Positions 1 through 64,000 of a stretch of 64,000 nucleotides of DNA are shown one piece after another. Made by a program: the position numbers and the translations under genes. The DNA comes from Flectonema sp. DT1601. Lineage: Eukaryota. The DNA lies in assembly GCA_964019425.1 (NCBI GenBank), contig OZ025785.1:1178001-1242000 (forward strand). The letters are read 5' to 3'. How positions within the stretch are numbered: position 1 is the first letter of the stretch; each line of letters starts with the position of its first letter. The notes beneath the pieces are model-generated. The model was not told the DNA's origin, did not search any database, and was given only the letters and a program-made list of their open reading frames with translations.

Positions 1-3000
1 GCTGCGCAGTCTCTTGCAGAAGCGCAAGTATTCTTGCCTTCACACCCGAGGAAATCTGAAGCAATTGTTGAGCAGATCTTGGCTGCGGTACCAACGGCAG
101 CGTACTCGGTAATCCCAACTCTTGAGGATGAAATTAAAAATATTTCTTCACTCGAATACTCTCCTTCTGCAACTGTCGAAACCCTGTCTAATACTAAGGC
201 TAAACTATCTGAGATAACTTCAACATTATCAAAGATGGCTGGTGAAGGAACTGGTGATGAATCAGCCGCACTGATCATCGCTGAACAACTTCATGCGATG
301 ATAAGAAATGTGTTTTCAGACAACTCTTTTAATCCAATCGATTTAGAGCGTGCATACCACAGCGCTGTTTCAGCAGCTGGGTATGGTGCTTCTGCAGGTG
401 AGGCTGGTTTACTAGCACTCGCTGAAAAACTTCGAACTTGTGAAGTAACCGACTCAGACCCATCTGGAACACTTCAAACAGCTGATCACCTTCTTCAAGT
501 GAATACCTCAATCTGTGGTGATGATGAAGGAGCTACTAACTTGATGAAGGAATGCCTTCCAATTATTATTTCTGATATTGAAAATGGTGAAATAACACGC
601 GCGAGACAGACTGCAGAAGCCGCAGCATCTGCAGCTGCTGGTTGCCGAGGAGTAGCTAATCAATTGTGGGCTTTGGAAGAAAGTGCTGATGTGACTGACG
701 AACAATTATCGCAAGTCGCTGGTAAGGCGTTGGCAGCAGCTCTGAAATCACCGAGTGAATCAGGACAACAATTAATAAGAAAATTAGCTTCAGATATCAC
801 TGGGAATACTCAACAGATTGGAAGACTTCGAGATACCGCTGCAAGACTAGCGGGACTCACTGTTCGAAGTGCTGTCGTAACTGCGAATGAATTAGCCGAC
901 ATGTTAACAAAGCTGGCTAATGATTCTACTCAATTATCTCCTTCATCACTTCATGTGATTACAACAGCTGTTCAGGAAGCAGCTGTTAGACACCCGGAGT
1001 CGAGAGCGGCATTACAATCTTGTGCAGACACCATTAGATCAATTACCGATAGATGTGAACAGGGAATCACTCCTGATGTCGATGAATTGTACTCCGCCGC
1101 TGATGAGTTGCGAAGTATTACTGATGTCGGTGCACTTTTGCGAAGTCTGAGTGCTAAAATAGAAGCTGCCAGGGAATCGAATTCACCGGAAGCCCTACTG
1201 TCGGTATCAGAAACTTGCAGGAATCTCGCAGCACAACATCCAGAACTGGAAGGTTTATTCATGTCTGTCGGTCAGATGCTGGACAACAGTGTTTTTGGTT
1301 CTTCTGGAATGGGAGTTCAAACCCCAACTCAAAACATAACAAGATCACTGCAGGCAGTCTTAAAACATCCTGAATTAGCAAGCAAACATCGAAAGCAGCT
1401 GTCAGAAGTAATTCAGAAATCTGAAAACAATGAAGTTGGGGATACCGAATTATTAAAGACAGCCAACATTGTCATAAGCGAATCATGTCCAACTGAAGTA
1501 CGTGACGCTGTAGTGCAATCTATTGCACGTGAGAATATATTGGGAGCGTTAACAGATGCTATTAGAAAACACAGAGATGCGAGTGGTGATTCACTGGTTG
1601 AGAATGCTCTTGATTTCGCAATTCAACTTCCAAGTCATTCTGAAATGAAATGTTCAGTTATGGATATTCTTGCTATACCTGAAGAAGCGAATCTAGTTGG
1701 TGATGATGTTCGTCAGATATTAAATACTGCTCTCGATGTGGTAAACCTTTCTGAAAAACAGGGTCACGATGCGCAGGCATTATCAACAGCTGCTCTGGTA
1801 CATGGTCAGGAGATAGTAAGAAATTATCAAATTGGTGATAAAAACAATTCACATCATAATCAATTGCACTCATTATCATCTCAATTACAATTATATGGTG
1901 GACATCAAGCAGCATCTGTACTCTCAGAAACCTCAGATATTCTTTCGTCTGCACATGCTACTGGTAATTCAAATACTATGGCAAAGGCTAAAGATGCGGC
2001 GTTGCAATTATTGTCATCAGCGATGCAACAAACATCTTCATCTTACGACAAGCAAAGTAGACTAGCGAGAGTACTCGCTGAATTATCAAGGATTCAGGAA
2101 GCGTTATCACAGGGGAAAACTATCTCAAAAATTGAAATTTTATCACTGAGAGAAATGGCTTGTGAAGCTGCAGGATTGACATCCGGGTTGGCGGAGTACA
2201 CCTTAGGAAAGTTAGTATTAAGTGACGGCAATATTACACTGAGCATCTTGTCGTGGCTTTCGAAAAGATATCCCGAACTTTCAAAGTACCCATCGTACTC
2301 TGATGCTATTAAGAAATTAAGAATCGGTGGAGTGTCCAGTCAATCTGAAGCAAAAAGCTCTTTACTTGAGATAAAGAACACCCTCTCTGAGATTCGTCTT
2401 CTTTCGTCTCGTTGTGAGGAGCTTCCTTATAGAATGGAAACGCCTGCGATATTTAGAAATTGTGCTCAGGGTATTGAAAAGATAATACCACAGACATATG
2501 GGAACACTCATGAGAGGTTAATATCAACACTGGAAGCAGTTAATAATTCTGATAGACTTATTAATGTTATTAAAGATTCAGTTGCTGGTCTTCATGAAGC
2601 TCAAAGATGTTCATCTATTCTAAAACAACACGACTCTGACAGTAATATCTCTGTTACACTAAACAGTTCAGCACTTCACGTTCATTGTAAAGGAATACTA
2701 TTGGCATTGACATCTGTTGTTGATAATAATTCTGATGTCGATAATCAACTTTCATTCTTAGTCGATGAGGTCAAACATATCCTCTCAGAGTTGAAGGATC
2801 TTGGATGCTCATCGCAATACCAACTTCTATCATTGTCTGTACCGGAAAATGAATCAAACATCGACACCGATAAGATTATAAGAGCTTTAAGAGAATGTTG
2901 TGATCTTCACAAGCTCATTTCCACCATTTCAGTTGTTTCAATGAAGTCAGCAGATGACGTAGCATTAGGGGATCTGACATCTGGTTTAGACGGGTTTAAA

Positions 3001-6000
3001 GACATTGAAAACATTATAACATCGTCGGAAGTCAGGAATCCCTTTATATTGGAAATCTCAAAACTAGTTTCTGATGTAATTTCAAAACTTGTAATTCATC
3101 AATCGAGTGGATCGTCATCATCACCGAAACCAGTTCTGTCATATTATCTGCTGACTGCTGATGCGAGTTCAGTAGCACAGATGCTTAGAGCAGCTACAGG
3201 AAGATCACCAGAAAACATCAATAGTCAAACAGCTGCTATGCTTGTTATTGATAGGATATCACATCTGATTGATGATTGGGATTTATCGAATTCAAAGTCA
3301 AGTCCTGTCGTAATCGGAAGTAGTACTCGAGTTGACGTTGATGAGATCAAAGCTATTCAAAATCAATTGGAAGCATCAGTCGATGCTCTTCAGCCAACTG
3401 AAGGAGAGATCATCCTTCAAAAGTACTTCCAAGCACTGGTTGCTAGTAGTGACATCACGACTGTTGATCCAATCCCACGAGATCTTTTAAATAAGATTCC
3501 ACCAAACTGCATTCCTGGAGAAGCAATTCGACTTCTTCAACGTCAGATTGGTGACAACCTCCTTACTAAAGATGAGGCTATTGAACTAGCCGGCAAAGCG
3601 ATGAAATCAGCCTCATCAGCCAGAGCTATTGCGGCAGGTCTTCCGAGAAGTAAACTTGAAAACGGTGGATATGATGCGAATATATTATCTGAACTTTCTC
3701 TCGAAGCTTTTTCTGCCTCAATAAAAGCACCTGGAGCATCAGGTCAACCACTCCAACTTGTTGGTGATGAGCTTCGTAAGAAGTCGATATCAGCGAGACA
3801 AAACCCTCTCGGAGTTTTTACAACAGGAGACCTAACCAGACTCCAGGATACTTCACTTCGTGCTGCAGGAGTTATTGTAAATAACAACGCTGAGGACACT
3901 GCTTTACAGTTGGCTTCAAAACTTGAAAACATCACAAGTCATGGACTTACTGCTGACACGTTAAATGGACTTGAAGATCAATTGAGAATGGCAGCTTTGA
4001 GATATCCAGAAAATGAAGCAGCTTTTGGAGAAGCTGCAGATCGGATTGAACAAATGAAAGAATCGAGAGATACTTCTAAGGCAGCATTGAAAGAATTATC
4101 AACAATGTTACAACACTCAGACTCAGCTAGTCAACTTCTTCTTTCCGATAAAATAGCTTCACTGATATCTGAAGGTACTTCTGTTGATAAAACGACACTC
4201 TCTGAGTTGCAACAGCAACTTCGTTCTGTCGGATTACACAAAGAAGCTGATGATTTAAATGTGTTGCCTGTCGTTGACGAATCTATTTTTAGTAATCAAC
4301 TTAAAACACTCTCGGATAGCATTTCTGACAAACGATCTCTTGAACAGTTGGCAACTAAACTAATCAGCAGCGGGAAACCCATTCTGAAATCACTCAAAAC
4401 ACAACTACACTCTCAGCTGTTAGCTGAAGGGTTCACTGATATCGCTTCTGACTTGGAATTACTTCCAACCGTAGTCGATGATTCTAATGTTTTGGAACAG
4501 TTATCTTCAGTACAAAACTTATTCAAAAATAAAGAAACCATCATCAAGTCTGTAGAACAGTTACTCAATAACAACTCAACTCTTAATCCAAACCAATCAG
4601 CTCAACTACAGCAACAATTAACTCAACTTGGATTAACAGAATTAGCATCACGAGTCTCAATGCTTCCAATCGGGAAGACTGTCTCACAGATAGCAGCTGA
4701 TGAAAGTCAGTTGGAATCAGTAATAGAGATGTTGAAACAGACAACGTCTTCAGAGGAAGACATTATAAAAACTTTAAATAATATTTTAGAATCAGGAAAT
4801 GGAATAACTGAAGAACAGCTATCGGAGTTGAAAGAATCACTTGGAGATTCTCACCCTCAGGCTTTATCACTTCTGTTAAAGATTCCGATTGTTTCTGACT
4901 CTTTAGAACAAGTCGACACTTCGAAGTTAGAATCCTTACTCAGTAGTACAGAGACAGAACTGAAAAATCGCAAACAGGCGGTAAAAGAGCAAGTTGAGAA
5001 GCTACTGCTGTCGGGAAGCAAACTAACAGCAGAGGAAGCAGAAGAAATAAAACGAGAATTGGAAAAGTTGAACATGCCAGACCTGTGTGAAAGAATATCT
5101 TCAATCACACAACAAGATGTTGTAGAAGTGAAATCAATCTCTGATCAATTGAAATTAATATCTGATGGCAGTATAGAGAAGGTTCTTAACTCATTAAAGG
5201 GAGCAACAGTATCACACTCAGACGCTGATCGACTTCGAGACAGACTCAAGTCTTTAGGACACTCCGATAATGAAATATCATCGTTACTCAACACAATGAA
5301 TGTTGTGACTCCATCGGAAGAACTGACTTCTCAAGTTGATTTGATTAAACAACAACTTGATATACTCTCTAACAGTAATTCAATTACTGAGGATGACATG
5401 ATTTTAAAAATCGAGGAAATAGTTTCGTCAGAACAGGTTGCGAGTCCTTCAACAATTAAATCACTTCAAAAGTATTTAAAAGAAAAAGAATTCATGAATG
5501 CCTTAAAGATGACCGACAACATTAAACAGATAACAGAAGACGATAAAACTAAATTAGAAAACATTTCTAACCTTTTAAATAATACACTCAGTGTTAATGA
5601 ATTAACTGATATGGGTAATCAAATACTAAAAGGAGGAGTTCTGTCGAAAGAGGATTTCACCAATTTGATAAATCAATTACAAAGTGTTGGTTTACATGAA
5701 TTAGCATCGCAGCTTCAATGCGAAGTTGAGATGATGAAAGGTTCTAAAATTAGACTTTTGCCGTCTTCATCAGAACTTTCAAAGATTCAAAACTTAATAT
5801 TGCAAGATGCTATTTCCGAAAATGATGCTAACGATTTAATCGAATCACTGTCAAGTAATTCAGCTTTACCGAAACATGTGGCTGATTCATTTCGTAACAA
5901 ACTCATTGAGAATAGTTTCAACGACGCGATACAAAAACTAAACCAAATCCCTGTCGTGGAGACTACGATCGCATCTTCCGCTGACATTAGTCTCATTGAA

Positions 6001-9000
6001 GATTTCTTGTCTGGAGAAGCCACACCTGAGGAAGCAGAACAGCTGTTGAAGTTATTAAATAGTAAAAACATATCTCTACCTGCAGACATCGTAACCAAAT
6101 TAAAGGAAAAATTATCTGATTCTGGTTTTGAGAATTCGATGGTGTTGTTGAACTCAATTCCAACTAACACTCAAAGGAAACTGATTGCTTCAACTACTGC
6201 AACGGGAATTCTAAACGACGTATTGCAGCTGATGGAGGATGGAAATTCAAGTGAAGATGATGTTTTAGAAAAATTAAAATTTATATCAAACAACAACATG
6301 CTACTGGAAGATTTAAAACTTACTGAAAATGTAATGAAACAATTCACTGCTATGGGATATTCTAGTGCTGCTGAGATGATGAATTCAGTTTCAGAAACAC
6401 TCGGAAATCAACAACTGCGAACCATCAACGATGCCATTTCAAACGGATCTTCCCAAGGTCAAATCAGCGCTCTAATTACAAAACTAATAAAATCGAATGA
6501 TAAAGTAGATTCACACTTATTACAACAAACTGTCGATAAATTAAAAGAATCAAACCATGAATCACTAGCAAGCAGATTGTCACACGATGTTAAGTTGAAT
6601 ACCACAAGTTTGTTGTTAAATCTGAAAGACGAATCATCAAGCGACACAGCAACCACGGAATCGATAACTAAACTTGTTGATGAGATAATTAGTAGTAGTA
6701 AAACAGATCCCGCACGTTATTTTATATTAAAAGAAGTGATGTCTAGTTTGAAGAATTCTGGATTTGACAGTGCGGCAGATGCGTTACTATCAAGCGCGAT
6801 AACTTCAGATGACTTATCTACACAACTGCAACAAGCATTGGAAAATGATGATTTGGATAAGGTAAAGGAACTTTGTTTGTTACTTTCATCATCTAGTTCA
6901 TTCGTTGATCAAAATACATTAAACAAAATCGTGTCAGACTTGACTACTGCAGGTCTATCGAGTGAGGCAACTCTTTTAAAGAATAATTGCAGAATATCAC
7001 CTGAACAACTTTTAGAGTATTTATCAACCAATAAGAATCTATCAAGTGAAGAGATAGACGAGATGGTATTAGAAATAGGAAAGTCTGAATCAGTGTTGAG
7101 TCAGAAGAAACTCCAGAAGGTGGTTAACTCATTGAGGGAGTCTGGACATGACAAAGCAGCTGATAAACTGATATCAAACAACTCCGTTGACGTGAATGAA
7201 TCACTGGAAACACTCATTTCAAAAATTGAAAATAATGAAATCTCAGAGACCGATGCTATCAAATTAGCATCACAAATCTGCTCATCATCACAAGCTGTTG
7301 ATTATAACTTATTGTTAAAGGCGACGGATGTAATTTCAAAAGCGGGTTTTGATTCAGTTGCTGACGAGTTGACTCAAAAAGTAACAACTGATACTAACAG
7401 CGTGTTATCAACTTTAATAAATAAAATAAACAACGATGACTATAGTGATGACCAATTGAAGGAGTTAGTTTCAATTATCAAAGTGAGCAGTCAACCTCTC
7501 GATCCAATGTTACTCTCTGAGACTACTGCTAAGTTGTTATCAATAAAAAAAGATGATTTGGCATCTCAATTGGAACAGACAGCTGTACTGCTACCGAATG
7601 ATATCGCCAAGGGATTGAGTCATTTAATAAAATCAAATTGTTGTGATGAAAGTGATGTTGAAAAAGTAATTGAATTACTATCAAAACACAACACAGGTAT
7701 TGATCCAGTCGTACTATCTGAAACAGTTAATTTATTAACTAAGGCTGGTTTTAGTGAAGCAGCAGCTGAGATTGAAAGCACATCATTGCAGCTGTTATCA
7801 CCAACAGATGTGTCAACATTGAGATCTACAAAAGATGTGCTGTCGCAACTTCAAAAACTTATTGATGATGGCGTTGTAGTTGACGGTACTGATCTCGAAG
7901 TCTTAAAACATCAATTATCTCAACTCGGATACTCTGATTTATCAAATTCACTAAATGAACTACCCAACGCTGTCACTTCAACTGACCTTCTCGTACCGAA
8001 CACGTCATCAGATATCAAAAAATCAATTCAAAAGTTAATCATCTCCAGTAACGAATCTTCCACACTCCCAGATTCAACAACAGTATCAGAGCTACGAGAA
8101 AAACTAACTGAACACGGAATGTCAGACTCACTGGAGTTGGTTAATGAAATGAGATTACTAACAACATCGTCATCTCTCGAAGTTTTATCAAAAATAACTG
8201 ACAAAGACAAGTTAAAAGCTGCTGTTGATATTTTAATTTCAGAAAATCAAAAGATTCCCTTATCTGTTTCTAATGGCATAGCACAAACTCTTGACCAAAT
8301 GGGTATGAATGAAGAGGCTAAAGCAATTAGGATGATTGAAACTATTATTGATGCTGACGTATCAAAACTAAATAATTTATTATTAAACAAGTCTTCTAAG
8401 GAATTAATTTCAACAGAGATCGACACACTCGTCAATCAGGGAACACCAATTACTCAGGATGGTATGAATCATTTGAAAAAACAACTCCATGAATCTGGAT
8501 GTGATGATCTCATTGTAAAACTAACTTCCATTCCTGTGATATCAGAGCTAACGACTGATATTAGCAGCTTGCAGCAACTTCTTTGTGAGAAGAACCCAAA
8601 CAAAAACTTAGTTTTACAAGAACTCAAAAACCTACAGCGATCTGGTTCTGTCACATCATCTGATGCTGATCTCCTGAATCAACTTTTACAACAACATGAA
8701 AATATTAAAAACTGTCCTGAAATATCAAAAGAGTTTTCAAGTCTTTCTGTATTACAAGAGGCTTCAGTGATTCCATTAATGTCACTTTTAAATAAAGAAC
8801 ATTGCAAGGAGAGTGACGCCATTAACGCTCTGAAGGATATTGTGGAAGGTGATGCGTTGGTCAGAAGTTCTGATGTCGACAAATTATCAACAAAGTTGGG
8901 TGCGATGGGATTCACTGACGCATCACAGATGCTCAAAGCAGTGCCAGTATTACAGGAGCGTCAGTTTGCTAATACGACAGCCCTCCAAAAAGCCCTCAGT

Positions 9001-12000
9001 GATGACCCCCTTTCGGAAGTTGATGCCGTGAACCTCTTGCAGAAAATTGCAGACAGCAACAAACAGCTGCTGAAATCTAATTCTGAGCAACTCTCAAACG
9101 CATTCGCATCTCTTGACTACGACAATGCCTCCCAATTACTCCAATCAATACCAACAGTTGGAGAGAGTCAACTGGCTGATACTTCTTCTCTTTGGAAAGT
9201 TCTTAACAGTGAGAACCCTTCTGATGATGAAGTGATGAAAGAATTGCGGGACATCATATCGAGTGGGAAACCATTATCAAAAAGTGAAATGGACAACCTC
9301 CGGGAGGTGATGGAGAAGTTAGGACTTTCTGAATCCAGCGAACTACTGAATGACATCACGACACTTGCTGAGAGCAGCTCCCTTTGGAAGATGTTACAAA
9401 GTGGGAACGCATCAGAAGCTGACATAATAAAAGCACTGCAGGAAATTGCAGACAGCAACAAACAGCTGCTGAAATCTAATTCTGAGCAACTCTCAAACGT
9501 ATTCGCATCTCTTGACTACAACAATGCCTCCCAATTACTCCAATCAATACCAACAGTTGGAGAGAGTCAACTGGCTGATACTTCTTCTCTTTGGAAAGTT
9601 CTTAACAGTGAGAACCCTTCTGATGATGAAGTGATGAAAGAATTGCGGGACATCATATCGAGTGGGAAACCATTATCAAAAAGTGAAATGGACAACCTCC
9701 GGGAGGTGATGGAGAAGTTAGGACTTTCTGAATCCAGCGAACTATTGAATGACATCACGACGCTTGCTGATAGTAACAATGTGTTGGAATTGTTAAAGAG
9801 AAAGAAAGCCTCAGAGACTGATGTAATGAATGCCTTACAAGTAATGGTCAACAGTAACAGTCCTCTCTTACAAGTAGAAGTGAATGAATATTTATCAAAA
9901 CTCCAAAAGTTGGGATACAATAACTCAATTGAAGTCTTAAAACAGATCCCAACAACGACAACAGCTGACCTCAGTGAGTTACGACAACTATCGTTTATTA
10001 ATTCATCTCTCGAAGAGGAATTGAAATCTGAAGTTGAGGTGATCATCAAAAGCGGAAAGTCAATATCTCCTCAAAAACTTCAAACCCTCCAATCCGAACT
10101 AACTAAACACAATCTTAACAAGGAAGCAACTCTCCTACAAAGCATCACGACAGCATCTAACCAACAACAACTCGCATCTAACGAGGACATAAAGAACCTT
10201 AATAGTCTTATACACAATAGTAGTACTGAAATAGAACCTTTGAGAGATTCTGTCGAGTTATTAATTAAAAATAATATCAGCATTGGTCCAGAACTCAGAG
10301 ATGAACTAATTCAGAAATTACGATCAGCTGGTTTTGATGAGTTGGCAATCCAATTATCGGAGATGAGATCGACTGATGATGATAATGATGATGATGAGGT
10401 TAGTATAAATGATGTTATTCAAAAGGTTCAAAGCCTTGATGAAGATCCAATGACAACACTAAGCAACTTAATAGAAAGAAGCAACGGACTACTAACTCAT
10501 CAACAGATTACTGAACTACAACAAGTCCTTAACAGAAATGGTTTATCAACACAAGCTGGGTTACTCGATGCTATCAATCCAATGTCGAAAGAAGCAGAAC
10601 AGATGAATGAGTTGCTTTCAGCAACACATAGTGTCTCAGTTGTCAATCAGTTACAAAATCTCATTGAAAGTGGTGCTGTGATCACATCTGAGATGAAATC
10701 TGAATTGGAACAAACTTTACGTGAGATGAATGACTCGGAGTCTTCAATCCTTCTCTCAAAACTACCGCCATCATCAATCAGTTCCTTACAGTCATTGTCT
10801 GCAATTACTACTCAGTGTAAACAAGAATCTGATTTAAATAAACAATCAGTTCCAAAAGAATTATTAAAAGAATCTGTTGAGTCTCTCTTATCAAAAGAAG
10901 GATCAGTTTTACTCGATCCAGTTGTTGTAAAAAGTGTAATCGAACAGCTTCGGGAAAATGATTTGGATGACTTAGCTGATGAGTTAGATTCTAAAGTACT
11001 ACACGCTAATGTAGTCGGTGCGAAGAGAGATCAGTTGGAAGAACTTTCATCAATAGCAACCGTCTTAAGAGTCGCGTCTGACCCTGTCACAGCTTTAGAA
11101 GCGTTATCAGCAGGAGTTGATAATATTCGTCGTCAACAAGAAATAGGAAAGAACGCATCTGATGAAGACATTCTAAAGATTCAGCAGTCGGCTATTTCAA
11201 TCGCTGGTAAGAATCCGAAATTATCAGGAGTCATGCAGGCACTTGTTCAAAACCAACTTCCATTACACTCCGACACCTCACAACTCACTACTACAATTGG
11301 ATCTCCTGCAAGAGGTAGAGGAGGTCAGAATGCCGCGCAGTTGATGGTTTCTACAATTGAAAAGGTTGCTGACTATCTGGATACCCCGCCATCGATCCGA
11401 TTTGAGCTGCGTGCTATTTGTGATAAGATGACATCTTTTGATAATAAGATGCTGACAGAATCAGATTATAGAAAGCTACGAGACGTTATATTTCTCGATC
11501 CAACCACCACATCCTTACTTAAAGAATTACTTCACGCAATAGTATTAGCTCCGACTGCTGATGCTGCAGCAGAAGCAGCTTGGAAACTAACAATTGGAGA
11601 CTATCGTTTTGTCGGAAGCTCACTTCTTAGTACTGAAATCCTCCAACTGGTTACAAGCATCGGAAGTCTTCCATTTGATGCTGTTAGGCATTCAGAATTA
11701 CTAACTCAACTACCTGCTAAGAGTAGAGTACTTTTAATAGAGACTTGGTGTTATTGTTGTATATCATCAGCAATTCAACTAATTACTGAACAGATTCAAC
11801 AGGGTGACTCAACCAGACAGTCAGAAGAATTAATTGCAGCATTTGGAATACTTATGAACAGCGCTCTGTTAGGGAGAGGATCTGAACTACAATGTGTGCT
11901 GTCTCAGTTCTTATCATCGAGTGATGTTCTTTGTATTAGTGATGAACATTTAACTGTTTTAAGAAATATTTTAAAAACTAATAATGAAGTCTTGGCAAAC

Positions 12001-15000
12001 ATTGGAATGGAATTTCCTTCAAAGGTATCTGACACTCCTCTTGCTGAAGATGAGATCCGTTCATCATATTTACTACAAGAAGTTGGATCAAAAGCATCAC
12101 CGACTCAGTTAGATAATCTTGTTGTAAGTTTGAAGTTAGACAGAACAGTAAAATCAACGAAACTATTGGAAATGATCAGCAACGACTGCCACAGTTATCA
12201 AACAGTTTCTCAACTCTGCAGAATGAATTCACTATACGACAGGATAACTAACTGCAATGGAGATAATACAGAACAATTATCATCACTAATGAGTAAGCTA
12301 TGCTACGGTCCGGCAATTATTGAATTATCAGCTTTATATTTGAAAAGTCTTCGAAAATCTGGTTCAGATGAAGGAGTATTGAACTCTATAACTAACTTTC
12401 TTAATATTATTCATCCAGAGTTGCCGTCTGTTTCTGTTGATCTTCAGATTCTAGATAAGAAGAGGAAGTTGGGAGTTTTAATCGAATCGTTATTATCAAA
12501 GTGGAAACAAAGTGGAGAATATTCCTATGGAAAACAATACACTGATCCAGTCATGATATCCGTGAAGATGGAGATGGTTAGTTTGCAGCTGATGGACGTT
12601 GGGCATTCTATTAATAAAATGGAACTCAAAAAGATTCTCAACCACATCAACATCGAAACATGGACTGGTCAAGATGCCGGCATCTACAATTGCAGAAGAG
12701 TATCAGCAGGTTGTACTGAACTCAGTAACATGAAAGAACCAGATCCAGAAATCTTATTATTGTTAGCGACCATCACCTTACAAACTGCTTGCAACTTATC
12801 ACCGAACAGCATCTGTTCTGAAGCCCTCAAAAGAACTGCCTCAGAGTTATATTCTGCTTACAAATTACAACTAAACAGCGCAACTGGTTTGTCAGGAGCA
12901 GCCATACTCCGAGCTAGTACCATCGCTCGCGGAGGTGTTGAAGCTCACATATCATGCGCGGAGGGTAATTATAAGGCTGCTGTTACTGTCATCCCTGATA
13001 CAGATTCCAGTAAGATATTATCAAATCAACCGACTCCGCTGAGAAGACAACTTAATATGCTTTTAGGAAGGAATTGTAGTTTAACGACTCCTCCTTTACA
13101 CGAGGCTGCTATAAAACTTTTAATAAATTCCTACACACCGAGTGGTGTTGTTACTTCAGATGTTAAGTTGTTGTATGAAAAAGCAAACAGCGAATGTGAA
13201 CTTTCTCTTTGTTATAATTTGATTAAGAATGCTGTTTCTTCATCGAATATGATGGAATTACTTTCAGTAGCTGTGAGGTTTATTTTGGATAACATAGCAG
13301 TTCAGCTTTCGGAAAGAACTTCTGATAGCGTTTGTGGTCATTTTATAAATGAGTATTTATCACCGAAGTTAGAAGTTCTCAGTTTTGAAACAGATGTGAC
13401 GAGATCAGTATCTGCTCTTCAGCGTACAAAGCAAACCGTAGTTGATGATTTATTGATCCCAATTCAAAATGTGATTGAGGTAAGCGACGCGATGCTTTCC
13501 TTAGCTATAGGCGACCACGATACTGAGATGACTCCTGAAAAAGTTTTCTCACTGTTAAAAAAATTACCTGGTCGAACTGCGAGAACAGGTCAGATTGTCG
13601 CAGAGCTTATAAAAGAAATCTACACAGAGTGCGACTACTCTCCTCAACAACATGAGGAATTCCTATCTAACATGAAATCACACTCTCAATACGATGAAAT
13701 GATAAAATCAGCTTTTCAAGCATCAGGTCGTCAGTTAGGTAACAAACTAGAACCAAGAGAAGCCATTATAGCCTTAGCAACTCAGATCAGGTCAGGAAAT
13801 TTTAGTAATCACGAAGACCTTAAAGAAGCTGTTGAAGAACTGTCTGTAATATATCCTGATCATGCTGACAAGCTATCGAGAATATTACACCCAACAACTG
13901 ACAGTATAAACACTCAAAGTGTTAGACAGTCTTCTTCTCAACTTAATAATATCGCTTCTATTATTGAACAGAAGTGTGGTAAGAATGTTGGTCCTACGTC
14001 ACATGTTGTATCTCAAATTCGAGAAGGTAAATTTGAAACAATTGAGGAATTACAAATAGCTGTTGATGAACTGGTGGAACTCCATCCAGAGCACTCTGAG
14101 TTGAGAAGTCTGTTAAATATAAAACAACTTCAACTTCAGGAGAGCATCGCAACTATAATCGAATTAAACTGTGGGACTTCTGGACCAACAGCAACACTCG
14201 TTAGAGATATTCGCGATGGTTCAATTACAACTGTTGAAGAAATTCAACAAAGAGCTGATGAGATAGCAATCCTGCATCCGTCTTACTCATCATCTCTGAT
14301 TAATTTACATAACCAATATGAACGACATGAGGAGTTTAATAGAATCGCTGAATTCATCGAAGATCACATCCCTTCTGGTGATCCAGAACAAGAAAAATCA
14401 ACTCGAAAACTCCTCCAACAAATAAAATCTGGTGAGTTTTCTACCATCAAAGATGTTGAAAATGCTGCAGCAGAAATGCAACTAATCGAAATTTCTGATT
14501 TAGAGCAAAAGATGAAAACACAACAGCAGATTGAATCACTAGCAGCATCTGTAGAACTAAAACACAGCACAGATGAATCGAGAATACTAACAAACAATAT
14601 GAGAAGCGGTAAGTACACTTCACTAAAAGAAGCAGAGAATGCTGCGGCTTCAACAGGAATAAACCTCACTGAAGATATGACTTCCTTTGCGCAATATCTA
14701 GAGAATGAGTGTGGAACTACTGATGGGACTCTCTCATTACTATCAGCTCAGATTGATAACAACATGACTGACCCAACAGAGTTAAGAGGCATCTCAGGAC
14801 AATGCAGAGCATTAGCCGTTCAAATACCTGAACTCTCAGCAATCTTATTATCAACTGCTGACCATTTAGAACAGCGAGGAGATCAAATTGCTGAAGCCAG
14901 TTCCCCCAACAGAGAAACCCGACCAGTTGCTGACATCGTTGAAACGATGAGAACAGTGTTACTTCATCCAAGGATACCTTCAGAAACTAGTGATCATTTA

Positions 15001-18000
15001 TATAAAATAATGTCTGATGTTGATGTGGTTGTTCAACAAGCAGGTTTAGCTGCAGCTGATGCACTTCGAGACCAGGATGTTGATGACAACACTAGGAGAA
15101 AACTACTACATGCTTTATCACAAGTAGAATCTGGAGCACCAGCATCGGTAATATCAACCACTCTGAAGGATATAGATTTCCTCACAGACAACAGTAATGC
15201 TGTTGATACTGTTCTGAGAGACGCGAGTTCCACTGCTAAGCTCATAGGAACAAATACAGCAGATGATATTCCTGAAGAAGTTCAAAGGGCGTTGTTAGAA
15301 GCTCACAGCAGTGATGCTATTGTTGAGTTTATAAATAATAAACTATCTCAACATGATGACGATGACGATAGTCTTACACCAGAGCAACACCGTCTACTTC
15401 AACATGCCCTCAGCATCGGAAAAGACGGTCGTGGAGGTGAGATGACTTGCATCACCAATCACATCTTAGCCGACGATCCAAATTTCATTATTTTAAAAGA
15501 AGAACTCGATTCTAATTTTAAAGGGAAGCTTAGGTCAGTTGAAGGGGATCTTTCAGATGCTTTAAATAGAATTAATACTCTACAGGGACACTTGGAATCA
15601 TCTCAAGCTGAAAACGAATCCAACAAAGAACAACTCTTTACATCAACAGAATCGATCACAAAACTACAGCTATTGGAAGATGTTAGTCGGCAGAGCAGAC
15701 TTCAAGACGCTGAAGATCAACAAAAAAAGATTGAAAAACTTGAAGAAAGCTGCTGTGTACTCGAAAGGCAACTTCAAGACACGGAAGCTGTGAATGGTGA
15801 GTTGGAATTGCAAGTCGCTGAAATTAAAAATCATCTGTCTCAAAATGAACTTGAAGCAGACACAACAAAAAGAAGAACTGAACTTCTAATTGGTACTATG
15901 CACATGATACAAAACCAACCTGGTGTACCTCTCACTGTAAAGGAACAAATGACTCACGCAGTCGTTAACACACAACTTGCAGAACTCGAACAGATCGCAG
16001 TTAACCTCCTCGCTGATGATGAATCCCTTGACGTCGGTACTAAAGAAATTCTATTGAATGCAATCAACGTACAAAAACTATCTGAAACAGAGGAAACATT
16101 ACAACAAAAACAACAACGACTAGTCACTATAAGAGATACGTTAACAGGAAGATGTGGAGTAGAGTTAAACGAGCAACTTCATCAGCAACAACAACATTTA
16201 CAAATTTCTGAAAATAAAGATTTTGATAAACTATCTTACACTGTCAAACAACTACTCTCATCAGAACAGAGTAGTACAGTGATACCAAGTGCTATAAAGG
16301 AAGCTCTTTCTGATGGACTAGCTCATCATCAACAGAGAATGACAACTTTTGGAATATCAACTAATGTTGAAGAAGAAGACAATAAAGAAAGTAATCGTTC
16401 TGAAGATGATGCTGACTCAACAGAGGACACAGACCCATTAAATAATCTCGCGATCAAACTTTCTGAAACAGCAGAACAACTTCTCTCAGGACACATTGAC
16501 ACTTCAAAGGCTGAACAAACTCTAAAAGGTGTAACAATGTCTCTACGAGAAGCTGGTGAACACAGCATGGCATTCCGTATCGGTGATGCCTTTGGAAAAC
16601 CCGTCACAGAAATGATCCACACACTCAACAGTGTTGCCAGTACAGGTGATTACCACGCAGTTCATAACAAAGAAGACACACAACATCCTGTATTCCAATT
16701 AATGTCTGAGTTGGGTGTTTTAGAACACAGAATTAGAAGAGGTGATAAGATTCCATCTCGTTACATAGAAAGACTTCATGACCATGCATTAGAAGCTTCT
16801 GGATATGGAACAAGTATGGGAGAGACATCAGCAACACTCGCATTGATATCTTGTAAGAGATCAGGAAAGAATAATAACTCAACTGATATGTCTTTAGTTT
16901 CGGATGCGATTATGGCTTCTGCTCGTAGACATCCTGAGATATCAACTTCTATGACTGAAGTTAATAATGCTCTTAAGAAACAAGACTTCTCTGAAGCAAG
17001 TCGGATAGCTGCTGCAGCTGTTGATGTCCTGCGGGTTACAAGAATACTAACAGCAGAGTGTGGAGAGCTAAAGAGGAGATCTGATTTGGGTGAGAAAGGA
17101 GATGACTTTGAAAGTTCCCTCCTCAGACTTATTGAAGATCTGAAATCTTGTGATCCAAACCAAACTAATTCTAAAATATTAACAGCAATGGATCGTTTGG
17201 AACAACGAGACTTTGCATCGGCTGTTGCGTCTCTGGAATCTGCGTCAGGGTGCGGTGGGCAAAGTGTTTCAGAAGTATCAAAACGACTTTGTGCAGCATC
17301 ACTATCACTAAGAGGGAAGTTATCATCACTAAGTGGAAGTAGTTCTGTACCAGCAGCTGTAAGATCAGCTATTGTTGACTTAAATGCTGAAGTACTCGCA
17401 GCATCTCGAGCTATGCCACAGCAATGCGCAGCATCTGAACTACTCCGACTCTCAGCATCATTTCTACAAAATGCTGCATCTGATGAAAGTTGCGAACGAT
17501 CACCTTGCGAAGCAAATCTTAAGAAGGCAGAAGCCGCAGCCAGAAGTGCTGCTGAAGTTCAGAGTGGGACACACAGAGCTTCAGAGATTGTAAACAACTC
17601 TGTCAGAATAATGATGTCACCTTCACCTGAAGGTATTAATTTAACAGAAATACAAGACATGATAAGAGAGGCACTGTCATCTACAAAGGCTGCTGCTGCT
17701 TCAGTTCCTGAAGATACTGACGCAGCTTCCAGTCTCAATGAGATAGCTGACGGCTTATCAAAATTACAACTCAACTCTGAAGATCATCTTCCGATAACAA
17801 TATTAGAATCAGACATGTTGGCATCTCAACTTCGTAAACTCGCTGCTGATCCTGCCGGGGAGGAGGTTGCATCTCGTATGGTTGCCGCACGGATTAATGA
17901 AATTAAAAATGGAATATTATTTCCTCAACGACAAACATCTCCAGAAGATGTTTTAGTAAACAGCAGAGCTACCTCTGGACCATCAGCATCAGAAGAAGGA

Positions 18001-21000
18001 GTGTTGGGATTATTAAAAACTATGAGAGATAAACTACAGCAACATCAAGAATCGAATATAAGTACCACCGACATACACGAATTACAAACATACGCTGCAA
18101 AGGTTGCAGGACTTGGTCAGACAGGTGTTGTTGTCGGAGTGATGAGAAGTGACGTTGATCAGAAATTAACAAACGCTGCGTGTTCAGCTTTATCAGGTGA
18201 GACTACTGAGATTAGAGAACATATTGAGTCTGCTCTCGCTGCATGTGAAGGTGCGGCACTCGTATCAGGTCAAGCAAGAATAACAGCCAACAATCTCTGG
18301 AGTATGGAATCTAGAGCTGCTTCTGGATCTTATCCTCCATCTCAAGAGTTAATAAAGTTATCTGAAAACATGACAACAACAACATCTAAATTAGAATCTG
18401 CAGGTGGCAGTAGCAACAAAGCTCTGACAGCTCTGAATGAAGGATTAGGAGCTGCAGCCGAGTCTAGCAGCAGGGGAAGAAATATTCAAGCGGATGAGCT
18501 CTGCGTGTTGCGTGACTCTGCAGCTCACGTTGCTGGACTACCAGTACGAGATTCAGTTGCAGCAGCAACACAAGACCTGTCAAGTATGCTGACTAGTTTA
18601 GTTGCTGGGATGGATGCAGATGGTCTTAATGAAAGCATAAGCGCTGAAGACATCAAAAAAATGCAAATTCTTACTACCCAGGCAGCTGATCGTAAACCAG
18701 AAGTCAAAGAACGATTCGCTTCACTTATCACGAGAATTGATAATTTAGCAACCACCAAGACAACTGGAAAAGATCTTCTCGCCTTGCAATCAGACCTTAG
18801 AAATACATCAGCTGCAGACAGTAAAAGACACGTCATTATTAATAAATCAACACAATGTCCTGACATTGAGTGGATCACATCAGACGATCTGAACTCAAAT
18901 CTAATTAGTTCAGAGCATTCCAATCGCAGTAGTCTTGTCGCTGATGAAAATTTAGAATTCTCAAAGTTACTGCGAGAGTCGTTATTAAGTATTGAAGAAG
19001 GTCATAAAATAATTTTAGAATCACACAACGATGTTGTCTTTCGTAATTTTATGGATGTTTTGGAACCTAGAGATAGGCTTGCTATAACAAATGATCAGCA
19101 ATCAGAATTCCACGGAATACTAAAGGAATTCACTACTATCACTTTGATTGAGGGAACCAATCTAACGGTTCGTCTCAAAGACGTTATTGAAGATAATTTC
19201 GTCAACAAGGAAGAAACGTTAGCCAGATTGTTGATATCTTCAGAAGAGCAGTCGTCGCTCAATGACTTGCTGTCAGATGCAAAGATGATTGTAAATAAAA
19301 CTTTTGAACAAAATGTAAAAACTCTTTCCAACATTGTCGGTGATTCGTTTGTTCTCTTTGAAGAACCTTACAACAGACAGCTGATCGAGAATGATGAAAA
19401 TTCAGAATTTCAAAAAATATTTTCAGACCAGTTTATGCCATCAGCACTACAAGAACTCACTTCTGTTGTAAATCACTTAAAGAATGTTAACGAATCCTGT
19501 CTTCTTGAGTCTGATGAACCTCACCATCGAATGACTGTCAAAAATGATGAAAACGACGAATTCAAATCTATTCACGAAGACTATAAATCACAACTAATCC
19601 TCCAATACAATTTAAAACATGTTTCTGACCAAGTTCATAATTTCACTGAATTGGAACAAACTGAAACATGTGATCGCAATTCTGTTTCGTCGGATGAATC
19701 AGAAAACCGTTTTGAAATAATAAAATCAGCTCAGACATTATTATCAACTCAACACAGTCTGTTGGTTAATAGTAATCGAGACTGTGGACTGAGTCTTATT
19801 CAAGAACAAGAGTTACGTTTTAGAAATCAAATCGACTTGGATCAGAATGATGCCATCGCAGAGATTACAAACTTACATTCAAAACAACTAACAATCAAAC
19901 TAACATCTCTAGTCAAGTACGCGAGTAGCACGACTGCTGACTTGCTCAACTCTCAAGAGAGTACTGTGAGACATCAGATTGAGTTTGAGGAGTCTGCTTC
20001 TCACTTAGAAATCATCAGCGGTATTCAATCTGTAGTGTGTTCTACATTTAATGATGTCGTGACATTCACGAGTACTGAAGTATCAAATAAATTCCATTTG
20101 CAGGTTGAATCTACAACCAGTGACATTCTTCTCGAAGAGCAGGAACAGTTCAATAACTTCACAGCTGAGATGCTGGTTATCACACTTGAGTCAGATCGTC
20201 GACAGGGAATCGAACTGGAGTACTTTATAGAGTTGGCGCCTGATGTCCAATTGGAAGTGTCTGAAGGAATGAAGAAGAGTTCTCAACTTCATAATTTAGA
20301 ACAGGAGAGGATCGAACTTCAAAAACTACTTCAGGATAATTCACTCGCTCATGAAGATGAGAGAAGACATTTGGAACAAGAATTACAAGAGAAGGTTACC
20401 CTCGGTGATGAACTCAACGTAAAAACAACAGAAAATAAAGACTTAGCTGCCTCATTAGCACAATGTAAAGCACGTCTTGATTCTACTGTAGAAACAGTTG
20501 ATAGGATTAGGGAATCTTATGATACGAAGGAAGCTGAGAATGAAATACTTCGAACATCACTTGATGACAGTAGGCAGCGTCTTGGTGAAGCAACTCATAC
20601 TTTAGATGATGTTCGTCGGAATTATAAACAAAAAGAGTCTGAATTGAAATCCCTTCAATCTGAATACGATCAGTTCATTGTTGACACTTCTAAAGTAACT
20701 GATGATCTACGCAATAGTAAAACAGAACTTTCGTCAAAAGTCCAATCGTTGCAATCTGAGACGACTACCTCAACTCAACGAGCTGATCAGTTGCAGAAAG
20801 AAAATAGTTCTCTTATATCTGAGAAGATAGAAACTGAAGAAGTAATCACTCAACTAAAAGAAGAAAACACCACATCAATCCAACGCTCTAACAGAGACAC
20901 TTCCGCTCTGAATGATCAAACAGCAAAGGCCGTGGAATTAGAGAAGGAAAACACGGCTTTGGTTTCAAGTCAAGCAGCCATCCAACAGGAACTCGAGAAC

Positions 21001-24000
21001 TTAAAAAATCAAAGTGCTGAAGCAGAAAAGATTGCAAACAACACTTCTGAAGCTCTTCGTCAGCAGACGGAGAAGGCTACTAAATTGGAAACTGAATCTA
21101 ATGTAGTTGTAGCAAGGCAAGCTGTTGTTTTAGAAGAGCTGGATAACTTGAAAAAACAGCAGACTATCACAACAGAGTCACTCGAATTGCAAACAGAGAA
21201 AGCAACAGAACTACAACAACAGAAAGACACACTGGAATCTAAACTTTTATCAAATGAAGAACAACTATCAACACTTCAGGAACAGCATTCTGCTACTGAG
21301 AAACTCTCAGTTACTACTTCTGAGAACCTTCAGCAGCAAACACTGAAGGCAACTGACTTAGAAAAGGAAAACGCTTCCTTACTTTCTAAACAGGTTATAA
21401 TACAGGAGGAACTTGATCGTCTGCTGAAGACAAGTGCCGACGACGCAGCACTCAAAATCACTACAGAGACGGCCCTCAAAGAACAAACAGAAAAAACAAC
21501 CGAATTAGAAAAGGAGAACAAGTCCTTAGTTTCCAGACAAGTTACAATTCAGCAAGAACTTGATAATCTAAAGCAGCTGAGTATCGACGCAGAGAAAACT
21601 GCCAACAGCACATCTGAAGCACTTCAGCAACAGACAACAAAGACTGTCGAATTAGAGAAGGAGAACACAATGTTAGTTACGAAACAGACTGCAATCCAAC
21701 AAGAATTTGATGATTTACAAAAGCAAAATACTGATACTGCAAAACACAACACTGTTACCGAGACAGCTCTCAAGGATCAAACAGAAAAGGCTACCGAATT
21801 AGAAAAGCAAAACGCAATGTTAGTTGCAAAACAGACTGCAATCCAACAAGAATTTGACGATTTACAAAAGCAAACTACTGATGCCGTAAAACACAATACT
21901 GTTACCGAGACAGCTCTCAAAGATCAAACAGAAAAGGCTGCTGAATTAGAAAAGCAAAACACAATGTTAGTTACGAAACAGACTGCAATCCAACAAGAAT
22001 TTGATGATTTACAAAAGCAAACTGCTGATGCCGTAAAACACAATACTGTTACCGAGACAGCTCTCAAAGATCAAACAGAAAAGACAACTGAATTAGAGAA
22101 GGAGAACACTTCGTTAATATCAAAACAGGCTGCTATTCAACAGGAACTCGATGACGTAAACATTAGAAATAATGAAGTAGTTGCGCTGACACATATTTCT
22201 GAGGAATCTCTAAAACGGGAACAAGCGAAGGTGGCCGAATTGGAGAATGAGAAGACCACATTATCGAATGACAACACTATTGCAATGCAAGAGATTAATG
22301 TGTTGAAATCACAACAGTCAGATGTCGTGTCTAAAGTGATGGAATTAGAAAAAGAAGCAGCTTCTTCACAGCAACAGATGTCAGAACTGAGAGAACAAAC
22401 GAGTGAATCTGTGAGACGTGCTGATAGAGAAGCAACTGCTTCAAAAGAATTGCAAAACACAATCGACACTCTTGAGATTGACAAACAGCAACTTCTTGAT
22501 CAACACAATGAAAGAAGTAATCAACTCACCCAACTAACTAAAGAACACGATGAATCTATCCAACGAGCATCTCGTCTTGACACTGAGTCCACTGCGACAA
22601 TAAAGAAACTCCAAGATTTCGAAGTTATGAACCAGCAACTTCAATTAGAGAATCAATCTTCTTTAAATGATAACAAACGTTTATCAGATGAAAATAAGGT
22701 TGCAATCGAAGAGCTTTCTGGTTTACGATTAGAGACATCTTCCGTTAAAGATGAATTAAAGAATCTGATTACTGAAAGGAGTGATTTATTACAAAAAATA
22801 CAAAACACGGAATTAGCTAGCCGATCCCAAACTGAACAAGTCACAGCACTGGAGCAGAAACTAATGCAAGTATCAAATGATCAAGATACCGTCACGTCAG
22901 ATCTCCAACAGCAACTCAGAACAGAATCAGAGAAAACAACTCTGCTTGATAATACTAATGCGGAATTAGAACGTGAAAAACAGGTCCTCGTCGAACATTT
23001 ATCAGAAGCAAATGATAAGGTCAAACACACTGAAGACTTGCAACAGCAAACCACATTATTAAAACAGAAAAATGACAGTTTGAAAAAGCAAATGGAAACT
23101 ACTGAACAACTAACTGACAACATGCAAGTTGAAATTGATGAACTGGTCAGGTGTAAGAATGAAACTGACCAAGAGCTACATTCAAAAGAAGAACAACTAT
23201 CAGACATGTCACGAGAATTACGATCAAGTAGAGATCAGTTGATGACTGTTAGTAGTGATGCTCAACAACTTCAACTAGAATATGATGAATTTAAAAATGA
23301 AGCTGACACCACTCTCACTGACTTCTCAGAAGAACTTCGATCAACAAGAGACGTTGTTACTTCAAAGGAACGTGAGTTAGATGACGCAAGCGAATACATC
23401 AGCCAATTAGAACAACAAAACGAATCACTTCGAACTGATCTCACAAACGGTACTTCAGAGTTACGTAACTTAAAAGATATCCTTCGGAATAAAGATGATC
23501 TTCATTCTGTTAGTCAAGAAACTTCAAATTCAGAAATGAGAACATTACAATCAAAGATTGACAACCTTTCAAAGTGTCAGGTGATATCCATTACAAGAGA
23601 AGATGATTTGAGTTGTGTTAAATTATCACTTCACTCGATTGGAAGTGGTACCGTTAAATGGTCATTATGCAACACAGAAGAATCATTCACTGTTTCTGCA
23701 AGTCCACACGCAACACAGATAGATGTCACACGAATAGTCTCTGATAATTGGTCTCCGTTGGGATTGAAATTTTCAGCTTCTGGTGAGACTGGTCCAAACA
23801 TTGATTTGGTGATAAGTCATCCACCGATTATAACTAACGCTGTGGCTACGATGAATAGAAATGTCAGAGACAGGACGATGTCATTACAGATTGCGGCTGT
23901 GTCACTTCAAAATAACACTTCACTAAATGAATTGTCTCAAAAAACTAATTTGGAATACGTGATTTACGACACTGCTGGCAGTATTAATCACGGCAGTCTA

Positions 24001-27000
24001 GTAGGAAATAAAGAAATGAGTTCACAAGCAATCAGCGAGGAGTTGTTTGTTGGTAAGAAGTCTGTTTCGGTTAAACTCACTCTCAGATCGATGGATAATG
24101 GGAATTCATCATTGAGATCTTATGTAGTAGACTCTTTGATTATTCCTTCTTTAGATGTCGTTGAGTTAAAACTAGTGGATGTGACTACTGAGATGGAACC
24201 GAACAGGTGTTGCAGAGTGTTCTTTAATATCATTGGAACTAAAGATGAGAACTCACCTACGCCAGTTGCATATTTCATAGCAACACCGAGAGTGTCTAGT
24301 CTTCCTCAACTAACCTCTTTGGAAGTCATTGAAAGAGCGAAATCATCTGAACCCAGCACAGCAGTTTTTAGAACTCTTGACACGGACGCGACGCAAGACT
24401 TACAAATATCAAGACTTCCTTTTTCAGGTGGCCCCGTTATTGTGTACGCAGTTCTTAGTTGTAATAATGAATTAATTACTGTCGAGGCTAACGTTCCAAG
24501 ACAACGACCGATTCTAAAGGGATTGACTGTGACAAAAGTAACCCCGAGGGATGTTGAAGTTAAGGTTATTACAGTCGAGGAGTCCCAACCAGATTTAAAG
24601 AAAATGAAATTATCGTTTGTGATTGTGGAGTCAGACTCAGACTGGAATGAACTCATTAAAAGTGAATCACAGCAATCACCTCAATATCACCACGGTCAAA
24701 TAGTTATGGCAAAATCACTTGTTGGTAGTTCAGAGTTGAATGGCAGACAAGGAGTCGTAACTGTTGATACCACTGAAGAAGTACCAGAAGGAAGGGTTTT
24801 AGTTGACTTTGGACAAGACATTGGAAGACGAGCACTTCGATTTAGCAACATCGAACTCTACTTCACTCCAAACAGTGAAGTAAGAGTAAAACACGACAAC
24901 GTCATAGCAGTTGTATCTTCAACTCAGAGAGAGGGAAGTGGCCATGTCATGGTCAACCACTCTGGTGGGATTCAAAAGAGTTACAACCACTCTCAATTAT
25001 CTGATCCATCATTATCCACTTCTGGTGTCGTATCAATTAACAGTAATGGATTAACATCAGTCATTACTGCTAATGGTACAGCTACTATCTCTGTTACAGA
25101 TTGTAATCTCAGAGAACACTGTTCTTATATTATAAAAGCGTGTTTACACCAGTCTAACTTTCAAGGTTTAGCTGATCTGTATAGCAGTGTTGAATCTGTT
25201 GCGATGGTAACATCAGGAGAACCAATTAAAAGTATTCAAGATGTTGAGATCTCGATAACAAGACAGGAGAAGGTGGTCAGGTTTACGTCTTATGGAAAAG
25301 GAATTTTGTTCTGGGGAGTATCACGGGCAGCAGCATCAGAAGCGATGCCTTCAAAGGCGAGTCGATTAATTGCTTCGATAGAAGATGATCCTGAGGTTGT
25401 TGCTGTCGGTTTTGATCTCTCAGGAGTGACAGGACTTCTTCCATCTAAATCTTCTGGTTGTGTGTTTATGACTCCTCATTCAGATGTAGTATCAAACCTT
25501 GAACCTTCAACTGACTACACGCTTCTTCTTGTCGCAAAAACTGAAGACAATTCTTTGCAAGATGAACCGTTCTTGATCTTTCCGTTTAAAACACCCGATG
25601 CTATTCCAGAAATAATAAACTTATTACCAATCCATATCGCTGTTACAAGTGCTACCTTTTCAGTTCAGTTAACAGCAATCCCTGGTGTTATGTTTTATTG
25701 TGTTGGTCAAGGAGGATTTCACAGCCGTGCGAAGTCTTCTTCTGACATTCAACTGATAGCTGATAACGAAGCTGTTGCTTCAAACAATGTCTCAGTAGAG
25801 TCACAGTCAGCAGTTCAGTTTACTATTGACGGACTGTCTCCTGGACAAGAGTTTGATTTGTATACTTGGATTAATGAAGGGACTTCAATTATAAACAGAT
25901 TTTCAACACAATCAATAGCTGCAGTGACTGGTGGTAGAATTGAAATTGTTAAAATAGAACCACAACTAGCGGTGTTTAGCTTTGAAGCCACCAGTCCTGG
26001 TAGACTTCACTGGATGGTCATCCCTTCTGATGAATCACCTGAGATCACACCAGAAATTGTAAAGGCTGCTGCTCTTACAGCAGCCTCTCCACATGCTGGT
26101 GCTAAGCTAGTGGATACTTTATATAGCAATAGTATTACCGTTACTAAACTATTATCGGGTACTGAATATTTATTATTTGCTGTCCCTGCTTCGAATGACG
26201 GATCCATTGCTGGTGAAGCGTCTCTTTTAAGAGTCGAATTCAAGACTGGTCAACGTGGATCACTTCTTCAAAATCTAATCATTTCTAATTTGACGGATTC
26301 TTCTGCTGAACTTCGAATTTCAGCAGACCCATCAAGTGAGCTATCTTTGAAATATATTTTGAGGAGAGCTGATGCTCCGGTTTGTAATTTCTTCATTATC
26401 TTTTCTAATCACATTAGTTTTATATAAAAATACAAAATAACACACAGGAACCGACATCCGATGACCTCGACTCACGCTCAGAAGTTAAAATCACAGACGG
26501 AAGTGCGTCTGTTATGCTGGATGGCTTGAGTGAGGTTTGTGTATTCTTTTTTCTTTAAATTCATCCAACAGTGTTGATTAATCAAAAACCCCCCCTGTAC
26601 CTTATAACAATAACAACAACAGGGTCAGAGGTACATTGTTACTGCAGCAGTGAGTGATAAGGATACGGAAGAGCCAATTATCAAAAGACTTGACTTTGAA
26701 ACAACTTGCGCTCCTCCAATTATCACAAATATGGAAACTATTGCGATGGCTCACAAATTAACAGTGAAATGTCATATGAAAGGAAGGTCTGGTAGAGTTC
26801 ATTGGGCTGCGAGAGTGAAAAGAGAATCACCTGAAGAGATGACTGTCTCAACTGTGTTGGGAGGATCACCAACAGCATTTGAACAATGCGGAATGATTAT
26901 CCAAGAATTGAGTCACTCAGAACAGAGCGATCAGTTTGTTGAAGTAGAAGTAGTAAACCTAACTTCAGATCCACAACTAAATGGATTACAAGGAAAAGTA

Positions 27001-30000
27001 AAACTACCCTTCCCGGATGATACCATTCCTGTTGATGTTTACTTTCCAAATATTGGATTTAAACAAATTCATCAACAGAACCTGACTGAGTCTACACCTG
27101 AAACACAAATCGTTATTAATAACTTACAACACACTGGATTAACATACACATTGTACTTGATTACAGCTACCGCTAATGGTCAAGTATTTGGTACATCAGT
27201 GTATGAAACATCAGGAATACCTAGCGGTGATGCTCCTATCATCTTATCAACAAGAATTGTTGAACACCATCTCGAAGTTAAATTAAGTGGAACTGGAGTG
27301 TTGTACTACAAAACTGTTCCAACGGATGATGACGATGACGATGTAATACCACCTACGGTAGCTTTATTCAAAGACGCTGACCCTTCACATGTACAAACTG
27401 ATGATAACAACGTAGCTGAGGTACCAGTTGGACAGGTTAAGAGTAAGGTCTATTTGTTAACTTCAGAAAAATTAAATTTCGAGAATTGTTCTCAAAGAGT
27501 AAATGAAATAATGTTTGTACCAACTTCAATGGAACCTATCATTAAGGATGTGACGATATTGAAATCTGGTTGTGACTTTTGCAACATCAGTTGTGAAGCA
27601 GTCCCATCAAATCCAGAAGCAGGAGAAACAATAACACAACTCTATTGGGGTGTGACTGTGTCTGGTGATGTTGAAACATCGATTGATTCAACAAGTCTTT
27701 CCAGAAGACCTCGTTCAAGTAGTCTCGTTGAAGGTTTTGGTTCGATAGTCGCGAGAGGATCTTCTGATGGTTTAGATTTGAATAACGTTCTCATCAAGTC
27801 ACCGAAATTAGAAAGTAATAAACACTATGTTGCTCACCTAACTGTTCAAAGTAGTAACGGTAAAATATCAAAAGTTCATAAATCGATTTTTAGAACACTC
27901 GAAGAACTTCACATCGAACTGACATCATTATCAACAACCGAAACAAGTATGAATTCTGAATTTTCAGTCAGTTTGAAAGATGCCAATCTAAACAGTGAAC
28001 TTCTTCCATCAAGAAAAGTTAACTTTTCAATAACTGAAGCAAATGAAACGACAACCCCAAGTAACATCCTGACTGCTATGGTATCACCGGGTGAACCTTA
28101 TACATTGTTGGTTAGTGATGTAAATTTAAAATCAGATACGGATTATAAAATAATATTTCACAACATACAAAAGGGATCATCAGAGTACAACTTTCAAACA
28201 GAAAGTTTAGGTTTTGATCAAAATAAAACTTCACTTCGCGTTACTAATATCGGAGGAACAACAGCAACACTCGAAAAAAGATCAAAAAATATCATTTCTG
28301 GTAAAGAATTCGCTCACAACATCACTTTCTGTTATCTGTTAAGGAGTGGCGTTCATGAAGATCCTGGAACTGCTGAGGACATAAAAGAATGGGGAGAAGA
28401 GTTTAGTGACAATGATCAATTCTTACTAATAAAGAATCTCCAACCAAATAAAGCTTACAGCATAGGTTACTATCAACAAGGTACTACTGATGTTAGATCC
28501 ATCGCATTCGAAACAAAATCAATAATACTAAAAGTAGTATCAGTCGGAGTAACTGATGCAGAGATTTCACTTATAGAGAACACTTCTATTTTACCGAATG
28601 ATATTTGCATTGCGGTCAGTAAGCTAACTGATTCATCGGTTCCAACTTTTAAGGAGTTTGGAAATAATCGAACGACCACATTATCTGACCTGACCCCGTC
28701 AACTAAATACGTTGTAGGAGTCTCCCCTTCTAGTGTTGTGCCGTATCAAAGCGTGGCGACATTGCAGTTTGAAACATCTAACGTGAGTATTTCAGTAACT
28801 AATATTACAGCAAAAACTGCAGATCTTGTTTGCCCTTCTGGAGTTACGTATTTACTAAGGCAAGGAATCCACCCTGATCCGGGTACTGCTGATGATATTC
28901 TATCATGGGGAACTCAAACTCAGTCAACATTAACAGTATTGCCTGGGTTACAACCGTCTAAGGATTATACTTTAGCATATCTAGTAGGTGTGACTGATAC
29001 TGTAGGTGAAACGTTGCAATTTAAAACCTTGAAATTAGTACCTGAAAATACAATTCAATGGGTGACATTACTCTCAGCTGATCAAACTACTGCGACATTC
29101 TCGATTAACGCTACGGCAGAAGGGAAAGCTTTATACAGCTATGCTCCAACAAGTATTGTTACTGGTGTTGTAGACTCAAGTCAGATGTTGAAGTGGAAAG
29201 ATTCATTTCCAGAACAGGGAGGTTCAGGTAAGTCACAAATCCGTTCGCAACCATCCAGTGATGGTCAGCTACAGGCAATAGTACCATTATCTGATTTGAT
29301 GACTGGAGTTAAATATAACTTCTACGCTTCAATATATGAATCTGGAGAGTCTAGTGAGGTAACTGGTCCTACAGAATTCGTGACTGAGCAACTCATCAAA
29401 GAAGCCTTCAGTGATGACGACGACTCTGAAGTTGAAGCACTACCAGATGATTATTTAGAAAGTCGAACATTTGCTGAAGAAGTTAAAAACCCTCTCGATG
29501 CGGAACTTGACATATCAATGTTAGCAAAACCTCAATACCTACGTGCTCTGTTCCACGTTCAGAAGTTTAATCCAGACAAGGCGTTTGGAGCAAAACGTGA
29601 CAGAGTTTGGTGTCTCGACTTCTACAGTAAGGTTTTTGCGAATCTTCGACCTGGAAAAACAGACATCGATACTCTCGCAATGATAGACAACAATGATAAA
29701 AAGATGACTACATACCCACATGATAAGTTATTTAGATGTGAGAAAGACCCAATGGCATTCAAGAGAGTCAGAGTAAGATTTCATGGAGCAGACCATCCTT
29801 ACGACTTAGTGTTTCAAAGCCCAGCTCATAGACAACGCTTTTACGAATGTGCAAAAGCACTCAGAAATGGATTGGTTTGGGCACCGTCACTTTGTCCAAT
29901 TGAGGGAGAGGATAACACTCCGCATTGCTTTCAGATAGAGATTCAAGGAACTGCTAGGAAAGCTGGTCAGTCAAAGACTCAATTTACTCCTGGACACCAA

Positions 30001-31953
30001 CCAAAGATTAAATGTACGAATAGTCCGACTGAAGCATGTCGAATATGGACTGGTTGTATTTCATTAATGAGAGCAGGTCTTCAAGAAGAGATCATAACTG
30101 AACCAGAATTCTTGAGATGGATACCAAAGAACAGCGCTGATATATATGTTGTTGGGTTTGTTGATGTTCCAACAGAGTATCAAGGAAGTAGCAAATTATG
30201 TGATATTCTCAAGGCTCATTTAGGACATGGCAGCATCGCTCTACTCACATCAGACCGTGAAAAGCAAAAACAAGTAATGTCAGTATCGCTGTACGTCATT
30301 GTTACTTCTGGTGTCCCTAAAATCAGCAACACTGGTGCTGCTTTTGGAGGTGCTATTAGAAAGTCTGCGAAAGCTTTACAATTCAGTAAAGTTAGTATGG
30401 CATCATCAGATGCTGTGGCACTTTCATTTCAATTCAACGAGACAACTTTTTGTTTTGTTTGTACGAAGTTGCAGCTGCTGCTTGAAGACGATGACGACAC
30501 TGGAGTTCGCAACACTGTTTTAAAAGAAGTAATTGAATCACTTCACATTGGGAACAGTATGACTGATATCTCTTCTAGATTTCATCACCTGGTAGTACTT
30601 GGGTCTTTAGCTTATCCTTTTGAAGGAGATGATGTAAGTAATTGGCCGAGAATGCTCTCTGAACTCCCACAAGGCACAGACGTCTTATCAACTGAAGTAA
30701 GCAGCGGTAGATGTCTAGCCGGCTTCACTGAACCTGATTTAGAAATGCTTAGTGACATTTCATTGGAACATCGAATCTTAGTTAAATCACATCCATACCT
30801 GAGTCTAACTCCTCAAAGTTATCGTAGTTATAATGTGGGTGGAGGAAGACCAGCAGTGTCGATGATATTAAATGTTCCAACTGAACTTGTATTCTTAGAG
30901 ACGCTATCAACAAAGATATCACCACCTGTTTCATTACGTTTAGAGAATTGTATGTTAACATGTGGTACTATGGAGAGAGCTTCACTAGTCTCAAGAATTA
31001 GAGGTGCGTCAAGACTTGATGCGAGTTCTGTTAGTGAAGGAAGAGATAGAAGAGGATCAGTAAGTAGTGGTAGCGGTGGATCTAGTCACAGTGGTTCATA
31101 TTCACCTCGTAGAAGATCACTAATGTCAATCGCATCAGTCACTGAAAGTACTGATGAGTTTGATTTAGGTGGCAAGCCAGGTCTTCAAAGACCTTTCATA
31201 TCTGCTTACGCTGACTTTGCTGAAGGTCTTTACCGATCAGCAACTCTTACACAAGATGTTCACACTGGACTACCAAGTACTAATAGATTCTTACCAATGG
31301 AACCTTCAACATTCGCACCTGAATTCTTATCAAGACAACACATCGTGTTTAATATTCACAATGACACAACTCCATCTCGTGAAGCCATCATTGGAGATGA
31401 TAAATACGATCCAAAACGATTCCCCGTCTACGCTTCTGCAGTACTATCACTTAAAGATGTAATGGAAGAAGAACGATCATCATTTTGTTTACAATTATAT
31501 CAAGGATGTACTCAAACAGGAGGTACTATAACAGGGATTATTAGACTTAATAAATCAATTAGTACTGATCAGAGTTCTGTTGAAACACTAAGAGGAATGC
31601 CTGTAATATCTGACTCAAACACTACTGTTATCGAATCGGTAATTGAGAATGAGAGGAAGAAAGTTGGTACCGGATGGGGGAGTAAACTCGCACCGAATAA
31701 AGATCCACCAAACTGGTGTGATGAACGAGGAATACCAACTCCGAGAGAGACAGTTGGTATACCCGACGGATGGGTTTGGGAAGGAGAATGGAAGACAGAC
31801 ATAAGTGAAGATACCGATCCTAATGGATGGAAGTATGCCACTGACTTCAACGCTTCAACTTGGGTAATAAAAGAACGCCTAACAACCAAAGCAAGAAAAC
31901 GTCGCTGGATTAGAGTCAGAGTTGTTGCCTCCAAGGCAACAGCTGCTTACTAA
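1..31953 (+). CDS. Giant multi-domain protein, 5'-partial; join(<1..26379,26448..26534,26623..31953), >=10,598 aa; helical repeats, coiled coil, FN3-like repeats, PH-like, degenerate inositol polyphosphate 5-phosphatase, C2-like, DysF
   Basis: Frame 1 is open from base 1 (AAQSLAEAQVFLP...), so the TTG at 34 is not a real start. Two phase-0 GT-AG introns join it in frame to the 26650 ORF. The splice rebuilds an FN3-type motif (...VMLDGLSE|GQRYIVTAAVSD), and FN3-like repeats lie on both sides. Stop TAA at 31951-31953. Confidence 0.88.
4150..11000 (+). repeat. Degenerate ~60-70 aa alpha-helical protein repeat array (approximate bounds)
   Basis: Recurrent pattern ...l.sG..l.....L...L...G....a..L..ip.v, e.g. 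ELRDIISSGKPLSKSEMDNLREVMEKLGLSESSELLNDITTL and ISEGTSVDKTTLSELQQQLRSVGLHKEADDLNVLPVV. Confidence 0.75.
9044..9770 (+). repeat. Recent intragenic duplication, period 399 nt (133 aa); ~9044-9371 vs ~9443-9770
   Basis: GACAGCAACAAACAGCTGCTG occurs at 9052 and 9451. About 330 nt are near-identical with only a few substitutions. Confidence 0.95.
13770..14660 (+). repeat. Five-copy helical repeat (Q-I-R-x-G-x-F/Y-x-T-x-E-E/D-L...)
   Basis: TQIRSGNFSNHEDLKEAVEEL, SQIREGKFETIEELQIAVDEL, RDIRDGSITTVEEIQQRADEI, QQIKSGEFSTIKDVENAA, NNMRSGKYTSLKEAENAA. Confidence 0.75.
20740..22300 (+). repeat. Coiled-coil tandem repeat, period 147 nt = 49 aa = 7 heptads
   Basis: ACAGACTGCAATCC at 21684, 21831 and 21978. 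Unit KATELEKQNTMLVTKQTAIQQEFDDLQKQ.TD..KHNTVTETALKDQTE, with diverged copies on both sides. Confidence 0.92.
26380..26447 (+). other. Spliceosomal intron 1 of giant gene (68 nt, phase 0)
   Basis: CCG|GTTTGTAAT...AAAATAACACACAG|GAA. It removes the in-frame stop at 26425-26427 and the low-complexity tail VCNFFIIFSNHISFI. Confidence 0.85.
26535..26622 (+). other. Spliceosomal intron 2 of giant gene (88 nt, phase 0)
   Basis: GAG|GTTTGTGTA...TAACAACAACAG|GGT. Same GTTTGT donor as intron 1. The downstream exon is in frame with the 26650 ORF (27 nt upstream of it). Confidence 0.85.
31630..31925 (+). other. DysF (dysferlin/Pex24-type) domain at C-terminus of giant protein
   Basis: ENER...GW...PPNWCDERG...IPDGWVWEGEWKTD...TDPNGWKYATDF...W...ARKRRWIRVR matches the DysF Trp/Arg signature. 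Confidence 0.88.
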
Positions 31954-33008
31954 AACTCTTTTTTTTTTTATTTGTTTCCTCAATTTTTTTGTCGTTTGTT
32001 TCATTTTTTTTTCTTTTCCCCCGCACTTTTTACATTGCGTTTCTTAAGGATTAGCAAAGGAAAGTCGTTTTTTTATGCGCTTCACTAACATGCGCAGTTT
32101 TCTGTTGTTGTTTTTTTTAAGTATTCATCACCTCTTTTACAGATGTAGTAGTTTACCTACTCTCAGCCTCTTCTTAGCATTCTTGAATTGGTTGGCTTAA
32201 CAAACACATTCGTTTCACCCCCTCATACTGACACACTTAGAATATTTTTTCCCCCCTTTCTCGAAATTCCCTGGATCTGTTGACTCACGCCTACTCCTTT
32301 TAACTTGGAGATGCCCACAAGAGTCTCAACGATTTATTTTTACGATTTTTTTTATTCACAGACAAAAGTTAATTGTCAGAAGAAGATTTCCCAACAGCTT
32401 CTATGGGATCTGGTGTTTTTCATAATATTAAAAAAAAAAAAAAAAAAAAAAAGTAAAACCGTTTTATAAGTAATTATCGTTACCGACTGACTAGCATTTG
32501 TATTGCTGTTCTTTAGATTTAGGAAATTAACGACTAGCTAGAAATTCCTGTATTCGCCATCCATCTCTCTCTCTCTCTCACCCTTAGAACCAACCTTACC
32601 AGTGATGTCGTGCTTTCGGGGAATTTTAGAATTCATCGTTAGTCACGTAGTAAAGTTATGTAGTTTTTGTACCGCCCAGTCCCCCTCCGAATTTCTTTTT
32701 TTTTCTTTCCGGGAATTTTTTTTAGTGGGACAAAGTCTCCCAGTTATTTGAAAGCTTTATTTTTTTTTATTATTTCCCTGAAATAAAATAAAATGAAAAA
32801 AAAAAAAAAAAAAACCCACGAGTGCTGGTAGTTTTATGTTTGTTTTTTGTTTGAAAAAAAAGAATTTTTTTTTTCTTTTTCCAAAGCGCACAGTAATTAC
32901 TTTACAAAAAATCAATGGAGGCATAAAATCGACATTTTACCATAACTTGTCATCGCAGGGAGGGGGAGAGTTATTTACATTAATGCGTTGGACTTTAGTT
33001 GTGGTAGG

Positions 33009-33063
33009 TTTTTTTTTTTTTTTTTTTAAACGTCATTTTTTTTTGTTATCATCCCCCTTTCAG
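33009..33063 (+). promoter_or_regulatory. Putative trans-splice acceptor (polypyrimidine tract + CAG)
   Basis: Poly(T)...TTTTGTTATCATCCCCCTTTCAG, 10 nt before ATG 33074. Confidence 0.55.
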
Positions 33064-33073
33064 CATCAGCAGC

Positions 33074-35467
33074 ATGTCGGGCAAGCCTGCGAGGCCTCCA
33101 CCCAGCACGCCCACGGCTTACAGAACGGGTTCTCCATTTAGCAGTGCTCCGGGAACACCGACTGCGGCTCTTCTCGATGATCCATCTCTATTACAAGGAA
33201 ACATATTGAGAGGGAGGTTGACAGGAGTGCAGAGTGATCTGCAAAAATCAAAAAAAGAAGCAAAAATAGCAATTGAAAAAGCCCTTCAAATGAGCATTAA
33301 ACTAAACGAAGAAAAACTAAGCAAAGCATCCCTCTATTCAAAGTACGGAAACGCTGTCGAACGCGTAAAACAATTTGATGAGCGGATGAAGGAAGCAGAA
33401 GAGATAATGCGAAATGAGAAGATGCACCACAAACAGTTACAAGGGATGTTGGAATCCCTTAGAGATCAATTAAAACAAAAGCAAAGCGTTGTTGATCAGC
33501 AGGCCCAGACAATTAAAAAACAACAAATAGACAGAGACGCAGAGATAAAAGGATGGAAAGAAAACTTAGACAGAACAAGCGGGACTGCTGAAGCCCTCCG
33601 CGACAAGCAAACTCAATTCATGGAACACTTCAGACTTTTATTATCCGACAGCATGGATAGGTTATCAGAAGAAAGAGATCGAAAAGATGCGATATTCACC
33701 GTAGCAACAAGTGAGCTCTCCACTACCATAACTGAACAACAGCAAATACTCCATCGTCTTCAACTGGAAGCGGAAACAATGCGTGATTCAGTTCAATTCC
33801 TCGTCAAAGATGTCGAAGAAGGTAACAATGCCCTTGTTATTACTCTCCTTCGTGAAAATAAAGCAATCTGGGCTCAGCTCAATCAAGCCCGTGCACAACT
33901 TGCCAGATACAAAGAAAGCAGTCAATCTCGAGCGAGTAAACTTACTGAAGCACACTTGAAGGAACAACTTGAAAATATGCAACTCGAAAATAAAAAATTA
34001 GAAGAGAAACTTGACAGAGCCAACGCATCATTAACAAATAACGTAAAGAAAGGACAAGAACATGAGAGGAACTTTCAACAGATTATGGATAGTTTGAAGG
34101 GTGCTGACTTAGAGAAAAACAGACTACAGGAATCATTCTCTGAAACACAAGCTACTATTAAGGACCTTCGTGATCAAATTAGCATTTTAGAACGTCAAGG
34201 AAGTGAATCAGGTCTCCTAAAGAAGACCATCAGTGACATAAAGAGTGAGCTTCATGCTGAACGGGAACGATTCAGAATCGAAGCTGACAACCATCACAGT
34301 GAGATCTTAAACCTGAGAAGTGAGTCTGAACGAAGAGTGTCGGAAGAAATCTCAAAAGTAAAAAGGAAATGCACCGACTTGACTTCAGAGAATGATCGTC
34401 TTAAAAAAGATTCCATAAAATCAGTTGAGCAACTCGCAAGTCTAAAACGTCAGGCAGAAGACGACAGATCAACAGTCATCCCTAAACTAAAAGAAGAATT
34501 ACAAGCCACTAAATCAATGTACGACAGAGAAGTCAACGAACTACGCAGAGAGCTCACTGACACAACACAAGAGTTGGCTGAGATTCAAAAGAGTTCCGAC
34601 AAAGAACGAATGGACACTACGAAAATGAGACTCGAGTTTACATCACTCAGCAACTCAGTTGTTAATTTGAAATCCGAAAATGCAACTCTTCACCAAGAGT
34701 CGAAACGAGTTCTAGCGAAGCTGTCTGACAAAAGTCGAGACTACGACTCGAAGAGAACAGAACACGCAGAGTTAGAATCTGCCCTTCGATCTGTTGAACA
34801 AGAACACCATCGATTAGTAAAGGAAAAGACTGATGACAACAGACGAAATGATGAAGACGTTCGAATACTAAAACATCAATTAGAGATTACAACAAAACGA
34901 TCTGAAGAGTTCGAAGCCAAACACATCACTCTTGAGAGAGAAATCCGAGCACTACAATTAGCTGCTGGCAGAGACGGTTCTGGTCGCCGAGCAAAGGAAG
35001 AACTTGAAAAAGACAAAGAGCTACTTGCTCAAGAGAATCAAAGAATACTACGAGAGTACGAGCAGGTTAACGAACAGAACACAAGACTGCTATCAGAGAT
35101 TGCGAAGTGTAGAGAGAAAGGAAGTAATGAACAATTACTTCATGATCAAATCTCTATGTACCAACGTCAGTTGTCTCAAATGGAACACCAAGCAGATGAA
35201 CTTCAAGAAGCTCGCGAACAAGCAGCTCTCGCAGAGGGTGAATTGGAAGAACTTCGTCGAGAACGTGACGCAATTCAATCTCGTCTTGATTCAATGCTTG
35301 AAGAGTCGTCTAACTTAGTTCGTAAGGAAGCAGAGCTTGACCATTGCGTTGAAGCTGCTGATCTTCAAATCAAGAGACTTGAACAGCAAATGGAACGCGC
35401 CTCCGTCTACACATCTCGATCATCTATCAGGTCACCATTTTCAACATCTCCAAATGGCGGTCGATAA
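33074..35467 (+). CDS. 797-aa long coiled-coil protein of unknown function
   Basis: Long ORF with a Pro/Ser-rich N-terminus, continuous E/K/Q/L/R heptad-rich body and Ser-rich tail. Pyrimidine tract + CAG (33061-33063) just upstream of the ATG. Confidence 0.88.
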   Translation: MSGKPARPPPSTPTAYRTGSPFSSAPGTPTAALLDDPSLLQGNILRGRLTGVQSDLQKSKKEAKIAIEKALQMSIKLNEEKLSKASLYSKYGNAVERVKQFDERMKEAEEIMRNEKMHHKQLQGMLESLRDQLKQKQSVVDQQAQTIKKQQIDRDAEIKGWKENLDRTSGTAEALRDKQTQFMEHFRLLLSDSMDRLSEERDRKDAIFTVATSELSTTITEQQQILHRLQLEAETMRDSVQFLVKDVEEGNNALVITLLRENKAIWAQLNQARAQLARYKESSQSRASKLTEAHLKEQLENMQLENKKLEEKLDRANASLTNNVKKGQEHERNFQQIMDSLKGADLEKNRLQESFSETQATIKDLRDQISILERQGSESGLLKKTISDIKSELHAERERFRIEADNHHSEILNLRSESERRVSEEISKVKRKCTDLTSENDRLKKDSIKSVEQLASLKRQAEDDRSTVIPKLKEELQATKSMYDREVNELRRELTDTTQELAEIQKSSDKERMDTTKMRLEFTSLSNSVVNLKSENATLHQESKRVLAKLSDKSRDYDSKRTEHAELESALRSVEQEHHRLVKEKTDDNRRNDEDVRILKHQLEITTKRSEEFEAKHITLEREIRALQLAAGRDGSGRRAKEELEKDKELLAQENQRILREYEQVNEQNTRLLSEIAKCREKGSNEQLLHDQISMYQRQLSQMEHQADELQEAREQAALAEGELEELRRERDAIQSRLDSMLEESSNLVRKEAELDHCVEAADLQIKRLEQQMERASVYTSRSSIRSPFSTSPNGGR

Positions 35468-35603
35468 GCTCATTTATCCCATCGTTTCTCTTGATTAAAG
35501 TCCCTTGCCTGTGTCTTACTTGATAACGACTTAAGTAAAAAAAAACACACAATAGAAACAAGCAAAATGACAATAAAAGAGGTGATTTGGTTGTCAATAA
35601 TAA

Positions 35604-35740
35604 AAAAGTGATGAAACTCCCAGTTCTCACAATAGAAGTCAGAACGAATGAATAAAGTATCTTTTTAAAATAAGAAGAAAAAAAAAAAAAAAAAGTGACG
35701 AAACTCCCACAGTTCTCACAATAGAAGTAAGAACGAATGA
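35604..35740. repeat. Imperfect ~50-nt direct repeat (35604-35651, 35691-35740)
   Basis: AAAAGTGA(T/C)GAAACTCCCA(CA)GTTCTCACAATAGAAGT(C/A)AGAACGAATGA occurs twice, separated by an A-rich spacer. Confidence 0.9.
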
Positions 35741-36414
35741 GCAAACTAGTCAGTGATGAGATTTCAACAACGTGTAGAAGATTGTTGTCTCTTTTACTTT
35801 AGTTAACCAGTGTTCTTTATCTCTTCCCTCGATCCCTAATCCCCCTTTCTTGGTGTCGGTAGAAGATTCGATGCTTCAGGCTGCTCAAATAGATTTTAAA
35901 AAAAAAAGGAAAAAGAAGAAGAGGGAAAAAAAAAGGAAAGGAAATAAAAACAACCTATCCACTGATACTACAAACACATTTGTTTGGTTTGAACTTAACC
36001 GACCGTTTCGAGGTTTTTCTGTGAATTAGAGAGCAGCTGATTTGAGATTAGCAAGTCTGTTGGTTAAGTAACATCATCTTATCCCCCTCCTCAAGATAAC
36101 ATATGCAAAGTGGCGCTCAGCTATGTTCACGTGGTACCCTGCAGCTGACTGTTGTTCCTTTTGAGCTCTAATACAGTATCTATTCACCCCTCTTCACAGT
36201 TAGCGATACATCCTTATTGCTTTATCTTTAGTATTATAAAGTTTATTTACTGTTTTTTTTTTTTTTTTCTACGATTGTCAAAACTATCACCTCCTCACAG
36301 ATCATAAAATGATGATGTAGAAGAATTTGTTATTTTTTTTTGTTTTTGTGTCGTTATTAAGCAATGTGAATTTAACTTTTTTAATTTACAGAACGACAAA
36401 ATCTAAAAAAAAAA

Positions 36415-37143
36415 ATGATGAAAATTTTGTCATACGTGTGTGTCATTCTCTCAATTCAACTAATTGAGGCAGAGACGATATTGAAAGGAGTGAAGCTGCC
36501 TGGATGTCGATTCGAAGGAAGGGAATTTGAAGAGCGAGTGGCGATGGTATTCGACGTTGAAACGACTTCTGAAATATTACAAACCTGCCAAGAATGGATA
36601 ATTGCAGTCAACAAATCAACTGATAATTGGATGGATTTGTTTACAGCTGAGGCGAAACTGTCACTAAAAGTATCGAAATTCAACACGCTTGAAACATGCG
36701 AGTATGGTGCTGACAAACCTTCACTTGGATTTAATTCCCCGACAGGTGTCTGCATACCCCTCCGCTGTAGCGTTGATTATATTAGAGTCGAAACCTTAGC
36801 AGGAGAGGTTACTTGCATCCCAGCAAACTCTAGTATTGCTAAGGTAACAGTTGTACCACCTCTTCCTGAAGGTGGTGATCCTGCGATGAATAAGACGCTT
36901 TACGCTGGATTTGCTTGTAGTTTTGGTATCATAACGTTTTGTTTATTAGTTGTGTTCTGTGTATGTTACACAAGGCTTGTCAGAAGGGAGATGGACAGAC
37001 CGGAATTTATTATTCCAGAAGAACCTGCAGGACGACATGTGATCATATCGCAAGCAGGTACTACAGAAATGGAAGTGGTTCGCAACAGCTTCTGTCAGGA
37101 TCCGAAATCAAAAACTGAAAATACGGAGAAAGAAGAAGTCTAA
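36415..37143 (+). CDS. 242-aa type I membrane protein (signal peptide, Cys-containing ectodomain, one TM, short tail)
   Basis: Signal-like MMKILSYVCVILSIQLIEA; TM LYAGFACSFGIITFCLLVVFCVCY followed by basic TRLVRR; T-rich tract + TACAG (AG 36390-36391) upstream. Confidence 0.85.
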   Translation: MMKILSYVCVILSIQLIEAETILKGVKLPGCRFEGREFEERVAMVFDVETTSEILQTCQEWIIAVNKSTDNWMDLFTAEAKLSLKVSKFNTLETCEYGADKPSLGFNSPTGVCIPLRCSVDYIRVETLAGEVTCIPANSSIAKVTVVPPLPEGGDPAMNKTLYAGFACSFGIITFCLLVVFCVCYTRLVRREMDRPEFIIPEEPAGRHVIISQAGTTEMEVVRNSFCQDPKSKTENTEKEEV

Positions 37144-37507
37144 GCGTACTCACGCTGATATAAAGTTTAATTTTAGTTTATATTTCCCTTAAGCATAATA
37201 AAATAAAAATTAGATAACTGATGTTTCTTTCTTTTTTTTTTTTTTTTTTTTTCGTTCTTTTTTTCTTCTCTCTAATTCTGCCTACAAACCTCAAGTAGTC
37301 ACGATTGTGTAATGATTGCTTCCCACAAGCAGCTCTTCTGTGCCTCTTTTATGTTTCCTTAGCTAAAGAAACAATCCGACTTTCCCAGGCGTAGCTAATT
37401 ACATTTTCTTTGCATTGTCAAAATGACTATCCAGCAATCGCTTTTTTTTTTATGTTAAGTAATGTTACGGTTTTGTTTTGTTTTCGTTTTTAAAGTTTCT
37501 TCCGATC

Positions 37508-37538
<31 letters not shown>

Positions 37539-37982
37539 GATGAAAAAAACTGATCGCGTCACTAATAAAGGGAAACTGTTGTCACATTTTCTCAAAAAAA
37601 CTCATAGCGAAGGAAAAATTGCCGCTAGTAAAAAGTAGCTGTTCAGGTGCGAAATTTTCTTTCTGGTTTCTACCATGTAAAAAAGAGAACCCAATTTTTT
37701 TTTTTTTTTTTCCCTTCCAAGTACTTGAATCCACCTGATTCTAATTATATTGAAAACACACTTGTTAAATTGTGTTACTGACCCCACAGCAAATACTTAA
37801 ACAGGGTCTGTGACCTTGTGTTGCATATTTAGGTCTTCCACCTGCAAAGTATTGGAAGTCGTCATCACTTGCTTTGCCAACCGACGTTGAAATAACTCCG
37901 ATCCGTCTAAGTAGCTCAAAAAGATTCTCAAGTTATTTTTAATATATTTCCTTCACAGTTATCAAATCTTTTTATAAATTAA

Positions 37983-40900
37983 ATGCCACGAGGGGGATAT
38001 TTTGAAGATAATGAAGTCTTTGATGATGATCAACAGATGCTTCCAATACCATCAGGTAGTGACGACTATTCACAAGGAGATAGAAAGAAATCAATCGGAG
38101 CTAGGAGAGCAAGCACAGTAGAAGAAAACAGCTATCGTTCAATGAGCCCATCAGCGAGTATAATGAGTGGAAGAAGAGAGAGCAATGCTAGTCCTCTACC
38201 AAGTCCAAAATCAATCAGCAGAAAGCAAAGCACGTCTGGTTCATACTTACAGCAACCACTTGCAAGCTCTGGTTGCTTAGATGATATGGACGTTGAGGAG
38301 GAGGGTTTTGTTTCATTTGACGATGATGTTAATGAAGTAAATCAACCAAAGTCTAAAAAATCGAATAAAAAAAGGATTGCCATCATTATCTTACTATTAC
38401 TTCTATTATCAACATTGATAATCATACTCTCTTTAGTACTAACCTCTGGAGACGATCACGACGACAACACCAATAAAGCTCCAGTAGATCACAAAACAGC
38501 TGTCCCAATCACTGAAACTACTTCACCTAAAACATCACCTTCATCAGGTTACTATAGAAGTGCTAATAGTATTGTTGTTCATGGTGACTTGGCTTTTATT
38601 GGTAAGGCTTCAGATGGTTTGTTTGTTGTTAATATTTCTTCACCTGGTAGTCCACAGCTACTCGGATCCCTTGTTGGTATCAACATTGAACAAGTAGTCA
38701 TAACAAGTGATGGAGATTCAATCATAGCAACTGATCGAATGTACGGAGGCGTTCACATCATTCAAGTATCTGTTCCAACATCTCCAAAACGTATTAGCAG
38801 TTTCGAAACAAGAGATGAAAACAGCAACAAATCTCTTACGATTTCTATTCACAAAGATACTCTTTGTATTTCAGATGAAGCAACTGGTTTATTCTTTATT
38901 GATATATCTGACAAGACTAACCCAAATCAGTACAGCAGCTTATTCAGTCCATCAGCAGGAACACCAACTGACACATACATCAGTGATGAAGGCTTAGCTT
39001 ATGTACTAAGATCTGGTGTCTTATCTATTGTCGATACGACTATTAAGAGTACGCCGTTAGTTATATCTGCTCCGTCTGAATTGTATTCGAAGGGTGTTGG
39101 TATTAGTATAAAAACATCACTTGACTCTTCAACAAAAACTGCTTACATTATTGATGAAGTGGGTTTGCTTCATATCATCGATGTCACTGATCCAACACAA
39201 CCGTTGGCTGGACCTTCTTCGATTGACTTCAGTGGAAATGATGATAAGAAAACCCTTCTAAGACCACTTGTGTCATCAGCGAGCCCAGCAATGATATTGC
39301 CTAGCGAAGAACAGCTGAAAGTCAATTGTAAAACTGAACCAAGTTTAAATGGATTGTTGATTTCTTGTTTTGGTCAACTACAATTCATCTCTCACGACTC
39401 AACTGGAAACTATTCTGTTTCTGTTTTAGAAGCTGAGAATGTTATTACTTTTTCAATTTCAAATGGTAAGTTATACGTTTTAAAGTCTGATGGATTATCT
39501 GTTTTTGACTGGACTCACTATATTGAAACACCTCCAACAACAACATCACGTGATGTAAGAACTCAAAGTACTAACAGTAATGATATTTCACATTTAAAGA
39601 ATGTATTCATTAAATTGTTTAATCACTTATCACAAGTTGATATCGATCTTTCAGACTACGGTCTCACACAAACTGACTTAGCGAATACCATTGATGCGAA
39701 GAATCTTGTTGTTGGTTTGAAAACACTGTTACAATTAACTCCAAAAGTAGAAGGGTATTTTGGATTGTTCAATCACTTGCAGGGAGTTCCTACGTTAGAG
39801 GGTCTCGCTGATATAGTACAGAATAATATACCAACGCAGTCTTCTGATTACAGTCTCAAACCTGATTACGTCTACGCCGGAAATTTCGATTCGTTTTCAG
39901 ATGAGTTGGTTGTCAGAATTCAACTAAAAGCGATCTCACATAAATCGAGTCAGCAGATCTTCCTCGCAGATCAACTCCACGGTGTTCTTAAAAATATTAA
40001 TAAATTAACTGAACTGTTCGAGTTTTTAAACACGCCGAGTGTCGATATTAACATCCCAAACCTATCCCGAAAGACATCATTCGAAGCGACTTCCTTCATA
40101 GATGTTACTCTCGGGTTGAATATTGCTTCTGTAAAAGAGTCAAAGAAACTGTCTGAAGACCAACTTCTAAGCAAAGCGTTTATTAGGATTAACAGTTATG
40201 AAGCTGGTGTTAAAGTTGTTATAGATCCGTTGGAGTTTGATTTCAGTAAGGTGTTTATAAAAGATGGATTATGCTCTTTGGCTTTGGGAGTAAAACCAAG
40301 TGAAGAGAATGTTAAGTATCCATCACCAAAAACGTTCATGCTGTCAGAACTTGATGGTAGCAGCCTACCGGAATTACTGTTGAGGAAAGTGTCTCCAAAA
40401 CCATATGCAACGTTAGATGTAGAACTTCCTGTTCAATTTAAAAATGATGCTGAACCTGGATCGTCTAATCTCACTCCTATCATTGAACTTCGTGATTCAA
40501 ATCTACTGGACGGTAAACTTCATGCTTTCGATCTTGATGTCGATTTGGAATACTTAATTTCGAATGGTCTTATTAAAAGAATAACAGACTCCCTTGATTT
40601 GTTATTAGCTGACGTTACTTCTATTGGTGTTCAGAACTCTGTAGACTCATCAGCAATAACAATAAGTAATTCACTTTTAAGTGGAATTGACAAGAGAATT
40701 AACTTTACATCAACTCTAAACACTTATGTTTCATTATTGAAGAAGTATAGGAAAATGGAAAATGACCAACCAGTTGATTTAAAACTTGATGCTGCTGGTA
40801 TGGGAATGGCGCAGTCGGAGGGTTTTCAAAAATCACTTCTACAGACTTTGGGATTCGATTCTCAGGTCGTTAAATTATCTGAAAAATTCCCTGAAATCCA

Positions 40901-43900
40901 ACTTTATTATAAAATGATTTCTGACATTGGAAATGCTGATCCGAATTTTGATGTTGAAAAACTGGGTTGGTATCTCTCAGTAAAACCTGAACACCAACTC
41001 ACGAGATCGAACTCACGCGCCATTCTAAGTGTGTTGCCTTCAGATATACAAACAAAATATCAAAAACTGAACACTCACGGATATCCTGTGGATTCAAGTG
41101 GTGTTGTATTTGATCCAACTAATGAGGCATACCTCCCAAAGCTGACTTCTATTCTTGGAGGTACTAGTACCTTCACCGCAGTACAGCTTGGTAAAGCATT
41201 GTCTGAAATCCGTCCAACGTTAGGCAAGAATGATGAATTTCAACTTGAGATGTTTTATTTATTAAAAAATAGATTTCCTGTTGTGATGTCGCGTTATGAA
41301 CAATCACCAAACGACAACTTCCCAACTGACCCAATCACTAGTGATAAGTTCGATTGGGAAATATATCTTCAAGAAATAGCTACCGTCTTTGGAATGGGAA
41401 ACACTGGTCTTAATAAGAATGATTTGAGTGTTTTATTTGGAAAGACTCCAACAATTCAAGGACTCTTATCATTCGTGAAGAATATCTTCAAAGATTCAAT
41501 GAGAGACTATTTCGTTGATAATGTTGGTGTGCAAACTCCTTTTGAGTTTGAAGGTCACATCGTCAGCAGAGATGGACATCAACTTCTTCTAATGGAACTC
41601 ATCATCGACTTTACGATACCAGGTGTGACCTCAAGTGGTTTAATTAATCCTTTCTTAGAATCCGCGTTGGGTAAATTAGGTCTGGTTGAGTTGGTATCAT
41701 CTTTTGAGGATTCTTTCACAACTCTTCAAAAAAATAAGACGACAGTCTCTGCCGACCTTTTACTTGATGTGGAAGCAGGTGTTCAATTAGATTCACTTTG
41801 GATACCATCTAATGGTGGTGTTACTCTCCCTTCTGTATTTGTGAATGTATCAAAACTTGAAATAGTAGCATCTGTCTCGACTAGTAGTCACAGTAGCTCA
41901 TTTGAGTTTGGTTCGGGTGTCAGTTTTGGAATAACCGACGCTTCTCTAAACGCCACCTTCAACCTGACGGCTGCGATCCCAAAAGGCCATCCTGTTGTTG
42001 TAATCAGTGATGATCAGAATATGAAATTCTCTCTCTCTTCTGTATTTGATGCCATCCACGTATCCTCAAGCTTCAACTTAACCGCTCCAGTTCAATTCCC
42101 ACTCCTTACATCACCTGTCATCATATCTCTCGATGATAGAAATTTATTCGATGATGTGTCACCAGTGTTGTCGGTTACTTCCGAAGGTTTTCCAGTTTCG
42201 ATGTCGATTAGCCAATCACCGAAAGTGGTGGAAGAAGTTGTTGTTGACTTTATGGTGGAGACTAAAACAGGAATTATGTCCTTACCAGTTAGTGTGATTG
42301 GTAAGACTACCTTCACTGCAGAAGCTATACAGAAAACACTTTTAGAATTTTCTTTAAGCACACCTGTGACATGTCCTATCAGTGTTGTTGGAGCTGTTAC
42401 GAAACTTGTGGAGGCTGACTCAAAGATGTTAGCTGCTGGGGGAGTTTCTACTGTGAGTGGTGCCTTAGTTAGTTTAGAATCAATGACTATAAACCCTTGT
42501 GTTGTAGCCGTCAAGGATTCATTAACATCTTTCTTTTCTATGAAATTACGCATCGGTTCTGTCCTGTCAGTAAACAACCTCTCAATTGAAGACCTCCGTT
42601 TGGAAGTATCAGGCAAACTGACATCAACATCAGCTGTTGTTGTTACAACACCCATTTCTTGGATTGGAAGTGTAAATGCAAACACTGTAGTATTTGACAT
42701 TCCTTGTTTACTAAAAGGATCAATGGACAACTCTTGGGGACTTACAAACATGTTAGCTGACTGTACTATTCATACTAAATTATTCACCTTATCAACTGAA
42801 GTGGAATATACTTCAGAGAGATGTTCTTCAGTTAATAAGGGTCAGGCAAAGTTAGAAATCCCAACAATCGGACTCACAGCTACTGGTGACATAACAGAGA
42901 GAACAGGATGTGGAAGTGATAACAAACCAGAATATGATATTCAAATGAAGGCTTCAGATGTCTTTGTTCAGGGAGTGACGTTAGTGTCACCAGAACTTTC
43001 AGTGTCACACACAGCAGTGACTGACTCGATTTCAGGTATGGTATCCAGAGAGTGGTCTGGTAGAGCATCTGGTGACCTGTCTATCGGTTCACATACAACT
43101 CTCGCAGCCACATTGATATTTGATGATAAAACAATCACATCATTTGACACCACTGGAATTCTTAACATGGGACCCTTAGCAGGTACTGTATCCGCTTCTA
43201 TCACTAATGGACTTGTAACAGGTTCAGGTATCTTTGATATCACTTTAATGAATGGAATCATACCTCAACTGTCTGCTACATTTCAACACGTCTCAACATA
43301 CACGACATCGAATGCTGATATTCCTCTTTGGTCTGTGAATGGATCTTTGACTGCCTTTGATATTTATGGAATCACATTAGCAGCTACGAATGTTAACATA
43401 ACTGGAGCTTACAAAGACACTACTGCTACTGCTGATGATGTAACGTGGACTGGGTCTGTGACTGCTGAAGGTCGTTTTTTGGACAACTCAAACGCTCAAT
43501 TCAGAGCAGAAATCCGAAATGATGAGTTTTCATCACTCTGGGCTAACATTACCCTCGACGGACCATCCATCAAGTTTAGTGGAGAAGCGGAGATTACAAG
43601 TGACCACCAAATCAATAAATGCTCTGCTATCGAAGCTGAAGGACAACTATTCATCACTGGATTAGACAGAGATAAGACTATTGATTTTGAATCAACTGCA
43701 TTGTATAACGACTGTGCTGGTATTGGTGAAGTTGGATATTCTTTAGAAGCAACAGTCAACACGACCATTGAAGTATTCTCAGGTTTAAGTATAAAAGATC
43801 TCTCAGTTAGTGTAGAGTCTCGTGTTGCTAAAAATGATAATAATTGGAAAGCAACAGTCCAAGGAACAGCAAACATATTCGGAATGACATCTCATGCTGC

Positions 43901-46900
43901 TGTTGTTTGGGAGAATGGAAAAATATCTCAGGCAAACATTCAAACAGCTTTCACTACCACCAACGGTCTTCTGAGTGCAAAGCTTGAGTTTGATTACATT
44001 GATGAGTGCAGATCATCAAAAGGATCATCAGAATTCTTAATTAGACTTAAAGACTTATCAGACTTAACAATTACAGGAGACGTATCTTATAATAAGTGTA
44101 CAGGTGTTGTTGAGGTTATTGGAAGCACTATTCACAAATGGAAAGGTCCATCAGGAACGACTTATAATGGGATTTCTGTGGTAATCACATCGAGTGACAA
44201 TGGAGGTGACGTCAATGCGAAGTTAGCTACCAGGGATTGGATTGGTAGTATATCAGGAACCTCATCATCTGGTTTTTTATCTCAACTCTCGTTTGATACA
44301 AAAAATGGTACCGTCGATGGAATGGTCACCTACGAAGACGACAATCTCTCATTAGTTGTAGCAGTAGGTACTTCAAACTGCACTGGTAGAGGTACAGCAA
44401 TTCTTAAGGACCTTCCACATAATATTCCTGCCATCGAATTAGATGTTTCATTCTCAAGACCAGGATGTGTAGAACCATCTTGGATAGCTGAAGGCTCTAT
44501 TAGACAAGTTATAATACCATTCAATAGTAAAGTCTTAATAATTGATAGGATGACTGTTACTATTACTAACGACAAACATAACAAAAAGAAAGTTGAGATA
44601 GTGGGTGAGTTCATGGATGGTGATTTTGCTGTTAAAATTGAATTTGGAGTGAGTCCGTTGACGGAGGTGACGTTGATTGGTGAGAAGAAGTCAGTGACAC
44701 CGATTTCTATTTCATCTTTTACGTCGAAGTGGTACTCGACGGGATCGTCGTCTCCTTTCTCAACTAATTCTGCAGACCCGTCAACTCAAAAATCGGTAAC
44801 AGCAACTTCGTTAAATAACGTGAAACTTGAAATTAGTTTTCATGAAAAACTTTTATCAGTAACAGCAAATGGATTTTTATTTGGACTCTCATGGAATGTC
44901 GCTGTTGGGATTCAACACGAAGGATCAAAATGGAAATTCGGAGGATACATCGAAACGTCAAATTTTACTGGTCGGACAGAAACACCTGATTTGGTTGATA
45001 AGGTAATCAATGGACTACTGCCGGCATCACTTTCTCTAAGTATCGCTAATGAAGACATTCACATCCAAGGAAACACTATCAGGAAAGGTTTATGTGTTAG
45101 AATTGTATTAGCTGAATCATCATCACACATTCAACAAGTTGTTTCATCTGCACCTTCGTCCTTTAAAACTCAGATTGCAGCAGCTAAGAAGCCTGCTGTT
45201 TCTAATGGTGTAGCAGGGTTTATCTTACAAGCAGACATCATCACTCCAAAAGACATTACTTTGTATGTGATGCTTGCTGGTAATATTAGGTTAACTGATG
45301 GTGTTTATTTTAGATCTGTTGGAATGGCTTTTAAAATTCAAACAGTTCCAGAGATGGGATTCATGGCTGAAATTGACTTCACAGTTGGAAAAGGTGTTCA
45401 TCAACAAGTTCTCACGGCAGGCGGTTTTGTTGGTTTAGACTTAGCAGGAACTATCTCTGTTGGACTCTCTCTTGATTCATCACAACCTTGGGTAAGCCCA
45501 TTTGGAATTAATGGTGTTGAAGTATTGTTCCCGCTTGGAATTGAGATGGGGATATCATTCACGGGTTATCCAACTAGCTTTGCGTTTATTGGAGGAATGC
45601 AAATTGGTGGAGTTTACGGGAAAATCGTCATCGGAGTCGATTTAATTGATTTCACAAAAACAGCATTCAAAGGTGAAGTTGGAGGACTCAGCTTACGAAG
45701 ACTAATTGTTGGTGTTGGGGAATGTGATAAATGTATCCCGAGTGAATTAGATGACCTCATTGATGGAACAGCCTTAGAGTCACTTAGTGGTTCATTCAAT
45801 CCTGATCCATTTCACTCTGTTGCAATTCATGCAGGAACAGTGTATGAGACAATCGATGCTGGGATCACGATTGAGATTAAGAATTTACAGTTCTTAGGAG
45901 TCCTACATATCCAGTCTGGAAAATTTAAACTTAACAGCCACGGAATAGATACAGGATTACAACTAGCTCCAGTGCATTGGGGACCACTACACATTACTGC
46001 TCCTGGTGATGAGTCAAAGGGTCCTGGATTCGAACTTTTATTATCTCCGACAAAACAAAAAGTTTCAGTTTATGGTCAGATTACAGTTTTAGGTATGAGA
46101 GCAATGCTTGACTTGTCTGTTGGATCTCGTGAGTCACACGGTAAGTTTAGCTTAATGGTTGCTGGTCTTGAAGTTAGTGTTGCCCTCCTTGTGAGAGGTA
46201 AACCGGGAGATAAAGACTTCAGGAATGTAATTGAAGGAAGTATGTCTTTGGGATATATGAATCACATACTTGACAAGGCTGGTGAGTATTTTCAAAAACT
46301 TGCTGACAAGGCAGCAGCTGCTTTGGAAGAAAAACAAAAGAAATTTGAAGCTGCTGCTGAAACCGTCAGATCAGCAAAGGCTAAACTCGAAGAAGCAAAA
46401 GAGAGCACTTCTAGTAAACTGAAAGCTGCACGTGATAAAGTTACAAAGTACAGACATGAAAAGCAACAAGCGACCTGTCCTAACAAATGTACCAGAGGAT
46501 GGTTAGGCATCCCAAACTGCTGGGGAATGTTTAAGTGTTGGGTAACCAAACAGGCGGTTAAACTTCTGGTGGTTGCTGAGAAGGCACTCTCCGCTGTTGA
46601 AGTAATTGCCGTAGGAGCTATTGAACTAGCTCAGGGCGTATTAACTGCTGCTGAAGTAGTTCTTGAGATCACTGCTAAAGCTCTGGAACTTGCAAAGATT
46701 GGAATGAAGAAGTTCAGTGATCTCATTAACAAGTATGGATCTCTGAGTAAGATATTTAGTATTCAAAGATTGGGTTTTAAATCAACTCTGACTAGTGATG
46801 ATGTAGCTCTCAATGTCTACGCTGATCTCATTATTCTTGGACGAATTGTAAACATTGAGTTTACATCAGAACTCACTTTTGAAGCAATCTTTAAATCAGT

Positions 46901-46931
46901 AATTGATCCTGTCATTCAGTATGTGTTATGA
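37983..46931 (+). CDS. 2982-aa type II membrane protein: Ser/Arg-rich N-tail, TM, LVIVD-like repeats, long beta-rich region, C-terminal Ala/Lys-rich helices with a Cys cluster
   Basis: TM KKRIAIIILLLLLLSTLIIILSLVL (~38370-38445). LVIVD-like units: GDLAFIGKASDGLFVVNISSPGSP, GGVHIIQVSVPTSP, TGLFFIDISDKTNP, GLLHIIDVTDPTQP. CACAG (AG 37957-37958) upstream. Confidence 0.88.
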   Translation: MPRGGYFEDNEVFDDDQQMLPIPSGSDDYSQGDRKKSIGARRASTVEENSYRSMSPSASIMSGRRESNASPLPSPKSISRKQSTSGSYLQQPLASSGCLDDMDVEEEGFVSFDDDVNEVNQPKSKKSNKKRIAIIILLLLLLSTLIIILSLVLTSGDDHDDNTNKAPVDHKTAVPITETTSPKTSPSSGYYRSANSIVVHGDLAFIGKASDGLFVVNISSPGSPQLLGSLVGINIEQVVITSDGDSIIATDRMYGGVHIIQVSVPTSPKRISSFETRDENSNKSLTISIHKDTLCISDEATGLFFIDISDKTNPNQYSSLFSPSAGTPTDTYISDEGLAYVLRSGVLSIVDTTIKSTPLVISAPSELYSKGVGISIKTSLDSSTKTAYIIDEVGLLHIIDVTDPTQPLAGPSSIDFSGNDDKKTLLRPLVSSASPAMILPSEEQLKVNCKTEPSLNGLLISCFGQLQFISHDSTGNYSVSVLEAENVITFSISNGKLYVLKSDGLSVFDWTHYIETPPTTTSRDVRTQSTNSNDISHLKNVFIKLFNHLSQVDIDLSDYGLTQTDLANTIDAKNLVVGLKTLLQLTPKVEGYFGLFNHLQGVPTLEGLADIVQNNIPTQSSDYSLKPDYVYAGNFDSFSDELVVRIQLKAISHKSSQQIFLADQLHGVLKNINKLTELFEFLNTPSVDINIPNLSRKTSFEATSFIDVTLGLNIASVKESKKLSEDQLLSKAFIRINSYEAGVKVVIDPLEFDFSKVFIKDGLCSLALGVKPSEENVKYPSPKTFMLSELDGSSLPELLLRKVSPKPYATLDVELPVQFKNDAEPGSSNLTPIIELRDSNLLDGKLHAFDLDVDLEYLISNGLIKRITDSLDLLLADVTSIGVQNSVDSSAITISNSLLSGIDKRINFTSTLNTYVSLLKKYRKMENDQPVDLKLDAAGMGMAQSEGFQKSLLQTLGFDSQVVKLSEKFPEIQLYYKMISDIGNADPNFDVEKLGWYLSVKPEHQLTRSNSRAILSVLPSDIQTKYQKLNTHGYPVDSSGVVFDPTNEAYLPKLTSILGGTSTFTAVQLGKALSEIRPTLGKNDEFQLEMFYLLKNRFPVVMSRYEQSPNDNFPTDPITSDKFDWEIYLQEIATVFGMGNTGLNKNDLSVLFGKTPTIQGLLSFVKNIFKDSMRDYFVDNVGVQTPFEFEGHIVSRDGHQLLLMELIIDFTIPGVTSSGLINPFLESALGKLGLVELVSSFEDSFTTLQKNKTTVSADLLLDVEAGVQLDSLWIPSNGGVTLPSVFVNVSKLEIVASVSTSSHSSSFEFGSGVSFGITDASLNATFNLTAAIPKGHPVVVISDDQNMKFSLSSVFDAIHVSSSFNLTAPVQFPLLTSPVIISLDDRNLFDDVSPVLSVTSEGFPVSMSISQSPKVVEEVVVDFMVETKTGIMSLPVSVIGKTTFTAEAIQKTLLEFSLSTPVTCPISVVGAVTKLVEADSKMLAAGGVSTVSGALVSLESMTINPCVVAVKDSLTSFFSMKLRIGSVLSVNNLSIEDLRLEVSGKLTSTSAVVVTTPISWIGSVNANTVVFDIPCLLKGSMDNSWGLTNMLADCTIHTKLFTLSTEVEYTSERCSSVNKGQAKLEIPTIGLTATGDITERTGCGSDNKPEYDIQMKASDVFVQGVTLVSPELSVSHTAVTDSISGMVSREWSGRASGDLSIGSHTTLAATLIFDDKTITSFDTTGILNMGPLAGTVSASITNGLVTGSGIFDITLMNGIIPQLSATFQHVSTYTTSNADIPLWSVNGSLTAFDIYGITLAATNVNITGAYKDTTATADDVTWTGSVTAEGRFLDNSNAQFRAEIRNDEFSSLWANITLDGPSIKFSGEAEITSDHQINKCSAIEAEGQLFITGLDRDKTIDFESTALYNDCAGIGEVGYSLEATVNTTIEVFSGLSIKDLSVSVESRVAKNDNNWKATVQGTANIFGMTSHAAVVWENGKISQANIQTAFTTTNGLLSAKLEFDYIDECRSSKGSSEFLIRLKDLSDLTITGDVSYNKCTGVVEVIGSTIHKWKGPSGTTYNGISVVITSSDNGGDVNAKLATRDWIGSISGTSSSGFLSQLSFDTKNGTVDGMVTYEDDNLSLVVAVGTSNCTGRGTAILKDLPHNIPAIELDVSFSRPGCVEPSWIAEGSIRQVIIPFNSKVLIIDRMTVTITNDKHNKKKVEIVGEFMDGDFAVKIEFGVSPLTEVTLIGEKKSVTPISISSFTSKWYSTGSSSPFSTNSADPSTQKSVTATSLNNVKLEISFHEKLLSVTANGFLFGLSWNVAVGIQHEGSKWKFGGYIETSNFTGRTETPDLVDKVINGLLPASLSLSIANEDIHIQGNTIRKGLCVRIVLAESSSHIQQVVSSAPSSFKTQIAAAKKPAVSNGVAGFILQADIITPKDITLYVMLAGNIRLTDGVYFRSVGMAFKIQTVPEMGFMAEIDFTVGKGVHQQVLTAGGFVGLDLAGTISVGLSLDSSQPWVSPFGINGVEVLFPLGIEMGISFTGYPTSFAFIGGMQIGGVYGKIVIGVDLIDFTKTAFKGEVGGLSLRRLIVGVGECDKCIPSELDDLIDGTALESLSGSFNPDPFHSVAIHAGTVYETIDAGITIEIKNLQFLGVLHIQSGKFKLNSHGIDTGLQLAPVHWGPLHITAPGDESKGPGFELLLSPTKQKVSVYGQITVLGMRAMLDLSVGSRESHGKFSLMVAGLEVSVALLVRGKPGDKDFRNVIEGSMSLGYMNHILDKAGEYFQKLADKAAAALEEKQKKFEAAAETVRSAKAKLEEAKESTSSKLKAARDKVTKYRHEKQQATCPNKCTRGWLGIPNCWGMFKCWVTKQAVKLLVVAEKALSAVEVIAVGAIELAQGVLTAAEVVLEITAKALELAKIGMKKFSDLINKYGSLSKIFSIQRLGFKSTLTSDDVALNVYADLIILGRIVNIEFTSELTFEAIFKSVIDPVIQYVL

Positions 46932-48551
46932 AATTATTTCAGTACTAGCTGTAGCATTAGATGTCTGTTTGTTATAAATGCATCCACTGTCTAAGTTCAA
47001 CATCACGGCTTGACGTGGAACACATTCTTTTGGGTAGCCTGCCTCACTTATTACTTTAAGGGTAATCTTTATTTCTCTTTTTTTAAAATAGCTGATTATT
47101 TAGTTTTATCAGTCTTGTCACGCTAGGTGAATTCTTTATGCCCCAGCTGTGAATTATCTTTTTTTTTCCCCCCTTTCTTTTCTTACTTCACGTTGTGTCC
47201 AGATTGGACACAACGTGGTTCGTACCAATAATTGTTCTTTGAAAACAAAATAATATCTTCCTGTATGAATGGATTTGTGATGACTAAGCGATTTCCTGTC
47301 TCTTGGAAGGCTGACGGATGCTCATTCTATCCATTTCGGTATTAATAAATAGAAGATATCATGAAAGGTTAATTTACCTTTCCTATTTTGTACCCCCCCT
47401 CCTTCCCTGCTCTACTCTCCGTTTTGATGATAGCTTTGCACCGCTATTAAAAAGGAATAGTGGAGTAATGGAGGGGACTTTTTATTATTATTTTTTTTAA
47501 AACTAATTGACTAGCTCTCTCAGGGACGGTCAAACATATCATCCAGCGATCTGAGGAGAATGTTATCCTAGAAAGAACGCTTTTTTATTTTTATTTTTAG
47601 TTTTTCTCCCCTCTTTTTTTTTTTTTGATTTGTTTTGACTCTCAACGTAATGTTCTTTCACAGGAGATTGTAATAATATCGGAGACAAGGATTTCTGGAT
47701 TATTATACTCTTCTCAAATTTTTCTGCTTTTGATGTGTTCCTCCCTTTTCTTTTGTTTAAGATGCCTTCATATGTATGAAGAGGCTATTTGTAGAGGGAT
47801 GCGCTCTCACAGAGTTGTAGTTCCAGTGGCAATTCTTTTTTTTAATTTTAACTTCTTTTAAATTATCAAAAAAGTCATAGTCACTACTTTTCTAATTGCC
47901 AATGAAAGAATTGCAATTAGGGGATTGCTGACACAGGATTAGCTAATAATTTTAAAAAAAAATTAAAAAAAAAAAATTGTCCATACTCCCCGCAGAATTA
48001 GATTTACTCACTCTATCGATTATTGTATGTGTTGGTTATTCATCATGTGGCCTTTATTCTAAATCTAAATATCTTATTTATATCACCCTATCATAAGTCA
48101 CTTGAGTTTCGACAACTTTCTCCGATTAATTAAAACTGGTACAAGGGTATAGTATTGACCATCATGAATATCTTTGTTATTCTGTCCTCCAGCACTATTC
48201 CATTTTTTTTTTTTTTTCGTGGTTGTGCTCTTATTATTTTTTTTTCAGTTAGTATATTCACTTCTGGGAGAACCTTGAAGCTCTTGTTTCGTGAGGATTC
48301 TTCGATATTCCTACCTAGCTCTGCCTACAGAGCGAAGACTTTTGAAAATAACATTTTTGGGAGACTTCTTTCGCTTGCTGTTTGGTTTTAAATCTCGTCC
48401 TTGTCTCACTTAGAGCATAGCTTTTCCAAATGCTAATCGCTCCTCTTTTTTTTTTCTTTTTTTTTCCCTTTCAAATCGTTTCTGAAAACCTCGAGAACGG
48501 TTCACAGCTGTTGCAAGTTTTCTGTTATAATTAGTTTTTTTTTTTTTTTTT

Positions 48552-48903
48552 TTTCTCAGTTGAAACCTATTCAAAACCAAAAGCCATATTTGTTTATTTC
48601 AACAGGCAAACTCAAAATAGAAACCCTACAAGTACCGTTCAGAGGATGTCTGATGCGACTGCGAAAAAGCAAAAACGTCTTGTGTGTATTTATAAAGGGT
48701 TTTCTGATTTCCGACTAGCAGCGCCAAGCCCTATGCAGCCCCATTATACTTCACCCCTCAGGAATTACCGAACAAGATCAAAGGCTCAATTATATTTTTT
48801 TTTCTCGGTTGAAACCTTCTCAAAATCAAAAGCCATATTTGTTTATTTCAACAGGTAAACTCAAAATAGAAACCCTACAAGTAGCGTTCAGAGGATGTCT
48901 GAT
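48552..48903. repeat. ~100-nt imperfect direct repeat, offset 249 nt (~48552-48654, ~48801-48903)
   Basis: TTTCTC(A/G)GTTGAAACC...AAAGCCATATTTGTTTATTTCAACAGG(C/T)AAACTCAAAATAGAAACCCTACAAGTA(C/G)CGTTCAGAGGATGTCTGAT occurs twice, each after a poly(T) run. Confidence 0.93.
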
Positions 48904-48942
48904 ATTTGTTTATTTAATTTTCGATCACAACAGTTGTTACAC

Positions 48943-49728
48943 ATGATCAGAATAATAAAACATTTCAAACAGTTTCGAACTATGACTGCAAAACTTCAGA
49001 TACTTAATAGAAATAAGATAAGATATTTATCTCAAGAAGAAGCCATCTTATTAGACAAAAGACTTATGGGAGATGATGGGGGCTATCGTGTAAGCCAACT
49101 GATGGAGCTAGCTGGACAGAGTTGCGCTGTTGCAATCGAAAACGAGTATTCTAATCACCGCGACTCCGCAACAGAATTCATAATAGTTTCAGGTCCTGGA
49201 AACAATGGAGGCGATGGCCTTGTCATTGCCCGACACTTACTACATTATGGATTTAAAAATGTGAGAGTTGTGTATCCCAGAGAGACGACAAATGATCTCT
49301 ACCTCGACTTACTTAAACAATGTAAGTCTCACGGAATAGACGTCAGTAGTGAGTTAGTTAGATTAACAAAAGACTGTGTCGTAGTCGATGCGTTGTTTGG
49401 ATTTAGTTTTAGACCACCTCTTAAGAAACCATTTGATGAAATAATAAATAAAATAAACGAAGCTCAGTCATCAGGTGCTAAGGTAGTGTCAATCGACATC
49501 CCAACTGGCTGGCACGTTGAAAACGGTCCTCTCTCTGATGGTGCTGGAGCTGACAAGCCGCTAACACCCGACATGCTTGTTAGTCTAACGGCACCTAAAA
49601 AGTGTGCTGAACACTTCAAGGGATCACATTATATTGGAGGTAGATTCGTACCACCTGGATTCACTGATTATCCTTTACCCGTGTATACTCCTGGTCCTGC
49701 TCTTGTAATGAAGGTTGCTTCACTGTAA
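48943..49728 (+). CDS. NAXE: NAD(P)H-hydrate epimerase (YjeF N-terminal family); start probably ATG 48943 or 48982 rather than 48895
   Basis: QLMELAGQSCA, GPGNNGGDGLVIARHL, VVDALFGFSF, SIDIPTGW, LVSLTAPK, GGRFVP: the eukaryotic NAXE/Nnr1 motif series. Confidence 0.93.
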   Translation: MIRIIKHFKQFRTMTAKLQILNRNKIRYLSQEEAILLDKRLMGDDGGYRVSQLMELAGQSCAVAIENEYSNHRDSATEFIIVSGPGNNGGDGLVIARHLLHYGFKNVRVVYPRETTNDLYLDLLKQCKSHGIDVSSELVRLTKDCVVVDALFGFSFRPPLKKPFDEIINKINEAQSSGAKVVSIDIPTGWHVENGPLSDGAGADKPLTPDMLVSLTAPKKCAEHFKGSHYIGGRFVPPGFTDYPLPVYTPGPALVMKVASL

Positions 49729-49894
49729 AGCATCCTTTGAGAACTCCTGCAATTCCATACACTCACCCCCCACAGACAGGTCAGTGAAAGTTCTTTTTGT
49801 AACTCGTTTACTATAAAATTGATTGTCAGGTTTAACTTAATTCCCAGCAAGACACTTTTACAATAATCGAAACATGAGTTAGACTTAGTTACAA

Positions 49895-51844
49895 ATGCCT
49901 TACTCGGTATCCCCAACGTACATTAAAGTTGATTTTAACAGCACAGAACCTACAGTATTTGATGTGGTGGTCAGAAACACTGGAAATGACTGGGGCATGT
50001 ACAAAATAAAAACAAACGGAAAGCGGGAATATTCAGCAAGACCAAGGGCTGGTTTTATTGCAGGTGGTGAGACGATAACGATATGTCTGAAGTATAAAAA
50101 ACAAAAATCATTCGACGAACACCAATCGAAGAACCCTTCTAACGAAAAAGATGTCCTGGCTATACTTGCACGTGATCTGATTGCGGAGGAAAATAGCATG
50201 GTATTGCATGCAGATGGTAATGTCAATTCAAAAAATATTTCTTCATTTGTTTCATCTGCGTGGGATAGGCATGCTGGACACGACTCTGCCACCATAATGA
50301 AAATTCGTATTCAGTCTGACATAGGATCTTCTCCACGAAAGTCATTTGATAAGATTTCTGCCTCAAATTCTAACGTCCTTCAAAGTCAACCTGTTGAATG
50401 CGTGTCTTGGTCAGAAAGAACTATTTCTTTACATAATCTGTCACATGCTCTTCTTAGTCCTTCTATTGATGAAGTGCACAAATTTGAATCAAGTTCGAGT
50501 AGAGTCTTAGTAACATACAAAGACCGACAGTCAACTATCGATGCTTTAAAAAGTATTAAAAGAAGTGCTTTGTTCAATCCGATAAACGACTTGCTGATAA
50601 CTATTCCAAATCTATCGACATTGCAACGTCACTTAAAGTGTGCTTACATCTGTGGTTATGTAAACACTGGTCAGAAGATGGGTTTGTCGAGTAATTGTGA
50701 GATTTCGTATTCTTCATCATCAGATGGAAGTTCAGAATTGGCTTGGAAAATAATGCTAGAACCGTTATCATGTTGCGTTGCTATTTCTTCAAACCCAGCC
50801 TGTAGTAATATATCAGACTTGTGTTCTGTAGTTCCTGCTACTGTACTTAGGTATAAACGATGTTGCCTCACAGTTCATGGGGGTCTTTGGAATTCTGCTT
50901 TGCAAATGTATCCAGCAATTAAACACTCGCTGTTACAGTTGTTACCAAAATTACGAAACACAGTAACTGTGACTGGCCATGGTAAGTCTGGAGCATATGC
51001 TCAAGCGATCACAATGTTGATCGCTTCTGATAAAGTTTTTAGTAGTGTTAAAAATATTAGTACTGTTACTTTTGGTTCTCCGAAGTTCATATTATCAGTT
51101 GGGGAAAGCGATGACATCGGACAAACCATGACTGGGCTTGACAGAATACGGCAATACAACTACATTCACATTGACGATCCTGTTGCTGCATTATTCACTA
51201 TCAGACACGATGATGTAGTAAAACACCCCACTGTTATACAACTACTAACTGCTTGCATGCAACATAGTAATGTAGACATTGGTACGTATGCTGCTGTTGG
51301 AGCATCAGTTTATGCTATTCCAAACTGGATGCGGATTAAGTTAAAACTTGATTGTGAGCCGAATGACTTTGTTATTGATATTAAAAAACCTTATTTGTCG
51401 AGATCTGGTTTTTCAGTTGCCGCGCACGACATTAATTCATATGTTTGTTTCTTGAATGATCTAATCCGTTCTAGAAACTCACCCAAAACGTTTCCTCTTA
51501 TAATGAGTAACATTACTAAACGAATTCTACCTATTAAAAAACGATTCTTATTTGGGATGTTATGCGCAGTCATGTTGTTAGGCATGTGGTATTATCCAGT
51601 ATTTTATCGTTCAGTTGTTGTGCCTTATTTGTTTGACAGTTTCTCATTTTTTTATTCGTTATTACCGGATGGTTTTACGATCCCAACAATCAACGAGATC
51701 GATGATTATTTTATTATTTTTGACGAGTGGTTACAAGAAACCATAACCTGGACATCTCTCGTATCAGTTGTTATGTCTATAGCGCAATGGCTGATAGAAG
51801 CCGCAGTTTTATTGACTAGAATTATACTAGGACTGATATTCTGA
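49895..51844 (+). CDS. 649-aa protein: N-terminal MSP (VAP-like) domain, class-3 lipase-like domain lacking the canonical nucleophile Ser, C-terminal TM segments
   Basis: MSP: VRNTGNDWGMYKIKTNGKREYSARPRAGFI. Lipase_3 landmarks: VHGGLW, VTVTGHGKSGAYA, TVTFGSPK, HIDDPV, HDINSY. Hydrophobic FLFGMLCAVMLLGMWYYPV and C-terminal stretch. Confidence 0.8.
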   Translation: MPYSVSPTYIKVDFNSTEPTVFDVVVRNTGNDWGMYKIKTNGKREYSARPRAGFIAGGETITICLKYKKQKSFDEHQSKNPSNEKDVLAILARDLIAEENSMVLHADGNVNSKNISSFVSSAWDRHAGHDSATIMKIRIQSDIGSSPRKSFDKISASNSNVLQSQPVECVSWSERTISLHNLSHALLSPSIDEVHKFESSSSRVLVTYKDRQSTIDALKSIKRSALFNPINDLLITIPNLSTLQRHLKCAYICGYVNTGQKMGLSSNCEISYSSSSDGSSELAWKIMLEPLSCCVAISSNPACSNISDLCSVVPATVLRYKRCCLTVHGGLWNSALQMYPAIKHSLLQLLPKLRNTVTVTGHGKSGAYAQAITMLIASDKVFSSVKNISTVTFGSPKFILSVGESDDIGQTMTGLDRIRQYNYIHIDDPVAALFTIRHDDVVKHPTVIQLLTACMQHSNVDIGTYAAVGASVYAIPNWMRIKLKLDCEPNDFVIDIKKPYLSRSGFSVAAHDINSYVCFLNDLIRSRNSPKTFPLIMSNITKRILPIKKRFLFGMLCAVMLLGMWYYPVFYRSVVVPYLFDSFSFFYSLLPDGFTIPTINEIDDYFIIFDEWLQETITWTSLVSVVMSIAQWLIEAAVLLTRIILGLIF

Positions 51845-52004
51845 GGGATTTTCTTTGTTTTCTATTTTCTTATCTGTTCGAAACATCTCTTTAAACCTTT
51901 TTTTGTCTTGTTAAGTTGCTACTTATGCTGCTTATAATTGTGTTGTAAAGCTTAGGGGGGGGGAATTTTTTTTTTAATTTTTTTATAAAAAAAAAATCAA
52001 CTGA

Positions 52005-52022
52005 TTTATTTTTTTATTACAG
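52005..52022 (+). promoter_or_regulatory. Putative trans-splice acceptor of macrodomain gene
   Basis: TTTATTTTTTTATTACAG ends 26 nt before ATG 52049. Confidence 0.5.
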
Positions 52023-52048
52023 AAAAGAGAACAGCATTCGCAAACAGC

Positions 52049-52798
52049 ATGTCGACGTACAGCATACCCAAGAAATATGTTCCTGGAAAGGGACCAAGAC
52101 CAACACGACCTGATGCTGATTTGACGAAGGACGCAATTGAAAAGGAAAGGGGTACTGTGAATGAAGTATCACTGGTGGTAGTATTGGGTGACTTAACCAA
52201 CGAGAAGTGTGGCTGTTTGGTGAACGCTGCTAACAGTAAATTGACACACGGAGCTGGGCTTGCAAAGGCAATATTAAAAAAGGGTGGAAAGGTGATCCGA
52301 CAACAGTCTGACAACTACCTACAAAAACACGGGCTCATAAAAACTGGTGAGCTTGCTGTAACAGACGGTGGTAACCTCCCTTGCAATAACGTTCTTCACG
52401 TTGTCGGTCCTATATATGAGGATGGTACTAAAAACGAAGACCAACTACTTGCACTGTGCATGAAAAATATTATCAAGACGTGTAATGAGCTCAAACTTAG
52501 TTCCGTTGCTCTCCCTGCTATTAGCAGCGGGCTGTTCAAGTTCCCAAAGGACAAAGTCGCTAAAATACTGTACACAGAATCCATAACTTATGCATTAAAG
52601 AAATCTGAAACAGGTATGAATTTTTTTAATATGTTTTTTTTTTAACTGCTGTAATAAAACACAAAAATAACGACAGATACCCTCACTGAGATTCGCTTCA
52701 CTAACTTTGACTCAGACACCGTATCGTACTTTGAAAGGTTCCATCAGCAGGTTTTCAACGGAGACATCGATCCAAAGTCACTAGTTGAAGACAGCTAG
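52049..52798 (+). CDS. Macrodomain (MacroD-like ADP-ribose binding/hydrolase) protein, join(52049..52613,52677..52798), 228 aa
   Basis: GDLT, LVNAANSKLTHGAGLAKAI, HVVGP, ALPAISSGLFKFP. Splicing supplies the missing last strand and helix (DTLTEIRFTNFDSDTVSYF); stop TAG at 52796-52798. Confidence 0.9.
52614..52676 (+). other. Spliceosomal intron of macrodomain gene (63 nt, phase 1)
   Basis: ACAG|GTATGAATTTTTTT...AAAATAACGACAG|ATACC. It removes the implausible tail MNFFNMFFF*. Confidence 0.9.
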
Positions 52799-52985
52799 TG
52801 GATATCTAACCAAACATGAATGTTATTAAGCAGCCATTGATTTTTTTGTCTGCGCTGTTTGGGGGGAAAAAAAAAAGGGAAAAAGAAAAAAAAACAAGAA
52901 TAGTTCGCGCGTTCGATGTATACGCTGCGAAGTTTTTTTTTTTTTTTTTGATTTTGTTTGCGAAATAAGTACGATGGACTTTTTT

Positions 52986-53021
<36 letters not shown>

Positions 53022-53281
53022 ACCAACAAGATTGATACACTTCCCCACTAGCCTTCTTCTAAGTCCACGATGATTTTACGTACAAACAAAAAAAAAAAAA
53101 AAAAAAAAAAAATGTTAAAGAAAATATTTCAGTTTTGTCTTTACGTTGTTGAGCTATCGTCCAATTAAATCTTCTGATCTTCTCTTAATATTTCTTGAAA
53201 ATGAAACAATAATAAATGTGACTATTAGATGGCCTCACTTAAAGTCAGGGTTTTTAATTCTTCCCTGTCATCGTCTACAAC

Positions 53282-53309
53282 AATATTCTTATATCTTTTG
53301 ATTTAACAG
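53282..53309 (+). promoter_or_regulatory. Putative spliced-leader trans-splice acceptor (repeated before each cyclase copy)
   Basis: TATTCTTATATCTTTTGATTTAACAG ends 24 nt before the ATG in all five copies; no upstream coding exon is needed. Confidence 0.55.
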
Positions 53310-53333
53310 TGAAGTGATTTACTGAAGGTCAAC

Positions 53334-55571
53334 ATGACGACAGTAAACAATCAATCAACTCGTATTGCTGACGCGTATTCTCCGTTTCGAATCTTTTACT
53401 CGGAAGATGACACGGAAGAAGATCGTCGCAAGAAAAGGATTTCTATATCTTGTATGATGTTCGGCTATGTGGGTATGGGCACGGCTGTGTCGTACCCAAC
53501 ACCAATGTCAGTAACACTGTTTTCTTACGGAGTAGTAAGTAGTCTCCCATTTATGTTGAAATGGGGAATCACAAAGAAACAAACAGACAATGAAATATCT
53601 ATATTTCTACTACTCTGGATACCAATGATATTACTGTTCGACTTGGCAAATGCGAGTGAAATGATAGATCCCGTTTGGCCGACTGTAGTGTTGATGGTTG
53701 ATGTTGCGTTGCTTTGTAGATTACCTACAAGAGTTACTTCAACAATCATAGTATTAGTAACTTTATATATGATCTTGCTGTGTTCAGAAAGAATCCTGAG
53801 ATTCGGTCTTTTAGAAATTTTGCCAGTCGAAAAGATGAGATTATTAGACACATGTTTCAACATAACACAAGAGGAAATAGATGCCACCCCGTGTAAAATA
53901 GAACCTGCTGGTGCGATCTCATTTTGTGTTGTATATTTGGGTGTCTTTATCCTTGACTATTACTGTACGAGGGGATTCGCTGTGGGTATGCGAAATGAAC
54001 AGGCTAAACTAAAAGCCAGTGTGTCCCTTGCTGAGAATGTTGTCACTTCTCTTGTTGGATTTGATTTGGAAGAAGCGAAAAGTCAACTCTCCAGTGAAGA
54101 CACTCCGCTAACAGCAACTCTATCAACTCTGATAGAAAACTTACGACTATATCGTCCATACTTACCAGATGCTTTATTTGAGCTATCTGAGCAGGTGAGA
54201 TCCCGTGACACGGTGAAACCTCCTGAAGGACATGCTGCCATAGTCTTCACTGACTTGAAATCATCAACAGCTATTTGGGAAGCCTCACCTGATGCTATGA
54301 AGCGCGCGTTGAAAACCCACAACAAGATAATTCGCAATGGGATATCTGAATTTGAAGGTTACGAAGTGAAAACGATTGGAGATTCGTTTATGGTGGCGTT
54401 TGCCGAATTCGAATCCGCCTGCAAATTCGCGATGTTGATCCAAGAGAAGTTCAGCTATGCTTCATGGCCTAATGATTTGGTGCTTCCGGCAGAATTTCAG
54501 AGGCATGCATGGACAGGTCTTATGATGCGAATTGGTGTTCACTTCGGAGAAGTTGAAAGCGACCTCGACACTCACAATGGTCGAACTGATTATGTTGGGA
54601 GAAGTGTTAATAAAGCTGCTCGTCTTGAAGGTGTTTGTGCACCTGGTGCTGTTGCTATTGACAGTTCTTTACTACACTTTTTAAGCATTCGTGAGGGATG
54701 GTCTACTCGACAGATCTCTGAAAAGTTGAAAGGAATTGCAGAGGAACAAACGGACATAACCCTTCTCTTCCCTAATACTCTAGAACATGAAAGTTCAACC
54801 TCCTCAGTGTGTTGTAGTTGGAGGAGTATGAGTAGTGCTGTAAGTGAAACACTTGTTGATAAGTTGACTTTAAAGAGATCCGCCACCACAAGTATTTTCA
54901 ACCTTGAAATGAGCAGCGAGGGTATTCACGTTCAAAATCACATAAACACATCGCTAGCGAAATCCATTGGCTGTTTGGAACGTACGGATGGGTCGATCGT
55001 ATCGGTTCTTGCTTCTTTCATAACTGTTGGTTGGAATACTAGCCGCCAATCATCTTCACATCTGCAAAGTGGAATCAGATTTGTTTCACTTCTATTTGGT
55101 TTGTTTTCTGAGGGGGACGTCTTTGTTGGAATCTCTTCGAGTCCCGTTCACTGTGGGTGGATTGGAACAAAAGAACAACGATTTATTACCGTCTTTGGTG
55201 ACTGTGTTCAGAATTGCATGCACCTCTGCCAATCATGTGCTGATATTTCTGCCTTTGCCCTCTGCTCTGACTTTCCCACTGATGTCAGTGTGTTGCGTCC
55301 TATCGATCGCTGGAGAGGAAGTAATAGTGTCAAAACAGTTTACCAGATAAATGCTTCAAAATTAAAGCAGATAATTGCAACTAAAACACCTGAAGAAGTA
55401 GTGGACAACGAAGATCAGAGCAGTGAATGGGGTTGGAGTTCAGAATATACGGACGCTTTTACAACGGGAGACTGGGAGACAATTGAAGAACAGCGAAACC
55501 CTTCCGACGATGTCTTGAAGAAAGTTGCTGAACTTGCTCGGACTGGAAAGAGTCTGCGAATGATATTTTAG
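53334..55571 (+). CDS. Six-TM class III adenylyl cyclase, copy 1 (745 aa)
   Basis: AIVFTDLKSST, GYEVKTIGDSFM, MRIGVHFG, TDYVGRSVNKAARLE: both metal-binding Asp, ATP-specifying Lys/Asp and transition-state Asn/Arg are present. About six hydrophobic N-terminal segments. Confidence 0.93.
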   Translation: MTTVNNQSTRIADAYSPFRIFYSEDDTEEDRRKKRISISCMMFGYVGMGTAVSYPTPMSVTLFSYGVVSSLPFMLKWGITKKQTDNEISIFLLLWIPMILLFDLANASEMIDPVWPTVVLMVDVALLCRLPTRVTSTIIVLVTLYMILLCSERILRFGLLEILPVEKMRLLDTCFNITQEEIDATPCKIEPAGAISFCVVYLGVFILDYYCTRGFAVGMRNEQAKLKASVSLAENVVTSLVGFDLEEAKSQLSSEDTPLTATLSTLIENLRLYRPYLPDALFELSEQVRSRDTVKPPEGHAAIVFTDLKSSTAIWEASPDAMKRALKTHNKIIRNGISEFEGYEVKTIGDSFMVAFAEFESACKFAMLIQEKFSYASWPNDLVLPAEFQRHAWTGLMMRIGVHFGEVESDLDTHNGRTDYVGRSVNKAARLEGVCAPGAVAIDSSLLHFLSIREGWSTRQISEKLKGIAEEQTDITLLFPNTLEHESSTSSVCCSWRSMSSAVSETLVDKLTLKRSATTSIFNLEMSSEGIHVQNHINTSLAKSIGCLERTDGSIVSVLASFITVGWNTSRQSSSHLQSGIRFVSLLFGLFSEGDVFVGISSSPVHCGWIGTKEQRFITVFGDCVQNCMHLCQSCADISAFALCSDFPTDVSVLRPIDRWRGSNSVKTVYQINASKLKQIIATKTPEEVVDNEDQSSEWGWSSEYTDAFTTGDWETIEEQRNPSDDVLKKVAELARTGKSLRMIF

Positions 55572-55806
55572 TCAGCACTCGCAATACGGTGAAATCGGGA
55601 CAGATGTATCCTTGGAGAGTTCATTCATAATTATTTTGTGTCATTTCTATGCCACAGCATTGCCCTTTTTTATTTACACCGACAAGGTTCGGAGAAGAAA
55701 CTATTCAGATTAAGAGCCGTTATTTATTATTGTTGTCTGTGGTCAACTGTTTAGAGTATTCTTATATCTTTTGATTTAACAGTGAAGTGATTTACTGAAG
55801 GTCAAC

Positions 55807-58035
55807 ATGGACAATCAATCAACTCGTATTGCTGACTGGTTTTCTCCGTTTCGCATCTTTTACTCGGATGATGACACGGAAGAAGATCGTCGCAAGAAAA
55901 GAATCTCAACAGCCGCTATTATGTTCGGCTACTTGGGTATGGGCTCGGGTATGACGTTTCCGTCAACAACGACCGTATCGCTGTGTTCTTACGGAGTAGT
56001 AAGTAGTCTCCCATTTATGTTGAAATGGGGAATCACAAAGAAACAAAGAGACAATGAGATAGCTGCGGTTCTGCTACTCTGGGTACCGCTAATATTACTA
56101 TTAGACTTGGCAAATACGAGTGAAATGATGGATCCCATTTGGCCGACTGTAGTGTTGATGGTTGATATTGCTTTGCTTTGTAAACTACCCAGAATCGTTA
56201 CTTCAACTCTCGTATTAGCAGTAACTTTATATATGATCTTGGTGTGTGCAGAAAGAGTCCTGAGATTCGGTCTTTTTGAATTAATTTCAACTCAAAAGAT
56301 GCGCGGATTAGACAAGTGTTTCAACATAACACAAGAGGAAATAGATGCCACCCCGTGTAAAATAGATCCCACTAATGCGGTATCGTTTTATGTGGTGTAT
56401 TTGGGTGTCTTTATCCTTGACTATTACTGTACGAGGGGATTCGCTGTGGGTATGCAAAATGAACAGGCTAAACTAAAAGCCAGTGTGTCCCTTGCTGAGA
56501 ATGTTGTCACTTCTCTTGTTGGATTTGATTTGGAAGAAGCGAAAAGTCAACTCTCCAGTGAAGACACTCCGCTAACAGCAACTCTATCAACTCTGATAGA
56601 AAACTTACGACTATATCGTCCATACTTACCAGATGCTTTATTTGAGCTATCTGAGCAGGTAGGATCCCGTGACACGGTGAAACCTCCTGAAGGACATGCT
56701 GCCATCGTCTTCACTGACTTGAAATCTTCAACAGCTATTTGGGAAGCCTCACCCGATGCTATGAAGCGCGCGTTGAAAACCCACAACAAGATAATTCGCA
56801 ATGGGATATCTGAATTTGAAGGTTACGAAGTGAAAACGATTGGAGATTCGTTTATGGTGGCGTTTGCCGAATTCGAATCCGCCTGCAAATTCGCGATGTC
56901 GATCCAAGAAAAGTTCAGCTATGCTTCATGGCCTAATGATTTGGTGCTTCCGGCAGAATTTCAGAGGCATGCATGGACAGGTCTTATGATGCGAATTGGT
57001 GTTCACTTCGGAGAAGTTGCAAGCGACGTCAGTGCTTGCAGTGGTCGAACTGATTATGTTGGGAGAAGTGTTAACAAAGCTGCTCGTCTTGAAGGTGTTT
57101 GTGCACCTGGTGCTGTTGCTATTGACAGTTCTTTACGTCACCTTTTAAACATTCGTGAGGGATGGTCTACTCGACAGATCTCTGAAAAGTTGAAAGGAAT
57201 TGCAGAGGAACAAACAGACATAACCCTTCTCTTCCCTAATACTCTAGAACATGAAAGTTCAACCTCCTCAGTGTGTTGTAGTTGGAGGAGTATGAGTAGT
57301 GCTGTAAGTGAAACACTTGTTGATAAGTTGACCTTAAAGAGATCCGCCACCACAAGTATTTTCAACCTTGAAATGAGCAGCGAGGGTATTCACGTTCAAA
57401 ATCACATAAACACATCGCTAGCGAAATCCATTGGCTGTTTGGAACGTACGGATGGGTCGATCGTATCGGTTCTTGCTTCTTTCATAACTGTTGGTTGGAA
57501 TACCAGCCGCCAATCATCTTCACATCTGCAAAGTGGAATCAGATTTGTTTCACTTCTATTTGGTTTGTTTTCAGAGGGAGACGTCTTTGTTGGAATCTCT
57601 TCGAGTCCCGTTCACTGTGGGTGGATTGGAACAAAAGAACAACGATTTATTACCGTCTTTGGTGACTGTGTTCAGAATTGCATGCACCTCTGCCAATCAT
57701 GTGCTGATATTTCTGCCTTTGCCCTCTGCTCTGACTTTCCCACTGAAGTCAGTGTGTTGCGTCCTATCGATCGCTGGAGAGGAAGTAATGGTGTCAAAAC
57801 AGTTTACCAGATAAATGCTTCAAAATTAAAGCAGATAATTGCAACTAAAACACCTGAAGAAGTAGTGGACAACGAAGATCAGAGCAGTGAATGGGGTTGG
57901 AGTTCAGAATACACGGACGCTTTTACAAAGGGAGACTGGGAGACAATTGAAGAACAGCGAAACCCTTCCGACGATGTCTTGAAGAGAGTTGCTGAACTTG
58001 CTCGGACTGGAAAGAGTCTGCGAATGATATTTTAG
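55807..58035 (+). CDS. Six-TM class III adenylyl cyclase, copy 2 (742 aa)
   Basis: Same catalytic motifs as copy 1; N-terminus 3 aa shorter (MDNQSTRIADWF). Confidence 0.93.
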   Translation: MDNQSTRIADWFSPFRIFYSDDDTEEDRRKKRISTAAIMFGYLGMGSGMTFPSTTTVSLCSYGVVSSLPFMLKWGITKKQRDNEIAAVLLLWVPLILLLDLANTSEMMDPIWPTVVLMVDIALLCKLPRIVTSTLVLAVTLYMILVCAERVLRFGLFELISTQKMRGLDKCFNITQEEIDATPCKIDPTNAVSFYVVYLGVFILDYYCTRGFAVGMQNEQAKLKASVSLAENVVTSLVGFDLEEAKSQLSSEDTPLTATLSTLIENLRLYRPYLPDALFELSEQVGSRDTVKPPEGHAAIVFTDLKSSTAIWEASPDAMKRALKTHNKIIRNGISEFEGYEVKTIGDSFMVAFAEFESACKFAMSIQEKFSYASWPNDLVLPAEFQRHAWTGLMMRIGVHFGEVASDVSACSGRTDYVGRSVNKAARLEGVCAPGAVAIDSSLRHLLNIREGWSTRQISEKLKGIAEEQTDITLLFPNTLEHESSTSSVCCSWRSMSSAVSETLVDKLTLKRSATTSIFNLEMSSEGIHVQNHINTSLAKSIGCLERTDGSIVSVLASFITVGWNTSRQSSSHLQSGIRFVSLLFGLFSEGDVFVGISSSPVHCGWIGTKEQRFITVFGDCVQNCMHLCQSCADISAFALCSDFPTEVSVLRPIDRWRGSNGVKTVYQINASKLKQIIATKTPEEVVDNEDQSSEWGWSSEYTDAFTKGDWETIEEQRNPSDDVLKRVAELARTGKSLRMIF

Positions 58036-58247
58036 TCAGCACTCGCAATACGGTGAAATCGGGACAGATGTATCCTTGGAGAGTTCATTCATAATTATTT
58101 TGTGTCATTTCTATGCCACAGCATTGCCTTTTTTTATTTACACCGACTGATTAAGAGCCGTTATTTATTATTGTTGTTTGTGGTCAACTGTTTAGAATAT
58201 TCTTATATCTTTTGATTTAACAGTGAAATGATTTACTGAAGGTCAAC

Positions 58248-60485
58248 ATGACGACAGTAAACAATCAATCAACTCGTATTGCTGACGCGTATTCTCCGTT
58301 TCGCATCTTTTACTCGGATGATGACACGGAAGAAGATCGTCGCAAGAAAAGGATTGCTGTATCTAGTATAATGTTCGGCTATGTGGGCATGGGCACTGCT
58401 TTGTTGATCCCATCACCAGCCTATGTAACACTTTCTTGTTATGGAGTAGCAAGTAGTCTGCCATTTATGTTGAAATGGGCGATCACAAAGAAACAAAGAG
58501 ACAATGAGATAGCTGCGGTTCTGCTACTCTTGGTTCCAATGATATTACTATTTGACTTGGTATTTATGAGTGAAATGATGGATCCCATTTGGCCGACTGT
58601 AGTGTTAGTAGCGGATGTTGCGTTGCTTTGTAAATTACCCACAAGAGTTACTTCAACAATCATAGTATTAGTAACTTTATATATGATCTTGCTGTGTTCA
58701 GAAAGAATCCTGAGATTCGGTCTTTTCGAACTGATACCAAGCAAAAAGATGAGATTATTAGACACATGTTTCAACATAACACAAGACGAAATAGATGCCA
58801 CCCCGTGTAAAATGGGTGCGGCTGACGTGATGTCTATTACTGTAGTATATTTAGGTGTCTTTATCCTTGACTATTACTGTACGAGGGGATTCGCTGTGGG
58901 TATGCGAAATGAACAGGCTAAACTAAAAGCCAGTGTGTCCCTTGCTGAGAATGTTGTCACTTCTCTTGTTAGATTTGATTTGGAAGAAGCGAAAAGTCAA
59001 CTCTCCAGTGAAGACACTCCGCTAACAGCAACTCTATCAACTCTGATAGAAAACTTACGACTATATCGTCCATACTTACCAGATGCTTTATTTGAGCTTT
59101 CTGAGCAGGTGAGATCCCGTGACACGGTGAAACCTCCTGAAGGACATGCTGCCATAGTCTTCACTGACTTGAAATCATCAACAGCTATTTGGGAAGCCTC
59201 ACCCGATGCTATGAAGCGCGCGTTGAAAACCCACAACAAGATAATTCGCAATGGGATATCTGAATTTGAAGGTTACGAAGTGAAAACGATTGGAGATTCG
59301 TTTATGGTGGCGTTTGCCGAATTCGAATCCGCCTGCAAATTCGCGATGTCGATCCAAGAGAAGTTCAGCTATGCTTCATGGCCTAATGATTTGGTGCTTC
59401 CGGCAGAATTTCAGAGGCATGCATGGACAGGTCTTATGATGCGAATTGGTGTTCACTTCGGAGAAGTTGAAAGCGACCTCGACACTCACAATGGTCGAAC
59501 TGATTATGTTGGGAGAAGTGTTAACAAAGCTGCTCGTCTTGAAGGTGTTTGTGCACCTGGTGCTGTTGCTATTGACAGTTCTTTACTACACTTTTTAAAC
59601 ATTCATGAGGGATGGTCTACTCGACAGATCTCTGAAAAGTTGAAAGGAATTGCAGAGGAACAAACGGACATAACCCTTCTCTTCCCTAATACTCTAGAAC
59701 ATGAAAGTTCAACCTCCTCAGTGTGTTGTAGTTGGAGGAGTATGAGTAGTGCTGTAAGTGAAACACTTGTTGATAAGTTGACCTTAAAGAGATCCGCCAC
59801 CACAAGTATTTTCAACCTTGAAATGAGCAGCGAGGGTATTCACGTTCAAAATCACATAAACACATCGCTAGCGAAATCCATTGGCTGTTTGGAACGTACG
59901 GATGGGTCGATCGTATCGGTTCTTGCTTCTTTCATAACTGTTGGTTGGAATACCAGCCGCCAATCATCTTCACATCTGCAAAGTGGAATCAGATTTGTTT
60001 CACTTCTGTTTGGTTTGTTTTCAGAGGGAGACGTCTTTGTTGGAATCTCTTCGAGTCCCGTTCACTGTGGGTGGATTGGAACAAAAGAACAACGATTTAT
60101 TACCGTCTTTGGTGACTGTGTTCAGAATTGCATGCACCTCTGCCAATCATGTGCTGATATTTCTGCCTTTGCCCTCTGCTCTGACTTTCCCACTGAAGTC
60201 AGTGTGTTGCGTCCTATCGATCGCTGGAGAGGAAGTAATGGTGTCAAAACAGTTTACCAGATAAATGCTTCAAAATTAAAGCAGATAATTGCAACTAAAA
60301 CACCTGAAGAAGTAGTGGACAACGAAGATCAGAGCAGTGAATGGGGTTGGAGTTCAGAATACACGGACGCTTTTACAAAGGGAGACTGGGAGACAATTGA
60401 AGAACAGCGAAACCCTTCCGACGATGTCTTGAAGAGAGTTGCTGAACTTGCTCGGACTGGAAAGAGTCTGCGAATGATATTTTAG
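58248..60485 (+). CDS. Six-TM class III adenylyl cyclase, copy 3 (745 aa)
   Basis: Same catalytic motifs; intact ORF. Confidence 0.93.
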   Translation: MTTVNNQSTRIADAYSPFRIFYSDDDTEEDRRKKRIAVSSIMFGYVGMGTALLIPSPAYVTLSCYGVASSLPFMLKWAITKKQRDNEIAAVLLLLVPMILLFDLVFMSEMMDPIWPTVVLVADVALLCKLPTRVTSTIIVLVTLYMILLCSERILRFGLFELIPSKKMRLLDTCFNITQDEIDATPCKMGAADVMSITVVYLGVFILDYYCTRGFAVGMRNEQAKLKASVSLAENVVTSLVRFDLEEAKSQLSSEDTPLTATLSTLIENLRLYRPYLPDALFELSEQVRSRDTVKPPEGHAAIVFTDLKSSTAIWEASPDAMKRALKTHNKIIRNGISEFEGYEVKTIGDSFMVAFAEFESACKFAMSIQEKFSYASWPNDLVLPAEFQRHAWTGLMMRIGVHFGEVESDLDTHNGRTDYVGRSVNKAARLEGVCAPGAVAIDSSLLHFLNIHEGWSTRQISEKLKGIAEEQTDITLLFPNTLEHESSTSSVCCSWRSMSSAVSETLVDKLTLKRSATTSIFNLEMSSEGIHVQNHINTSLAKSIGCLERTDGSIVSVLASFITVGWNTSRQSSSHLQSGIRFVSLLFGLFSEGDVFVGISSSPVHCGWIGTKEQRFITVFGDCVQNCMHLCQSCADISAFALCSDFPTEVSVLRPIDRWRGSNGVKTVYQINASKLKQIIATKTPEEVVDNEDQSSEWGWSSEYTDAFTKGDWETIEEQRNPSDDVLKRVAELARTGKSLRMIF

Positions 60486-60720
60486 TCAGCACTCGCAATA
60501 CGGTGAAATCGGGACAGATGTATCCTTGGAGAGTTCATTCATAATTATTTTGTGTCATTTCTATGCCACAGCATTGCCCTTTTTTATTTACACCGACAAG
60601 GTTCGGAGAAGAAACTATTCAGATTAAGAGCCGTTATTTATTATTGTTGTCTGTGGTCAACTGTTTAGAGTATTCTTATATCTTTTGATTTAACAGTGAA
60701 ATGATTTACTGAAGGTCAAC

Positions 60721-62958
60721 ATGACGACAGTAAACAATCAATCAACTCGTATTGCTGACGCGTATTCTCCGTTTCGAATCTTTTACTCGGATGATGACAC
60801 GGAAGAAGATCGTCGCAAGAAAAGGATTTCTATATCTACTATAATATTCGGCTATGTGGGGATAGGAACGACTTTCTTCTCTCTATCAATCACTTTCGTA
60901 ACGCTTTCTTTTTACGGAGTAGTAAGTAGTCTCCCATTTATGTTGAAATGGGGAATCACAAAGAAACAAACAGACAATGAGATAGCTGCGGTTCTGTTAC
61001 TCTGGATACCACTCATTTTGCTAGTAGACTTAACACATATGAGTGAAATGATGGATCCCGTTTGGCCGACTGTAGTGTTAGTAGCGGATGTTGCGTTGCT
61101 CTGTAAATTACCCACAAGAGTTGCTTCAACAATCGTATTAGCAGTATCTTTCTATATGATCTTAGTGTGTTTTGAAAGAATCCTGAGATTTGGTCTTTTT
61201 GACATATTATCAACCAAAAAGATGAGATTATTAGACACATGTTTCAACATCACACAAGAAGAAATAGATGCCACCCCGTGTAAAACTGAACCCGTTGATG
61301 CTGCAGCGTTTTGTATTGTTTATTTGGGTGTCTTTATCCTTGACTATTACTGTACGATGGGATTCGCTGTGGGTATGCGAAATGAACAGGCTAAACTAAA
61401 AGCCAGTGTGTCCCTTGCTGAGAATGTTGTCACTTCTCTTGTTGGATTTGATTTGGAAGAAGCGAAAAGTCAACTCTCCAGTGAAGACACTCCGCTAACA
61501 GCAACTCTATCAACTCTGATAGAAAACTTACGACTATATCGTCCATACTTACCAGATGCTTTATTTGAGCTATCTGAGCAGGTAGGATCCCGTGACACGG
61601 TGAAACCTCCTGAAGGACATGCTGCCATAGTCTTCACTGACTTGAAATCTTCAACAGCTATTTGGGAAGCCTCACCCGATGCTATGAAGCGCGCGTTGAA
61701 AACCCACAACAAGATAATTCGCAATGGGATATCTGAATTTGAAGGTTACGAAGTGAAAACGATTGGAGATTCGTTTATGGTGGCGTTTGCCGAATTCGAA
61801 TCCGCCTGCAAATTCGCGATGTCGATCCAAGAAAAGTTCAGCTATGCTTCATGGCCTAATGATTTGGTGCTTCCGGCAGAATTCCAAAGGCATGCATGGA
61901 CAGGTCTTATGATGCGAATTGGTGTTCACTTCGGAGAAGTTGAAAGCGACCTCGACACTCACAATGGTCGAACTGATTATGTTGGGAGAAGTGTTAACAA
62001 AGCTGCTCGTCTTGAAGGTGTTTGTGCACCTGGTGCTGTTGCTATTGACAGTTCTTTACTACACTTTTTAAACATTCATGAGGGATGGTCTACTCGACAG
62101 ATCTCTGAAAAGTTGAAAGGAATTGCAGAGGAACAAACAGACATAACCCTTCTCTTCCCTAATACTCTAGAACATGAAAGTTCAACCTCCTCAGTGTGTT
62201 GTAGTTGGAGGAGTATGAGTAGTGCTGTAAGTGAAACACTTGTTGATAAGTTGACTTTAAAGAGATCCGCCACCACAAGTATTTTCAACCTTGAAATGAG
62301 CAGCGAGGGTATTCACGTTCAAAATCACATAAACACATCGCTAGCGAAATCCATTGGCTGTTTGGAACGTACGGATGGGTCGATCGTATCGGTTCTTGCT
62401 TCTTTCATAACTGTTGGTTGGAATACCAGCCGCCAATCATCTTCACATCTGCAAAGTGGAATCAGATTTGTTTCACTTCTGTTTGGTTTGTTTTCAGAGG
62501 GAGACGTCTTTGTTGGAATCTCTTCGAGTCCCGTTCACTGTGGGTGGATTGGAACAAAAGAACAACGATTTATTACCGTCTTTGGTGACTGTGTTCAGAA
62601 TTGCATGCACCTCTGCCAATCATGTGCTGATATTTCTGCCTTTGCCCTCTGCTCTGACTTTCCCACTGAAGTCAGTGTGTTGCGTCCTATCGATCGCTGG
62701 AGAGGAAGTAATAGTGTCAAAACAGTTTACCAGATAAATGCTTCAAAATTAAAGCAGATAATTGCAACTAAAACACCTGAAGAAGTAGTGGACAACGAAG
62801 ATCAGAGCAGTGAATGGGGTTGGAGTTCAGAATACACGGACGCTTTTACAAAAGGAGACTGGGAGACAATTGAAGAACAGCGAAACCCTTCCGACGATGT
62901 CTTGAAGAGAGTTGCTGAACTTGCTCGGACTGGAAAGAGTCTGCGAATGATATTTTAG
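60721..62958 (+). CDS. Six-TM class III adenylyl cyclase, copy 4 (745 aa)
   Basis: Same catalytic motifs; intact ORF. Confidence 0.93.
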   Translation: MTTVNNQSTRIADAYSPFRIFYSDDDTEEDRRKKRISISTIIFGYVGIGTTFFSLSITFVTLSFYGVVSSLPFMLKWGITKKQTDNEIAAVLLLWIPLILLVDLTHMSEMMDPVWPTVVLVADVALLCKLPTRVASTIVLAVSFYMILVCFERILRFGLFDILSTKKMRLLDTCFNITQEEIDATPCKTEPVDAAAFCIVYLGVFILDYYCTMGFAVGMRNEQAKLKASVSLAENVVTSLVGFDLEEAKSQLSSEDTPLTATLSTLIENLRLYRPYLPDALFELSEQVGSRDTVKPPEGHAAIVFTDLKSSTAIWEASPDAMKRALKTHNKIIRNGISEFEGYEVKTIGDSFMVAFAEFESACKFAMSIQEKFSYASWPNDLVLPAEFQRHAWTGLMMRIGVHFGEVESDLDTHNGRTDYVGRSVNKAARLEGVCAPGAVAIDSSLLHFLNIHEGWSTRQISEKLKGIAEEQTDITLLFPNTLEHESSTSSVCCSWRSMSSAVSETLVDKLTLKRSATTSIFNLEMSSEGIHVQNHINTSLAKSIGCLERTDGSIVSVLASFITVGWNTSRQSSSHLQSGIRFVSLLFGLFSEGDVFVGISSSPVHCGWIGTKEQRFITVFGDCVQNCMHLCQSCADISAFALCSDFPTEVSVLRPIDRWRGSNSVKTVYQINASKLKQIIATKTPEEVVDNEDQSSEWGWSSEYTDAFTKGDWETIEEQRNPSDDVLKRVAELARTGKSLRMIF

Positions 62959-63170
62959 TCAGCACTCGCAATACGGTGAAATCGGGACAGATGTATCCTT
63001 GGAGAGTTCATTCATAATTATTTTGTGTCATTTCTATGCCACAGCATTGCCTTTTTTTATTTACACCGACTGATTAAGAGCCGTTATTTATTATTGTTGT
63101 TTGTGGTCAACTGTTTAGAATATTCTTATATCTTTTGATTTAACAGTGAAATGATTTACTGAAGGTCAAC

Positions 63171-64000
63171 ATGACGACAGTAAACAATCAATCAACTCGT
63201 ATTGCTGACGCGTATTCTCCGTTTCGCATCTTTTACTCGGATGATGACACGGAAGAAGATCGTCGCAAGAAAAAAATCTCTACATCTACTGTAATGTTCG
63301 GCTATGTGGGTATGGGGGCGTCTTTGTTATCTGCAACTTCAACCTATGTAATGCTTTATTCTTACTGTGTATTAAGTAGTCTCCCATTTATGTTGAAATG
63401 GGCGATCACGAAAAAACAAAGAGACAATGAGATAGCTGCGGTTCTGCTACTCTGGGTACCACTAATATTACTATTTGACTTGGTACATATGAGTGAGATG
63501 ATGGATCCCATTTGGCCGACTGTAGTGTTGACAGTTGATGTCACATTGCTTTGTAAATTACCCACAAGAGTTACTTCAACAATCGTATTAACTGTATCCT
63601 TCTATATGTCCTTGTTGTGTGCAGAAAGAATCCTGAGATTTGGTCTTTTTGACATATTCCCAGTCGAAAAACTAAAACTTATGAACAAGTGTTTCAACAT
63701 CACACAAGAGGAAATAGATGCCACCCCGTGCAAAATAGAACCAACATATGCGGTCACGTTTTGTATGTTATATTTAGGTGTCTTTATCCTTGACTATTAC
63801 TGTACGAGGGGATTCGCTGTGGGTATGCGAAATGAACAGGCTAAACTAAAAGCCAGTGTGTCCCTTGCTGAGAATGTTGTCACTTCTCTTGTTAGATTTG
63901 ATTTGGAAGAAGCGAAAAGTCAACTCTCCAGTGAAGACACTCCGCTAACAGCAACTCTATCAACTCTGATAGAAAACTTACGACTATATCGTCCATACTT
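63171..64000 (+). CDS. Six-TM adenylyl cyclase, copy 5, 3'-partial (absent from ORF track)
   Basis: ATG at 63171 (MTTVNNQSTRIADAYSPF...), open to the window end (...IENLRLYRPY). Confidence 0.92.
   Translation, partial: MTTVNNQSTRIADAYSPFRIFYSDDDTEEDRRKKKISTSTVMFGYVGMGASLLSATSTYVMLYSYCVLSSLPFMLKWAITKKQRDNEIAAVLLLWVPLILLFDLVHMSEMMDPIWPTVVLTVDVTLLCKLPTRVTSTIVLTVSFYMSLLCAERILRFGLFDIFPVEKLKLMNKCFNITQEEIDATPCKIEPTYAVTFCMLYLGVFILDYYCTRGFAVGMRNEQAKLKASVSLAENVVTSLVRFDLEEAKSQLSSEDTPLTATLSTLIENLRLYRPY

Follow-up and report, generated by a model that had tools for sequence, protein, structure and literature searches.

Near-uniform adenylyl cyclases with divergent six-helix membrane domains in a tandem array of Flectonema sp., a candidate sensor repertoire

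Whether the six-transmembrane (6TM) anchors of adenylyl cyclases are receptors is a long-running question, and the case for it is based on chimeras and a small number of lipids. Almost nothing is known of the sensory biology of diplonemids, a group of abundant marine protists. 6TM anchors are described as acting as receptors in other organisms (PMC4821796, PMC9433096, PMC11606603). Bacterial 6TM anchors diverge faster than the catalytic domains and have been argued to be receptors (PMC4821796, PMC9433096), and the anchors of mammalian adenylyl cyclases (ACs) have been reported as lipid receptors (PMC11606603). Gene conversion has been reported in the trypanosomatid cyclase array Tb62 (PMC7719234, PMC1855330) and has been suggested, together with sensory roles, for the Trichomonas and Euglena cyclases (PMC2914791, PMC6366073). 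In the red/green opsins, paralogs are homogenised except in the part that sets specificity, where orthologs from different species are closer than paralogs, and such a peak of divergence amid conversion has been read as evidence of selection (PMC3924837).

Here we describe a tandem array of 6TM cyclases, likely diplonemid, for which we lean towards an explanation in which gene conversion keeps the enzyme uniform and selection preserves differing sensor membrane domains. The window, by which we mean the whole stretch of 64,000 nucleotides analysed (contig OZ025785.1 of Flectonema sp. DT1601), carries at 53334-64000 five tandem intronless ORFs, all on the + strand, that encode predicted adenylyl cyclases. 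The contig carries seven near-identical proteins of this type, with at least six different membrane domains. Read from the N-terminus, each copy has a predicted 6TM domain followed by a HAMP-like helical linker, then a class III adenylyl cyclase domain and finally a second, degenerate cyclase domain; the linker and the second cyclase domain had been missed in an earlier note on this DNA. The features, in window coordinates, are as follows.

53334..55571, + strand: copy 1, 745 aa, with the full domain set (ORF; identical to P0124)
53436..53933, + strand: variable membrane domain of copy 1, codons 35-200, the island that appears to escape conversion (codon divergence, fourfold sites, AlphaFold2)
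53799..53903, + strand: TM5-6 outer loop of copy 1, with R-F-G-L and P-C motifs and Cys174/Cys187 (family alignment)
53976..54188, + strand: helical linker of copy 1, aa 215-285, predicted HAMP-like (contact register in the dimer model)
54222..54773, + strand: catalytic cyclase domain of copy 1, aa 297-480 (PF00211, residues, GRESAG4 structure match)
54867..55373, + strand: degenerate second cyclase-homology domain of copy 1, aa 512-680 (profile matches)
55572..55806, + strand: spacer 1-2, long form with 23 additional bp (spacer alignment)
55807..58035, + strand: copy 2, 742 aa, variable membrane domain at 55900-56397 (ORF; same as P0123)
58036..58247, + strand: spacer 2-3, short form (spacer alignment)
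58248..60485, + strand: copy 3, 745 aa, variable membrane domain at 58350-58847 (ORF; same as P0126)
60486..60720, + strand: spacer 3-4, long form (spacer alignment)
60721..62958, + strand: copy 4, 745 aa, variable membrane domain at 60823-61320 (ORF; same as P0122)
62959..63170, + strand: spacer 4-5, short form, with 0 differences to spacer 2-3 over 212 columns (alignment)
63171..64000, + strand: copy 5, open at the window end, variable membrane domain at 63273-63770 (prefix of P0125)

The catalytic residues of the enzyme are intact. The catalytic domain matches PF00211 over the cut-off (E 1.4e-24), and D307, K346, D350, R399, D419, N426 and R430 are invariant in 134 of 134 aligned rows, all of which had been retrieved by similarity to this same domain. 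We take these residues to be the two metal-binding aspartates, the lysine and aspartate that specify adenine, and the transition-state asparagine and arginine. The closest catalytic domains are those of the trypanosomatid receptor cyclases (E 2e-48), and the T. brucei GRESAG4 structure (1fx4) aligns with a Z of 23.9 and an rmsd of 2.2 over 191 residues. Judged from its sequence, this is a catalytically complete, trypanosome-type class III adenylyl cyclase that is predicted to produce cAMP. The second domain matches soluble and photoactivated ACs in profile searches (E about 1e-4 to 1e-3) and, by hhalign, the first domain (E 5e-5, prob 68%), a relationship visible to profiles only, BLASTP between the two domains giving no match. 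It lacks the catalytic residues, having no equivalents of the K, D, N and R, and is probably a regulatory or docking module.

Divergence among the copies is concentrated in an island that coincides with the membrane domain. The earlier note had described the copies as nearly identical beyond about residue 205, silent sites and spacers included, with the differences gathered in the membrane domain; both observations are borne out, and the loop segments and motifs that it quoted are all found in the sequence. Across the five copies, pS is 0.287 and pN 0.159 in codons 35-200, while after codon 200 only 36 of 545 codons vary (pS 0.028, pN 0.009) and in codons 1-34 pS is 0.037. Silent-site divergence of the membrane domain (29%) is tenfold that of both flanks (3-4%). 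Fourfold sites, pooled over pairs, differ at 98 of 478 in codons 35-200, at 35 of 1622 in codons 201-745 and at 6 of 134 in codons 1-34, and the spacers have 0-5 differences over 212-235 columns (0-2%) plus one 23-bp indel. The near-identity of the cytoplasmic part stands, but is most likely due mainly to gene conversion; that conversion homogenising all but the membrane domain, rather than any demonstrated positive selection, produced the contrast is, in our view, very probable. The least constrained parts of the array are homogenised too: identity within the array, with that for 13 near relatives in brackets, is 100% (11%) in the linker at 481-511, 98% (38%) in the tail and 93% (36%) in the N-terminus, compared with 70% (30%) in the membrane domain. 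Clustering of informative sites, a direct test of conversion, gave a weak signal (p 0.043 for five copies in the 5' part; p 0.42-0.64 in three four-copy tests).

AlphaFold2 predicts six helices for the membrane domain (pLDDT 93, pTM 0.86), with the last at 191-243, and the K/R content of the inner segments (0.33, 0.25, 0.14 and 0.23) against that of the outer ones (0.05, 0.12 and 0.10) would fit an N-in topology; both agree with the six-TM domain proposed earlier. The proposal of three hypervariable outer loops holds in part. The variable segments are real, above all TM1-TM2, but the AlphaFold2 model puts them mostly at the outer ends of helices 1, 2, 3 and 6, and the core (175-187) of the single long outer loop is conserved (pN 0.013). 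Diversity is 0.22 in the inner halves of the helices, 0.39 in the outer halves and 0.25 in the outer loops. By permutation, the outside excess was significant in two of five groups (p 0.007 and <0.001), for which circular shift gave p 0.12 and 0.09, and it was absent in the other three and in the whole family. The R-F-G-L and P-C motifs of the TM5-6 outer loop are conserved in the family. A Cys pair and a sequon in this loop had been offered as signs of an external location; at least two cysteines are present in 128 of 130 members, but N-x-S/T in only 20 of the 130 aligned members, so that the sequon is ruled out as family-wide support for topology. In TM1, TM2 and TM5 the variable face is only 1-21 degrees away from the hydrophobic, probably lipid-facing side, whereas that of TM3 points away from it (156 degrees) and that of TM6 lies at 102 degrees. 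The helix-face and inner/outer proxies give a mixed picture as to whether the variable residues line one outward pocket.

The best structural match of the membrane model was AC9 (Z 10.6, rmsd 3.0, 178 aligned), followed by ImcA (Z 10.5, rmsd 5.5, 181 aligned), AC5 (Z 9.5, rmsd 4.9, 189 aligned) and Cya (Z 8.2, rmsd 5.3, 165 aligned); the AC9, AC5 and Cya anchors match at 7-8% sequence identity and below the caution line for helical bundles (Z of about 13), and designed bundles reach 9.3-9.8. At these moderate Z values the fold appears to resemble membrane AC anchors best. Foldseek of the same model found no match at E 0.001 (Cya and AC9 anchors E >1), and the Atlas feature matches included MASE6, 7, 8 and 11 clusters at 0.90-0.92, with the tool's caution that the family assignment may be incorrect. 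Pfam, run on the window copies and 48 relatives, gave no membrane-domain match at cut-off, CqsS-type and MASE families included; the best below threshold was MASE6 (E 0.003, 18.2 bits against a cut-off of 27.4, in 1 of 48 proteins).

The same split recurs in relatives. Among the 134 aligned proteins there are 16 groups whose cyclases are at least 90% identical, and in every one of them the lowest membrane identity falls within 24-87%; a cyclase-less sister class breaks at this point too, near the end of TM6, in five same-contig groups. In a trio on one contig, the linker and cyclase are 98-99% identical and the membrane domain 36-41%. One member of this trio is 53% identical in the membrane domain, and only 75% in the cyclase region, to a Flectonema neradi protein, the F. 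neradi rows being transcript isoforms among which chimeras are possible. The trees (FastTree and LG+G4) conflict: AU tests under LG+G4 on 17 hand-picked rows, with groups named after viewing a first tree, rejected monophyly of the trio for the membrane domain (p 0.0018) and, for the cyclase, the grouping of the cross-species pair (p 3.5e-47). In this one case membrane variants are common to two species and cyclases group by species, which is an opsin-like mark of selection against conversion. Another pair, which clusters in the membrane and the cyclase tree alike, has 51% membrane versus 69% cyclase identity, so that a difference in rate could not by itself produce 38 versus 99%. Distinct membrane domains on a constant cyclase, as the earlier note had envisaged, are thus family-wide and in one case predate a species split, which fits selection keeping the membrane domains different. 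The membrane domain matches 465 clusters, and among its best 150 matches one membrane domain type is coupled to different cytoplasmic parts: 57 have only the degenerate domain, without a catalytic domain, and 2 of these 57 have an added kinase. Literature searches found no paper describing this 6TM cyclase family, of which an earlier mention is possible; 'cyclase' is absent from the main text of PMC10161547 and PMC12697944.

These results suggest that selection has probably acted against conversion of the membrane domain. The domain is within reach of conversion, since patches are still exchanged (copies 1 and 3 have a run of 86 identical bases inside it). 'Diversifying' selection in the sense of dN/dS >1, as the earlier note had implied, was not found: membrane-domain pN/pS is 0.55 (CI 0.44-0.69), reaching 1.01 in the TM1-2 segment, and none of the site models was significant (M1a-M2a p 0.30, M7-M8 p 0.15, M8a-M8 p 0.054) in our own implementation, which used five sequences and a star tree and ignored recombination. 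An omega near 1 fits about half of the membrane codons. It could be argued, then, that a loosely constrained anchor and dimerisation scaffold has simply drifted past the similarity required for conversion, that the enzyme still converts and that the array provides gene dosage. A pN/pS below 1 with so many sites near neutral, and variation on the hydrophobic face in TM1, TM2 and TM5, would agree with this. Neutral escape does occur, since the weakly constrained linker and tail of older groups are likewise unhomogenised (linker 18-47% in 4 of 10 groups), and the TM1-2 divergence of P0152/P0279 (0.65) matches that of the linker (0.62). We nevertheless consider drift rather unlikely as the explanation, because in the array itself poorly constrained tail, spacer, N-terminus and linker 481-511 have been homogenised over a similar length, because the membrane domain still swaps patches, and because membrane lineages persist across species and hundreds of variants are maintained.

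Selection against conversion may have more than one reason, and ligand sensing is the one that we favour slightly. The island shows selection on differences, not the purpose of these, and inner and lipid-facing helix positions vary too; hence, the variants might have been selected for localisation, lipid preference, partner binding or surface variation against viruses or predators, and not for small-ligand sensing. This seems improbable to us, as there is very little exposed surface, the core of the long outer loop is conserved, persistence across species is more in keeping with stable functions than with an arms race, and no omega exceeds 1. An assembly or polishing artefact, with the near-identical 3' parts as collapsed or over-polished repeats, would fit the two-gene register in which spacers and some 3' sites alternate but is highly improbable, given that the 36 variable 3' codons have a pN/pS of 0.31, that copy 2 has a distinct patch and the spacers two forms, that 16 groups, spread over many contigs and transcript sets, repeat the pattern, and that polishing is unable to merge cyclases which, had there been no conversion, would be about 75% identical.

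How a sensory membrane domain might address the enzyme is indicated by models, from which the 6TM fold, its topology, a dimer and a HAMP-like linker are all predicted. A homodimer model of aa 12-482 scored 0.46 (best of three controls 0.00), with contact agreement between runs of at least 52% and pLDDT of at least 70; this mark is passed by 21 of 30 microbial and 17 of 29 eukaryotic homodimers of solved structure, and by 0 of 23 and 0 of 30 single chains, respectively, but complexes of this kind have already been solved and the model may be reproducing them. Dimerisation is predicted via TM4, TM6 and the linker, which at aa 215-285 is predicted to form a parallel, HAMP-like four-helix bundle; contacts 230-259, 234-262, 237-266 and 241-269 have the parallel register, and the linker has no Pfam HAMP match and no Atlas match. 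Across six array members a single one of the 41 interface positions is variable, although for the interface residues before aa 200, which are family-invariant, this constancy is not independent support. Cys174 and Cys187 are both at the predicted interface. We propose that conversion likely homogenises the cytoplasmic enzyme, that selection likely keeps different membrane domains as ligand sensors, and that the four-helix linker would relay a signal from the membrane bundle to the complete class III cyclase. With near-identical spacers and interface, the copies may be co-expressed and mixed dimers could form, which would convert a panel of inputs into one pooled cAMP output.

The array is likely a sensor repertoire built on 6TM-anchored cyclases, and the membrane/cytoplasm split in many gene groups likely marks a large, unstudied sensor family with one output. 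A wider reading, which we offer tentatively and with some doubt, is a G-protein-independent diplonemid superfamily of hundreds of 6TM chemoreceptors, in which cyclase members and an about equally large pseudo-cyclase/kinase sister class pair combinatorially. If this were true, variable bundles would sit on a constant part kept uniform by conversion, like variable regions on a constant chain. The array is a natural experiment: its enzyme is almost identical, so regulatory differences among copies must stem from the membrane bundle, which opens the receptor hypothesis to direct testing. In addition, the family seems a clear example of selection opposing gene conversion across a whole domain.

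Rv1625c/Cya, Rv3645 (6TM-HAMP) and the CqsS-type/MASE sensors share with the array a six-helix anchor, a predicted homodimer, a helical transducer and a single active class III domain. Unlike the bacterial 6TM cyclases, the array has a long Cys-containing TM5-6 loop and an extra degenerate cyclase domain, is in tandem with concerted evolution and gives no Pfam membrane match at cut-off. Mammalian AC1-9 include the best bundle match (AC9) and have two cyclase folds per chain; the array has one 6TM bundle rather than two, and hundreds of variants rather than nine isoforms. A C1/C2 pseudoheterodimer was ruled out by the single 6TM domain, the complete domain 1 and a domain 2 without the K, D, N and R equivalents. 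The trypanosomatid ESAG4/GRESAG4 cyclases have the closest catalytic domain and are likewise an expanded family with a variable N-terminal part and tandem arrays; membership of that receptor class, with its single TM and large ectodomain, was ruled out by the six helices and the lack of an ectodomain here. The Trichomonas transmembrane cyclases and Euglena gracilis NCIII are, like the array, large multi-TM protist families. The former differ in length (1450-1700 aa), extracellular domains, mostly dispersed genes and 46% pseudogenes, and NCIII members in having BLUF, HAMP or Cache1 domains. Compared with the opsins, the function of the differences is putative in the array, and the island is a whole 165-codon domain that is found in many groups.

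The array phenomenon is real: as the earlier note on this DNA had claimed, the membrane domain is divergent among the cyclase copies while the rest is near-identical, silent sites and spacers included. Within the island (codons 35-200, the membrane domain) the copies differ at pS 0.287 and pN 0.159, against pS 0.028 and pN 0.009 in codons 201-745, with pS 0.037 and pN 0.034 in codons 1-34 and 0-5 bases plus one indel in the spacers. As the tenfold step is present in silent sites, purifying selection on the enzyme does not explain it. Collapse of the 3' parts during assembly is disfavoured by their 36 variable codons, with a pN/pS of 0.31. The sequences point to homogenisation of all of the array except this 500-bp island. 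The features of the window are as follows.

1-26427: open frame spanning at least 8,800 aa, with repeats inside it and an extended stretch that looks like coiled coil; no significant Pfam match; probably runs on into the next ORF
26650-31953: ORF with a PH-like domain and fn3-like repeats
37983-46931: ORF of 2,982 aa with one hydrophobic segment close to its N-terminus, LVIVD repeats and an extensive, apparently beta-rich region outside any Pfam family
48895-52645: genes just upstream of the array, namely YjeF_N epimerase-like, MSP-domain plus lipase-3 fusion (hydrophobic segments at its C-terminus) and macro-domain
53334-64000: array of five intronless cyclase ORFs on the same strand, repeat unit ~2.47 kb
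55572-55806, 58036-58247, 60486-60720, 62959-63170: spacers, long and short forms in alternation

Four of the array ORFs are full-length (742-745 aa), and the window end truncates the fifth; no further cyclase copy was found in the window upstream of 53000. The five match members of a 90% cluster of seven, all on a single 354-kb contig, and the two members beyond the window have a sixth membrane variant in common. Several 3' sites unite copies 1 and 3 against copies 2 and 4, which, with the alternating spacers, hints at a two-gene duplication or at conversion in a two-unit register. A distinct patch lies within the catalytic domain of copy 2 (codons 408-415 and 447-453, about 57019-57042 and 57136-57156), and copy 5 clusters with copy 2 in the linker-plus-cyclase tree, which suggests that the copies hold two versions of the cyclase.

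Named relatives of the array proteins come from Diplonema papillatum, D. ambulator, D. japonicum, Flectonema neradi, Sulcionema specki and Namystynia karyoxenos, which makes a diplonemid source likely. Among 134 aligned proteins, 16 groups had cyclase identity of at least 90%; in these the lowest membrane identity was 24-87%, and membrane identity was >10 points lower in 157 of 168 pairs, some window copies being counted twice and three groups being transcript isoforms. Groups outside the window are presumably tandem, and some may share one genome. The strongest replicate is a trio from one contig, in which identity is 98-99% across linker plus cyclase but falls to 36-41% across the membrane domain. 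In the membrane tree, two members of the trio are each joined to a different F. neradi protein. AU tests on 17 chosen rows, with groups named after a tree had been seen, rejected the trio for the membrane-domain tree (p 0.0018) and the cross-species pair for the cyclase tree (p 3.5e-47). From this conflict, the membrane variants appear to predate the species split, with the enzyme homogenised afterwards.

Selection on the island would fit the finding that, within the array, regions with little conservation family-wide (linker, tail, spacer and N-terminus) have been homogenised and the membrane domain has not, even though it still has patches common to several copies; against it, linker and tail homogeneity is also lost in older groups, and the site models suggested earlier did not show omega above 1 in the membrane domain. 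Variation had been assigned to the three outer loops. The outer side did prove most diverse in the window, but in the helix halves (0.39) and not the loops (0.25), inner halves being at 0.22. This outer-half excess (permutation p 0.007, shift p 0.12) was found in one other group and not in three. Across four groups the most variable helix was TM1 or TM2, with TM4 among the least variable, and 4 of 6 between-group comparisons showed correlated variable sites. Such sites tend to fall where hydrophobicity is lower (pooled rho -0.25, p 0.011), with clear variation on the non-hydrophobic face in TM3 only. Polar changes at 102-107 and 192-198, e.g., N/F/H/Y at 106, suggest a candidate pocket.

An AlphaFold2 model of the membrane domain (130-row alignment; pLDDT 93, pTM 0.86) predicts six helices (28-51, 57-80, 85-108, 116-127, 132-155 and 191-243), and the K/R content of the segments agrees with an N-in topology. 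Its structural matches (AC9, ImcA, AC5 and Cya, Z 8-11) rank among similarly scoring designed bundles, so kinship with known 6TM anchors is likely but unproven; by language-model features the domain resembles MASE-type clusters. Residues 297-480 form a class III cyclase, nearest to T. brucei GRESAG4, with catalytic residues complete in all 134 aligned rows, and residues 512-680 a second cyclase-like domain without them. For a homodimer of aa 12-482 the model score was 0.46, whereas none of three controls exceeded 0.00; pLDDT was at least 70 and contact agreement at least 52%. The pass mark was attained by 21 of 30 solved homodimers but by none of 23 single chains; the model's memory of solved cyclases may lie behind the score. 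The predicted interface includes the family-invariant W115, P116, D123, C187, D208 and T212, also C174, and a parallel four-helix bundle (219-243/258-281). We call this linker bundle HAMP-like from its contact register alone, a name unsupported by sequence searches; the motif after it presumably resembles a cyclase transducer element.

The membrane domain alone matches 465 clusters formed at 50% identity. Among the best 150, both cyclase domains occur in 55 (50 of them with intact motifs) and the degenerate domain alone in 57, 9 have the first domain only, whole or in part, and 29 show neither or are short; 10 clusters were looked up taxonomically, and all 6 that were named are diplonemid. The protein entries P0151, P0152, P0153, P0175, P0196 and 52 more make up a large sister class in diplonemids that keeps the 6TM and linker but has a degenerate cyclase domain only; in 48 of these 57 an E-W-M/L-Y motif lies near the C-terminus. 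In this cyclase-less class, five same-contig groups likewise combine a variable with a constant part, one of them weakly. A protein kinase is added in 2 of the 57 (74 proteins scanned). P0219 and P0238 (N. karyoxenos), in which 6TM and degenerate cyclase are followed by a protein kinase at the C-terminus, are candidate receptor kinases sharing the array-type membrane domain. In P0155 (D. papillatum) two 6TM-linker units flank a truncated cyclase; this gene model probably fuses two tandem copies.

Most likely, each membrane bundle would respond to a different cue, and the helical linker would relay the signal to a cyclase common to all copies. Because the outer surface is small, the cue would probably be small and hydrophobic, or ionic. 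Against the background of euglenozoan gene regulation, the shared spacers suggest that the copies are co-expressed, in which case the array would broaden the range detected rather than discriminate between cues. As only 1 of 41 positions in the predicted interface is variable, mixed dimers between copies would be possible.

In the literature searched, we found no description of the array family, the pseudo-cyclase class or the conversion pattern, although one may exist elsewhere. Earlier papers already describe receptor roles for 6TM anchors (PMC4821796, PMC9433096, PMC11606603) and expanded protist cyclase families with conversion among them (PMC2914791, PMC6366073, PMC1855330, PMC7719234), and a proteomics table places one adenylate cyclase of P. 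papillatum at the cell membrane (PMC12697944). A pattern like that of the trio, with variants older than the species split beside a homogenised remainder, is described in opsins as selection against conversion (PMC3924837).
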